A DNA stretch of 44,506 nt from an uncultured Bacilli bacterium. Lineage in GTDB: Bacteria; Bacillota_I; Bacilli_A; RF39; UBA660. The stretch is from assembly GCA_944358145.1 (NCBI GenBank), contig CALVQO010000002.1, positions 1 through 44,506 of the forward strand, in the 5' to 3' direction. The translations under genes were made by a program, and so were the position numbers. The notes under the pieces were generated by a model. The model made no database searches and had not been told where the DNA came from. It saw only the letters and a list, made by a program, of their open reading frames with translations. Every line of letters begins with the position of its first letter. Within the stretch, counting starts at the first letter, position 1. Shown here in pieces: positions 1 through 44,506 of the stretch.

Positions 1-237
1 CCTACTGGACCTGCTGGGGCTACTGGGGCTACTGGACCTACCGGACCTGCTGGGGCTACTGGGGCTACTGGACCTACCGGACCTGCTGGGGCTACTGGGG
101 CTACTGGGGCTACTGGACCTACCGGACCTGCTGGGGCTACTGGGGCTACTGGACCTACTGGACCTGCTGGAGCTACTGGGGCTACTGGACCTACTGGACC
201 TACTGGACCTACCGGACCTACTGGACCTACTGGACCA
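1..237 (+). repeat. Tandem 9-nt (3-codon) repeat array underlying the collagen-like region
   Basis: Units ggacctact / ggacctgct / ggggctact and synonymous variants (acc for act, gga for ggg) repeat head-to-tail across the whole stretch. Confidence 0.9.
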
Positions 238-240
238 TAA
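1..240 (+). CDS. Collagen-like Gly-X-Thr repeat protein, C-terminal fragment (start lies outside the window)
   Basis: Frame +1 is an unbroken Gly-X-Y array ([18 protein letters not shown]...[11 protein letters not shown]) from the window edge to TAA at 238-240. A hairpin terminator lies just downstream. Confidence 0.75.
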
Positions 241-246
241 TAAAAG

Positions 247-277
247 AGTCAAGGGTTTTAATCTCTTGACTTTTTTA
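247..277 (+). terminator. Rho-independent terminator after the collagen-like gene
   Basis: AGTCAAG (247-253) pairs with CTTGACT (265-271) and is followed by a T-run. Confidence 0.7.
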
Positions 278-306
278 TTTTATTTTTACCAAAATCAAAC
301 TTGCAT

Positions 307-1214
307 CTATATCATTAATTTATACGTTGTGATAAATATATCATTGTTTGTTGCATATTCTATTACATATTTATTTTTCTTTTTTACTATTAATAATCCT
401 ATTGTTTTATTATGATTTTCCTTTATATTTTTATCTATATAATTTACATATAATTCTAATTGTCCGATATCTTTAGGATGATATTCTCTTGTTTTCAGTT
501 CAACTACTACATAAGAATCTAATTTTATATTAAAGAATAATAAATCTATTTTAAATGTATGATTGCTAATTTTAATTTTATATTCATGTCCTACAAGAGC
601 AAAGCCTGTTCCTAATTCTAAAAACTTATTTTCTAACATTTTGATAATATATTTATGTAATGCTTTTTCATCTAGATGATCTAATTGTTTGTTAATTTTA
701 ATTAAAATTGGATCTTTTATCATATCTTCTATGGTTAAAGAGTACTATCATTTATCAATTTAATGTTTTCTTTATCTGCATATGATAATCGATCATATGC
801 TTTACTTTTAATTAATTCTCTTAGTTCTCTTACAGATAAACTATTTAATATTACTTGATTGATGTAATAATTACGTTCATTTTCATTTTTAATAGAAAGA
901 ATTTCTACTATTTGAGACCAAGAAATGCTCGACAATGTAGAGCCTTTCTTAAATAGCAAATAAAATTTTCTACATCTTCTTAGCAATTCCTTACCATACG
1001 TTCTTCCATATCTTTTAGACAACTTATTGCCCCAAATATTAATTAAGTTATCACCATATTTAGCCCTTTTGTTTCCACCTTGGGCTTCTATTAATAATCG
1101 TCCAATATTCATTTGTAGTTTTTCACTATTATCTTGAAAAGTACGTACTCGCTGATTTATTTCATAACTTTCAATTAAATTTTTTATTTCTAAATAATAT
1201 TTTTCTTTTTCCAT
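307..1214 (-). pseudogene. YhcG/DUF1016-type PD-(D/E)xK nuclease, split into two ORFs
   Basis: ORF 735-1214 looks like the helical N-terminal part. ORF 307-723 carries the nuclease core (LELGTGFALVGHEYKI...IDLLFFN...YVVVELK). They are adjacent on the same strand in different frames. The junction reads ...NDSTL*P*, while another frame gives TIEDMIKDP running into the second ORF. Confidence 0.7.
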
Positions 1215-1331
1215 TTAAACCTCCTGTTCTTTTTCTATAACACATTAAACCCGGAATGTAAATCTATTGAAATGATTATGGTTACAAATTTTTATTTTTA
1301 TAACAATATCTGGCAAAATTTGTGTCAAACA

Positions 1332-3106
1332 AAAAGGGGCTGTCGGGAAATTAAGTAATTAATTTTTCAACAGTTCTTTTATTTCGTAAAATTTAAAAAG
1401 CTCTGAAATCATAAGGAAATCAGAGCATTTTTGTGATACAATAATCTTGTTCAAGGAGTTGTATCACATGTCTTATTTTACTATAAAAAGTAGTTTTTGG
1501 CTAGTCCCCTCATATAGATGTGATGAGGAATTTTGAAAAATTGATAAATTTATGGAATTTTTAGAAAAATCTGGAGTTGGAAAAATCGTTGAAAGTGTAA
1601 AGACAAAAGATAAACAGTGTAAAGGTCGTAAAGGTTATAATCCATATAATCTTTTTGCCATGATTATATATTGTTTTGCAAAATTTAAGGCTAGTCTTAG
1701 AGATATAGAAGATAAATGTATTTTTGATTTAAGAGTTTTGTATATTATGGAAGGAAATATTCCAGATCATTCTGTCATTGGTGATTTTATAAATGAATAT
1801 ATTATTCCCTATCAATATGAAATTTTTACTACTATTACTAAACAAATAATTAAAGATTTTAACTTAACAATCGAAGACATCTTTGTTGACGGCACAAAAT
1901 TAGAAGCCAATGCTGATAAATATAAATTTGTGTGGAAACCTACAAAATATCACACTAGACTAGATATAAAAATAAAGGAATTATTAAAAGAAATGGGTTA
2001 TGTTCCAAACTCGAACAAATTAATTAAAGCTGAAGAATTGAACAAGCTTTTAAAAGATTATGCTTCAATAAATCAAATAGAAATTCCTATTCCTACAAGC
2101 AGAGGCAAAAGGTTATCAAAAGAACAAAAAAATTATAAACTTGCTTATCAATATCTTACCAAATTATTAGAATACGAAGAAAAAGAAAGAATTTGTGGTA
2201 AGAATAGAAACTCTTATTATAAAACGGATAAAGATGCAACAGCTATGGTATTAAAAAAAAGATTATTATTCTAAATTAAGTCATGATTTTCATGCAGGGT
2301 ATAACGTTCAAGTTCTAGTATCTAACTTACTAATATTGATGTATGGTGTATTTCAAGATAGAACTGATTATTATACCTTTATACCTATGAATAACCTTTA
2401 TTTTAAATATTACCAAAGGCATCCTAAAAACATATGTGCTGATTCAGGATATGGAATACATATTAATTATAAATATTTAAGAGAACATCATATTGGCAAT
2501 TATGTTAAATTTCAAACATGGAGTGGCGAAGCAAGTGGAAAATCACCTCAATTATTTTATACCTTTAATGATGGTGTAATGTGTTTAGATACTTGCATTG
2601 GAAAAGAAATACCTTTTAATCAAAACTACCATCAAAGAAATAAAGAAGGAAAATTATTTAAATTTATAGGTTGTAATAATTGTAAATATGCCTATAAATG
2701 TAAGGCTAAACTAAAACACAAAGATTATGATTATCGAACTGTCGAATTAATTCCTGATTATGAATTGTTAAAAGAAGAAGCAAGAAATAACCTACAAAGT
2801 CCTAAAGGAATAGAAATGCGAATTAACAGAAGTATACAAGCAGAAGGAACATTTGGACAAATAAAAAATAACATGAATTATGATAGAATTAGAAGAAGAG
2901 GCTTAGAAAATGTATCTGTAGAAATAATGCTTATGTGTTTAGGAGTAAATTTAAGAAAATATTTTTTGTCATTAGATGATAATAAATTTAAAAATAATTA
3001 TTGGAAAATACCTACTACTTTACACAAAGAAATATTTCCAAGTGTAAAGCCAAAAGAAAAAAGACTGTCAAGAAATTAATCACTTAATTTCCCGACAGCC
3101 CCTTTT
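1332..3106 (+). mobile_element. IS1182-family insertion sequence (~1.78 kb)
   Basis: Perfect 25-bp terminal inverted repeats: AAAAGGGGCTGTCGGGAAATTAAGT at 1332-1356 and its reverse complement at 3082-3106, bracketing the transposase ORFs. An inward-facing hairpin plus T-run lies at 1400-1433 (GCTCTGA/TCAGAGC). I found no target-site duplication. Confidence 0.8.
1552..3079 (+). pseudogene. IS1182-family DDE transposase interrupted by a frameshift in an A8 run
   Basis: ORFs 1552-2274 and 2336-3079 are consecutive in different frames. Removing one A from the A8 run at 2253-2260 fuses them as ...TAMVLKKDYYSKLSHDFHAGYNVQVLVSN.... The C-terminal part carries ...ICADSGYG... and ...AEGTFGQIKNNMNYDRIRRRGLENV..., as in IS1182/IS5-type transposases. 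Confidence 0.75.
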
Positions 3107-3170
3107 CTTAAATTTATTCATTGAACATTAGTATGTTATATGATATACTTATTAAGTAAAGGGAGGAATT

Positions 3171-3938
3171 ATGAAAATATTAAAATATAAAAAAGGAAAA
3201 AGAAATGAATACAAAGTATTAACAGATGAATCTGAATATACATTATATGATGATATTATTATAAAACACGAATTATTACTAAAAAAAGAGATCAATAAAA
3301 AAGAATGGGATACCATTCTAAAAGAAAATAATTTATTAAAAGCATATTATGAATCTTTAAAAGCTATAGCTACCAAACTAAGAACAGCTAAAGAATTAAA
3401 AGAAATATTAAAGAAAAAAGGCTATGCCACTCAAGAAATAGAATATGCTTTAAAAAGATTAGATAATGAAGGATATTTAAATCATAAAACATATATTGAA
3501 GCATATATACATGATGCTATTCATCTAAAAATGGAAGGGGAAAGTAAAATCTTAGAAGATCTAAAAAAACTAGGATTTTCAGAAAAAGAAATAAAAGAAT
3601 ATTTAGATAAAGTAAATCATTCTATATATAAAGAAAAAATAGAAAAATATATTAATAAAAAACTAAAAGGAAATAAAAAGAGTGCTAATGAATTTAAAAG
3701 AAAAATAACTCTTGATTTAATTAACAAAGGATTTAATAAAGAAGATATTTCCAATTATTTAAATCATTTAGAAATAAAAGATAATGAACTAGAATTAGAA
3801 AAAATAATTCATAAACTATATCATAAATATATCAATAAATATGATTTATATACAACAAAAAGGAAAATAAAAGAACATCTATATGTCAAAGGCTATATCA
3901 ATATTGATATAGAAGAGTATTTAAAAAGAACCGATTAA
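3171..3938 (+). CDS. recX: RecX-like regulatory protein
   Basis: 255-aa basic protein with repeated three-helix modules of the type K.L.KKGY...EI..AL.RL...GYL. Its size matches Firmicute RecX. RBS GGGAGGAA lies before the ATG. Assigned from the pattern only. Confidence 0.6.
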   Translation: MKILKYKKGKRNEYKVLTDESEYTLYDDIIIKHELLLKKEINKKEWDTILKENNLLKAYYESLKAIATKLRTAKELKEILKKKGYATQEIEYALKRLDNEGYLNHKTYIEAYIHDAIHLKMEGESKILEDLKKLGFSEKEIKEYLDKVNHSIYKEKIEKYINKKLKGNKKSANEFKRKITLDLINKGFNKEDISNYLNHLEIKDNELELEKIIHKLYHKYINKYDLYTTKRKIKEHLYVKGYINIDIEEYLKRTD

Positions 3939-3946
3939 GGTTCTTT
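3925..3946. terminator. Bidirectional hairpin between the convergent recX-like and prsA-like genes
   Basis: AAAGAACC (3925-3932) pairs with GGTTCTTT (3939-3946). The loop contains the recX stop codon. A-runs and T-runs flank both sides. Confidence 0.6.
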
Positions 3947-4977
3947 TAGTTTGAACTATTACTTGCATTTTCATAAGTATTAATTAAATTATCCATATAA
4001 ATGCTATATTGACTATCCATTTCACTATCAATAATATCAAGTTCATATAGATCTCTATAATAACGAATAGCATCTACCATTAAAGACTGATCTTCATTTA
4101 ACTTATCTTGAGCAATAGCCTCTCTCATTGAATCAACAGAATCATCATAACTTGCTTTTTCACCAGTTTTCGTTTTTAAGATAACATGATATCCAAGTTC
4201 AGTAGTAATTACTTCAGTAGAATATTCTCCATCTTCAAGATCATTAGCAGCTTTAACTAACTCATCATAGCTACTACTTAAAGAACCAATATTAATTTCT
4301 CCAAGATTACCACCTTCATCTTTAGTATCATCATCTTCTGAATATTCTTCAGCTAAACGAGCAAATGCACTTTCAATATCTTCACCATTATCCCGAGCTT
4401 GATTAAGTTCATCAATAATAGTTTGAATAGTTTCTTCTGCTTCCTTTTCTGCTGCTTCTTGTTCTTCATCAGTCATATCATCTGTAACATCTGGAGTAAC
4501 TAAAATATGAGAAATCGTCATATCAGGATAAACATCATTTTCATAATAATCTTGTAATTCTTCATCAGTGATATTATCTTCAACATAAGCAGTAATTGCT
4601 GCATTTTGCATATAACTAATATAAGCATAATTTTGATAAGCTTCTACAGTTTGAAAACCGTTATATTGAAGTAAACTTAATAATTCTTCTTCAGATCCAG
4701 CATTTGCTCTAAGTTGATCTACCATAGCTTCTGCATAAGCTTGTCCATTTTCCATTTCATCAGGGAACTCTTTCTCAAAAATGTACTTATCGATCATATT
4801 AAGTAGAGTATCTAACCCATAATTATTTTTGATTTCTTCATAAAAATCATTAGCACTAATCATATCTCCATCTTTAAATGTTACAACTGCCTCATCACCA
4901 TTAGATAGTGTTGGTATCTTACCACATCCACAAAGAAGTAATGAACATACTCCTAAAATCAATACTTTTTTCTTCAT
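3946..4977 (-). CDS. prsA: PrsA-like foldase lipoprotein (parvulin-type PPIase)
   Basis: Lipoprotein signal MKKKVLILGVCSLLLCGC with a lipobox. Parvulin-like region ...DMTISHILV...ELGYHVILKT. Acidic linker segments. Confidence 0.7.
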   Translation of the reverse strand: MKKKVLILGVCSLLLCGCGKIPTLSNGDEAVVTFKDGDMISANDFYEEIKNNYGLDTLLNMIDKYIFEKEFPDEMENGQAYAEAMVDQLRANAGSEEELLSLLQYNGFQTVEAYQNYAYISYMQNAAITAYVEDNITDEELQDYYENDVYPDMTISHILVTPDVTDDMTDEEQEAAEKEAEETIQTIIDELNQARDNGEDIESAFARLAEEYSEDDDTKDEGGNLGEINIGSLSSSYDELVKAANDLEDGEYSTEVITTELGYHVILKTKTGEKASYDDSVDSMREAIAQDKLNEDQSLMVDAIRYYRDLYELDIIDSEMDSQYSIYMDNLINTYENASNSSN

Positions 4978-5127
4978 TAATATTTCCTCCTAATAAGACA
5001 ATTATAGCAATTTAAAACAAAAAATACAAGAAAAAGGAATGATTTCTCCTTAATTTTCACTTTTTCAACACAATAAATCAATATTTTAGCCAAAAGAAAG
5101 TAAAAAAGAATTGGGTTTTTATCCCGC

Positions 5128-5154
5128 ACCAATTTATTCTTTAACCATACTATA
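5128..5154 (+). promoter_or_regulatory. Candidate mother-cell (sigma-K-like) promoter for the YjcZ-like genes
   Basis: AC (5128-5129), a 16-nt spacer, then CATACTATA (5146-5154). This fits the B. subtilis sigma-K pattern AC-N16/17-CATAnnnTA and lies about 35 nt upstream of the first micro-ORF. It is a pattern match only. Confidence 0.25.
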
Positions 5155-5187
5155 TAAGTGAAAAGACAAATAAAGGAGGAATGATTT

Positions 5188-5280
5188 ATGAATAACTGCG
5201 GATGTGGCGCTGGGTTAAGTGCTGCCATGATTTTAGTATTATTTATCCTATTAGTCATCATAGTAGGAGCATTCATTTAG
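5188..5280 (+). CDS. YjcZ-like tiny sporulation membrane protein (30 aa)
   Basis: MNNCGCGAGLSAAMILVLFILLVIIVGAFI*. RBS AAAGGAGGA lies 8 nt upstream. The Gly/Cys-rich head plus the ...LVLFILLVIIVG... helix resembles the YjcZ/TIGR01732 tiny-TM family. Absent from the ORF track because it is under 60 aa. Confidence 0.6.
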   Translation: MNNCGCGAGLSAAMILVLFILLVIIVGAFI

Positions 5281-5307
5281 TCTTTTGTAAGCTTAAGGAG
5301 GTGTCCC

Positions 5308-5433
5308 ATGGGATGTTGTAAAGATAAGTGTCCTTCAAATAATGGAGGATGCGGACTTCAAAGTAGCGCGTTTTTAATAATTGTTTTATTTATCTTGTTA
5401 GCAATTATCTTTGGCGGATTTTTATATTATTAA
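5308..5433 (+). CDS. YjcZ-like tiny sporulation membrane protein (41 aa), tandem paralogue
   Basis: MGCCKDKCPSNNGGCGLQSSAFLIIVLFILLAIIFGGFLYY*. RBS AAGGAGGTG lies upstream. It shares the IVLFILL helix with the preceding micro-ORF, and a terminator follows directly. Confidence 0.6.
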   Translation: MGCCKDKCPSNNGGCGLQSSAFLIIVLFILLAIIFGGFLYY

Positions 5434-5457
5434 AGAGGCTTCACCTCTTTTTTTCTT
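5432..5457 (+). terminator. Rho-independent terminator after the micro-ORF pair
   Basis: AAAGAGG (5432-5438) pairs with CCTCTTT (5444-5450), then a T-run. Confidence 0.65.
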
Positions 5458-5508
5458 TTGACAAAGAAATAGGGTTATAGTAATATATAAAGAAGGGTGA
5501 GGTATATT

Positions 5509-6846
5509 ATGACTAATCAAGAATTACTAGAAATTATTAATCTAGCCAAGAAAAACCAAATATCTGTAGAATCATTAAAAAGAATACTTAAATTAATGGA
5601 AATTGATGGTGCCATACCAGCACATCAAACTTTTAGGATAAAATTACTGATTACATCAGGAAAAATGAAAGACAAAGTGCTATTATCATTATTAGAACAA
5701 GTTTATCAAAAGGGATGTAGTAATTGGCAAAATGTTCTTCTTTTAGATAATCATCCTATTTTAAAAGAGTATTTAAAAGAAAATGGAAGTAACTTGAATA
5801 AGAAAGTGTGGGGTATGATTTTAGATTTTGTGAATATCATGCCATTAGATGAAAGGCTTGAAAGATTTTATGTTAAAGAATTATCTTTTCGAATAAACAA
5901 TTTGTCTATTGAAGAACTAGATTTCTTTCATAAAGTTTTAAGAAGTAGTATGAATACACCCCTACTTTATAGCACATGGTATTTACCTTTTTTCTTAGAC
6001 AGAAAAAGGACATGTAAGAATCGTAACTTATTATTAGGTATATTAAAAACTAGTCTTTTTGGCTTTGGATTAACTATAGATGAGCAGGAAATAAAAGCTA
6101 AAAAAATTATTCATTGTTTTGACTTATATGGTGAAGAATTCGCTAGCGTGTATGGTAGTGCAATTAAAGTGGTTGATAACCTAGAAATTCCACGTGTTAC
6201 TAGTGAAGAGGAAATAGATATTTATATAGAATTATTCACTTTAATTAGCTATGTTTACATGGTAAAAGAAACAGCAGTGAAAAACTTTTTAACATCTTTT
6301 TACTATAGTTTAGCTACAAATAATGAAATTGATACTCAACAGCGTTTAGAATTTGTAAGGAATCTAAGTGATATTAATCTTATTTTAAAAGATAGTTTAG
6401 TGAAACAATTATGGAATACTTATTTAGACAAAGGTATAGAAGGAATGAAAGTACTAAAATATGCTTTTTTAAATAAGGGAATCAAAACGAATCTTTTATG
6501 TAAAAACTTTTTAGAACAAGAAACATCAGTAGAAGTGTTAAAACTAGCAAGAGAAGTATTTAGAAAAAATCGCGTTCGAAAAGATGAAGAAGCATTATGT
6601 ATTTTAAATGATTTAAAAACACCAGCAGAAAAAATAGAATTTTTACACTTTTTAGATAATAAATATCCAGATATTAACCCCAAAGAAGAAGAAAATAGAG
6701 CAATAAAGGAACAGGAACTATTAAATGCTTATCAAGCTTTTTTAAATAATCAAATTGGATTAGCAAAATTAGAAGAAAGTCTATATTCTTCAGAGGATCT
6801 AACCATTAATTTGATAAGAAAGAAGAAACATAATGGAAGAGTATAA
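5509..6846 (+). CDS. Hypothetical all-helical protein (445 aa)
   Basis: Long ORF. I prefer ATG 5509 (MTNQELL...) because GGTGAGG sits 6 nt upstream, over the GTG at 5497 given in the track. No recognisable motifs. Confidence 0.55.
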   Translation: MTNQELLEIINLAKKNQISVESLKRILKLMEIDGAIPAHQTFRIKLLITSGKMKDKVLLSLLEQVYQKGCSNWQNVLLLDNHPILKEYLKENGSNLNKKVWGMILDFVNIMPLDERLERFYVKELSFRINNLSIEELDFFHKVLRSSMNTPLLYSTWYLPFFLDRKRTCKNRNLLLGILKTSLFGFGLTIDEQEIKAKKIIHCFDLYGEEFASVYGSAIKVVDNLEIPRVTSEEEIDIYIELFTLISYVYMVKETAVKNFLTSFYYSLATNNEIDTQQRLEFVRNLSDINLILKDSLVKQLWNTYLDKGIEGMKVLKYAFLNKGIKTNLLCKNFLEQETSVEVLKLAREVFRKNRVRKDEEALCILNDLKTPAEKIEFLHFLDNKYPDINPKEEENRAIKEQELLNAYQAFLNNQIGLAKLEESLYSSEDLTINLIRKKKHNGRV

Positions 6847-7246
6847 GTTAAAAATATTAAAAGATATTTTAAAGTTTAGCGGTAAAGTTTTAAGTGAAGA
6901 AGAAAGTTCTTTATTATTCGCATCTGCTCTTTATCAGAGTAAAGAATATTTTACTAGTGCAGCTTTACTTGTTAAAAATAATTCAATTAATATTGATGAA
7001 TTTTTAAGTTTAAGCACGTTGAGTAGGGAGGAACTAAAAGAATTTTTAGAACCAACCGAAGAATCATTTGATTATTTTGCAGAAGTAACCCCTGCAGATA
7101 TTTTATCATCTCTAAAAGAAGTTGAAGATTTCATGAAGAGTAACCCTGAAGAATATGAGAAAAGTAAGTTACTTCAAAAAGAAAGAATAGAAAAAATTAA
7201 AGAGTTAAAAAAGCAAGCTAAAGAAGAATGGCAAAGAGGAGCTTAA
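6833..7246 (+). CDS. Hypothetical acidic helical protein (137 aa)
   Basis: The ORF overlaps the preceding gene by 14 nt, which suggests translational coupling. No recognisable motifs. Confidence 0.5.
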   Translation: MEEYKLKILKDILKFSGKVLSEEESSLLFASALYQSKEYFTSAALLVKNNSINIDEFLSLSTLSREELKEFLEPTEESFDYFAEVTPADILSSLKEVEDFMKSNPEEYEKSKLLQKERIEKIKELKKQAKEEWQRGA

Positions 7247-7316
7247 AGGCTTCTTTTTAAATTCGTAAAATTTTTGTAAAGAAAGAAAAAAAGCTAAACA
7301 AGCGAACACTTTCATC

Positions 7317-7345
7317 TTTACAAAAGAAACAAGTTTTGGTAAGAT
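7317..7345 (+). promoter_or_regulatory. Sigma-A-type promoter of the dcw/mra operon
   Basis: TTTACA (7317-7322), 17-nt spacer, TAAGAT (7340-7345). Confidence 0.5.
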
Positions 7346-7381
7346 TATGGTAAGCAGTGGTACATTGTGGTAGAAAGTGGG
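7337..7381 (+). promoter_or_regulatory. MraZ operator: direct TGGK repeats at about 10-bp phasing
   Basis: GTGGT at 7357-7361, GTGGT at 7367-7371 and GTGGG at 7377-7381 have exact 10-nt periodicity. Degenerate TGGT copies lie at 7348-7351 and 7337-7340. The last box reads AAAGTGG. Confidence 0.65.
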
Positions 7382-7390
7382 GGACCAAAA

Positions 7391-7819
7391 ATGTTCATGG
7401 GCGAGTATCATCATAATATTGATGACAAAAATAGACTAGTAATTCCCTCAAATTATCGTAGTAATTTGGGAGAGACGTTTATTGTTACACGTGGTCTAGA
7501 AAAATGCTTATACATCTACACACAAACAGAATGGCAAAACCTCGTCGATAAGTTAGCAAATTTACCATTTACCAAAAAAGATGCCCGTGTATTTGTAAGA
7601 TCTTTCTTTTCTGCCGCTGCTAGTTGCAATCTTGATCGCCAAGGTCGCATAAATATTACTTCCCAACAGGCCGTTTACGCCGGTTTAGAAAAAGAGTGTG
7701 TCATAATCGGCGCAAATGACCGCATTGAAATTTGGTCTAAAGATAATTGGGACAAATTTAATTTAGAGTATTCAGAAACATTAGAAAGTGTTGCTGAAAA
7801 CCTATTTAATGGAGAGTAA
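7391..7819 (+). CDS. mraZ: Transcriptional regulator MraZ
   Basis: MFMGEYHHNIDDKNRLVIPSNYR... with a second ...LDRQGRINI... half, giving the duplicated SpoVT/AbrB-like DxxxR motifs. It is the first gene of the mraZ-rsmH-ftsL-pbp order. ATG 7391 is preferred over the upstream GTG in the track. Confidence 0.9.
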   Translation: MFMGEYHHNIDDKNRLVIPSNYRSNLGETFIVTRGLEKCLYIYTQTEWQNLVDKLANLPFTKKDARVFVRSFFSAAASCNLDRQGRINITSQQAVYAGLEKECVIIGANDRIEIWSKDNWDKFNLEYSETLESVAENLFNGE

Positions 7820-7822
7820 AAA

Positions 7823-8746
7823 ATGAAACATTACAGCGTGATGATGCGTGAGGTAATAGAAGGCCTCAACTTAAAAGATGACGGAGTATATGTAGATGCC
7901 ACACTAGGATATGCTGGTCATAGTAGTGAAATTTTAAAAAGAATAAAAAAGGGTAAACTTTTCGCCTTTGATGCGGATAGTGAGGCGATAAGCTATTCGC
8001 ATCAAACCTTAAGTGAGATTTCTTCTAATTTTAAAATCATTCATTCTAATTTTATTCATTTAAAAGAAAAATTAGATGAAGAAGGGGTTAACCTTGTAGA
8101 TGGATTTCTTTTTGATTTAGGAGTATCTAGTCCCGAAATTGATAATGCCAAAAGAGGATTTAGCTTTATGCAAGATGGCGTTTTAGATATGCGTATGGAC
8201 TCATCTGCTCCGCTTACAGCTAAAATAGTAGTGAATACTTATGAGGAAAGTGCTCTATTAAAATTATTTTATGAATATGCAGAAGAGCCAAGAAGTAAAG
8301 ATATTGTAAGAGAAATCATAAATTATCGCGAAAAAAAGGAAATTACCAGTACTTTAGAATTAGTAGATATCATCAAAAAAGGAGTAGGAGCAAATTACTT
8401 TTATCGTCATCATCCTGAAAGAGTAATCTTTCAAGCTCTAAGAATTGAAGTAAATCAGGAATTAAAAGCCATAGAAACAGCTTTGCCAGATGCGATTAAA
8501 AGGTTAAAAAAAAGTGGAAGAATATGTGTAATTACTTTTCATTCTCTAGAAGATAGAATAGTAAAAAAAATATTTAAAGAATATAGTGAGGTTAATGATT
8601 TTGTTAAAGGACTTCCTGAAATTCCTTTAGAATATCTTCCTCTAATTAAATTAATTAATAAAAAACCAATAATTCCCAGTGAAGAGGAATTAAAAGAAAA
8701 TAGTAGAAGTAAAAGCGCAAAACTAAGAATAGTAGAAAGGATTTAG
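7823..8746 (+). CDS. rsmH: 16S rRNA (cytosine1402-N4)-methyltransferase RsmH
   Basis: The DATLGYAGHS SAM-binding motif, ...GFSF..DG.LDMRMD..., and its position after mraZ. Confidence 0.9.
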   Translation: MKHYSVMMREVIEGLNLKDDGVYVDATLGYAGHSSEILKRIKKGKLFAFDADSEAISYSHQTLSEISSNFKIIHSNFIHLKEKLDEEGVNLVDGFLFDLGVSSPEIDNAKRGFSFMQDGVLDMRMDSSAPLTAKIVVNTYEESALLKLFYEYAEEPRSKDIVREIINYREKKEITSTLELVDIIKKGVGANYFYRHHPERVIFQALRIEVNQELKAIETALPDAIKRLKKSGRICVITFHSLEDRIVKKIFKEYSEVNDFVKGLPEIPLEYLPLIKLINKKPIIPSEEELKENSRSKSAKLRIVERI

Positions 8747-8749
8747 TTT

Positions 8750-9049
8750 ATGAGAACAAAAAGAGTAAAAAGGATTAAGTTATTAAAAGGAGAGAAAATG
8801 ATGGCATTCTTACTCGTTTTCTTTGGCTTTATTGTTGTACCATCAGCATGGGTATATACAAAAGCTTTACTTTCAGAAACCAACATTGAACTAGAAAGAA
8901 TAGAAAGTAAAATAGATTCTCAAAATGATACAAATGAAGCTTTAAGCATGCAAATTGATGAACTAGCTTCTATTGAAAACATTCAAAGTATTGCGAGTGC
9001 AAATGGTTTGTCGTATAATAATAGTAATATTAAAACGATAAATGAATAG
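8750..9049 (+). CDS. ftsL: Cell division protein FtsL-like
   Basis: A 99-aa bitopic protein: basic N-tail, one TM helix (AFLLVFFGFIVVPSAWVY), then a coiled-coil segment. It occupies the conserved slot between rsmH and the PBP gene. Confidence 0.65.
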   Translation: MRTKRVKRIKLLKGEKMMAFLLVFFGFIVVPSAWVYTKALLSETNIELERIESKIDSQNDTNEALSMQIDELASIENIQSIASANGLSYNNSNIKTINE

Positions 9050-9059
9050 GAAGTGAAAT

Positions 9060-11162
9060 ATGAAAAAAAAGAAATCGAGAGTAAAAGTCAATAGATTATT
9101 TATCGGCATCTTTTTTTTCGCTTTTTTATGTGCAATAATAAAACTTGCTTATGTAGCACTTAGTCCCAATGTAGATGGAATGAATCTTACGGAATTCGCT
9201 GATAATAGAAACACAGCTAAAGAAACACTATATGCATCACGGGGAAACATATATGATGTTAATGGTGAAATTTTAGCTAAGAACGTAAACTCTTATACTT
9301 TAGTCGCTTATCTTAGTGAATCAAGAACAACGGATCCTGAAAATCCAAAACATGTAGTGGATAAAGAAGCAACGGCTAAAGCTTTATCCGAAGTATTAGA
9401 TATGGATTATGAATATGCTTTAGCAAGACTAAATGTAGAAGGTGCTTATCAAGTTGAATTTGGTACTGCCGGAAGAGATTTAAGTGAAAATAAAAAAGCA
9501 GAAATAGAAGCACTAGATTTAGATGGAATAGGATTTATCAGTGGTAGTAAAAGATATTATAAGCAAGGTAGAGCAGCATCCTATATTATTGGTTATGCTA
9601 GGATGAATGAGCTTGGTGAAATTGTTGGAGAAATGGGAATTGAATCTTATTATAATGATGAACTAAAAGGTACAAATGGTGAGACCATGTATCAAAAAGA
9701 TGCCTATGGTTATCAAATGGGAGATGCTTATTATACAATAGATCCAGTAAGTGGTAGTGATATATATTTAACCCTAGATTCTCAAATTCAATTAATATTA
9801 GAAGATGTCTTAAATACTTTAGAAGAAAATTATGAATTTGCATGGGCAACATTCACGGTAATGGATGCTAAAACTGGAGCAATAGTAGGAAGTGCTTCTA
9901 GTCCTGATTTTAATCCCAACACTTTAGAAGGACTAACTAACTATGTCAATCCTTTAGTAGGATATACTTATGAACCAGGATCAACAATGAAAATATTTTC
10001 TTGGTTAGCAGCAATGGAAAATGGGGTTTATGATGGTGATGAGACCTTTATGTCAGGAAAAATTGATGTAGCAGGAGCAACAATATATGACTTTAATAAT
10101 GCTGGATGGGGTGAAATTAGTTATGACACAGGTTTTGCTTATTCATCCAATGTTGGTGCTACCAATTTAGCCTTAAAACTAGGAAGTGAAAAATTAAGAA
10201 CATTTTATGAATCATTAGGCTTTGGTTCCAAAACAGGAATTGAACTACCAGGAGAAGAAAGTGGAATATTACGTCTTACTTATGAATCAGAATTAGCCAG
10301 TGCTTCTTTTGGTCAAGGAATAACAACAACACCGATCCAAACTTTACAAGCCCTAAGTGTTTTAACCAATGATGGCGTTATGCTAAAGCCATATATCGTA
10401 GATAAAATTGTTGATGAAAATGGCGAAGTAACTTATGAGGGAGGAAGAACTGAACTAGGTAAAAAAGTATCTAGTGAATCCATTAATAAAGTTTATGAAT
10501 TGATGTATGATGTTGTATACAATGGTTTATCGACAATTTGGCAACCAAACAATGTAACTTTAGCCGGAAAAACAGGAACAGCCCAAATCGCTAGTCCAAC
10601 TGGTGGCTATTTAACAGGAAGCACCAATTATATCCGTTCTTTTGCAGGTATATTTCCTTATGAAAATCCCGAATATATATTATATGTATCAGTAAAACAA
10701 ATTGATGGTGGTTCTAGTGCTGTTGCTAGTGCCGTAAGAAGTGCTGTAGAAAGTATTGCTAATTATGCTAATATTACTAATACTGAATCTGATTTAGATT
10801 TAACGAAAATCATTAATTTAAGCAATTATATGAGTAGTGATGTAGAAACAACGATTAGTGAATTAGAAAAATTAAATTTAAAAGTAATCAAACTAGGAAA
10901 TGGATCTACTGTAATTAATCAATATCCTTTAAAAAATACCAAAGTCCTAGCAGGTAGTAAAGTATTCATTTTAACAGATAATAACGAATATATTATGCCT
11001 GATATAACAGGATGGAGTAGTAGTGAAGTCATGAATTTCTGTAATTTAATTGGACTTAATTTATCTTTTAATGGCTATGGAGTAGTAAGTTCATTTAATT
11101 TACCAGTAGGAGAAATTATTGATTTATCAAAAACCTTAGAAGTAACACTAGAAGCCGTATAA
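9060..11162 (+). CDS. pbpB: Class B penicillin-binding protein (PBP2B/FtsI type) with two PASTA-like repeats
   Basis: N-terminal TM anchor. Transpeptidase motifs STMK (SxxK), SSN (SxN) and KTGTAQ (KTG). Two C-terminal PASTA-like modules of about 60 aa. It lies in the dcw position. Confidence 0.85.
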   Translation: MKKKKSRVKVNRLFIGIFFFAFLCAIIKLAYVALSPNVDGMNLTEFADNRNTAKETLYASRGNIYDVNGEILAKNVNSYTLVAYLSESRTTDPENPKHVVDKEATAKALSEVLDMDYEYALARLNVEGAYQVEFGTAGRDLSENKKAEIEALDLDGIGFISGSKRYYKQGRAASYIIGYARMNELGEIVGEMGIESYYNDELKGTNGETMYQKDAYGYQMGDAYYTIDPVSGSDIYLTLDSQIQLILEDVLNTLEENYEFAWATFTVMDAKTGAIVGSASSPDFNPNTLEGLTNYVNPLVGYTYEPGSTMKIFSWLAAMENGVYDGDETFMSGKIDVAGATIYDFNNAGWGEISYDTGFAYSSNVGATNLALKLGSEKLRTFYESLGFGSKTGIELPGEESGILRLTYESELASASFGQGITTTPIQTLQALSVLTNDGVMLKPYIVDKIVDENGEVTYEGGRTELGKKVSSESINKVYELMYDVVYNGLSTIWQPNNVTLAGKTGTAQIASPTGGYLTGSTNYIRSFAGIFPYENPEYILYVSVKQIDGGSSAVASAVRSAVESIANYANITNTESDLDLTKIINLSNYMSSDVETTISELEKLNLKVIKLGNGSTVINQYPLKNTKVLAGSKVFILTDNNEYIMPDITGWSSSEVMNFCNLIGLNLSFNGYGVVSSFNLPVGEIIDLSKTLEVTLEAV

Positions 11163-11172
11163 AAAGAAAAAA

Positions 11173-11197
11173 CTCACCCATATTAATAATGGGTGAG
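11173..11197. terminator. Hairpin at the end of the dcw fragment
   Basis: CTCACCCA (11173-11180) pairs with TGGGTGAG (11190-11197). The A-run lies 5' on the plus strand, so the U-tract is on the minus-strand side. Directionality is therefore ambiguous. Confidence 0.45.
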
Positions 11198-11445
11198 TAA
11201 AGTGAAAGAAGAAAATAATTATGGAAGAGGCTATACAGAAACGGAAAATTCTTTAGAATACAAAAAGTTTGGTCTGTTAAATGAATATGGCCTAAATATT
11301 GATAGATCAAATAAATGTTATAAAGAAGAAGATATTATTAAGAAGAAATGTAATATTAAAAGGAATAGTGGCAAATAAGCCACTATTTTAATATACTTTT
11401 AAAAAAAAACGTGCTATAATTTTATTATGTTAGGAGTGAAGAAAT

Positions 11446-11913
11446 ATGGAAAATAAATATTATTTAGCTGTTGAAGTAAAACCTAAAAATTATTTTCCAA
11501 TCAATTTATTAGATTTAAAAATATCTAATCATTTTACTACTTCATCATTAGAAGAATTAGATGCTTTTACCTTAAAATTTACCAAAAAAGAAATAATCGA
11601 TTCCATAAAAGAAGCCAATTTATTAGAAATTAATGATACCATGCCTTTAGTAATCATTTATTACGAAAACAAAAATACCCGTAAAATTGACGCATTAACT
11701 AAAGATAACAATTATGATATGTGGGGCCTATTAAACGAAAAAGCATTAGATAAAGTCTTTGTGAATAAAGTAGTAAATTTCTTAAATAAAAAAATAGATC
11801 AGTCTAGTCTAGAAAAAATAAAAAATAGCCAAACTAGAGAAGAGTTTTTAAATCATATTGGTTATTTACCATACTTAATTCAAAGAAAGTTGTATTTATA
11901 TTTATATGAATAG
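11446..11913 (+). CDS. Hypothetical protein (155 aa)
   Basis: RBS AGGAGTGAAG lies before the ATG. It overlaps the recombinase gene by 8 nt. No recognisable motifs. Confidence 0.5.
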   Translation: MENKYYLAVEVKPKNYFPINLLDLKISNHFTTSSLEELDAFTLKFTKKEIIDSIKEANLLEINDTMPLVIIYYENKNTRKIDALTKDNNYDMWGLLNEKALDKVFVNKVVNFLNKKIDQSSLEKIKNSQTREEFLNHIGYLPYLIQRKLYLYLYE

Positions 11914-12793
11914 CTATATTAATTCTTTTCAAGAATATCTAATTCAAGAACTAAATTATTCAACCAAAACAGGAAAGACTTATGTTGAAGCTTTAAAAGA
12001 ATATGAACTATTTTTAAACGAACACCATTATTCTTTTTTATCCATAACCAAAGATATTGCTAATCAATACAAAGCCTATTTAGTACAAAAAGGCTATGAA
12101 AGTAAAACTTCTTCCCTATATTTAAGTGCTGCAAGAACTTTTTATCATTACTTAGTAGAAATAAAAAGTATAGAATTTAATCCTTTTAATTCAATTAAAA
12201 ATCCCAAAGTCCAAAAAAAACTTCCTAATTTTCTAAATCATAGTGAAAGTGAAGCATTATTAGAAATGAACAAAGAAACGAATGATTTAGCATACAGAAA
12301 TGATTTTATCATTGAGTTTTTATATGCAACAGGCTTAAGAGTAAGTGAATTATGCAATATTAAAATAAAAGATATTAGTTTTAGTGAAAAAAAGATTAAA
12401 GTAATGGGAAAAGGAAGTAAAGAACGAATTGTGTTTTATAAAGCATGTGATGAAAATTTATTTAATCATTATTTTAATACAGTTAGACCAAATATATTAA
12501 ATGGTTTATCTAGTGATTATTTATTAGTAAGTAAAACAGGAAAATTAACACCTAGAAGTGTAGAAAAAATAGTGAAAAATTATGCATTTAAAAAAAATAT
12601 CAAAAGTAAAGTAACTCCACATACATTAAGACATACCTTTGCAACAGATTTATTAAATGAAGGAGCTGATATTAGAAGCGTTGGCGAATTATTAGGGCAT
12701 GAATCTTTAAGTACAACTCAAATTTATACTCATGTAACAGCCGATCGATTAAAAAGTGTTTATGAACGCACCCATCCTCGAAGCAAACAATAG
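11906..12793 (+). CDS. Tyrosine recombinase, XerC/XerD family
   Basis: N-terminal SAM-like core-binding region. Catalytic residues appear in ATGLRVSEL (R), TPHTLRHTFAT (HxxR) and LGHESLSTTQIYTHV (H...Y). Confidence 0.8.
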   Translation: MNSYINSFQEYLIQELNYSTKTGKTYVEALKEYELFLNEHHYSFLSITKDIANQYKAYLVQKGYESKTSSLYLSAARTFYHYLVEIKSIEFNPFNSIKNPKVQKKLPNFLNHSESEALLEMNKETNDLAYRNDFIIEFLYATGLRVSELCNIKIKDISFSEKKIKVMGKGSKERIVFYKACDENLFNHYFNTVRPNILNGLSSDYLLVSKTGKLTPRSVEKIVKNYAFKKNIKSKVTPHTLRHTFATDLLNEGADIRSVGELLGHESLSTTQIYTHVTADRLKSVYERTHPRSKQ

Positions 12794-12844
12794 AATATTC
12801 TTTTGTCATTGTAATTTTTACTATTCTATTTTATAATTAGGTAG

Positions 12845-14270
<1,426 letters not shown>

Positions 14271-14311
14271 TATTTTTAATTGTTAAAAATGCGAAAATAG
14301 TAACAAATATA

Positions 14312-14340
14312 TTGATTAATGATTAATAATTTTGTATACT
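14312..14340 (+). promoter_or_regulatory. Strong sigma-A-type promoter with an extended -10
   Basis: TTGATT (14312-14317), a 17-nt spacer ending in TG, then TATACT (14335-14340). Confidence 0.6.
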
Positions 14341-14345
14341 ATATA

Positions 14346-14520
14346 TACACAAGAGCTTATTTGTGTATTTACTTGCCTATACAGCTAAAACCAATTATAT
14401 AATACTATATGATAAATAACTTATTATTAATTAAAAAATTATCAAGTTTAAATTCTAAAACCTATGTATAGGCAAGATGTGAAGCAAGAGTTTTATCCTT
14501 TACACTCTTGCTTTTATTGT
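14346..14520 (+). promoter_or_regulatory. Structured ~170-nt leader or small RNA ending in an intrinsic terminator; class unknown
   Basis: A 5' hairpin TACACAA/TTGTGTA (14346-14367). A perfect 12-bp long-range helix CTTGCCTATACA (14372-14383) with TGTATAGGCAAG (14465-14476). A terminator AAGCAAGAGT (14482-14491) with ACTCTTGCTT (14504-14513) plus a U-rich tail. CAAGAG at 14350-14355 can alternatively pair with CTCTTG at 14505-14510. Confidence 0.5.
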
Positions 14521-14546
14521 TTTATAATATAGTTGAGGTAATACAA

Positions 14547-15263
14547 ATGAATTTAAAAAATATGGTTTGGAATGAAGAAAATTATTTATTATTTTTAGAT
14601 AATTTAAAAAGTATAAGTGAAATTGAATATAAAAAGTTTAGTGAAAAAATTACTTTTACCAAATATGAAATGTTAGGAATAAGACTACCTAAATTAAGAA
14701 ATATTGCTAAAGAAATTAGCAAAGGAAATAGTAAATCTTTTTTAACTGTTGCTAAACATCATTATTATGAAGAAGTTATGATCGAACTATTAGTTTTAGC
14801 AAACATGAAAGAATTAGATGAACTGATGAAATATTTTAATGAATATATATCTTTAATCGATAATTGGGCTTTATGTGATACATTTTGTAATAGTTTAAAA
14901 ATAGTATCTAAGAATAAAGAATATTTCTTAGAAATAATAGATAAACTAGTAAAGAGTAAAAAAACTTATGAGATAAGAGTAGGATTAATCTTATTGTTAT
15001 GCTACTATGTGGAAGAAGAATATTTAGAGTTAATATTCAATGATCTAGATAGCATTAAAAGTGATGAATATTATGTGAATATGGCTGAAGCTTGGCTAGT
15101 TTGTGAAATATTTGTTAAGAATGAAAGTGCAGGCTTAAAATATTTAGAACATAATCAATTAAATAAATTTACCATAAATAAAAGTATTAGTAAAATAAGA
15201 GATAGTTATCGTGTATCAAAAGAAATGAAAGAATATATATTAAAATTTAGGAAAGGGAAATAA
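14547..15263 (+). CDS. DNA alkylation repair protein (AlkD-like HEAT-repeat family)
   Basis: A helical-repeat protein with the ...IDNWALCDTFC... motif typical of the family. ATG 14547 with a GAGGT RBS is preferred, because the track start at 14508 lies inside the terminator. Confidence 0.7.
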   Translation: MNLKNMVWNEENYLLFLDNLKSISEIEYKKFSEKITFTKYEMLGIRLPKLRNIAKEISKGNSKSFLTVAKHHYYEEVMIELLVLANMKELDELMKYFNEYISLIDNWALCDTFCNSLKIVSKNKEYFLEIIDKLVKSKKTYEIRVGLILLLCYYVEEEYLELIFNDLDSIKSDEYYVNMAEAWLVCEIFVKNESAGLKYLEHNQLNKFTINKSISKIRDSYRVSKEMKEYILKFRKGK

Positions 15264-16022
15264 ATGCTTAAAGATACAATTAAAAAAAGAGCAAATTTAA
15301 CCAAAAGACAAGAAAAAATAGAAGAATATTTTATTAATGATGCCATACTTTATACAAATAAACATTTAGAAACATATAAAAAAGATCCTTATTCATTAAA
15401 AGGAAGATATATATGTTCTGATTTAATGAAAAGAACTTTTACTTTTTATAACGAAAATAAACTAGAACATAATGAATTAGACTTTCTAATTCATAACTCA
15501 GCTGCCTCTTTAACCGATGAATTATTCCAAGAAATAGTAATAGATAAAAAAATAAAAGACTGCTTCTTTGTAGCAGGTATTCCTGGAGCAGGCAAATCTT
15601 TTTTTATTCAAACTTTAATTTTTGAAGAAAAAATTTCTCCAACAACAATGATTTATGAAGGAAGCATTATTACTGATACCATTATTGATAAAATAAAGTT
15701 AGCTTTAAAAAATAAGAAAAAAATTCATTTAATCATAATTAATCCAACGCTAAATTTAGCTTATGAAAATATTTTAAATAGGCAAAGAAAAACAGGAAGA
15801 GGAGCAAGCCTAGAAACAATGGCTAATATTTACAGTAATTTATATAATGCAGTAATGAGATTATATCAAATATTTGGAAATGAACTAAATATTAAAATTT
15901 ATAGCAAAACTAAAAATGATGAAATGAAATTATATACCCAAGTTCATGATATTAACCAATTAAAAACTGAAAGTTATGAAGAAGTATTAAAAAAATTAAA
16001 AGAAATTAGGAAGAAAGCATAA
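15264..16022 (+). CDS. P-loop NTPase/kinase-like protein (zeta-toxin/AAA_33-like fold suspected)
   Basis: Walker A GIPGAGKSF at about aa 105, then a hydrophobic strand HLIIINP. Its start abuts the previous stop (TAAATG). The family assignment is weak. Confidence 0.5.
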   Translation: MLKDTIKKRANLTKRQEKIEEYFINDAILYTNKHLETYKKDPYSLKGRYICSDLMKRTFTFYNENKLEHNELDFLIHNSAASLTDELFQEIVIDKKIKDCFFVAGIPGAGKSFFIQTLIFEEKISPTTMIYEGSIITDTIIDKIKLALKNKKKIHLIIINPTLNLAYENILNRQRKTGRGASLETMANIYSNLYNAVMRLYQIFGNELNIKIYSKTKNDEMKLYTQVHDINQLKTESYEEVLKKLKEIRKKA

Positions 16023-16028
16023 CCAAAA

Positions 16029-16502
16029 TTAATTTTCAAAAGGTTTACATACATCTATATATTTTACATAATTAGATGCTTTTTCTAATTCTTGTAAAGA
16101 TAATTTAACAGCACTATTACTAGTTCCAGCAGCAGGATAGACCACATCAAATTCTTTTAAAGAAACATCTAAATATACTTTAACACCATCATTTATCCCA
16201 AAAGGACAAACACCTCCAGCTGAATATCCAATTAAAGATTCCAAACGAGCAAAAGGAATCATTTTTGCTTTGGTACAAAATACTTGTTTAAATTTAGAAT
16301 TATCTATTTTCCTATTTCCAGAAGCAACAATTAATATAGGCTCCTCATGAACGAAAAATGCCATTGTCTTAGCAATCATCGCATCACTACAACCTAAAGC
16401 TTCTGCTGCCTCACTAACTGTTGCTGTACTTATACTAAACTCTATAATATTTTTATCTAATCCCAACTTACTTAAATAATTTCTAGCTTTTTCTAAAGAC
16501 AT
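16029..16502 (-). CDS. YbaK/EbsC-type aminoacyl-tRNA deacylase domain protein
   Basis: ...AKTMAFFV....ILIVASGNRKID..KF..., ...GYSAGGVCPFG.... ATG 16502 with a GGGAGG RBS is preferred over 16517. Confidence 0.7.
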   Translation of the reverse strand: MSLEKARNYLSKLGLDKNIIEFSISTATVSEAAEALGCSDAMIAKTMAFFVHEEPILIVASGNRKIDNSKFKQVFCTKAKMIPFARLESLIGYSAGGVCPFGINDGVKVYLDVSLKEFDVVYPAAGTSNSAVKLSLQELEKASNYVKYIDVCKPFEN

Positions 16503-16780
16503 AAATATACCTCCCATTTAATTTATTTATAACATAATTAGCCTAAAAGTACAAGATTATCTCTTGAATTAAATCAAGAAAATGTTTTAGAACAAAAAAT
16601 AAATAGTTTACACTTTTTTGTTAAATTAAATGAATATTTAAAAATAAAGTTTTAATTTGTGGTAAAATATTTATAGAGAATGGAGGTAATGGTGCACTAA
16701 AAAGTAGATAATAAAACAATAATGAATTTTAAAGTCCAAATTTAGTAGAAAACATTAGTAAAGAAAAGGAGAGTGAAAGA

Positions 16781-17953
16781 ATGTTAAAAACAAAAGTTGG
16801 ATACAGTGAAAATGTAGATGCATACACTTCAGGTGTAGAAACAGCAAAAATGGCAAATGTAATTGAAAATCCTCAAGTTGGATTATTTTTTACAAGTTGC
16901 GTTCAAGATCAAGAAAAATTAATGGAAGGTGCAAAAAGCGTTTTAGGAGATGTGCCTATTATTGGATGTACTTCATCAGCAGCATTATGTACTCATGATG
17001 GATATTTAAATAAAGAAACAGGATATTCAGGAATGATGCTTTTTGGTGGCGATGTTGAAGTAGTTACCGCTGGCTCTAAAAAAACAGATGAAACACCAAG
17101 AGAAATTGGTAAACGTATTGCTGAAGAAGCAGTAAGTAAACTAAAAGGAAAAGATGTAGAACCAGATTTCTTCTTTATGAGTGCAAGTCCTGCAAACGAA
17201 GAAGAATACATGAAGGGTATTCAAGATGTAATTGGTAATATTCCTGTATTTGGTGGTTCTGCAGCAGATAACACCGTTGAAGGAAAATGGAGTATCTTAA
17301 ATGATGGTGAATGTTTTGCCGATGGTTGTGTAATTGCTATTTTCTATACAAATGGTGAAATGAAAAATCTTTATACAGGCGCTTATCACGAAACAGAACA
17401 TGCTGGTATTATTACAAAAGTAGAAGGAAGTAGAACTTTAGTTGAAATTGACCATGAACCAGCACTTAAAAAATATGCTGAATGGACTGGTAAAGATGTA
17501 GATTCATTAATGGGAGGAAATCTTCTTACTGAAACAATTTGTGCACCTTTAGGAGTAAAAGATCCTATTGGCAAAGTAACCGCTGTTCGTCACCCAATGG
17601 CAGGTAACCCTGATTATTCTATGAATATTGGTGCTGACTTAGCTGAAAATACAGCCGTTATATTGTTAAAAAATTCTCCAGAAGGAATTTTAAAAGCCAA
17701 TGAAGAAACCATTTCAAAAGTAAATGAATTAATGGAAGGAGAAATACAAAGTTATTTCTTAGTTCACTGTGGTGGACGTAGACTAGGTCTTGCTCTAGCA
17801 AGTATTGAAGATAAAATTTATCCAGAAGTTAAGAAGGCTATTCCAGATAAAGAATTCTTAATGGTATTTACCTTTGGAGAATATGGTGAAGGTGATCATT
17901 CATCTAACACTGTTGGTGGATTATCACTATCATACACAGCATTTGGAGAATAA
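16781..17953 (+). CDS. FIST-domain protein (FIST_N + FIST_C sensor-like)
   Basis: A two-lobed 390-aa protein with ...IIGCTSSAA... in the N half and ...FLVHCGGRRL... in the C half, as in stand-alone FIST proteins. RBS AAAGGAGAG. Moderate certainty. Confidence 0.65.
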   Translation: MLKTKVGYSENVDAYTSGVETAKMANVIENPQVGLFFTSCVQDQEKLMEGAKSVLGDVPIIGCTSSAALCTHDGYLNKETGYSGMMLFGGDVEVVTAGSKKTDETPREIGKRIAEEAVSKLKGKDVEPDFFFMSASPANEEEYMKGIQDVIGNIPVFGGSAADNTVEGKWSILNDGECFADGCVIAIFYTNGEMKNLYTGAYHETEHAGIITKVEGSRTLVEIDHEPALKKYAEWTGKDVDSLMGGNLLTETICAPLGVKDPIGKVTAVRHPMAGNPDYSMNIGADLAENTAVILLKNSPEGILKANEETISKVNELMEGEIQSYFLVHCGGRRLGLALASIEDKIYPEVKKAIPDKEFLMVFTFGEYGEGDHSSNTVGGLSLSYTAFGE

Positions 17954-17966
17954 AGGAGGAATGTAA

Positions 17967-19403
17967 ATGAAAAGTTTAATTGGAAATAAATGGTGTGATT
18001 CATCTGATGGCAAGGTTATAGAAGTATATAACCCTGCCACGAATGAATTAATTGATACAGTACCAAGCCTAACGAAAGAAGATGTAGAAGCTGCTATAGA
18101 TTATGCGGATGCGCATCAAAAGGATTGGGAAGCAAAATCAGTAATTGAAAGATGTGAAGTATTATCAAGATTTGCTGAGTTAGTAGAAGAAAACAAAGAT
18201 GAACTAGCAATGCTTCTTTCTAAAGAAACTGGTAAACCAATTAAAGAAGCTTATAATGAAATAGCAAACATTCAAATTGGAGTACCAGGATATGTGGAAA
18301 AAGTAAAACATGAATATGGAAATATTGTCTATCGTGGAACAGAGAAGGGGCAAGAAAATACCATTCAATATACGATTCAACAACCTCTAGGAGTAGTTGT
18401 AGCAATTATTCCATTCAATTTCCCAAGTGATATTTTTATCAATAAAGTACCACCTGCATTATTAATGGGAAATGCGGTAATCTTAAAACCTGCTAGTGTA
18501 AACCCACTCACTCTTACAAGATACGTTGAATTACTTGTTGAAGCAGGAGTTCCAGCAGGAGTAATTTCCGTAGTACATGGAAGTGGTTCTGTAGTTGGAA
18601 AAACACTTACTAGTAGCAAGAAAGTAGACATGGTGAGCCTTACTGGTTCTACTGCTGCTGGAATTGATGCAGCTAAAAATTGTGCAGAACATTGTGCTCA
18701 TAGTTCTCTAGAACTTGGAGGAAATGATGCCTTCATCCTTTGTGCAGATGGTGATATGGACCTAGCTATTGAAGAAACCGTTTGGGGAAGACTTTATAAT
18801 ACTGGTCAAGTATGTTGTGCTTCAAAAAGATTCTTAGTGGAAAATTCTGTTAAAGATGAATACATCAGAAGAATGGTTGAAAAGATTAATTCTTTAAAAC
18901 AAGGAGATCCTCAGGATATGTCAACTGACATTGGTTGCTTAGTAAGTGAGGATGCAGCTATTGAAGTAGAACGTCAAGTGCAGGAAACCATTGCTGCCGG
19001 TGCAACACTAGTTTGTGGTGGAAAACGTAATGGCGCTTTCTATGAGCCAACCATATTAGATAATGTAACTCCTGATATGGAAGTAGCAAAAGATATGGAA
19101 ATCTTTGGACCAGTAATTCCAGTAATCGGCTTTGATGACCTTGATGAAGCAATTGAAATTGCCAATAAATCAATTTATGGTTTGTCTGGTTCGATTATTA
19201 CCAAAGATATTAGTAAAGCAATTAAAGTTAGCGAGAAAATGGAATGTGGTGGATTTGTCATCAATGGTGCATCATTCTTCCGTTCATTCGAGCAACCATT
19301 TGGTGGATGGAAATATTCTGGAATTGGTAATGAAGGAATTATGACAACACTAAAAGAAATGTCTAGAACCAAAACAGTAATCTTAAAAAATATAACAAAA
19401 TAA
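17967..19403 (+). CDS. NAD(P)-dependent aldehyde dehydrogenase
   Basis: ELGGND catalytic-Glu motif, GQVCCASKR catalytic-Cys motif, and FNFP / GSGSVVG cofactor motifs. 478 aa. Confidence 0.9.
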   Translation: MKSLIGNKWCDSSDGKVIEVYNPATNELIDTVPSLTKEDVEAAIDYADAHQKDWEAKSVIERCEVLSRFAELVEENKDELAMLLSKETGKPIKEAYNEIANIQIGVPGYVEKVKHEYGNIVYRGTEKGQENTIQYTIQQPLGVVVAIIPFNFPSDIFINKVPPALLMGNAVILKPASVNPLTLTRYVELLVEAGVPAGVISVVHGSGSVVGKTLTSSKKVDMVSLTGSTAAGIDAAKNCAEHCAHSSLELGGNDAFILCADGDMDLAIEETVWGRLYNTGQVCCASKRFLVENSVKDEYIRRMVEKINSLKQGDPQDMSTDIGCLVSEDAAIEVERQVQETIAAGATLVCGGKRNGAFYEPTILDNVTPDMEVAKDMEIFGPVIPVIGFDDLDEAIEIANKSIYGLSGSIITKDISKAIKVSEKMECGGFVINGASFFRSFEQPFGGWKYSGIGNEGIMTTLKEMSRTKTVILKNITK

Positions 19404-19415
19404 AGGAGGTATTCT

Positions 19416-20174
19416 ATGTTTGATTATACAGGAAGAGTAGTAGTAGTATCCGGTGCTTCTTCTGGTTTAGGCCGTCAAATGGCTTTAGGTTATGCAAAGC
19501 AAGGAGCAACTGTTGTAATAACAGCAAGACGTCTAGAAAAGCTAGAAGCTGTTGCAGATGAAATACGTGCTTTAGGTGCTGAAGCATACCCAATTAAATG
19601 CGATGTAACGGATGTTGCAAGTGTCAATGCCGCAGCTAAAGAAGTAAAAGAGAAATTTGGCAAAGTTGATGTTTTAGTAAACTGTGCTGGAAGTGCTAAA
19701 AATGCCGGAGTCTTAGATATGACAGATGAAGATTGGGATTTTACAATCAAAACCGATATGACAAGTTTGTTCTATGTAACAAGAGCATTTGCGGGATTAA
19801 TGAAAGAGCATAATTATGGACGTATCATAAATATTGCCTCTATGTATGGAATGGTTGGTAATATGGCAATGGATACAGTAGCATATCATACAAGTAAAGG
19901 TGGAGTAATTAACTTTACTCGTGCCGTTGCTGCTGAACTAGCCAAATATGGTATTACATGTAATGCAATATGCCCAGGGTATTTTGATACCGAGCTTACT
20001 CATGAAACGCTGATTACCGATTCATTTACAGCATATATGAAAGCAACCGTTCCTCTTGGAAGATATGGTAAAGAAGGCGAGCTAAATGCTGCTGCCATAT
20101 TCTTAGGAAGTGAAGAAGCAAGCTATGTCACAGGAGTAATCCTACCAGTTGATGGTGGATACACCTGCGTCTAA
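19416..20174 (+). CDS. Short-chain dehydrogenase/reductase (classical SDR)
   Basis: VVSGASSGLG (TGxxxGxG), NCAG, the catalytic YHTSK (YxxxK), and PGYFDT. Confidence 0.9.
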   Translation: MFDYTGRVVVVSGASSGLGRQMALGYAKQGATVVITARRLEKLEAVADEIRALGAEAYPIKCDVTDVASVNAAAKEVKEKFGKVDVLVNCAGSAKNAGVLDMTDEDWDFTIKTDMTSLFYVTRAFAGLMKEHNYGRIINIASMYGMVGNMAMDTVAYHTSKGGVINFTRAVAAELAKYGITCNAICPGYFDTELTHETLITDSFTAYMKATVPLGRYGKEGELNAAAIFLGSEEASYVTGVILPVDGGYTCV

Positions 20175-20180
20175 TAAAAG

Positions 20181-20209
20181 ATCTACTAGGAAACTAGTGG
20201 ATTTTTTTG
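20181..20209 (+). terminator. Strong rho-independent terminator of the FIST/ALDH/SDR operon
   Basis: ATCTACTAG (20181-20189) pairs with CTAGTGGAT (20194-20202), with one G-U pair. The loop is GAAA, followed by T7. Confidence 0.8.
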
Positions 20210-20330
20210 CTTAAAAATATGTAAAATATTGTAAAAAGTGGTAAATAAAAAAGGAAATAAGAATTGTGCTAGTAATAAATAATAGTAAGGAGTGTAAGTA
20301 TTATAATTTTATTTGATGGGAGGTTTTGTA

Positions 20331-21241
20331 GTGAAAAATGAAATTATAATTTTTGAAAACCAAAATGTTAAATTAGAAGTTAACATGAAAGATGAAACCG
20401 TTTGGTTGACGCAAGCACAGATGGCAGAATTATTTGGCAAGGATAGGAGAACCATAACAAGACATATTCAAAATATTTATGAAGATGGAGAACTTGAGCA
20501 AAACCAAGTATGCTCGTTTTTTGAGCATACTGCTAATGATGGCAAAATATATAATACTCAATATTACAACCTAGATATGATTATATCAGTGGGTTATCGT
20601 GTTAAATCCTAAAATGGTATAACTTTTAGAAGATGGGCAAATAAAATATTAAAAGATTACTTAATTAAAGGGTATGCGGTAAATGAGAAAAGGTTAGAAT
20701 ACTTAGAAAAAACAGTAAAACTAATTGATATCGCAAGCCGTAATCTAGAAGGATTAGATACTGTAGTAGCAAGTGATATCATAAAAGTATTACAAAGATA
20801 CACAAAATCACTAGATTTATTAGATGATTATGATTATAAAACATTAACAAAACCAAATGGAAATATCAGTAATAAGAAGATAACATATAAAAACTGTATA
20901 GATATTATCAAGCTTTAAAATTTCATGAAAAAAGTGATATTTTTGCTGTGGAAAGAGATAAAGGGTTAGAAAGTATTATTAACAATATTTACCAAACTTT
21001 TGATGGCAAAGATGTATATGAAAGTGTAAAAGAAAAAGCTGCCAACTTTTTATATACTTGTGTGAAAAATCACGTATTCATTGATGGTAATAAAAGAATC
21101 GCGGCAACACTCTTCATTTATTTCTTGCAATTTTATAATATTTTATATGTAAGTGATAGAACGATCATTGATAATAATACAGAATCAAACCCCAAAGAAA
21201 AAGAGATCCTAGTCGATCTAATTATGAATTTTCTAACTTAA
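20331..21241 (+). pseudogene. RhuM/Fic-DOC family protein, inactivated by an in-frame stop plus a frameshift
   Basis: GTG 20331 follows a GGGAGG RBS. RhuM-like ...VWLTQAQMAELF...VGYRVKS is cut by TAA at 20610-20612, and the same frame continues NGITFRRWANKILKDYLIKGYAVNEKRLE.... A frame change near 20909-20917 leads into ...ALKFHEKSDIFAVERDKGLE... and the Fic-type HVFIDGNKRIAATLF. Confidence 0.75.
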
Positions 21242-21263
21242 ATTTAATAGAATAGGAGAAAAC

Positions 21264-22281
21264 ATGGTTGAAAATAAAGAAGAATATTTTGAATTATTAA
21301 AGGATATTAAAAATACTTTATTAATAACAAGAAATAAAATAGTAGAAAATGCCAATAAAGAATTAATTTTGATGTATTATCGTATTGGCTTAAAATTGCT
21401 TGAAAATAATAAGTGGGGTTCATCTTTTATAGATACATTAGCTAAAGATTTAAAAATAGCATTTCCAAATTTAAAGGGAATGTCCGCTCGCAATTTAAGA
21501 TATATGCAAAAGTTTGCCAAAGAATTTGATAATGATGAATTTTTGCAAGGAGTCCTTGCAAAATTATCATGGAATCATAATCAAACATTATTAGATAGAG
21601 TGAAAGATAAAACCAAACGAAAATGGTATGCTACAGAGACAATAAACAATAACTGGTCCGTTTCTATACTTACTCATCAAATTGAAACGAAACTATATGA
21701 AAGACAGGCTTTACTTGAAAATAAGACTACCAATTTTGATACAACATTACCATCACCTTATAAGGAACAAACAAAATATTTACTAAAAGATCCTTACATA
21801 TTTGATTTTATAAATACAAACACTAATTTAAAAGAAATAGATATAGAACAAGAGTTAATCAGTAATATATCCAAATTATTATTGGAATTAGGAAATGGTT
21901 TTGCGTTTATAGGCAGACAATATCATTTAGAAATCGAAGAAGAAGACTACTACATTGACTTGTTATTTTTTGCTAGTTAGAAGTTATGTAGTAATAGAAT
22001 TAAAAACGACGGAATTTAGGCCAGAATATATAGGTAAACTTAACTTCTATTTAAGTGCAATAGATAAATATGTTAAGAAAGATAATGATAATCCTACTTT
22101 TGGTATTTTGCTTTGTAAAAATAAAAAGAAAGTAACAGTTGATTTAGCCCTAAAAGATATAAATAAGCCAATTGGAGTTAGCGAATATAAGATTTTATCA
22201 GAAATACCAGAGTATTTAACAAATACATTGCCAAGCCTAGAAGATATTGAAAAAAGATTAGAAGAAACGATAAAAAATTAA
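21264..22281 (+). pseudogene. Second YhcG/DUF1016-type PD-(D/E)xK nuclease, frameshifted
   Basis: ORFs 21264-21980 and 21955-22281 overlap in different frames. The break lies in the nuclease core (...LELGNGFAFIGRQYHLEI...YYIDLLFF / LVRSYVVIELK) at the T6 run 21966-21971. T5 would restore a single ORF. Confidence 0.75.
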
Positions 22282-22342
22282 TGGAAACATCTTTTTAAAA
22301 GCGCTAGAGCTGTGGTATAATTGAAATAACAAGAGGTACATT

Positions 22343-22990
22343 ATGAAAAAATTAGACATTATCTATGAAGACAAAAATATATTAGTTGTAAATAAACCTT
22401 CTAAAATGCTAACCATTAGCGATGGCACAGAGGCTAAAACTTTATATGAGATGGCTCGAGAGTATGTTAAGAAAAAACATAAATCCAATAAAATATTTAT
22501 TGTTCATAGACTTGATAAAGATACATCAGGAGTTTTATTATTTGCTAAAACAGAAGAGACAAAAAGAAAACTTCAAAATAGCTGGAATGATATAGCCAAA
22601 AGAGAATACATTGCTATTTTGGAAGGTAATTTAAAAGAGGATAAAGGCATTATTAAAAATTATTTGTTAGAAGATAAAACCCATAAAGTATATGTATCCA
22701 AGGATAAAAAAGGAGAATACGCAGAAACACACTATGAAGTACTAAATAGAACAAATAAAAATACCATTGTAAGAATATGGATTAAAACAGGAAAGAAAAA
22801 TCAAATTAGAGTTGCTTTTGCTTCTTTAAATCATCCAATTATTGGGGATAAAAAATATGGAAGCAGAACAAACCCAATTAAAAGATTAGGGCTTCATGCT
22901 TATAAGTTAAAAATTACAATTGAGAATCAACAATATGAGTTTGAATCAAAGTTACCCGATAGCTTTACATCATATTGTAAAAAAGAGTGA
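22343..22990 (+). CDS. RluA-family pseudouridine synthase
   Basis: The HRLDKDTSGVLLFAK catalytic-Asp motif and ...GKKNQIRV.... It lacks an S4 domain and ends in TGA. Confidence 0.85.
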   Translation: MKKLDIIYEDKNILVVNKPSKMLTISDGTEAKTLYEMAREYVKKKHKSNKIFIVHRLDKDTSGVLLFAKTEETKRKLQNSWNDIAKREYIAILEGNLKEDKGIIKNYLLEDKTHKVYVSKDKKGEYAETHYEVLNRTNKNTIVRIWIKTGKKNQIRVAFASLNHPIIGDKKYGSRTNPIKRLGLHAYKLKITIENQQYEFESKLPDSFTSYCKKE

Positions 22991-23039
22991 AGTTGAATTA
23001 AAAATATAGTAAAATATTATTGATAGTGAGGGAGGATTT

Positions 23040-23939
23040 ATGTTAAAAGTAGAAAATGTAACAAAATATTATGGTAATGTCTTAGCAGTTGATAACCTAT
23101 CATTTACGATCAATGATGGTGAAATCTTTGGGCTTTTAGGTGTCAATGGTGCAGGTAAGACGACAACGTTTAGAATGATTATGAGCTTACTTGAACCTAC
23201 CAAAGGAAAAATCACTTTGAATGGTAAGCCAGTTGGTTATGATGTAAGTGAACACATTGGTTTTCTAACGGAAGAAAGAAGTTTACTTACTAAGCTCACC
23301 GTTAAAGAGCAAGTAGTCTATTATGCCACCTTAAAAGGAATGAAAGAGGAGGACATTCTAAAAAAATTAGATTATTGGTTAGATCGTTTTGGTGTAAGTG
23401 ATTATAAAGAACGAAAAATCAAAGAGTTATCAAAAGGTAATCAACAAAAGATTCAATTTATTACAGCGATTATCCATGAACCAGATTTATTAGTTTTAGA
23501 TGAACCATTTACCGGATTAGATCCAATTAATGTAGAATTATTTATGGATGTAATAAGAGAATTTAAAGAAAAAGGAAAAATGATTATTTTTTCTTCTCAT
23601 AGAATGGAACATGTTGAGTTATTTTGTGAAAAACTAGTAATTCTTTTAAAAGGCAAAACAGTTTTAAGTGGATCTTTAAAAGAAATTAAAAAGAACTACC
23701 GTAAGAAAGTAATTCGGATTAATGGTGATGTAGATTTAGATGCCTTAAAAAAATGTCAAGGTGTAATTGAGGTTGAAAAAGAAAATTTAGATATTATTGT
23801 CAAAATTGAAAGTGATGAATATGTAGATGATGTATTCAAAATAGTAAAAAAGGGTAGTGAAATAACTAAATTTTTAGTAGAAGATGCATCTTTAAATGAA
23901 ATATTTGTGAGTTTGGTTGGTGTTGCATATGAAAAATAA
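23040..23939 (+). CDS. ABC transporter ATP-binding protein (NatA-like, ABC-2 exporter)
   Basis: Walker A GVNGAGKTT, signature LSKGNQQK, Walker B LLVLDEP, and an H-loop SSHRM. Confidence 0.9.
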   Translation: MLKVENVTKYYGNVLAVDNLSFTINDGEIFGLLGVNGAGKTTTFRMIMSLLEPTKGKITLNGKPVGYDVSEHIGFLTEERSLLTKLTVKEQVVYYATLKGMKEEDILKKLDYWLDRFGVSDYKERKIKELSKGNQQKIQFITAIIHEPDLLVLDEPFTGLDPINVELFMDVIREFKEKGKMIIFSSHRMEHVELFCEKLVILLKGKTVLSGSLKEIKKNYRKKVIRINGDVDLDALKKCQGVIEVEKENLDIIVKIESDEYVDDVFKIVKKGSEITKFLVEDASLNEIFVSLVGVAYEK

Positions 23940-25227
23940 ATTTAAATATTTAGTAAAGTATAGCCTAAAAAAGAAAATTGATACCAAATGGTTTAAAATA
24001 GTAAATGTTTTATTATTAGTATTATTAGTTTTTTTAGTAAATATGGATTATTTAATCAATTTATTTGGTGGAGATTTTGAAGAAAAAGAAAAAATCTATG
24101 TTGTAGATAATGTAGGAAGTTTTGATACATTCTCCACTTATTTTAATGCTCTAGCTGCTGAAATGGGGAGTGAAGAGTATGAAATAATACTAGACGAGGA
24201 TATATTAAATGATGAAGCTGCTATTGATGATGAAGTAGTAATAGTATTAAACCCATCTACTACTGAATATTTATCAGGAGAAATCGTATCATTTGATGCT
24301 GTATCACGAACCACATATGAAATGATCGTAAGTTCCCTAAATGCAGTAAAAAGCGAATTAGTATTAGCAACCAGTGGCTTAACACCCGAAGAAATTGCGG
24401 CTTTATCAAGTCCAGTTGAAATAACAGAAAGAGTATTAAATGAAGAAGCTCAAAATAATGAAACCAAAGAAAATGTAGGAGCTATCGTAACAACTGTCTT
24501 AATTGTACCATTCTTTATTTTAATAGTAACTATGGTCCAAATGTTAGGTGCTGAAATTAATGATGAAAAGACAAGTAGGGGAATGGAAATAATTATTTCA
24601 AGTGTTCCAGCCAAGATACATTTTATTTCCAAAGTTGTAGCAGCGATATCTTATGTTTTAATTCAAGGAATATTATTATTAATTTATTCAGGAATAGCAA
24701 TGCTTTTAAGAAATATTTTAGCAAGTACTAGTGCTGCTCCTGCCTCTAGTGGTATGTTTAGTGAAGTAATCACTATGTTAAGCGATGCAGGAATATTTAG
24801 TTTGTTAGCTAAAGGAAGTATTGTTTTAATTATCTTATTTATTGTTAGTTTTATTGCCTATGCGATTACAGCAGCAATACTTGCTAGTATGACAACAAAT
24901 ATTGAAGATTTCCAACAACTACAAACTCCACTAATGATCATTATGTTAGTAGGATATTATGTAGCTTTAATGGCAGTCATGTTTGATGGATCTGTATTCA
25001 TTCAAATCCTTGGTTTTATTCCACTATTATCAGTAATGATAGCACCAACCCTCAATTTAATAGGGGAAATGAGTTTACTATCACTTGCTTTATCTACACT
25101 TCTAACGGTAGTAGTAACTTACTTCTTATATAAATATGGACTTAGAATTTACAAAGTGGGAATATTAAATTATTCATCAAGTAAACTTTGGAGAAAGATG
25201 TTTAAATCATTAGGTAATAAAGAATAA
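23929..25227 (+). CDS. ABC-2 type permease (NatB-like)
   Basis: ATG 23929 overlaps the ATPase stop. It has an N-terminal TM helix, a large acidic extracytoplasmic loop, then about five TM helices. Confidence 0.75.
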   Translation: MKNKFKYLVKYSLKKKIDTKWFKIVNVLLLVLLVFLVNMDYLINLFGGDFEEKEKIYVVDNVGSFDTFSTYFNALAAEMGSEEYEIILDEDILNDEAAIDDEVVIVLNPSTTEYLSGEIVSFDAVSRTTYEMIVSSLNAVKSELVLATSGLTPEEIAALSSPVEITERVLNEEAQNNETKENVGAIVTTVLIVPFFILIVTMVQMLGAEINDEKTSRGMEIIISSVPAKIHFISKVVAAISYVLIQGILLLIYSGIAMLLRNILASTSAAPASSGMFSEVITMLSDAGIFSLLAKGSIVLIILFIVSFIAYAITAAILASMTTNIEDFQQLQTPLMIIMLVGYYVALMAVMFDGSVFIQILGFIPLLSVMIAPTLNLIGEMSLLSLALSTLLTVVVTYFLYKYGLRIYKVGILNYSSSKLWRKMFKSLGNKE

Positions 25228-25252
25228 AGACGACTTATAAAGAGCCGTCTTT
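25226..25252. terminator. Bidirectional terminator between the ABC permease and the CotF-like gene
   Basis: AAAGACG (25226-25232) pairs with CGTCTTT (25246-25252). T-rich sequence follows. Confidence 0.6.
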
Positions 25253-25500
25253 TAATTTTTCTTTTTTAATTTTTTTAGTGTATCTTGAATAGCTTTCGTA
25301 CTTACATTACTTACTGTGTACCAACCACATTCCGTCATTTTTTGATACAAATTATGTTGAAGTTTAAGTGTTTCTTCTAGTCCATAATGTAATGTTTCAT
25401 GAACTTGTTTATTAGATGCTTCCAGCGTTCCATGGACATAGACTTCCATATTACTTTTAAGTAACAATAAAACATTTTCCATAAGTAATTGATCATTCAT
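25252..25500 (-). CDS. Spore coat protein, CotF-like (Coat_F domain)
   Basis: MNDQLLMENVLLLLKSNMEVYVHGTLEASN..VHETL...L......L...M...GWY matches the Coat_F pattern. Confidence 0.7.
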   Translation of the reverse strand: MNDQLLMENVLLLLKSNMEVYVHGTLEASNKQVHETLHYGLEETLKLQHNLYQKMTECGWYTVSNVSTKAIQDTLKKLKKKN

Positions 25501-25685
25501 TTTATTTCACTCTCCAGTAAATTCATAAGTTTTGTCTCAATAGCTTGATGTTTTTTTAATTCATTCTTCATAAAAGTTTTCAAATTTTTATCTTGAAGCA
25601 AGTTAATGGTTTCTAAAACTATTGCTCCAACATTTTGTTCATGACCTATTGCATCTTCCACATATAACAATTCTTTTTGTGTCAT
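25497..25685 (-). CDS. Small helical protein partnered with the CotF-like gene
   Basis: A 62-aa ORF with RBS GGAGGT. It overlaps the CotF-like start by 4 nt (ATGA). It begins ...ELLYVEDAIGHEQN.... Confidence 0.55.
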   Translation of the reverse strand: MTQKELLYVEDAIGHEQNVGAIVLETINLLQDKNLKTFMKNELKKHQAIETKLMNLLESEIK

Positions 25686-25730
25686 AATATACCTCCATTA
25701 GTAGTATGAACCAATATAAAGTAATTTAAA

Positions 25731-25756
25731 CAAAAAATAAGAGGGGAAACTCTTAT
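25731..25756 (-). terminator. Terminator of the PMM/PGM gene
   Basis: On the minus strand, ATAAGAG/CTCTTAT (25737-25743 / 25750-25756) overlaps the stop codon and is followed by a U6 tract (plus-strand A-run 25732-25737). Confidence 0.6.
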
Positions 25757-27108
25757 TTATTATAAGTATTAACTAAATTAGTAAAAATTGTTTGTAAATT
25801 TTGAAGTCCAGCCTCATCAGTAGCTTCACATCTCATGGTGATATTAGGACCAGTATTACTAGCTCTAACTAAAGCCCATCCAGTCTTAAAATTAGCCCGA
25901 ACTCCATCAATAGTATTTAAAGACCATTTTTGAGTTTCACAAAATTCCTTAATCATGCGAATTACTTCAAACTTCTGATTATCAGGACTAGGGAATTTAA
26001 TTTCTGGTGTACTATAATATTTTGGTACATCAGAAAGTAATTCACTTAAACTTTTATTCGTCTTACTAAGAATTTCAAGTAATCTAAGCCCAGCATAAAT
26101 ACCACTACCAACATCGCTTATCTTATCACGGAAATAAAAATGTCCTGAATATTCTCCTCCAAAAGGCATATTATCTTCTTTAACTTTAGCTTGGGTATAA
26201 CTAGCCCCAGTTCGATAACAAACAGGAGTACCACCTAATTTTTTTATTTCATCTTCCAAAGCTTTAGAACACTTAACATCATAAAGGAAAGTCTTATTTT
26301 TTACTTTATTAATCATATCTCGAATAATTAAAATCATATAATGATCACTTGGAACAACTTGCCCTAATTCATTAACAATACCAAGTCTATCTCCATCCCC
26401 ATCAAAAGCAAGACCAACATCAGCTTTTTTAGCAATAACAGTTTTCTTAAGTGTCTCAAGATTAGCTTCTACATTAGGATCAGGATGATGATTAGGGAAA
26501 TTACCATCACTTTCTTCAAATAAAATTTCAAATTCTACATTAACTTTTTCAAATATTTTTCTGGCAACAATAGAAGTAGTACCATTTCCTAAATCCAAAA
26601 TAACTCTTCTTTTTCTTCTGCCAAATTCTACACCATAACGCAAATATTCTACATATTTATCAGTAATATTACCACTAGAAACAGTACCATTACCAGATAA
26701 AAACTGTCCAGCAAAAGTATATTTCTTAAAATCTTCAATCATTTCACCTCTAGCATTAGCTAACATATCAAAAGAAAATTTAAAACCATTATCATCCTTA
26801 GGATTATGACTAGCAGTAATCATAATACCAAACAAATTATGAATAAACCTAGCATAATAATGCATTGGTGTTGTAGTAAGTGCATAATTATAAACATTTA
26901 GGCCACTATCCGTAATTCCTTTAATGAGATAAGCTGCTAAAGCAGGAGAAGATACACGATTATCATAAGAAACAATACAAGTTGTTTGATTAAGTTTTTC
27001 TCTTAAATAGCTACCATAACTTCTTCCAATAGTATAAGCAACAGTTTCATTAATTTCTGTTGGATAAATACCACGAATATCATATTCTCTAAATATATTT
27101 GGATTCAT
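25753..27108 (-). CDS. Phosphomannomutase/phosphoglucomutase (alpha-D-phosphohexomutase)
   Basis: MNPNIFREYDIRGIY..., active-site TASHNPKDDNG, Mg site FDGDGDRLG, and GGEYSGH. ATG 27108 with an AGAGG RBS is preferred over the track start at 27180. Confidence 0.85.
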   Translation of the reverse strand: MNPNIFREYDIRGIYPTEINETVAYTIGRSYGSYLREKLNQTTCIVSYDNRVSSPALAAYLIKGITDSGLNVYNYALTTTPMHYYARFIHNLFGIMITASHNPKDDNGFKFSFDMLANARGEMIEDFKKYTFAGQFLSGNGTVSSGNITDKYVEYLRYGVEFGRRKRRVILDLGNGTTSIVARKIFEKVNVEFEILFEESDGNFPNHHPDPNVEANLETLKKTVIAKKADVGLAFDGDGDRLGIVNELGQVVPSDHYMILIIRDMINKVKNKTFLYDVKCSKALEDEIKKLGGTPVCYRTGASYTQAKVKEDNMPFGGEYSGHFYFRDKISDVGSGIYAGLRLLEILSKTNKSLSELLSDVPKYYSTPEIKFPSPDNQKFEVIRMIKEFCETQKWSLNTIDGVRANFKTGWALVRASNTGPNITMRCEATDEAGLQNLQTIFTNLVNTYNK

Positions 27109-27239
27109 ATATAACCTCTTTCTACTCTCAATAATGATATCATAAAAAAGTAGATAATTCAAGTTGCTTATCCCCATCATCTATGTTATAATTGTATAGA
27201 ATTATAAATATTTTTTGGTTTGAAAGTAGGGATACTAGA

Positions 27240-29735
27240 ATGAGTGAACAAACAATCAAAAATAATCTTTTAAGTATAATTGAAGAATCAGAACAATTAC
27301 AAGTAAATGATTTAGAAGTAGTGCCAGGAACAAGAATAAGAGTAAAAAAGGGAAGAGTAGAAGAATTTTTAAACAATGCCAAATTATATTATCAATTAAA
27401 AAATGGAGTAATTTTAACTACTCCCAATGCTTTAAATGAAATAAAACAAGTTTACTATGAATTATCTGATGAATTAGCTAAACAATTTAAAGAAAACTTA
27501 ATATCTAAAGTATCGAATATATATTCTGTAAACAAAGAAGAAGGAAAAAGATTAGAAGAACTAAATAAAAGTTTAGAAAGTAATCTTAAAGATCAAGAAA
27601 AATACCGCAAAGTAGAAAATGAATTAAGAAAAAGAGCTCCAGAAGAACCAAGAATATGGGAAGAAATAGCTAGTGTTCAAGAATATATTAAGAGTTTAGA
27701 AAATGATGAAATAAAGTTGAGAAATACTATCGCTGAAATCAAAGATAAAGTAAATAACTCTACCAAACAAATCATTGAAGAGCAAATGCAAATATTAAGA
27801 AATAACTACATAAAAGCCAAACCAAGAAATCACGAAACTGGATTTGATGGTGCACCAATATTAAGTTATGATAAAGAAGAATATGATAATTTATATATTT
27901 TATTGAAAGTAATTGAAAACGTAAATGAAAAATTACCAATTATAAATGTAAATGATTCATTATTTGTAAATCCTCATCAAGTAGATACCACCAAAGTATT
28001 ACTACCTAAACTAAATTTTTTAAGAACAGCGAATATAGAAATAACTTCAAAGAAACCTGAGTTATTAGAATTAAACACAGAATTAAAAGAACAAATCACT
28101 TTAGAATTAAAAGAATTAATTAAACGGGCGAAAGAACATCCTAATGAACCACTAGCTCCAGGTAAAGAAGTTTTAGCAAGTGATTTAGAAAAATATAATC
28201 TATTAGCAAGACAATTTGAAATCTTAACAATGATTTATGATACCGATGAATTAACAACTGTTGAAAATGCTCAAATTCCTGTTGAAAAAGAGCAAGAATA
28301 TAAAATGATTAGTAATAAATTATCCAGTTTAAAAGAAAAACAAAAGGCACCAAAAGAAATCGATTTAAGTGTTAATCAAGCTCTAATTGAACAAATTAGA
28401 AAAGAAATCAATGATCTTGTTACCAATATATCATTAAATAATGATGGTTTAGAAAGATTTAATCTTTTAGCAAGACAAATTGAGATTCTAAATAATGTGG
28501 ATAAAAAAGGTAAATTAATTCAAGTTGAAAATATTATAATTAATGCAGAATTTGCTCATGAATATAAAGAAATTTTAACGAAATTAGAAGAACTAAAAAA
28601 TAAGAAAGAAGCATCACCATTAATTATAAATGAGTCATTAATAAAAGATACAGAAGCCCAAATCAATAGTTTACGTGAGCATGATCAAGTATCTCCTATA
28701 AACTTAGAAGAATACGAACTTTTAAACAAGAAAATAAATATTTTAAAAGAAGTAAAATCAACGGACAGTTTAGTTTCAATTGATGGAGCAACCATTTCTG
28801 CATTAAAAATAGATGAGTATGTTGATATTTTAGAAAAATTAAATAATCTTAAAAAAGCTAAAGATGAACCAACTAAACCAGAGGAAATACAAATAGAGCC
28901 TCCTAAAGAACCATTAAAAAGAAAAGCCGTAAAATTGATTAGAAAAACAACAAAAAAAGAATGGTGGCAACAAAACTGGAAAAAAGTTGCTGGAATAGGA
29001 TTATCTTTAACAGTCGTAGTAGCCGCATCAACCACATTAATTCCAACAATAATTTATGCTAATAGTTGTATAGCCTTAGCAAGTCCAGCCATAGCCGGAC
29101 CACTAGGAGCAATAAATAAAGTTTTAGCTAGTATTGGCAATGTATCGGCATCTAACCTAAACTTCAATATTGCCGCTTCTCATGCTTTTACTGCATCACT
29201 TACAGCTTTAGCTAAAATAGGTTTAATTGGTGGAGGAATAGTTGCTTCTTCCAAACTAATAAAGAGTTTAAGTAAAGAAAACACTTATTCAAATGAAGAA
29301 AAAGAAAATGCTAAAAATAAAATTAAAGAATTTGGTCAAGAAATACTTAAAGAAGCCAAAAGCTTAGGAAAAAAGATCAAAGATAAAAGTGTAGATTATT
29401 TAAATAGTATGAATAAAGATTTAGTAATAGGCGCTGATTTTAAAGAAATAGAAGAAAATGTAGGTAAGAAAATAGAAGAAGAGGATAGACTTGCAGCCGA
29501 AGAAAGAATAAATGAGCGTTATGAGCAAATCAAAAGTGAAGATACACCAATAGAATCTAAAGAAGAAATACCTGAGATTATTGGCATAAAATCAAGTCCA
29601 ATTAAGACGGTAATTCCTTTACCTGAGCAAATGCCAAGTAAATCATCATCAGTTACTATTCCTAATGATGATGAAATCGCTCAAATATTAAATAGCATTT
29701 TCCCAGAAGATACAAGTTTAGGAAGAGGTAGATAA
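27240..29735 (+). CDS. Large repeat-containing coiled-coil/membrane protein, function unknown
   Basis: ATG 27240 (MSEQTIKNN...) is preferred. Four internal modules begin at 27882, 28194, 28458 and 28713 (Y/F-x-LL-x-x-x-E-IL...V-EN...EY..I..KL..LK). An Ala/Gly-rich hydrophobic block lies at about 28975-29260, followed by an acidic tail. Confidence 0.6.
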   Translation: MSEQTIKNNLLSIIEESEQLQVNDLEVVPGTRIRVKKGRVEEFLNNAKLYYQLKNGVILTTPNALNEIKQVYYELSDELAKQFKENLISKVSNIYSVNKEEGKRLEELNKSLESNLKDQEKYRKVENELRKRAPEEPRIWEEIASVQEYIKSLENDEIKLRNTIAEIKDKVNNSTKQIIEEQMQILRNNYIKAKPRNHETGFDGAPILSYDKEEYDNLYILLKVIENVNEKLPIINVNDSLFVNPHQVDTTKVLLPKLNFLRTANIEITSKKPELLELNTELKEQITLELKELIKRAKEHPNEPLAPGKEVLASDLEKYNLLARQFEILTMIYDTDELTTVENAQIPVEKEQEYKMISNKLSSLKEKQKAPKEIDLSVNQALIEQIRKEINDLVTNISLNNDGLERFNLLARQIEILNNVDKKGKLIQVENIIINAEFAHEYKEILTKLEELKNKKEASPLIINESLIKDTEAQINSLREHDQVSPINLEEYELLNKKINILKEVKSTDSLVSIDGATISALKIDEYVDILEKLNNLKKAKDEPTKPEEIQIEPPKEPLKRKAVKLIRKTTKKEWWQQNWKKVAGIGLSLTVVVAASTTLIPTIIYANSCIALASPAIAGPLGAINKVLASIGNVSASNLNFNIAASHAFTASLTALAKIGLIGGGIVASSKLIKSLSKENTYSNEEKENAKNKIKEFGQEILKEAKSLGKKIKDKSVDYLNSMNKDLVIGADFKEIEENVGKKIEEEDRLAAEERINERYEQIKSEDTPIESKEEIPEIIGIKSSPIKTVIPLPEQMPSKSSSVTIPNDDEIAQILNSIFPEDTSLGRGR

Positions 29736-30004
29736 TGAATAAAGAAGATATTATCACATTAGAAGATAATTTAGAATACATGGTATTAGATACAGTAGAA
29801 TTAAATCAGGATAAATATTTATATTGTGTGAGTATTGATCAAGAAGAAATGCCTACAAATGAATATAAATATTTTAAAGAAATTAATGAAAATGGTAATT
29901 TATTTACCGCAGAAGTAGAAGATCAAAACATAATCGAAGCAATAACAGCTTTATTAGCAACTGATTATTTAGATAGTGTAACAGACGATGAACAAGACGT
30001 TTAA
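29735..30004 (+). CDS. DUF1292-like small acidic protein
   Basis: An 89-aa protein, ...IITLEDNLEYMVLDTVELNQDKYLYCVSID..., consistent with the DUF1292/UPF0473 pattern. Its start overlaps the upstream stop (TAATG). Confidence 0.45.
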   Translation: MNKEDIITLEDNLEYMVLDTVELNQDKYLYCVSIDQEEMPTNEYKYFKEINENGNLFTAEVEDQNIIEAITALLATDYLDSVTDDEQDV

Positions 30005-30014
30005 AAGGAAAGTT

Positions 30015-30182
30015 AAATAGAGAGTCAATGTTTGGTGGAAATTGATTAATGAACTTTTAAAAAATCACTTGGGAGTTGAATATTCGAAATAGTAGAATAT
30101 TACGTAACTTTGCGTTAAAAAGAAAAAGTAATAAATAAAGGTGGTACCGCGCATTTTGCGCCCTTTGGGTGCTACCTTTTTT
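30015..30182 (+). promoter_or_regulatory. T-box leader (tRNA-Ile sensing) controlling ileS
   Basis: AGAGAG box at about 30019. A distal stem TCAAT/ATTGA with a GGTGGAA loop. Candidate specifier AUC followed by A at 30064-30067. T-box sequence AAAUAAAGGUGGUACCGCG at 30133-30151. A terminator with arms 30137-30148 and 30168-30179 plus a U-run. Confidence 0.8.
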
Positions 30183-30201
30183 GTGTATAGAAGGAGGAAT
30201 T

Positions 30202-33200
30202 ATGAAAGAGTTTAAAAGTTTAGATAAACGTAATGTTAATGAAGTAGAAAAGGATATAAGGGCATATTGGGATAAAATAGATATTTTAAAGAAGTCAATT
30301 GAAACAAGAGATAAAGAAAATAATTTTGTTTTCTATGATGGTCCAGCAACGGCTAATGGTATGCCAGGACTTCATCATATGGTAGCAAAATTTCTAAAAG
30401 ATACTTTTTGTAAATATGAAACAATGCAAGGCTATAGAGTACTAAGAAAAATTGGATGGGATACTCATGGCTTACCAGTAGAAGTTCAAGTAGAAAAAAA
30501 GCTTGGTTTTAATGGTAAAGGTGATATTGAAAAATACGGAATTAAAGAATTTAATCAAAAATGCAGGGAAACAGTTTGGGAAAATGAAGATGCTTTTTCT
30601 AGACTAACAAAAGAAATGGGACAATTTATTGATTTAGATCATCCCTATATTACCTATGATAATAATTATATTGAAACAGAGTGGTGGATTTTAAAAAAAT
30701 TCTTTGATGAAGGCTTATTTTATGAAGGTTTAAAAATCCTTCCTTATTGTCCTAGATGTGGAACAGGACTAGCTTCTCATGAAGTTCAACAAGGATACAA
30801 AGAAATTGATGTAGATACAGTAGTTGTACCATTCAAAAGAATTGATGCTGATGAATATTTCTTAGTTTGGACAACAACTCCATGGACTTTAATTTCCAAT
30901 GTAGCTTTATGTGTAAATCCAGAAGAATATTATGTAAGAGTAGAGTCAAAAGGATATAAATTTATTCTTGCTGAAAAATTAGCCGCTAATATTTTAGGTG
31001 ATGAATATACCGTTTTAGATCGTTTTTTAGGAAGTACTTTAGAAAATGTTGGCTATGAGCAATTAATACCAAGCTTAACGGTAAACAAAAAAGCATTTTA
31101 TGTAACATGTGATACTTATGTAACGATGGAAGATGGAACAGGTATTGTCCACTTAGCTCCTGCTTTTGGTGCAGATGACTATGAAGTAGGAAGACGCTAT
31201 AATTTACCAATTTTAAATCCTGTTGGTGATGATGGATGTTATACTGAAGGTTTATGGAAAGGCATGAATGTATTTGAAGCCGATAAAGAAGTAATCAAAT
31301 ATTTAAAAGAAGAGGGCAAATTATTTAAAAAGATTCACATGAAGCACAACTATCCACACTGTTGGCGTTGCAACACTCCTCTAATTTATTATTCTAAACC
31401 AAGTTATTATTTAGAAATTACCAAATTTAAAGATAAAATAGTAGAAAATAACAAAAAAGTAAATTGGTATCCAGCCTATGTTGGTGAAAAAAGATTTGGT
31501 AATTGGCTAGAAAATTTAAATGACTGGGCCATTTCTAGAACTCGTTATTGGGGAACACCACTACCACTTTGGCGCTGTGAATGTGGATACATGGACATGA
31601 TAGGTTCACGTGCTGAATTAGTAGAAAAAGCAATTGAAGACATTGATGAAGAAATTGATTTACATCGTCCATATGTAGATGATGTTCACCTTAAATGTCC
31701 AAAATGTGGCAAAGTAATGAATCGTACACCTGAAGTAATTGACTGTTGGTTTGATTCAGGTTCCATGCCATTTGCACAATATCATTATCCTTTTGAAAAC
31801 ATGGATCTTTTTGAAAATCAATTTCCAGCAGACTTTATCTGTGAAGGAATAGATCAAACAAGAGGTTGGTTTTATTCTCTAATTGTAATTGGAACATTTG
31901 TAAAAGGAGTAAGTCCTTATAAAAATGTTTTAGTAAATGAATTATTATTAGATAAATATGGAAAAAAGATGCATAAATCCAAAGGAAATGCTATTGAACC
32001 ATTTAGTTTAATGGAACGTTTTGGTGTAGATACCATTCGTTGGTACTTACCGTATACTTCTCCGGTATGGACACCAATAAAATTTGATGAAGAAGGTCTA
32101 AAAGAAGTATATTCTAAATTCTTTAATCCTCTAAGAAATACATACAATTTCTTTGCTTTATATGCTAATACTGATCATATAGATATTGATGAATGTAAAG
32201 TAGAATATGAAGAATTAGAAGAAATAGATAAATGGTTATTATCTAAATATCATAATTTACTAAAATATGTAACGGAATCATACAATGAATATGATTTAAA
32301 TAAAGTAGTAAAAAGAGTAACTAATTTTGTATCTGAAGACTTATCTAACTGGTATATTAGAAGAAATAGAGATCGTTTCTGGGGAAGTAAGCTTGATAAT
32401 TCTAAAAAAGCAGTTTATCGTACCACCTATGAAGTATTAGTAGGCCTATCAAAAATGATCGCTCCAATAATTCCTTATTTAAGTGAAGAATTATATCAAA
32501 ACTTAACTGGTGAAGAATCTGTTCATTTAGCTAATTTCCCAAAATATAATACCGAATATATTAATGAATCATTAGAAGAAAAAATGGATACAGTAAGATC
32601 ACTAATAAGTATTGGTAGAAATGTTCGTGAAGAAGCAAAAATAAAGGTTAGAGAACCACTATCTGAATGTTTATTAAATTCTGATTTAGAATCCTTAATA
32701 GGAGATTTAAAAGAATTAATTTTAGAAGAATTAAATGTCAAAGAAGTAGTGTTTACAAGTGATTTAACCAAATACATGAGTTTCTTTGTTAAACCAAACT
32801 TTAAAGTAGCTGGTCCAATATTTGGTTCAAACATCAAAGTATTTAGTAATATTTTAGCTAATTTAACTGAAGAAGAAATTACTAAATTAAATCATAATGA
32901 AACAATTACGATAACTATTGATGATACCAATTATGACATTGATTCAAGTTATACTGACATAAGAATTAATGCTAAAGAAGGATATGATGTTGGTATGGAA
33001 AATAACTTATTTGTTATTTTAAATACAGTACGAAATGAAGCATTAATATTAGAAGGAATAGCACGTGAATTTGTATCAAAAGTTCAAAATGAAAGAAAAA
33101 AAGAAGATTATAATGTAGCAGATCGTATTACGATTGACTATAATGGTGATGAAGATATTAAAAAAGCTGTTGATATGTTTAAAGATTATGTTATGAATGA

Positions 33201-33294
33201 AACACTAGCAACAGAAATAACATTTAATGAGAGTCTAAATACTGAGTTAGATTTAAATGGTCATCAAGCTGGTATTATAACAAAGAGAGTTTAG
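30202..33294 (+). CDS. ileS: Isoleucine--tRNA ligase, long type-2 form
   Basis: ...GPATANGMPGLHHMVAKFLKD (HIGH-region variant), KMHKSKGN (KMSKS), a CP1 editing insertion and zinc-knuckle cysteines. 1030 aa from ATG 30202 (RBS GAAGGAGGA). Preceded by the T-box. Confidence 0.95.
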   Translation: MKEFKSLDKRNVNEVEKDIRAYWDKIDILKKSIETRDKENNFVFYDGPATANGMPGLHHMVAKFLKDTFCKYETMQGYRVLRKIGWDTHGLPVEVQVEKKLGFNGKGDIEKYGIKEFNQKCRETVWENEDAFSRLTKEMGQFIDLDHPYITYDNNYIETEWWILKKFFDEGLFYEGLKILPYCPRCGTGLASHEVQQGYKEIDVDTVVVPFKRIDADEYFLVWTTTPWTLISNVALCVNPEEYYVRVESKGYKFILAEKLAANILGDEYTVLDRFLGSTLENVGYEQLIPSLTVNKKAFYVTCDTYVTMEDGTGIVHLAPAFGADDYEVGRRYNLPILNPVGDDGCYTEGLWKGMNVFEADKEVIKYLKEEGKLFKKIHMKHNYPHCWRCNTPLIYYSKPSYYLEITKFKDKIVENNKKVNWYPAYVGEKRFGNWLENLNDWAISRTRYWGTPLPLWRCECGYMDMIGSRAELVEKAIEDIDEEIDLHRPYVDDVHLKCPKCGKVMNRTPEVIDCWFDSGSMPFAQYHYPFENMDLFENQFPADFICEGIDQTRGWFYSLIVIGTFVKGVSPYKNVLVNELLLDKYGKKMHKSKGNAIEPFSLMERFGVDTIRWYLPYTSPVWTPIKFDEEGLKEVYSKFFNPLRNTYNFFALYANTDHIDIDECKVEYEELEEIDKWLLSKYHNLLKYVTESYNEYDLNKVVKRVTNFVSEDLSNWYIRRNRDRFWGSKLDNSKKAVYRTTYEVLVGLSKMIAPIIPYLSEELYQNLTGEESVHLANFPKYNTEYINESLEEKMDTVRSLISIGRNVREEAKIKVREPLSECLLNSDLESLIGDLKELILEELNVKEVVFTSDLTKYMSFFVKPNFKVAGPIFGSNIKVFSNILANLTEEEITKLNHNETITITIDDTNYDIDSSYTDIRINAKEGYDVGMENNLFVILNTVRNEALILEGIAREFVSKVQNERKKEDYNVADRITIDYNGDEDIKKAVDMFKDYVMNETLATEITFNESLNTELDLNGHQAGIITKRV

Positions 33295-33381
33295 AAATAA
33301 ACTTTCTTTTTTTCTGCTAGCGTTTATCAAGTATTAAATTTCATATAAATAATTGTAGCATTTTTTAGAAAGGAAATTTAT

Positions 33382-34602
33382 ATGAATTTAAATGAATTAA
33401 AAATAAATGGTGTGAATGAAATTGAACTAAATGATTCCCTAGAAACCTCCTTACTAAGTTTAAAAATTTCAATAAATGAAAATACAGTCATACCAGAAAG
33501 TAACGAACTTACAATTTATGTAGATACTAATTCTACTCCAACAGAAAACAGAAAAACTTATACCTTTTCTTTAGAAGAAAAATTATCTATTGGCGATGTA
33601 TTTATTGCTGAACCAATAATAAAAAATAAAAAAATTGAATTAAAAGCGTATATAGAAAGAACAACAGATGAAATAGAAGATTTAGAATATCAAGATATTT
33701 CTTTATTTGCAGGAACAAATTATATTTATACCAATTATGAAAATGCTACTATAGATATAATGTATCCTAAAAATAATGATTTAGTAAAATATTATTTAAA
33801 TAATATTTTATATAGTTTAAATAATAAAGATAAAATATTAAGTTTAGATGATATTTATTTCAAAGATGCATTTACAAAAGTAGATGATAATATAAATGCA
33901 AGCTTTAATAATTTAAGTATCGATTGTCTATCATCAAATAATAATAAATTCAATCTAGATAGTGATGGAAATTTAACAGTAAATAGTATTACTGCTTCTT
34001 CAAATACAGGATCGGATATTGATTTTGATGAAATTTACCCAATTGGTTCAGTATATTTAAGTGTTAATTCTACTAACCCTAGTGTATATTTTGGTGGTAC
34101 TTGGGAACAAATAAATGGTTATTATTTATATGCTGGAAACACAAATGAAACTGGCGGAAGCAATACTTCCGGAGCCTCTTCTGGAAATACGGGAGCTACT
34201 ACATTAACATTAAGTCAAATTCCAAGTCATAGCCATTCCATTCCTTCTTTAAGTGGTACTGCAGCTTCCAATGGAACTCATGCTCACAATATCGGAGCAG
34301 ATTTCGATGGTGGAGCAGGAACTGCACGATATACTGTTCATTCCAGAGGAACATCAGGAGCTGGCTATTTAAAAGCTACAAGTTCAGATGGAGCACATAC
34401 TCATACTGTAACAACGAGTGCTAGTAATACTGGTTCATCAGGAAGTACAACCTCACATACTCACACCTTAAATAACCATACACATACAATCCTCCATTTT
34501 ACAGCTTATATGTATTTAAAAGAACAGCTTAAAAAAAGCATCATTGATGCTTTTTTAGTTTATCGCCAATTCCATATTTTAAAAAGTTCATACACTAACT
34601 AA
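33382..34602 (+). CDS. Phage tail-fibre/baseplate-like protein with five HxH motifs; 3' end apparently frameshifted
   Basis: ...IYPIGSVYLSVNSTNPSVYFGGTWEQINGYYLYAG..., a Gly/Ser/Thr-rich region, and SHSHS, THAHN, AHTHT, SHTHT, NHTHT (34225-34488). After 34488 the annotated frame reads through a terminator hairpin. The alternative frame gives NPPFYSLYVFKRTA* ending at 34532. Confidence 0.65.
   Translation: MNLNELKINGVNEIELNDSLETSLLSLKISINENTVIPESNELTIYVDTNSTPTENRKTYTFSLEEKLSIGDVFIAEPIIKNKKIELKAYIERTTDEIEDLEYQDISLFAGTNYIYTNYENATIDIMYPKNNDLVKYYLNNILYSLNNKDKILSLDDIYFKDAFTKVDDNINASFNNLSIDCLSSNNNKFNLDSDGNLTVNSITASSNTGSDIDFDEIYPIGSVYLSVNSTNPSVYFGGTWEQINGYYLYAGNTNETGGSNTSGASSGNTGATTLTLSQIPSHSHSIPSLSGTAASNGTHAHNIGADFDGGAGTARYTVHSRGTSGAGYLKATSSDGAHTHTVTTSASNTGSSGSTTSHTHTLNNHTHTILHFTAYMYLKEQLKKSIIDAFLVYRQFHILKSSYTN
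34533..34556 (+). terminator. Rho-independent terminator
   Basis: AGCATC (34537-34542) pairs with GATGCT (34546-34551), preceded by an A-run and followed by T5-6. Confidence 0.75.
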
Positions 34603-34615
34603 AGAGGGAGGTTAT

Positions 34616-34981
34616 ATGAAAAATATTAAAGCTTATGTAAACATTAAAACAGATTATGATTTAATTAATTTAAGAATAAAATTACTAGAAGAAAAAGAAT
34701 TACAAATTATAAAAGAAAAAAGTTCACTGGAAGAGTTCAAAACTAAATTATATGATATTTTAAATCAAATAGAAGAAAAACTAAAAGATTTAAAAGGAAT
34801 AGAAAGAGAATTATTTTATGAAGTAATTGTAAAAGGAACTAACATAACAAGAGCAGTAGATAAAGTATCAATAACTTATGATGTAGATCCATCAACTATT
34901 TGGAAATATTATTACCCTAAAATAAAAGATGATATAAAAATGATTGAAAAAGAAGCCAAGTCTAGCGAGATTCTAGTATAG
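34616..34981 (+). CDS. Small coiled-coil plus putative HTH protein (ArpU/sigma-70 region-4-like?)
   Basis: Strong RBS AGAGGGAGG. The N-terminal half is coiled-coil. The C-terminal half ...ERELFYEVIVKGTNITRAVDKVSITYDVDPSTIWKYYYPKI... resembles a region-4-type HTH. Weak assignment. Confidence 0.4.
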   Translation: MKNIKAYVNIKTDYDLINLRIKLLEEKELQIIKEKSSLEEFKTKLYDILNQIEEKLKDLKGIERELFYEVIVKGTNITRAVDKVSITYDVDPSTIWKYYYPKIKDDIKMIEKEAKSSEILV

Positions 34982-35011
34982 TCTTTCATATTTATATATC
35001 GGGGTGAAAAT

Positions 35012-38000
35012 ATGAAAGAATTAAAACATCTTCGAAAACGAAATGAAAAGCATTTCTTAAATGATGATGGGACAATTTCACTATATCTCTATAACAATGA
35101 TATTCATTATTTAAAAAATGGTGAATATTTAGATATTGATAATACATTAATAGAAGAAGAAAATACACTCATCAATAAAGAAAATAATTTTCATACTCGT
35201 TTTCCAAAAGATAAAAACACAAATTTATTAGTAGATATTACCAAAGATAATTACTATCTAAAAATATATTTACAAAATCATAAAAACAATAATATGAAAC
35301 TAAAAAGTAATAAAGAAAACATTAAATTAGAAAACATATTAAATGATATCGATATTGATTATAATGTAGTATCTACTAAATTAAAGGAATCAATTATTTT
35401 AAAAAATAAAAATAATATTCCACTATCTTTATCTTTCAAAATAGATACAAACTTAGAACTAGAATTAGAAGAAAAAGGAAGTATTCTAGCGAAAGATAAT
35501 GATAAAACAATATTTGTAATTGCATCTCCTTTTATGAAAGACAATAAAGGAGTATACAATTACAATATAAGCTATGATTTAAATTTAAAAGATAATACCT
35601 ATTTTTTAAATTTAAATTTAGACCAAGAATGGTTAAATGAATCAGAATTTCCAGTAATAATTGATCCAACAATTTCTAATATTGAAAATAATGGAATTGC
35701 TCAGGATGCTTATATTTACTCATGGGATGATGTAAACAATTATACTTATGATAATACTTTATTAAAAGTGGGAGTAGATCCAAATGCCACAACAGACATT
35801 TATGAAACACTAATTAAATTTAGCTTACCAAATATAGGAACAGGTTGTGATATAGTTGATGCGAGAGCCTATTTAATAAGCCATGGATCAGATATATCTT
35901 CCAATGATAATAATAACTACATCTATGTGTATGAAATGGAAAAAGAATGGAACGAAAATTCAGTTAATTTTAAAGATCTAGTATCAAGCCATAATGAATA
36001 TGTGGAAGACTATTTTCTACCTACAAGAAGCAAATTAGAAGGTGACAAAATTTATTTACAAACAAGTTCATTTAATATAACAAGATTAATTAAAAAATGG
36101 TATTCTGGAGAGCCAAATTATGGAATTCTACTAGCAACTAATAATATGCCAGAAAATTGTAAAGAGTATACTTTTTATTCTAAAGATAATGATCTTATTG
36201 GTAATGTTGATCCCAAACCGTATTTAGTAATTACTTATCGTAATCAAAATGGTTTAGAAGATTATATGTCATATCAAACCCAAGAATATACTGATGGAGC
36301 TAGTTACATTAATAATTTAACAGGAAACCTGACAACTAATTTTAATTTAAATGAAACCATTGAAGGTAAATATCCAATTAGTTTAAGTCTAATTTATAAT
36401 ACTAATGATGTTGTATTAAATAATGACTATGGTTATAAAGTAGGATATAAATTAAATCTTCATGAAATAATAAAAGAAGTAACCATTGATCAAACTAGTT
36501 ATTTAGAATATCTTGATGCAGACGGTACAATTCATTATTTTAGAAATGAAATAGATGAAAATAATAATATTATAGAAAATCAATTTGTTGATGAAGATGG
36601 TTTAAAATTAACTGCAACCAAAGAAGAAAATCAAATTACCATAAAAGATATGAATAACAACAAATATATATTTACTTTAAATAATAATATTTATTATTTA
36701 ACCAAATTAATGAATACTAGTAATGATACAGTAACAATTACTTATGATTCAAATAATAGAATTAATAAAATAACAGATGCCAATAATTCTAATATTAATA
36801 TTACTTATAATGCGAATGATATGATTATTACTAGTGATAGTACTACAACTACAATGAATTTTAATAATAATCAAATCTCAAGTATTGTAACAAAAAATGG
36901 TACAACGAGTTTTACTTATAATAATAATGGCTTAATTGAAAAAATAACTGATACAAATGGTTTAAGTAAAAGCTTTAATTATTATGAAGTAAGCCCATAT
37001 AAAGTAAAAAAAGTAGTAGAATATGGATTAAATAATGAAGAAGGAGCTTCTTTAGAATTCATTTATGATTTTATGAGTACTAAGGTTGTAAATAATAAGG
37101 GGAAACAACTTATCTATTCTTTTAATTTAATTGGAAATACGATAGGAGTTTCTAATTTAACAGAAGAAGTAAATTTATCAGATGCTTATGGTAGGGGTTC
37201 GACATATCTAACTGAATCATCAATTGATAATAAAATAAATAAAAATGTTAATGATATATCTTCAAATATTTTATCAACAAAATACACCAAAAACTTATTA
37301 AGTAATAGTAGTTTTGAAGAAGAAGGAGGAATGGGAAGAAGTACAGCTTATCCTGGACGAACTAATGCCTATGCTAGAACAGGAAGTTACTCCCTAGATT
37401 TAAACCAAGGAAGTATTGTAGAATATGTAGATAAGAGTAATATTTACTATACGTTTAGTGGATACTTTAAAAATGATGAAGAAATAGAAATAGTAGCTAG
37501 TTCTCAAGCTTATGCTACCGGCCCGTGTTATTTATATTTTGGAACTATCCCTAAAAATGAAGAATTTACTCGTTATAATTTTTCTTTCCTATTGCCAGAA
37601 AATAAATCACTAATTTTAATTGATTTTAATGTAGCAAACAATGGTAATGCTTATTTAGATGATATGCAATTAGAAGAAGGTAGTATTGCCAATTATTACA
37701 ATTTTGTAGAAAATGGTGATTTTTATGATGGAGCAAATGGTTGGAATGTTGATGCAAATACCAATTATGCTATAATAAATGAAAAAAATAGCAAAGTATT
37801 GCAAATAGATTTTAAACAAGATCAAATTACATCTTTCTCAAAATCAATTCCTCTTCATGGAAGAAAAGATGATATTTATTGTTTATCATTTTGGTATAAA
37901 AATGATGGAATTATTCCAAGTATATCTAATAATACAATTGATTTAAAACATTTCTTAAATTTTGAATATACAAATCTAGTAGAAGATAATGAAGAGGAAG

Positions 38001-41000
38001 AAGATAATTTAAACTATTATAATAATAATTGGACTTATTTTTCTAAAACTTATAAAGCTAAAGATAATTTTGATAAAATAAACTTAAATTTCAAATTCAT
38101 AAAAAGTTTAGGTAAATTTCATATTACAAATATTATGTTAACAAATGCTATTATGTTTGAAAAAAATTCATACAAAAAAGAAACAGGAGTTTTAGAAACA
38201 ATAGAAGAATCTGAAAACAATAAAACAACCTTTAAATATGATGAAAATAATCAATTGATGAGTATGTTTAATCCTCTTGGAAATAACTTTAAATTTGAAT
38301 ATGATAATAATGTAACAGATAGAGTATTAAAAGGAATATCTCCATCAGGTATATCTAATGAAATTGAATATGATGAATATGGTAATCCGATAAAAACAAT
38401 AATTAATAATGTTAATCCAGATCAAGATGTATTAAATAATAAAAATTATTATATACGTCTTAAAGGAACCCCAAAGTATTTAGACTGTGACTTTTTAACA
38501 AATGAAATACTTTTAAAAGAAAATAATTGTAGTCATGATACATTTACACTTTTAAAAGAAGAAGATTATTATCGAATCAAAATAAACAACAAATATTTAA
38601 CTCTTGTTAATAATGAAATAAAATTAACCAAACAAGTAACAGAAGAATCATTATTTAATCTATCAAAAAATGATAATGATAGTTATTTAATTACACCTAA
38701 AACAAAATATATTACAACGAGTTCTGAAGGAGGAACAGTAATTGATTTAGTTAATTATAATTTAGCAAATGTTAATGATAAATTATCATTAAAAACAAGT
38801 GATACAACAGAAAGTGAAGAACAATTCTATTTTGAAGATATAGATACACAAGCTTTTATTGAATCAACAGCAGAATACACTCTAGACGGTAGATTTGTTA
38901 CGAAAACAATAGATTCCTTAGGCAAAGTTACAACTTATGATATCAATACCACGAATGGACTTACCAATAGTATAACAGATGCCAACAACATAACAACTTA
39001 TTACACTTATAATGATAAAGATCAAATAACAAAAGTAAAAAAAGATGAAAAAGAAGTAAACTATACATACAATACCAATAATTTACTATCTAAAATAACA
39101 GCAAATAACAAAGAATATAATTTTACCTATGATAATTTCTTAAATGCTAAACAAATTAAGATAGGAGATAATATTACTTTAATTACCAATAATTATGAAG
39201 AAAATAATGGTAATCTTTTGTCAAGTACTTATGGTAATGGTGATACTATTAGTTATACATATGATGAACTTGATAGAGTTAAAACAAAGACAAATGATAC
39301 AAATACATACAATTATCACTATGATAATTTAGGAAACTTAACTAAAATTACAGGCTTTTTAACTTCACATTCATATAACTTTGATTCGAATAACCAAATC
39401 ATAGAATATTCTCAAGGAGATGGAGTATCCGATGATAATTACTATATAAGATATAATTATGATAAAAATAGCAATATTACTAATAAAAAATATAAACTAA
39501 ATTATCTTACAAATACCATAAAACAAGAAACAGCTTTCGAATACAATATAGATGATGCAATAACCAAAGTAACATTCGATAACAATAACTTAAATTATAG
39601 TTATGATTATCTAGGAAGATTAACTAGTAAAGATATAAATGGTAATAACAAAGTAGAATATACATATATAACGAATGGTAATAAAACATCAACTGTATTA
39701 AAATCAATGAAGATAAACAATGATTTATATGAATATTACTATGATAATTTATATAATATCACCGATATTTATATAAATAATAAATTAATAAATCATTACG
39801 AATATGATAACTTTAACGAACTAATTAAAGAAGATAATTATAATTTAAATAAAACAATAAGATACACTTATGATAATGCTGGAAATATCTTAAAGAAACA
39901 AGAATATGAGTTAGATACTTATAATTTATTACATACAAATACTTATGAATATAATAATGCTAATTGGGAAGACCAATTAACAAAATACAACAATGAAACA
40001 ATTACTTATGATGCTATAGGTAATCCATTAATCATAGGAAATAAAACTCTAACTTGGGTAAATGGCAGACAATTATCAAGTTACACAGATAATGATTTAA
40101 ATATTACTTATGCTTATAATAAAGATGGAATTAGAGACCAAAAAGTAGTAAATAATACAATAACTAACTATTTTACAGAGAATAACAAGATAATATTTGA
40201 ACAAACAGGAAATAATATGGTATACTATATACGAGATGAAGAAGGAAGTTTAATAGGATTTAAATATAATAATACACTTTATTATTATATTAAAAACATG
40301 CAAGAAGATATTATAGGAATAACGGATAGTAATTATAATTTACTATGCAGTTATGAATATGATTCATGGGGAAAACTAATCTCTATTAAAGATAATAATG
40401 GAAGTATTATTACTGATCCATCTCATATAGGATATATCAATCCATTTAGATATAGATCATACTATTATGATAATGAAACAAAATTATATTATCTAAATAG
40501 TAGATACTATAATCCTGAATGGGGTAGGTTTATTAATGCAGATAATCTTTTTGAACAAAATAACTATTTATTGGGAAACAATTTATATATTTATTGTACT
40601 AATAATCCAGCTAATTATTTAGATTATACTGGAAGAAGTATTTCTTTAATAGGGATAGATGAGTTATATGAATATAGCTATGCTGTTGTTTGCACAAAGG
40701 ATAACGGATATTATAAAGTATTTATTGATATAGAAGGGAAAAATTTTGTAGCAGATATTAATGGAAATGCAATAAGATTCAATTTTGAAGTAAATTCTGA
40801 TTATAATCATAAATATGCTTATACTTTAGCAACTGCTGCATATAATGCATATACTATTGTTTATGGAGAAAAAATGTATGGTAGAACTGTAGAAGGAATT
40901 TCAATGGAAATAAAATTACATGATTCCTTATATAAATGGACTGGAATGAGTAATTTTATGATTGCAGACATGGGTACTTCTAAAAATGATAATAACGCAA

Positions 41001-41146
41001 TTATTTCAGAAATATTAAGATTTAAAAACCTTGCAATAAAAAAAGTAACTTCTAATAATTTTGCAACTGAATCAAAAACCGAAACCAAAAAACCAAAGTA
41101 TACAGGTTTATTAGATTTTCTTTTAAAAAATATTTTGATACTCTAA
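35012..41146 (+). CDS. YD/RHS-repeat polymorphic toxin (2044 aa) with an unassigned C-terminal toxin domain
   Basis: Many YD repeats (...ITYDSNNRINKITDANN..., ...YTYNDKDQITKV..., ...YTYDELDRVKTKT...). A DNRLRE-like beta-sandwich lies at about 35650-36250 (...YETLIKFSLP...ARAYLISH...EWNENSVNF...). The core end is PFRYRSYYYDNETKLYYLNSRYYNPEWGRFINADN. The demarcation block is NLYIYCTNNPANYLDYTGR (to 40636). About 169 aa of variable C-terminus follow (40637-41143). Confidence 0.9.
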   Translation: MKELKHLRKRNEKHFLNDDGTISLYLYNNDIHYLKNGEYLDIDNTLIEEENTLINKENNFHTRFPKDKNTNLLVDITKDNYYLKIYLQNHKNNNMKLKSNKENIKLENILNDIDIDYNVVSTKLKESIILKNKNNIPLSLSFKIDTNLELELEEKGSILAKDNDKTIFVIASPFMKDNKGVYNYNISYDLNLKDNTYFLNLNLDQEWLNESEFPVIIDPTISNIENNGIAQDAYIYSWDDVNNYTYDNTLLKVGVDPNATTDIYETLIKFSLPNIGTGCDIVDARAYLISHGSDISSNDNNNYIYVYEMEKEWNENSVNFKDLVSSHNEYVEDYFLPTRSKLEGDKIYLQTSSFNITRLIKKWYSGEPNYGILLATNNMPENCKEYTFYSKDNDLIGNVDPKPYLVITYRNQNGLEDYMSYQTQEYTDGASYINNLTGNLTTNFNLNETIEGKYPISLSLIYNTNDVVLNNDYGYKVGYKLNLHEIIKEVTIDQTSYLEYLDADGTIHYFRNEIDENNNIIENQFVDEDGLKLTATKEENQITIKDMNNNKYIFTLNNNIYYLTKLMNTSNDTVTITYDSNNRINKITDANNSNINITYNANDMIITSDSTTTTMNFNNNQISSIVTKNGTTSFTYNNNGLIEKITDTNGLSKSFNYYEVSPYKVKKVVEYGLNNEEGASLEFIYDFMSTKVVNNKGKQLIYSFNLIGNTIGVSNLTEEVNLSDAYGRGSTYLTESSIDNKINKNVNDISSNILSTKYTKNLLSNSSFEEEGGMGRSTAYPGRTNAYARTGSYSLDLNQGSIVEYVDKSNIYYTFSGYFKNDEEIEIVASSQAYATGPCYLYFGTIPKNEEFTRYNFSFLLPENKSLILIDFNVANNGNAYLDDMQLEEGSIANYYNFVENGDFYDGANGWNVDANTNYAIINEKNSKVLQIDFKQDQITSFSKSIPLHGRKDDIYCLSFWYKNDGIIPSISNNTIDLKHFLNFEYTNLVEDNEEEEDNLNYYNNNWTYFSKTYKAKDNFDKINLNFKFIKSLGKFHITNIMLTNAIMFEKNSYKKETGVLETIEESENNKTTFKYDENNQLMSMFNPLGNNFKFEYDNNVTDRVLKGISPSGISNEIEYDEYGNPIKTIINNVNPDQDVLNNKNYYIRLKGTPKYLDCDFLTNEILLKENNCSHDTFTLLKEEDYYRIKINNKYLTLVNNEIKLTKQVTEESLFNLSKNDNDSYLITPKTKYITTSSEGGTVIDLVNYNLANVNDKLSLKTSDTTESEEQFYFEDIDTQAFIESTAEYTLDGRFVTKTIDSLGKVTTYDINTTNGLTNSITDANNITTYYTYNDKDQITKVKKDEKEVNYTYNTNNLLSKITANNKEYNFTYDNFLNAKQIKIGDNITLITNNYEENNGNLLSSTYGNGDTISYTYDELDRVKTKTNDTNTYNYHYDNLGNLTKITGFLTSHSYNFDSNNQIIEYSQGDGVSDDNYYIRYNYDKNSNITNKKYKLNYLTNTIKQETAFEYNIDDAITKVTFDNNNLNYSYDYLGRLTSKDINGNNKVEYTYITNGNKTSTVLKSMKINNDLYEYYYDNLYNITDIYINNKLINHYEYDNFNELIKEDNYNLNKTIRYTYDNAGNILKKQEYELDTYNLLHTNTYEYNNANWEDQLTKYNNETITYDAIGNPLIIGNKTLTWVNGRQLSSYTDNDLNITYAYNKDGIRDQKVVNNTITNYFTENNKIIFEQTGNNMVYYIRDEEGSLIGFKYNNTLYYYIKNMQEDIIGITDSNYNLLCSYEYDSWGKLISIKDNNGSIITDPSHIGYINPFRYRSYYYDNETKLYYLNSRYYNPEWGRFINADNLFEQNNYLLGNNLYIYCTNNPANYLDYTGRSISLIGIDELYEYSYAVVCTKDNGYYKVFIDIEGKNFVADINGNAIRFNFEVNSDYNHKYAYTLATAAYNAYTIVYGEKMYGRTVEGISMEIKLHDSLYKWTGMSNFMIADMGTSKNDNNAIISEILRFKNLAIKKVTSNNFATESKTETKKPKYTGLLDFLLKNILIL

Positions 41147-41160
41147 GTACTAGAAAGCAT

Positions 41161-41697
41161 GTGATGAATATGAAAAATATATTATTTAATTTAGCTTTAT
41201 TATTTTTACTATATTTTAGTAATCTTTTTGGCATAAAGCATGAATCTACAATAATAAATATTTTGTTACTCTTAGTAATAATAATTTTAATCATAATAAA
41301 TTTAAATAATATTTTAAAAAACAAAAAAACATATATTAAATTAATTAATTTTATTTTAGTATTTTTAATATTTGGAGTTTTATTTACAAAAACGTTTTAT
41401 GAATTAATTTTCTTTCCTCCAAACTTTTTAACAGATTTATCTCAAAGAGGAGAATATACCAATCTTCAGAATAATGATAAATTATATATTTTAAATTATG
41501 ATGATGGTGGAAAAAGTGGCCCAAGTATTGTATGGCTAGAAAAAGAATTGATTTTAAACTTTAAATGTGTTAAAGAAATAGCAGTATCAAATGCATACGA
41601 TTATAAATTTAATTTAGAAGAAATATACAAAGAATTATCCAAAAAAGATTATGGAATTTGTTATAATAATTTTGAAGTTATAGAAATGAATGATTAA
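41161..41697 (+). CDS. Three-TM membrane protein, presumptive cognate immunity protein
   Basis: It starts 15 nt after the RHS stop. It has three hydrophobic helices (ILFNLALLFLLYF..., IINILLLLVIIILIIINL, LINFILVFLIFGVLF) and a soluble tail of about 90 aa. The role is inferred from position only. The start could be 41161, 41164 or 41170. Confidence 0.5.
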   Translation: MMNMKNILFNLALLFLLYFSNLFGIKHESTIINILLLLVIIILIIINLNNILKNKKTYIKLINFILVFLIFGVLFTKTFYELIFFPPNFLTDLSQRGEYTNLQNNDKLYILNYDDGGKSGPSIVWLEKELILNFKCVKEIAVSNAYDYKFNLEEIYKELSKKDYGICYNNFEVIEMND

Positions 41698-41856
41698 AAA
41701 ATCACTTACCCAAAAAAGACTATTATTTGATGTATAATTTTAAAATCAAAGAATATATAACATTTACAAACATGTATAAAGAAAAAAGTCGAGATTATTT
41801 ATTAATAATTTTAGATACTCAAAACAATGAATTAGTTTATTTAGAATATCATAGTT

Positions 41857-41889
41857 AAGAACTAATGGAATAAATTTACATTAGTTCTT
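41857..41889 (+). terminator. Cassette-junction hairpin, copy 1
   Basis: A perfect 11-bp stem AAGAACTAATG (41857-41867) with CATTAGTTCTT (41879-41889), then TTTAT. Confidence 0.7.
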
Positions 41890-41895
41890 TTTATA

Positions 41896-41955
41896 TATTT
41901 GAAGAAACAGGAAATAATATGATATACTATAATACGAGATGAGGAAGGAAGTTTA
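41896..41955 (+). repeat. Relic of the RHS core coding sequence (copy of 40194-40252)
   Basis: TATTTGAAgAAACAGGAAATAATATGaTATACTATAaTACGAGATGAgGAAGGAAGTTTA aligns with 40194-40252 with 3 substitutions and a 1-nt indel. In the RHS gene this region encodes IFEQTGNNMVYYIRDEEGSL. Confidence 0.85.
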
Positions 41956-42647
41956 TGGTAAAGTTTAAAGAAAATGATATATTTGCATTAAAAATAGAAG
42001 ATGAAACTAGCGAGTATTATGGAAGATATATAATATTAATAAAATGCAGTAATTCTGAATGGGAAGAAAGTACTAATAAACAACTTTTTCGATTTAAAAT
42101 ATCTAAAAATAAAACTTTACCCCAATTAAACGAAATTAATTCATTAGAATATATTATAACCTATATTCAACATGAATTAAAAAAATATTTACCATTTGAT
42201 GGTTGCAAAAAATTTAAAGAATTAAAAAAGGAAAGAGATAAAATTCAAGTGTATCCAGATGAATATGGCTATTTATATAGTTTCATTACTAAAATTTTTG
42301 GAGTAAGTAAAAATATTCCAAAAAACTTAATTTATATCGGGAATATGGCTTTAGAATTACCTTATCATGAATATATTCCAGTATGTGAATATGGATATAT
42401 ACGTGAATATTCAGGATGGGAAAATATAGAAAAAGAATTAATAAAAGATTATAAATCTTATAATTTAAAACAAAGCAAAATATTTTGTAAAGAAGCAGCA
42501 ACAAATGAAAAAAACGAAGTAATAGATTTAATTAAGCTTGAAAAAAGACTAGAAAACATAAATTATGACAAAATCTATTTAAATGAAGAAGCAATAGAAG
42601 ATTCTCTAACCTATGTAGGAGGAGAAGACGAAGATCCATTTAAATAA
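41955..42647 (+). CDS. Cytoplasmic acidic protein (230 aa), orphan-immunity candidate
   Basis: The ATG lies exactly where the RHS-relic homology ends. Its RBS, GAGGAAGGAAG, comes from the relic. No TM helices and no recognisable motifs. It is followed by copy 2 of the junction hairpin. Confidence 0.55.
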   Translation: MVKFKENDIFALKIEDETSEYYGRYIILIKCSNSEWEESTNKQLFRFKISKNKTLPQLNEINSLEYIITYIQHELKKYLPFDGCKKFKELKKERDKIQVYPDEYGYLYSFITKIFGVSKNIPKNLIYIGNMALELPYHEYIPVCEYGYIREYSGWENIEKELIKDYKSYNLKQSKIFCKEAATNEKNEVIDLIKLEKRLENINYDKIYLNEEAIEDSLTYVGGEDEDPFK

Positions 42648-42653
42648 ATATAG

Positions 42654-42686
42654 AAGAACTAATGTAAATCAATTGCATTAGTTCTT
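42654..42686 (+). terminator. Cassette-junction hairpin, copy 2
   Basis: The same 11-bp stem AAGAACTAATG (42654-42664) with CATTAGTTCTT (42676-42686), a different loop, then TTTAT. Confidence 0.7.
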
Positions 42687-42695
42687 TTTATCTAT

Positions 42696-42724
42696 TTGAA
42701 TAAAAAGTTAACACATGATATACT
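42696..42724 (+). promoter_or_regulatory. Sigma-A-type promoter of the third cassette
   Basis: TTGAAT (42696-42701), a 17-nt spacer ending in TGa, then TATACT (42719-42724). It sits in the same position as TTGAAG-N18-TATACT at 41899-41928. Confidence 0.5.
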
Positions 42725-42794
42725 AGAGTTAAGTGTTAAAAAGAGTTTAATAGAACAACAAAACTAATTTCTATTAATAATAAAGGAGTTAGAA

Positions 42795-43949
42795 ATGAAC
42801 GAGTTATTTAAAATAGATACAATTATTTCTTTTAAAGAGTATTTAAAAATCAAAAAATTTTATAAAAAAACAAATCAAATAATAATATTTATTTCCATTT
42901 TAATTATCTTAATATCTATTTTAAATTTTATAAAAGATTTTCATATCATTTTTTTAATCGCTAGTATAAGTGTGTTCGTAATATATCTTGATTTTTTAAT
43001 CTATCTATTTTTATTACTAATTTATTATTATCGATATAATAAACAAAAAAATGAATTAAATTATACCATCTTTTTCTATGAAAACCAAATGAAAAGAAAA
43101 GGAAGAAAAGTTGAAGATATCATCAAATATGAAGATATCGAAAAGATAAAAGAAAATAAAAAAGAACTAACATTGATCTTAAAAAACAATAATATCAAAA
43201 TATTAAAATCTAATGATCAAAAAGAAATAATAAGTTTTATTAAAAAAATCCAAAAACAAAACAAAAATCAAATAGTTCAAACCAATAAAATGTTAAATCA
43301 CTTATTTATTACATTGATATGCTTATTTTGTATTATTCTATTATTAAATTTAAGTTTAATAGATAATAATACCAGTAATTCTTATTGTTACATGTGGACT
43401 ATGTGGTTAATATTACCTTTATCCATATTTTCGATAATAATTGGTTTAAAATATAAAGATAAATCTTCAAAAAGTATTAAAAATATTATAGGTGGTTCTC
43501 TAATTACTTTTCTTGCTTTAATTTATGGCTTACTTTCATTTATACCAAATAATGAAATAGATTATCAAGAAATTTATCAATTAGAAGATATTATAGGTAT
43601 AGAATTACCTAAAACAGGGATATACAGAAAAGAAGAAATAAAAAACAGTAATTTAGAAAATCATATCGTCCATGAATTAATTTTTTCTAAAAAGAACGAA
43701 TATTTAAAAGTAGAACAGGAGATAGAAGCAAGCAACAAATGGTTAGATTCAGATGAAGTATCTCGTGAGTTATCCTTCTTTTTACCAGTAGTTTGTAGAT
43801 TCAGTTGCTCTTATTCAGTTTATATTGATGGAGCCAAAACGCAAAATACTATTCCAAAAGAAAAAGGAACATATCACATTTATGCGATGCTATATAATGA
43901 TGATAATCAAGTGTTAAGAATTGACGAATATACTTATAATTACAACTAA
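42795..43949 (+). CDS. Multi-TM protein with a YcxB-like N-terminal module and a C-terminal soluble domain (384 aa)
   Basis: RBS AAAGGAG. Two TM helices are followed by a PH-like segment (...IKYEDIEKIKENKKELTLILKNNNIKILK...), as in YcxB-type proteins. Then come about three more TM helices and a soluble domain of about 150 aa. Confidence 0.5.
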   Translation: MNELFKIDTIISFKEYLKIKKFYKKTNQIIIFISILIILISILNFIKDFHIIFLIASISVFVIYLDFLIYLFLLLIYYYRYNKQKNELNYTIFFYENQMKRKGRKVEDIIKYEDIEKIKENKKELTLILKNNNIKILKSNDQKEIISFIKKIQKQNKNQIVQTNKMLNHLFITLICLFCIILLLNLSLIDNNTSNSYCYMWTMWLILPLSIFSIIIGLKYKDKSSKSIKNIIGGSLITFLALIYGLLSFIPNNEIDYQEIYQLEDIIGIELPKTGIYRKEEIKNSNLENHIVHELIFSKKNEYLKVEQEIEASNKWLDSDEVSRELSFFLPVVCRFSCSYSVYIDGAKTQNTIPKEKGTYHIYAMLYNDDNQVLRIDEYTYNYN

Positions 43950-44046
43950 AAAAGATGTCAATTAATAAACACTTATAAAATCCTTATTTATTTTTAAAAC
44001 ATTTTACATTTAAAATAATATATGGTATATTTTAAATGGTGATAAT

Positions 44047-44506
44047 ATGGATATTATATACGAAAATTGGTTTATTATAATGCTTATACTTTTATCAATT
44101 ATCATATATTTTCCAATTTCATTAATTTTAAATAAATGTAAAATAGTGATAGTAAAAAAATAATATTTATAAAAATATCAATAAGTTTAAGTTGCATATG
44201 TGCATTAGTTTGGATTTTTTCTTATTTTTATATAAGAATTAAAAGTAATAGCATTGAAATGGCAGAAAATAATATAGTATCTCATATATCAATGTTAACT
44301 TTTTTGACACTATCAATACCGGGAATACTCATGTTGATGTTTGGCAACATTAAACCACCCAAACCAGATAAATATTTGTTAAAACAAGATAATTATCTAG
44401 ATTTTAGTAATTATTTAAATAAAAGGATGTTATTAAATGACTATCAAGAAGTATATAGTGAAGAAAATCTAAAAATATATAAGAAGATCATAAAAAAGAA
44501 TAAACA
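44047..44506 (+). pseudogene. Membrane protein gene interrupted at an A7 run; 3' end outside the window
   Basis: MDIIYENWFIIMLILLSIIIYFPISLILNKCKIVIVKK* stops at 44161-44163. The frame that opens at the A7 run (44154-44160) stays open to the window end (IIFIKISISLSCICALVWIFSYFY...). One extra A would fuse the two. Promoter TTTACA-N17-TATATT lies upstream. Confidence 0.45.

Follow-up and report, generated by a model that had tools for sequence, protein, structure and literature searches.

A leaderless RHS toxin gene linked to a phage fibre-like gene, and often to lysis genes, in uncultured gut bacteria

Large toxins without signal peptides are known from several bacterial loci. The clostridial PaLoc-type loci and the C. 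perfringens BCN5 bacteriocin locus combine a leaderless toxin with a TcdE/UviB-type holin and a TcdR/UviA-type sigma factor (PMC6200909, PMC3369941). Precedents for the release of such proteins exist in TcdE/TcdL (PMC6200909) and in the Tc toxins, which leave the cell by T10SS (PMC10847048). WapA-type Rhs toxins carry a Sec signal peptide and are anchored to the wall through LysM or similar domains. The export of leaderless RHS/teneurin-like proteins in Gram-positive bacteria is an acknowledged open question (PMC13018210). The cassette described here, found in uncultured gut bacteria, is previously undescribed and joins a leaderless RHS toxin gene to a fibre-like gene, often with lysis genes.

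The window is the whole stretch of 44,506 nucleotides that was analysed. Its source is an uncultured gut bacterium of low GC content within the Bacilli, and it is ordinary chromosome, with mraZ, rsmH, a PBP gene, tgt and ileS among its genes. The locus lies near its 3' end and contains the following features.

33382..34602, + strand, phage tail-fibre/collar-like protein with a Gp10_C domain (Pfam Gp10_C, 6.2e-13) and HxH motifs
34616..34981, + strand, optional third cassette gene, encoding a 121-aa protein (N-terminal coiled coil)
35012..41146, + strand, RHS open reading frame, ATG start, 2044 aa
35012..36331, + strand, N-terminal module of the RHS protein (aa 1-440), leaderless, beginning directly with MKELKHLRKRNEKHFL, DNRLRE/CBM96-type
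36332..40636, + strand, YD-repeat shell and RHS-associated core (RHS_repeat, TIGR01643, TIGR03696), ending in the demarcation motif NNPANYLDYTGR
40358-40633, + strand, RHS-associated core (aa 1783-1874, TIGR03696)
40637..41143, + strand, C-terminal toxin domain (CT; aa 1876-2044, 169 aa), after the RHS core
41105-41143, + strand, terminal hydrophobic tail GLLDFLLKNILIL, a conserved helix preceded by a Lys-rich linker
41161..41697, + strand, cognate immunity candidate, 15 nt 3' of the RHS frame, three TM helices followed by a ~95-aa soluble domain at the C-terminus (hydropathy)
41857..41910, + strand, 54-nt hairpin followed by a promoter-like element, repeated at 42654-42707 with 83% identity
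41955..42647, + strand, 230-aa orphan immunity-type gene, of a family that takes the first position 3' of the RHS gene in 8 other loci (gene clusters, tblastn)
42795..43949, + strand, 384-aa multi-pass membrane protein, orphan immunity-type, with a homologue in locus L004
44259..44506, + strand, partial frame cut by the window end, homologous to the L009 gene directly before a holin-endolysin pair

The RHS frame cannot be extended in the 5' direction because an in-frame stop lies 10 codons upstream. Its product matches Pfam RHS_repeat (6.4e-25), TIGR01643 (4e-16) and, over the core, TIGR03696 Rhs_assc_core (58 bits, cut-off 32.5), and the shell matches the solved Rhs structures 8H8A (2e-25), 8QJD, 7Q97 and Tse5 8CP6. 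The core-terminating block lies at 40442-40546 and the demarcation block NLYIYCTNNPANYLDYTGR at 40580-40636. The original prediction had described dozens of YD repeats; the RHS/YD identity stands, and the recognisable YD motifs number only ~17-20. No signal peptide was found: Kyte-Doolittle means over 19 residues peak at -0.3 within the first 60 aa and stay at or below 1.6 along the entire protein. The absence of a signal peptide and of an LXG/WXG-type helical domain had been noted correctly, and what had been missed at the N-terminus is the DNRLRE/CBM96 module. Aa 1-440 align over their full length with proteins that are named DNRLRE domain-containing or bear PF24517 (CBM96), and the module probably serves carbohydrate or cell-surface binding. 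Aa 1-221 also share 24-26% identity with the virion structural protein gp18 of Bacillus phage PBC1, whose gene stands directly after the tape measure gene.

The CT has a core of ~115 aa formed by a beta-sheet plus helices, with the motifs M.GRT..G, E.x.H and AD(M/I)GT.KNDxNAW. The AF2 model has a pLDDT of 68 overall and of 80-94 at residues 10-115. Searches against Pfam, NCBIfam, PHROGs, PDB profiles and Foldseek returned no family match for the CT, so the view that it cannot be placed in any toxin family holds. The CT family is tiny. A representative-library search gave 8 matches, of which 5 were real, all at RHS C-termini. Its sisters are diverse: 75 sister CTs fall into 27 clusters, ~80% of the 75 have no Pfam match, and some are nuclease-type (GIY-YIG). 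Neither the unassignable CT nor the TM immunity protein is special in this clade.

The pairing of the CT with the downstream gene is supported by comparison. The true start of the immunity gene is more likely the ATG at 41170, giving a product of 175 aa, because the homologues begin there. Close 3-TM homologues occupy the position downstream of the same CT in P0001-3, and divergent 3-TM homologues follow divergent CTs in L088, L108 and L089. A homologous 3-TM protein thus follows the window CT family in 7/7 contexts with downstream sequence, at CT identities of 41-95%, and the toxin/immunity reading therefore holds. In the syntenic locus L004 the RHS body is kept (64-73% identity; IleRS 91% identical), and a Tox-WTIP CT with a DUF2691 immunity gene stands in place of the window's pair. 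CT and immunity gene are thus exchanged across homologous RHS loci as a unit. These results bear out the earlier proposal of an RHS toxin with a variable CT and a cognate 3' immunity gene, and confirm that the locus contains a real giant RHS toxin gene and its immunity gene.

The target of the CT is most likely the membrane or envelope, as suggested by the Lys-rich linker, the terminal hydrophobic helix and the immunity domain, which the positive-inside rule alone predicts to be extracytoplasmic. The TM immunity protein is itself weakly diagnostic of an envelope target, because TM-bearing proteins occupy 39/67 (58%) of the immunity positions in the clade, some beside nuclease-type CTs.

Downstream of the immunity gene, each hairpin copy precedes one orphan gene. 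The two orphan immunity-type genes had been passed over in the original prediction. The product of 41955-42647 has no Pfam family. The L004 homologue of the 384-aa membrane protein (52% identity) lies directly 3' of an orphan RHS core/CT module. The partial frame at the window end matches the gene of L009 (Mycoplasma sp. CAG:776) by tblastn (53% identity, 76 aa, E = 2e-22).

Upstream of the RHS gene, the fibre-like protein matches tail protein and tail fibre families of PHROGs (7e-15 and 1e-14), Blautia/Faecalimonas phage tail proteins and Lactobacillus delbrueckii phage antireceptors. The family is conserved in its N-terminal 50 aa and its C-terminal strand and variable in between, and the protein is by its sequence of the receptor-binding type. 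Compared with L009 and L010, the window gene has lost 4 nt near 34490, which shifts the reading frame at its 3' end. The canonical end NPPFYSLYVFKRTA sits in another frame, with its stop at 34532, and the frameshift swaps the terminal INPPFYSLFVFKRTA and its stop for an unrelated tail; the cassette may therefore be impaired in this genome. The 121-aa protein carries a conserved helix-turn-helix-like C-terminal block (GIE..LYYEIVV.G.NVTKAVDKV....STIWKNYYPKVK), seen by alignment. Pfam, NCBIfam and PDB gave no family for it, and in PHROGs it matches phrog_10157 (function unannotated) at 2e-4; its gene lies between the fibre and RHS genes in 29 loci. T7SS and T6SS families gave no match in any window frame of at least 100 aa, as had been stated for the 44 kb. 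The export route had been called unexplained; the lack of export genes in the window stands, and the linked fibre-like and 121-aa genes had been overlooked.

The fibre linkage is a property of the whole leaderless clade. Signal peptides are absent from all of the more than 80 loci examined in this large RHS clade, and in 82/84 loci the gene immediately 5' of the RHS gene is a fibre homologue. Counted by HMM on loci with enough upstream sequence, a fibre gene was present within 1.5 kb upstream in 68/69 leaderless loci versus 0/26 signal-peptide-bearing relatives (Fisher 1.8e-22, which does not count independent events because the leaderless clade may be monophyletic). If it is, the association could reflect one ancestral event plus inertia. 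In the signal-peptide cousins the same N-terminal domain follows a Sec signal peptide.

Lysis genes are also common near the cassette, a holin and a peptidoglycan hydrolase being no more than a few kb away in over half of the clade's loci. By gene clusters they were found in 42/81 loci, and in 23/34 of those with full flanks, mostly 0.6-2 kb from the cassette and typically on the same strand. By HMM, a holin or endolysin was nearby in 44/80 leaderless loci versus 1/84 in the signal-peptide comparison set, a comparison that is biased, since the HMMs derive from the leaderless clade and the comparison loci from other taxa. The families are Phage_holin_4_1, Peptidase_M23, Peptidase_M15_3 and XhlA-like, and the TcdE-family model TIGR01593 ("toxin secretion/phage lysis holin") scores 60-65 bits in relatives (cut-off 40.2). 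A holin and an M23 peptidase lie 3.8 kb 3' of the RHS gene in L004 and 1.7 kb in L009, and the order in L089 is CT, immunity, XhlA-like, holin, M23. No holin or endolysin is visible in the window, where 3.4 kb is available 3' of the RHS gene, and none was detected within the fetched flanks of 36/80 leaderless relatives. Small sigma-70-region-4-like proteins, scoring below family cut-offs, are encoded upstream of the cassette in 23 relatives; the window has none.

We somewhat favour, at little better than even confidence for the explanation as a whole, a polymorphic RHS toxin/immunity module within a phage-derived cassette, whose toxin is released by lysis. The comparative data point to release through holin and endolysin. 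The RHS toxin and a trimeric fibre would be produced in the cytoplasm, and expression of the linked holin and endolysin would release both. In a subset of cells, this might take the form of lysis or of holin-dependent export, on the model of tailocins, of Tc toxins with T10SS and of C. difficile TcdA/TcdB with TcdE. After release, binding to the surface of related cells would fall to the fibre and the CBM96 module, and delivery of the CT to the RHS shell. The 41161-41697 product would protect sibling cells, 41955-42647 and 42795-43949 would be stockpiled orphan immunity genes, and the lysis genes of this genome would be expected just past the 3' end of the window. Such a linkage suggests how leaderless RHS toxins exit the cell and find their targets. 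Against this explanation stand the lack of lysis genes in the window and in the 36 relatives, the frameshift in the conserved C-terminus of the fibre gene, and the nuclease-type sister CTs, which need entry into the target cytoplasm, a step outside the proposal. The fibre-RHS partnership is proposed from gene linkage.

Three other explanations were weighed. The cassette may be a decaying prophage tail-tip and lysis region, in which the RHS protein is a present or former virion tail protein that aids binding or cell-wall breach, and the fibre and lysis genes are leftovers without a role in export or targeting. The resemblance of aa 1-221 to virion structural "YD repeat" proteins of Bacillus phages PBC1, Wes44, Carmen17 and BCE1, whose genes lie directly after the tape measure and a few genes before holin and endolysin, fits this origin, as do the match of the fibre to phage tail proteins and antireceptors and the presence of the cassette on three IMG/VR "viral" contigs, with an extra phrog_372 tail protein upstream in L097. 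However, neither the window nor the upstream 10 kb of L097 contains a capsid, terminase, portal or tape-measure gene. The widely shared neighbours across 80 loci are only fibre, 121-aa, lysis, regulator and immunity genes, with flanks of housekeeping function (ileS, mraY and a PBP gene, among others). The polymorphic CTs, together with cognate immunity genes and arrays of orphan CT/immunity modules, form an inter-bacterial toxin signature, and the RHS frames are unbroken (~2000-2170 aa) in most species. We regard this explanation as unlikely.

Equally improbable is export by an unlinked system (T7SSb or another exporter), in which case the fibre and lysis genes would have no functional tie to the toxin or would only share its regulation. 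It would account for the window without export genes and for the relatives without detectable lysis genes, and is in keeping with the open question of leaderless RHS export. Nevertheless, the N-terminus is not of the LXG/WXG helical type and follows a Sec signal peptide in cousins, the fibre gene was gained where that peptide was lost, and the lysis genes lie next to the cassette. Less probable still is that the system is inactive or decaying in this genome, the C-terminal strand of the fibre being lost and the toxin/immunity pair and orphan immunity genes being kept against the toxins of neighbours. The altered fibre end and the promoter-like elements of the two orphan genes would agree with decay, but the 6.1-kb RHS frame, the 121-aa gene and the immunity gene are all intact, close metagenomic relatives retain the same CT/immunity pair at 90-95% identity, and the 4-nt deletion might come from misassembly at an AT-rich repeat (AATTAAT).

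Compared with known systems, the window locus shares with WapA-type toxins (Bacillus subtilis WapA; Streptococcus suis WapA, PMC12704120) the YD-repeat shell, the RHS core, the swappable CT, the immunity gene directly 3', orphan modules downstream and a DNRLRE-type N-terminal domain. Unlike WapA, its clade is leaderless and has a phage fibre gene and lysis genes as linked neighbours. With the Tc (ABC) toxins and T10SS of Yersinia entomophaga (PMC10847048) it shares a leaderless very large toxin, a payload in an RHS cocoon, a separate oligomeric receptor-binding component and, in relatives rather than in the window, a nearby phage-derived holin/endolysin release cassette. It lacks the TcA pentamer, the TcB/SpvB domain and, because the producer is monoderm, the spanin; the partner is a small Gp10_C/collar-type fibre. 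The polymorphic, immunity-paired payloads of the clade indicate bacterial targets, in contrast to the insect targets of Tc toxins. The large leaderless toxin is also common to the PaLoc-type and BCN5 loci (PMC6200909, PMC3369941), which share with the relatives the TIGR01593 holin, an endolysin or its remnant and, in the 23 relatives, sigma-70-region-4-like proteins, although these score below cut-offs and are missing from the window. The toxin differs from theirs in being an RHS cocoon with polymorphic CT/immunity pairs rather than a glucosyltransferase, and in having a fibre partner. Tailocins and phage receptor-binding proteins share the phage-derived receptor-binding fibre, release by holin and endolysin and the logic of narrow-spectrum antagonism. 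Unlike tailocins, the system has no sheath, tube, tape-measure or baseplate genes, and killing would use an enzymatic or membrane-active RHS payload instead of tail puncture.

The ORF at 35012..41146 encodes a protein of 2044 aa, and a longer N-terminus is ruled out by an in-frame stop 10 codons upstream. YD repeats are present (Pfam RHS_repeat, 6.4e-25; TIGR01643, 4.2e-16), and the RHS-associated core (TIGR03696) was found at aa 1783–1874 with 58.3 bits (cut-off 32.5). Solved Rhs shells also align to the protein, e.g. 8H8A at 2e-25. The 2044-aa RHS ORF of the original prediction therefore stands, and its positions for the core block, the demarcation block, the C-terminal domain after the core (CT) and the hydrophobic tail all agree with ours within 1 nt. 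Hydropathy likewise recovered the three transmembrane (TM) helices and the soluble tail that it had described for the product of the next gene, the immunity candidate (3-TM protein). The parts of the locus are as follows.

35012..41146, + strand: RHS gene
40442-40546, + strand: core block
ends at 40636, + strand: demarcation motif NNPANYLDYTGR, preceding the toxin
40637-41143, + strand: CT
41105-41143, + strand: hydrophobic tail of the CT
41161..41697, + strand: 3-TM protein with a soluble tail of ~95 aa, from three hydrophobic segments in the hydropathy profile

The Asp in YYYDNETK and the Asp in FINADN are kept in the RHS sequence, 24 residues apart. They may correspond to the catalytic pair of the TcC/Rhs aspartyl autoprotease, which releases the CT. 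The locus is very probably an RHS toxin/immunity module. RHS/WapA toxins are an already known kind, and within this kind the toxin is a new CT/immunity family.

The CT has no match in Pfam, NCBIfam or PHROGs, and a word-indexed search of 5.8 billion proteins gave zero matches. A full HMMER search of 1.84 billion representative proteins returned 8 matches, of which 5 were real; each of the 5 is the C-terminal end of an RHS protein or of an orphan RHS fragment. Two leucine-rich-repeat proteins (P0035 and P0038) were rejected as spurious HMMER matches. The CT homologues share the motifs M.GRT..G, E.x.H and AD(M/I)GT.KNDxNAW, a Lys-rich linker and a terminal hydrophobic helix. The CT profile found nothing among PDB sequences. 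The single-sequence AF2 model was poor (pLDDT 50); the model from a 7-sequence alignment was confident at residues 10–115, where a four- to five-stranded sheet is combined with two long helices. Foldseek searches with the CT model gave nothing significant in the PDB (best E 0.38) or in BFVD, where the best match was an uncharacterised crAss-like phage protein (E 4e-3, TM 0.38), and both were treated as uninformative. The earlier view that the CT cannot be placed in a toxin family held through Pfam, NCBIfam, PHROGs, the PDB profile search and Foldseek.

Wherever downstream sequence exists, the CT family of the window is followed by a 3-TM protein with a soluble tail. In L001, L002 and L003, homologous loci in relatives, the CT is 82–92% identical to that of the window and the downstream protein belongs to the 3-TM family with 72–95% identity; the best database match of the window's 3-TM protein is 95% identical. 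In L088 the corresponding values are ~60% for the CT and 57% for the 3-TM protein, and divergent members of the 3-TM family follow the CTs of L089 (44–48% identical) and L108 (41% identical). The alignment of the 3-TM protein homologues (A5) has the common block W(L/Y)E(K/Q).L.L.F(K/S), and the homologues begin at the position of ATG 41170. In the syntenic locus L004 (IleRS 91% identical), the RHS body is 64–73% identical, but Tox-WTIP and DUF2691 replace the pair of the window. The co-variation check proposed with the original prediction therefore came out positive, with the 3-TM family following the CT in the window and these six relatives and swapped in L004. A pairing that is kept within the CT family and exchanged in L004 is the behaviour of a classic polymorphic toxin/immunity pair, and the 3-TM protein is predicted to protect against the CT. 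By the positive-inside rule, the KNKKTYIK loop is predicted to be cytoplasmic and the soluble domain to lie outside the cell, a topology that would suit a toxin encountered on the outside of the membrane.

Both traits of the window's pair are ordinary in its clade. From relatives, 75 CTs were extracted and fell into 27 clusters; only 15 of the 75 carry a recognisable Pfam toxin or hydrolase domain (Ntox44, n = 6; GIY-YIG, n = 4; Tox-WTIP, n = 3; DUF6973, n = 1; Hydrolase_2, n = 1). At least one TM helix was predicted in 39 of the 67 proteins in the immunity position, and at least two in 25. A CT without a known family together with a membrane immunity protein is thus the rule in the clade, and the ~80% of clade CTs that have no known family, the window's included, form a catalogue of payloads. 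Many sister CTs, all without a Pfam family (L014, L022, L023, L026, L036, L048, L049, L072, L079 and others), open with a Lys-rich amphipathic helix followed by a Gly-rich GxGxG stretch, or with a hydrophobic Ala/Gly-rich helix. Such starts suggest putative membrane-inserting entry or pore-forming segments.

Downstream of the 3-TM gene, 41955-42647 and 42795-43949 encode families seen in the immunity position at other loci, and we read them as candidate orphan immunity genes. Each is preceded by one copy of a 54-nt direct repeat (41857-41910 and 42654-42707, 83% identity), which consists of a 13-16-bp hairpin and then a promoter-like TTGAA..N17..TATACT. This arrangement suggests that the repeats may mark modular, separately transcribed immunity cassettes. 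Orphan RHS core-end/CT modules with their own immunity genes were also observed after the main immunity gene in L001 (1702-2892), L004 (16701-19270) and L108 (721-1857); the orphan CT of L108 belongs to the CT family of the window, has a frameshifted tail and directly follows a window-type immunity gene. In L088 (592-1566), a ribosomal-protein-L7Ae-like gene beside ylxR carries an in-frame fusion to a CT module of the window type; here an orphan toxin cassette has entered the nusA-infB operon region of another genome.

No signal peptide was found in the RHS protein: over its first 60 aa the hydropathy of 19-residue segments peaks at −0.3, and nowhere in the whole protein does hydrophobicity reach the level of a signal peptide or a TM helix. 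Aa 1–440 are homologous end to end to proteins that are named 'DNRLRE domain-containing' by NCBI or contain PF24517 (CBM96), which match over their full length with 37–44% identity; the N-terminal region of the window's own protein gave no Pfam or NCBIfam match for DNRLRE/CBM96 at E ≤0.1. Close homologues all begin with MKE(I/L)..R..EKHFL, and distant cousins carry a typical Sec signal peptide and a linker ahead of the DNRLRE/CBM96-type domain. The N-terminus is probably a DNRLRE-type module, of a kind that binds surfaces or carbohydrate, and no LXG/WXG helical domain was matched in the RHS protein by Pfam or NCBIfam. No T7SS (ess) or T6SS family was matched anywhere in the 44-kb window, and neither PAAR, VgrG nor another T6SS family was found in the RHS protein or the window; the host is a monoderm Bacilli. 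Pfam and NCBIfam likewise gave neither a TcA-type translocator nor a TcB-type N-terminal half (SpvB, beta-propeller). The original prediction was right that the ORF, which cannot be extended, has neither a signal peptide nor an LXG/WXG-like domain, and that the 44 kb hold no T7SS or T6SS genes; it overlooked the homology of aa 1–440 and the two upstream genes. Export by T7SS, T6SS or CDI was rejected, because none of their defining domains was found in the RHS protein or the 44-kb window.

The two upstream genes are separated from each other and from the RHS gene by 13 and 30 nt.

33382-34602: tail-fibre-like protein, Gp10_C domain (6e-13), PHROGs tail and tail-fibre families
34616-34981: 121-aa protein, coiled coil with a conserved HTH-like C-terminus

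The fibre protein matches tail proteins of Blautia/Faecalimonas phages and antireceptors of Lactobacillus delbrueckii phages. In its homologues the N-terminal 50 aa and the last strand, HNNMPPYL.VY.WKR, are conserved and the middle is variable, a pattern as in receptor-binding proteins. Pfam scans of 23 members of the 121-aa family and a PDB profile search returned coiled-coil noise only. Compared with L009 (Mycoplasma sp. CAG:776) and L010, the window's fibre gene is short of 4 nt (AATTAAT region, ~34490). Because of this loss, the conserved fibre C-terminus NPPFYSLYVFKRTA (INPPFYSL(Y/F)VFKRTA) at 34480-34532 falls into a different frame, an unrelated tail takes its place, and the annotated ORF continues to 34602 through the conserved hairpin GCATCATTGATGC. 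The deletion may be genuine or may stem from an error in the assembly; in the window, the RHS, 121-aa and immunity genes are intact.

To place the RHS protein among its relatives, one genome per GTDB species was scanned with the RHS N-terminal module, and more than 405 relatives were found, the closest locus being 67% identical to the window. The best 80 of these come from uncultured Bacilli, 'Tenericutes', Mycoplasma sp. CAG:776 and Ca. Caccenecus in animal-gut MAGs, and all 80 are leaderless. In 82 of 84 loci the gene immediately before the RHS gene encodes a fibre homologue, and 28 of the 84 have the 121-aa gene. The comparison set consisted of 80 metagenome relatives of the signal-peptide-bearing cousins, collected with a three-sequence alignment as query. 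A fibre HMM was run on all loci, and only loci with at least 1.5 kb upstream were counted. The fibre gene was found in 68 of 69 leaderless loci versus 0 of 26 signal-peptide-bearing loci (Fisher 1.8e-22, a value that overstates independence, as all leaderless members may go back to one event). Within the comparison set just one gene, L171, is leaderless, and it alone has a fibre gene there. Linkage to the fibre gene is thus near-obligate in the leaderless clade.

When all neighbours were clustered without bias, small membrane proteins and peptidoglycan hydrolases turned up repeatedly next to the cassette of fibre, 121-aa, RHS and immunity genes. The holins belong to Phage_holin_4_1 and to TIGR01593, 'toxin secretion/phage lysis holin' (60–65 bits, cut-off 40.2), and the hydrolases to Peptidase_M23 and Peptidase_M15_3; weaker lysis-type proteins are XhlA-like and holin_5_2-like. 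These lysis genes either immediately precede the fibre gene or follow straight on the immunity genes, at distances of mostly 0.6–2 kb. By cluster membership they are present in 42 of 81 loci, and in 23 of the 34 with full flanks; by HMM they were found in 44 of 80 leaderless loci versus 1 of 84 loci of the signal-peptide set, with HMMs that are biased to the leaderless clade from which they were built. No holin or endolysin is visible in the window, which extends 3.4 kb beyond the RHS gene. In the two nearest relatives the RHS gene is followed by a holin and an M23 hydrolase, at 3.8 kb in L004 and at 1.7 kb in L009, and the last, cut ORF of the window is 53% identical to the L009 gene immediately before the holin. 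We infer a lysis pair just beyond the window end.

In many loci the region upstream of the fibre gene also encodes XRE regulators or small proteins resembling sigma-70 region 4, with scores below the family cut-offs. One set recurs just upstream of the fibre gene in L035, L039, L042, L058, L083 and others but is absent from the window; it consists of an XRE-type HTH protein with a membrane anchor, a secreted protein of 250 aa and a sigma-70-region-4-like protein of 160 aa, and may be a dedicated regulatory module of the cassette.

Aa 1–221 of the RHS protein are 24–26% identical to virion structural 'YD repeat' proteins of the Bacillus phages PBC1, BCE1, Wes44 and Carmen17, whose genes immediately follow the tape measure gene and precede holin and endolysin by a few genes. 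The cassette is also present on three IMG/VR contigs, and the 10 kb upstream in L097 contain one more tail protein and an endolysin; no capsid or terminase gene was found in that 10 kb. Genes for tail tube, sheath, tape measure or baseplate are absent from the window, and none is conserved across the 80 loci. A complete prophage or tailocin was rejected because these structural genes are missing. The flanks of the cassette are housekeeping genes, with ileS directly upstream in the window and four relatives, and elsewhere the window consists of ordinary chromosome (mraZ, rsmH, PBP, tgt, ileS, an ABC transporter and IS fragments). The cassette resembles a tail-tip and lysis module that has been domesticated, not a prophage.

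Other features of this chromosome were noted. A DUF1016/YhcG PDDEXK nuclease gene is present in two copies, at 307-1214 (− strand) and 21264-22281 (+ strand); both are split into an N-terminal-domain ORF and a nuclease-domain ORF and look disrupted. The IS-type transposase at 1552-3079 is divided between two ORFs, one DUF772 and one DDE_Tnp_1_6, and is probably a frameshifted or decayed insertion sequence. Between pgm and ileS, synteny with L004 and L008 is kept by the genes for an 847-aa protein (27192-29735), which matched no family in Pfam or PHROGs and is 35% identical, and for a protein of 89 aa (29735-30004).

The delivery of Gram-positive RHS/teneurin-like toxins has been stated as unresolved (PMC12704120, PMC13018210). 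For one large clade, the absence of a signal peptide coincides with a phage receptor-binding fibre gene, often with a lysis cassette adjacent, and the export and delivery of these 200-kDa toxins becomes a testable question. We propose that toxin and fibre would be made in the cytoplasm and released by the holin and endolysin, by analogy with Tc toxins (PMC10847048) and with TcdA/B and TcdE (PMC6200909, PMC3369941). The fibre and the putative CBM96 module would then target the recipient cell, and the CT of the window would act at its envelope. For nuclease-type sister CTs, the mechanism would further require passage across the target membrane. Taken as a whole, lysis release with fibre targeting is somewhat favoured by us.

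A broader proposal, that uncultured gut Bacilli turned a phage tail-tip/lysis module into a new mode of RHS trafficking, is offered tentatively. The signal peptide would have been lost, and a trimeric receptor-binding fibre, with the small HTH-like protein, would have become an obligate partner. A dedicated TcdE-type holin and endolysin would release the complex as a soluble 'RHS bacteriocin' targeted by the fibre and CBM96, and the window would contribute one new family of payloads acting at the envelope, made up of its CT and 3-TM immunity protein. If true, T10SS-like lysis release would no longer be confined to insecticidal Tc toxins and clostridial exotoxins but would also serve polymorphic toxins used between bacteria. 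Ca. Caccenecus, 'Mycoplasma sp. CAG:776' and the other uncultured Bacilli that host the cassette are lineages abundant in the gut, and their ecology cannot otherwise be reached.

Full-text literature searches returned no account of an RHS/fibre/lysis cassette and, as far as they could tell, the combination of fibre, leaderless RHS, immunity and lysis genes is undescribed. None of the defining parts of T6SS, T7SS or Tc systems is present in the window's RHS protein. WapA-type Rhs proteins are defined by a Sec signal peptide, whereas the RHS protein of the window has none. Tc toxins are built with TcA/TcB parts, whereas the partner in the window is a Gp10_C fibre. Compared with the Tc toxins released by T10SS, the proposed trafficking mode would be a monoderm counterpart aimed at bacteria.

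What the first reader, a model, noticed from the sequence alone, without database searches (positions are those of the whole stretch)
41896..41955. A ~60-nt relic of the RHS core downstream of the toxin supplies the promoter and RBS of the next ORF
Seen: 41896-41955 copies 40194-40252 (inside the RHS gene, encoding IFEQTGNNMVYYIRDEEGSL) with 3 substitutions and one 1-nt indel. Homology stops exactly at the ATG of ORF 41955-42647.

Within the relic, TTGAAG (41899-41904), an 18-nt spacer and TGaTATACT (41921-41928) form a promoter-like element. The former codons GAG GAA GGA AGT now provide a GGAAGGA Shine-Dalgarno sequence 4 nt before the ATG.

Established: Rhs loci accumulate displaced 'orphan' CT/immunity modules by recombination within conserved core sequence.

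Inference: this is a recombination scar in which the orphan toxin was lost and only an immunity-like gene was kept, now expressed from former toxin coding sequence.
Basis: partly seen in the sequence, partly recalled or inferred. Interest (0 to 1): 0.66.

Follow-up and report, generated by a model that had tools for sequence, protein, structure and literature searches.

The report
Rhs-core relic driving orphan immunity gene
A 60-base leftover of a bacterial toxin gene sits directly in front of an antidote (immunity) gene whose own toxin has been deleted. It very probably supplies that gene's promoter, which is a tidy but expected by-product of how these toxin loci evolve.

Summary
Window 41895-41955 matches 40193-40252 inside the RHS gene with 3 substitutions and 1 inserted base (score 98; shuffles 30 ± 3).

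The segment is the standard 5' "head" of displaced (orphan) Rhs toxin/immunity modules in this uncultured-Bacilli lineage. A related genome carries the same terminator-hairpin|head junction, but there the head runs on into core 3' end, toxin domain and immunity gene.

ORF 41955-42647 belongs to a 35-member family with no Pfam hit. In three other loci a member overlaps the stop codon of a GIY-YIG-like Rhs toxin domain, so it is an orphan immunity gene.

The junction is explained by a 10-nt microhomology, AGGAAGTTTA. It occurs in the head and again at the toxin's 3' end, just before the immunity ATG. One locus holds both copies 915 nt apart, which is the predicted precursor.

The Shine-Dalgarno sequence is therefore also native to the immunity gene.

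Promoter function is inferred, not shown. TTGAAG-18-TGaTATACT lies just after a terminator. In ten hairpin-anchored relics upstream of about eight unrelated genes the promoter positions are kept while spacer and downstream sequence decay.

A core-embedded rhs promoter is already known in Salmonella. I rate this a new variant of a known kind, of moderate interest.

The parts
35012..41146 (+). Full-length RHS/YD-repeat toxin gene (2044 aa). The conserved core ends near 40544 and a lineage-specific C-terminal toxin domain follows.
   Evidence: ORF list. Pfam RHS_repeat E=6e-25. Window 40159-41955 is 93.5% identical to orphan module 3 of L003, while the core upstream is only 74-86% identical.
40193..40252 (+). 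In-gene copy of the 'head' (codes IFEQTGNNMVYYIRDEEGSL). It contains TTGAAC (40197-40202), an 18-nt spacer and TGgTATACT (-10 at 40221-40226), and ends in AGGAAGTTTA (40243-40252).
41161..41697 (+). 178-aa membrane protein directly after the RHS stop codon. It is the presumed cognate immunity gene of the resident toxin domain.
   Evidence: The assignment rests on position only; there is no Pfam hit.
41704..41858 (+). 3' remnant (last ~50 codons) of a 157-aa immunity-like membrane protein gene. The gene is intact in the ~92% identical relative L018.
41857..41894 (+). Intrinsic-terminator-like hairpin (11-bp stem 41857-41867 / 41879-41889) plus a T-run. It forms the conserved left boundary of the head.
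   Evidence: Fold -11.9 kcal/mol, z -4.9. The same hairpin|head junction occurs at L003 10698, 15323 and 16801 and in L001, L016 and L020.
41895..41955 (+). The relic: the orphan-module head truncated after 61 nt. Its elements are -35 TTGAAG (41899-41904), TG (41920-41921), -10 TATACT (41923-41928), an inferred transcription start near 41935, and the SD-like GAGGAAGGAAG (41941-41951).
41946..41955 (+). Crossover microhomology AGGAAGTTTA. It is shared by the head (40243-40252) and by the 3' end of GIY-YIG-like toxin genes just before the immunity ATG (L003 9992, L026 5545).
41955..42647 (+). Orphan immunity gene (230 aa) of an undescribed family.
   Evidence: 35 homologues, no Pfam hit. Members overlap the stop of GIY-YIG-like RHS toxin domains in L003, L010 and L026. 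dN/dS is 0.24-0.33. The AF2 model has pLDDT 88.6 and no PDB fold match.
42654..42691 (+). Second copy of the terminator hairpin plus T-run.
   Evidence: D1, I3. One search lists it as a terminator. Fold -16.9 kcal/mol, z -6.9.
42692..42726 (+). Second, decayed head relic. It keeps TTGAAT (42696-42701), a 17-nt spacer and TGaTATACT (-10 at 42719-42724), but the spacer sequence has diverged. It lies upstream of the 384-aa membrane protein gene at 42795-43949.
   Evidence: Its similarity to the RHS gene alone is not significant; homology is shown through the first intergenic region and relatives.

Best explanation
Window 41895-41955 is the truncated 5' 'head' of a displaced (orphan) Rhs C-terminal toxin/immunity module.

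In this uncultured-Bacilli lineage, orphan modules begin right after a terminator hairpin, with the core segment ATATTTGAAC...AGGAAGTTTA. They then continue through the core 3' end, a toxin domain and an immunity gene.

In the window's ancestor, a RecA-independent (microhomology) deletion or illegitimate recombination joined two copies of AGGAAGTTTA. One copy was in the head. The other sits at the very 3' end of a GIY-YIG-like toxin domain gene and overlaps the Shine-Dalgarno sequence and ATG of its immunity gene. This event removed about 0.9 kb or more (core 3' end plus toxin) and left hairpin - 61-nt head - immunity gene.

The head carries a sigma-A-type promoter with an extended -10: TTGAAG, 18 nt, TGaTATACT. 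The terminator immediately upstream blocks read-through, so this promoter is what most likely transcribes the orphan immunity gene, starting near 41935.

Shown here:
- the homology;
- the shared hairpin|head junction;
- the toxin linkage of the gene family;
- the microhomology;
- the existence of the precursor architecture;
- the selective retention of the promoter positions across relics.

Inferred:
- that the deletion happened in situ;
- that the promoter fires;
- that the protein neutralises the GIY-YIG-like toxin.
For: Homology is far beyond chance.

L003 carries five intact orphan modules that start with this head. Three of them have the identical hairpin|head junction. Window 40159-41955 equals L003 13618-15417 at 93.5% identity, and the homology stops exactly at the end of AGGAAGTTTA. 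At that point L003 runs on into an orphan toxin.

Family members overlap the stop codon of RHS toxin domains in L003 and L010 (main genes) and in L026/L027 (orphan). Those toxin domains are mutually homologous, and two of three hit Pfam GIY-YIG at E ~0.004.

AGGAAGTTTA lies at L003 9992 and L026 5545, directly before TGG of the ATG overlap, and at every head. L026 has both copies 915 nt apart within one orphan module.

For the promoter, I used a hairpin-anchored set chosen without reference to the promoter motif. Ten non-coding relics upstream of about eight unrelated genes differ from the head consensus at these rates:
- 13/140 promoter positions;
- 50/160 spacer positions;
- 107/250 positions downstream of the -10.

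Spacer length stays at 16-18 nt. One relic has changed to the perfect consensus TATAAT. The only relic that lost its -10 (L021) has no adjacent gene. The 3' end points of the relics differ but all lie at or after the -10.

A terminator hairpin sits directly upstream. The gene is under purifying selection, with dN/dS 0.24-0.33.

There is a precedent. In Salmonella Typhimurium, promoters embedded in conserved rhs core sequence, shared by the main and orphan genes, were confirmed by 5'RACE (PMC7043789).
Against: There are no transcript data.

Consensus promoter matches are at chance frequency in this AT-rich region.

The relics are related by descent, so the Fisher tests overstate independence. 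The earlier regex-based count was biased by how the relics were found.

The L026 6370 relic has a 15-nt spacer, which would make a poor promoter.

The relic is 100% identical between the window and L001/L002 because of recent shared ancestry: the whole of 41266-42162 is identical. That identity says nothing about selection.

The GIY-YIG assignment is below Pfam's gathering threshold, and a profile search of PDB sequences found nothing.

Immunity function rests on gene position only. The predicted fold has no PDB match.

In situ deletion cannot be told apart from junction formation during import of foreign DNA.
Confidence: 0.72

Rival explanations
1. The relic is a real recombination scar but functionally neutral. 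The immunity gene would be transcribed by read-through from the RHS/immunity operon or from elsewhere, and the -35/-10 resemblance would be an accident of AT-rich former coding sequence.
For: Promoter-like matches are no more frequent than in shuffles: 51 found, 52.5 expected. Orphan CDI modules in E. coli EC93 are co-transcribed with the upstream genes (PMC3150448). One relic (L021) has lost its -10, and another (L026 6370) has a 15-nt spacer.
Against: A stable hairpin plus T-run lies directly upstream. Only 61 nt separate it from the ATG. The promoter positions are kept while spacer and downstream sequence decay, across relics in front of about eight unrelated genes. One -10 has changed towards the consensus TATAAT. 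The only relic with a decayed -10 has no gene next to it.
Confidence: 0.15
2. The junction did not arise by deletion inside a resident orphan module. It arose during acquisition: an incoming fragment carrying the toxin 3' end plus immunity gene was joined to a resident head by homology-facilitated illegitimate recombination at AGGAAGTTTA. Alternatively, the whole hairpin-relic-immunity cassette was imported ready-made by homologous recombination between hairpin/head repeats.
For: The locus is a mosaic. Flanks are 93.5% identical to L003 but the immunity gene only 74%. There is a recombination breakpoint inside the gene at 42163 relative to L001/L002. Cassette order differs among ~92% identical relatives. 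The same junction type occurs in the more distant L028, and with a different head variant in L001. Homology-facilitated illegitimate recombination has been proposed for Vibrio immunity arrays (PMC5361080).
Against: Nothing here excludes it. It differs from the main explanation only in where and when the AGGAAGTTTA crossover happened. The end product and its likely function are the same.
Confidence: 0.3
3. Hairpin plus head is the boundary of a cassette moved by a site-specific recombinase (integron-like, with the hairpin acting as an attC-like site). The similarity to the RHS core would then reflect the attachment site.
For: The hairpin|head junction is constant across many cassettes. Tandem arrays of cassettes occur in L001 and L016.
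Against: No integrase or recombinase gene was called in any of the loci examined. Other 5' boundaries exist: two L003 orphans and L004 7287 start about 20 nt earlier without a hairpin, and the L026 orphan starts about 440 nt earlier. The hairpins have the form of ordinary intrinsic terminators.
Confidence: 0.05
4. The similarity is a chance match of low-complexity AT-rich sequence.
For: The region has about 20% G+C.
Against: The score is 98 against a shuffle maximum of 44. The same segment recurs at orphan heads in other genomes.
Confidence: 0.01

Closest known systems
Orphan rhs-CT/rhsI modules downstream of full-length rhs genes (C-terminal displacement model; Poole et al. 2011, PMC3150448; Koskiniemi et al. 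2014, PMC3967940)
   Same: The relic lies downstream of a full-length RHS gene, begins with a fragment homologous to the core 3' region, and is followed by an immunity gene. Relatives carry arrays of intact orphans. A module that is 'main' in one strain is 'orphan' in another.
   Different: The toxin-coding part is gone entirely, leaving 61 nt of core. The host is an uncultured Bacilli bacterium rather than a proteobacterium. Each module is preceded by its own terminator hairpin.
Internal P2A/P2B promoters in the conserved rhs core of Salmonella Typhimurium, shared by the main and orphan genes (Starsta et al. 2020, PMC7043789)
   Same: A promoter is embedded in conserved Rhs core coding sequence. 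It is therefore carried along with every displaced module and is able to transcribe toxin-domain and immunity genes independently of the full-length gene.
   Different: In Salmonella the start site is 89 nt upstream of the PxxxxDPxGL-coding sequence. Here the element lies about 350 nt before the end of the conserved core. There is no sequence relationship and the sigma-A extended -10 is of a different type. [quoted passage not shown] Here the promoter also survives after the toxin is lost.
Orphan immunity gene arrays formed by effector displacement (Vibrio cholerae T6SS clusters, Kirchberger et al. 2017, PMC5361080; acquired interbacterial defence clusters of Bacteroidales, recalled from Ross et al. 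2019 and from PMC12247911 as listed)
   Same: Immunity genes are retained without their toxins, stacked 3' of a toxin locus, shuffled by recombination, and presumed to protect against neighbours' toxins.
   Different: Here each immunity gene keeps a short, defined relic of the delivery-domain coding sequence that looks like its promoter. The crossover site can be read to the base as a 10-nt microhomology.
Integron gene-cassette arrays
   Same: Short conserved boundary elements separate many unrelated small genes in an array whose order varies between strains.
   Different: No integrase or attC was found, and every cassette appears to have its own promoter rather than sharing a single Pc. Shuffling is best explained by homologous recombination between repeats of about 80 nt.

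Membership tests
Rhs orphan CT/immunity module | Lies downstream of a full-length rhs gene on the same strand | tested here: met
   The RHS gene is at 35012-41146 and the relic at 41895.
Rhs orphan CT/immunity module | Starts with a fragment homologous to the 3' part of the rhs core | tested here: met
   61 nt, score 98 against shuffles of 30 ± 3. The hairpin|head junction is the same as in intact orphans of L003.
Rhs orphan CT/immunity module | Encodes a C-terminal toxin domain after the core end motif | tested here: not met
   The relic runs straight into the ATG of the immunity gene. In the core reading frame it stops after 15 codons. It is therefore a toxin-less remnant, not an intact orphan module.
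Rhs orphan CT/immunity module | Is followed by the immunity gene that belongs to the module's toxin | tested here: met
   Homologues overlap the stop codon of GIY-YIG-like RHS toxin domains in L003, L010 and L026/L027.
Orphan immunity gene | The cognate toxin is absent from the locus | tested here: met
   The resident toxin domain is unrelated to the L003/L010/L026 toxin domain. Only the 44.5-kb window could be checked, not the whole genome.
Orphan immunity gene | An intact gene under purifying selection | tested here: met
   dN/dS 0.24-0.33. 21 invariant columns in 34 sequences. Confident AF2 model, pLDDT 88.6.
Orphan immunity gene | The protein neutralises the toxin | not testable with these tools
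   Needs co-expression or competition assays.
Sigma-A/sigma-70 promoter with extended -10 | -35 and -10 hexamers close to consensus, a 16-18 nt spacer, and TG one base upstream of the -10 | tested here: met
   TTGAAG (4/6), 18 nt, TG, TATACT (5/6) at 41899-41928. On its own this is weak evidence, because such matches occur at chance frequency here.
Sigma-A/sigma-70 promoter with extended -10 | Promoter positions conserved relative to neighbouring non-coding positions in related sequences | tested here: met
   Mismatches are 13/140 at promoter positions, 50/160 in the spacer and 107/250 downstream, in 10 hairpin-anchored relics. The sequences are not independent.
Sigma-A/sigma-70 promoter with extended -10 | A mapped transcription start 6-9 nt downstream of the -10 | not testable with these tools
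   No RNA data are available.
Salmonella-type internal rhs P2 promoter | Lies in the conserved core shared by the main and orphan genes | tested here: met
   The element is present in the main genes (window, L003, L010, L018, L021, L026) and in all orphan heads.
Salmonella-type internal rhs P2 promoter | Start site about 89 nt upstream of the PxxxxDPxGL-coding sequence; sequence homologous to P2 | tested here: not met
   The element starts about 350 nt before the end of the conserved core at 40544. It is analogous to P2, not a member of that family.
Intrinsic terminator | Stable stem-loop followed by a T-run | tested here: met
   41857-41894 and 42654-42691. The first has only 2-3 G-C pairs and was not listed by the consensus scan. 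The second was listed.
GIY-YIG nuclease toxin domain (the lost toxin) | Significant match to the GIY-YIG profile | tested here: inconclusive
   Pfam PF01541 E 0.004-0.005 at 17.5 bits, against a cut-off of 22.6, covering profile positions 2-78 of 78 in two of three toxin domains. There is no PDB sequence match.

The most novel reading that the evidence does not exclude
The Rhs core of this Bacilli lineage contains a selectively maintained sigma-A promoter. Together with the preceding terminator hairpin it forms a portable boundary element of about 80 nt.

This element would be the minimal unit retained after repeated, independent toxin-loss events, seen here in front of about eight unrelated immunity-type gene families. 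It would insulate and express each cassette individually. It would also serve as the homology that shuffles, duplicates and deletes cassettes.

The result would be an integrase-free, integron-like immunity-gene array that grows out of a toxin gene.
Probability: 0.4. Interest if true: 0.6.

Novelty: new variant of a known kind. Interest (0 to 1): 0.45.

Why it matters
This locus shows, base by base, how a toxin/immunity module becomes a pure defence gene. The toxin is cut out at a 10-nt microhomology. What stays behind is just enough former toxin-delivery coding sequence to act as a promoter.

If the promoter is confirmed, two things follow. First, core-embedded promoters in Rhs genes, so far shown in Salmonella, would be a convergent and general solution for expressing displaced modules. 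Second, short core relics could serve as a sequence tag for finding unannotated immunity genes in metagenomes.

The analysis also defines a new immunity protein family with no Pfam hit and no PDB fold match, together with its probable GIY-YIG-like toxin partner.

Tried and rejected
1. Similarity of the second intergenic region (42648-42794) to the RHS gene. The score of 37 falls within the shuffle range. Homology could be shown only indirectly, through the first intergenic region and relatives.

2. A consensus promoter scan as evidence. It was uninformative: 51 matches against 52.5 expected.

3. A regex-based collection of relics with a Fisher test. I rejected it as biased, because the pattern itself required the motifs. 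I replaced it with a hairpin-anchored set.

4. The 100% identity of the relic between the window and L001/L002 as a sign of selection. I rejected this because the whole of 41266-42162 is identical, indicating a recent shared block.

5. Fold search of the immunity model against the PDB. No match reached E<=0.001.

6. Profile search of the toxin domain against PDB sequences. Nothing relevant was found.

7. RNA structure in the relic/leader 41890-41960. It folds no better than shuffles, z -0.8.

8. The genome-contig scan. It gave only one locus, an uncultured Bacilli MAG, so the taxonomic spread could not be assessed.

9. The site-specific cassette idea. No recombinase was found in any locus.

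Full report
**Observation.** The repeat is real.
- Window 41895-41955 aligns to 40193-40252 inside the 2044-aa RHS gene (35012-41146). There are three substitutions (41904, 41922, 41943) and one inserted A at 41931.
- The local score is 98. In 300 dinucleotide-preserving shuffles the mean was 29.8, sd 3.3 and maximum 44.
- Similarity ends at the A of the ATG of ORF 41955-42647.
- A consensus match alone means little here. The scan finds 51 promoter-like sites where shuffles give 52.5.

**Surroundings in the window.**
- The window is chromosomal DNA of a low-G+C bacterium. It encodes IleRS, a PASTA-domain PBP, ABC transporters and phosphoglucomutase.
- The only hit in the species-representative genome collection is an "uncultured Bacilli bacterium" MAG.
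- After the RHS stop codon come, in order:
  1. a 178-aa membrane protein gene (41161-41697);
  2. the last ~50 codons of a 157-aa gene that is intact in a ~92% identical relative (41704-41858);
  3. a terminator-like hairpin with T-run (41857-41894; -11.9 kcal/mol, z -4.9);
  4. the relic;
  5. the 230-aa ORF;
  6. a second copy of the hairpin (42654-42691; -16.9 kcal/mol; listed as a terminator);
  7. TTGAAT, 17 nt, TGaTATACT (42696-42724), with a diverged spacer;
  8. a 384-aa membrane protein gene.
- Among the + strand sites in the scan of 39500-44506, TG-extended promoter-like sites occur only at the core copy (40197), the two relics (41899, 42696) and 44003.

**What the relic is.** Related loci settle this.
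- L003 (GCA_964261755.1) has the same IleRS - Gp10_C-like - 121-aa - RHS arrangement, followed by five orphan modules.
- All five orphans begin with the same core segment. Three have exactly the window's hairpin|ATATTTGAAC junction. Two begin about 20 nt earlier, directly after an RDD-family gene.
- In L003 these heads continue through about 350 nt of core 3' end into a toxin domain and an immunity gene.
- Window 40159-41955 matches L003 13618-15417 at 93.5%, although the cores upstream are only 74-86% identical.
- So the window's main toxin/immunity module is L003's orphan 3. The block "remnant - hairpin - next head" is shared up to the last base of AGGAAGTTTA. Beyond that, L003 runs into orphan 4 and the window runs into the 230-aa ORF.
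- The relic is therefore the standard head of an orphan module, cut short. It is not a stray copy of the resident gene.

**What the ORF is.**
- It has no Pfam hit and 35 homologues.
- In L003 and L010, a family member overlaps by 7 nt the stop codon of the main RHS gene.
- In L026/L027, a member overlaps the stop of an orphan consisting of a core fragment plus toxin domain.
- The three toxin domains are homologous to each other (42-53% identity). They carry a GIY-YIG-like pattern (YxY...VEY[VI]GRT...R..H...E...N).
- Two of the three hit Pfam GIY-YIG at E~0.004. That is below the gathering score, so I call the assignment probable only. A profile search of PDB sequences gave nothing.
- Elsewhere the family occurs in tandem arrays and in toxin-less islands at the same chromosomal site (L001, L004, L016).
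- dN/dS against five homologues is 0.24-0.33.
- The AF2 model is confident (pLDDT 88.6) but has no PDB fold match.
- The window's own RHS toxin domain is unrelated.
- Conclusion: this is an orphan immunity gene. The assignment rests on conserved gene linkage, not on an assay.

**How the junction formed.**
- In L003 and L026 the toxin gene ends ...TATGTAGG-AGGAAGTTTA-TGGT..., with the immunity ATG inside it.
- Every head reads ...GATGA(A/G)GA-AGGAAGTTTA-ATAGG....
- The window reads ...GATGAGGA-AGGAAGTTTA-TGGTAAAG. That is head on the left, immunity gene on the right, with the shared 10-mer in between.
- L026 contains both copies in one orphan module, at 4630 and 5545, 915 nt apart. A deletion between them reproduces the window's junction.
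- This explains why homology "stops exactly at the ATG".
- It also corrects one point. The Shine-Dalgarno region is not simply donated by former codons. The bases AGGAAGTTT before the ATG are the immunity gene's native upstream sequence as well. Only GAGGA further upstream is unambiguously core-derived.
- Whether the crossover was an in situ deletion or happened during import of DNA cannot be decided:
  - the locus is a mosaic;
  - the same junction type occurs with a different head variant in L001/L016/L020;
  - it also occurs in the more distant L028.

**Is the head a promoter?** This is inferred, not shown. Four lines of evidence point the same way.

1. A terminator lies directly upstream and only 61 nt separate it from the ATG. 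If the gene is transcribed independently, the promoter must lie in the relic.

2. To avoid choosing relics by the motif, I collected every sequence that follows a copy of the hairpin and aligned them.
   - Ten non-coding relics lie in front of the imm230 family, the 362-387-aa family, and the 156-aa, 311-aa and 269-aa genes.
   - Against the head consensus they differ as follows:

   | Positions | All ten relics | Six most diverged relics |
   |---|---|---|
   | 14 promoter positions | 13/140 | 10/84 |
   | Spacer | 50/160 | 40/96 |
   | 25 nt after the -10 | 107/250 | 79/150 |

   - Most promoter mismatches are at the sixth base of the -35 hexamer.
   - The sequences are related, so the p-values are only indicative.

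3. Spacer length stays at 16-18 nt. One relic has changed to TATAAT. The only relic with a destroyed -10 (L021) has no gene next to it.

4. Relic end points differ, but all lie at or after the -10. Examples are right after TATACTATA, at AGGAAGTTTA, at TTTAATAG and at AATAGGATTTAG, each followed within 10-45 nt by a Shine-Dalgarno sequence and a start codon. The 5' boundaries all lie 4-25 nt upstream of the -35.

The invariant ATG before TATACT fits the Gram-positive "-16 region" (from my own knowledge of Voskuil & Chambliss 1998; not checked here).

One exception: the L026 6370 relic has a 15-nt spacer.

**Comparison with what is known.**
- Orphan rhs-CT/rhsI modules and their recombination with the main gene are established (PMC3150448, PMC3967940).
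- Immunity arrays left by effector displacement are known in Vibrio (PMC5361080).
- In Salmonella Typhimurium, promoters P2A/P2B lie in conserved core sequence shared by the main and orphan rhs. They start 89 nt before the PxxxxDPxGL-coding sequence and were confirmed by 5'RACE and reporters (PMC7043789).
- The present case works like that, but differs in several respects:
  - it is not homologous to P2;
  - it lies about 350 nt before the core end;
  - it is found in a Bacilli lineage;
  - it comes with a terminator before every module, unlike the co-transcribed EC93 CDI orphans;
  - it persists as a minimal relic after toxin loss.
- I therefore rate it a new variant of a known kind.

**Verdict.** Interest is moderate (0.45). 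A specialist would find the base-resolved deletion mechanism and the recurrent promoter-only relics neat and useful for annotation, but not contrary to current models.

Noticed in passing
window 42654-42726: A second terminator hairpin plus a decayed head relic (TTGAAT, 17 nt, TGaTATACT) lies upstream of the 384-aa membrane protein gene at 42795-43949. Homologous relics precede the 362-387-aa homologues in L001, L016, L019 and L004.
   Followed up: yes
window 41704-41858: This is a 5'-truncated remnant (about the last 50 codons, ...DYLLIILDTQNNELVYLEYHS*) of a 157-aa membrane immunity-like gene. The gene is intact in L018 (rc 3362-3835). The same remnant, with stop codons, is present in L003 near 15160-15320.
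   Followed up: partly
window 42163 (inside ORF 41955-42647): The window is 100% identical to L001/L002 from 41266 to 42162. From 42163 onwards it is about 7% divergent. This marks a recombination or gene-conversion breakpoint inside the immunity gene.
   Followed up: partly
window 40159-41955 vs L003 13618-15417: The window's main toxin domain plus immunity module is an orphan module in L003 (93.5% identity). L003's main toxin module type survives in the window only as the immunity gene. This is a direct example of main/orphan exchange.
   Followed up: yes
window 42600-42647; L003 9960-10007; L026 5520-5566: The immunity family has an invariant but predicted-disordered tail, ...SLTYVGGEDEDPF. 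The cognate toxin domains end ...TYVGGS(L/E)W*. Both are encoded by TATGTAGGAGGA. The reason for this shared motif between toxin and immunity C-termini is unexplained; it could be a recombination substrate or a linear motif.
   Followed up: no
L001 1386-1531 (also L002, L016, L020): The 146-nt spacer upstream of a paralogous immunity gene (MVKKLL...) encodes a toxin C-terminal remnant, ...QDETYVGGCKW*. This is a second kind of toxin-loss scar (the 3' toxin end is kept) in the same arrays.
   Followed up: partly
L001 690-5457; L016 1088-4218: Tandem arrays of four to six paralogues of the 230/231-aa immunity gene are separated by hairpin plus head relics. Cassette order differs between ~92-93% identical relatives.
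   Followed up: partly
L028 2-844: The end of an RHS core (…RYYNPKWGRFINCD) runs directly into a double RDD-like membrane protein instead of a toxin domain. This may be another toxin deletion, one that fused the core to an immunity gene.
   Followed up: no
window 33382-34981; L003 19424-20543; L004 13280-14399; L010 7104-8104; L021 (rc) 1804-2962: The RHS gene is preceded by a Gp10_C-like (phage baseplate) protein and a 121-aa protein. The immunity islands of relatives end with a holin plus an M23 or CHAP/LysM peptidase. The RHS N-terminus shows no obvious signal peptide. The export route is unknown; holin/peptidase-assisted release is one possibility.
   Followed up: no
window 44003-44031: TTTACA, 17 nt, TGgTATATT lies upstream of the small membrane ORF starting at 44048. 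In L016/L018 the homologous gene sits behind a hairpin plus a head relic truncated inside the -10 (TGATATATA).
   Followed up: partly
window 41955-42647: The immunity family gives a confident AF2 model (pLDDT 88.6, pTM 0.81) with no Foldseek match in the PDB at E<=0.001. This may be an undescribed fold.
   Followed up: partly
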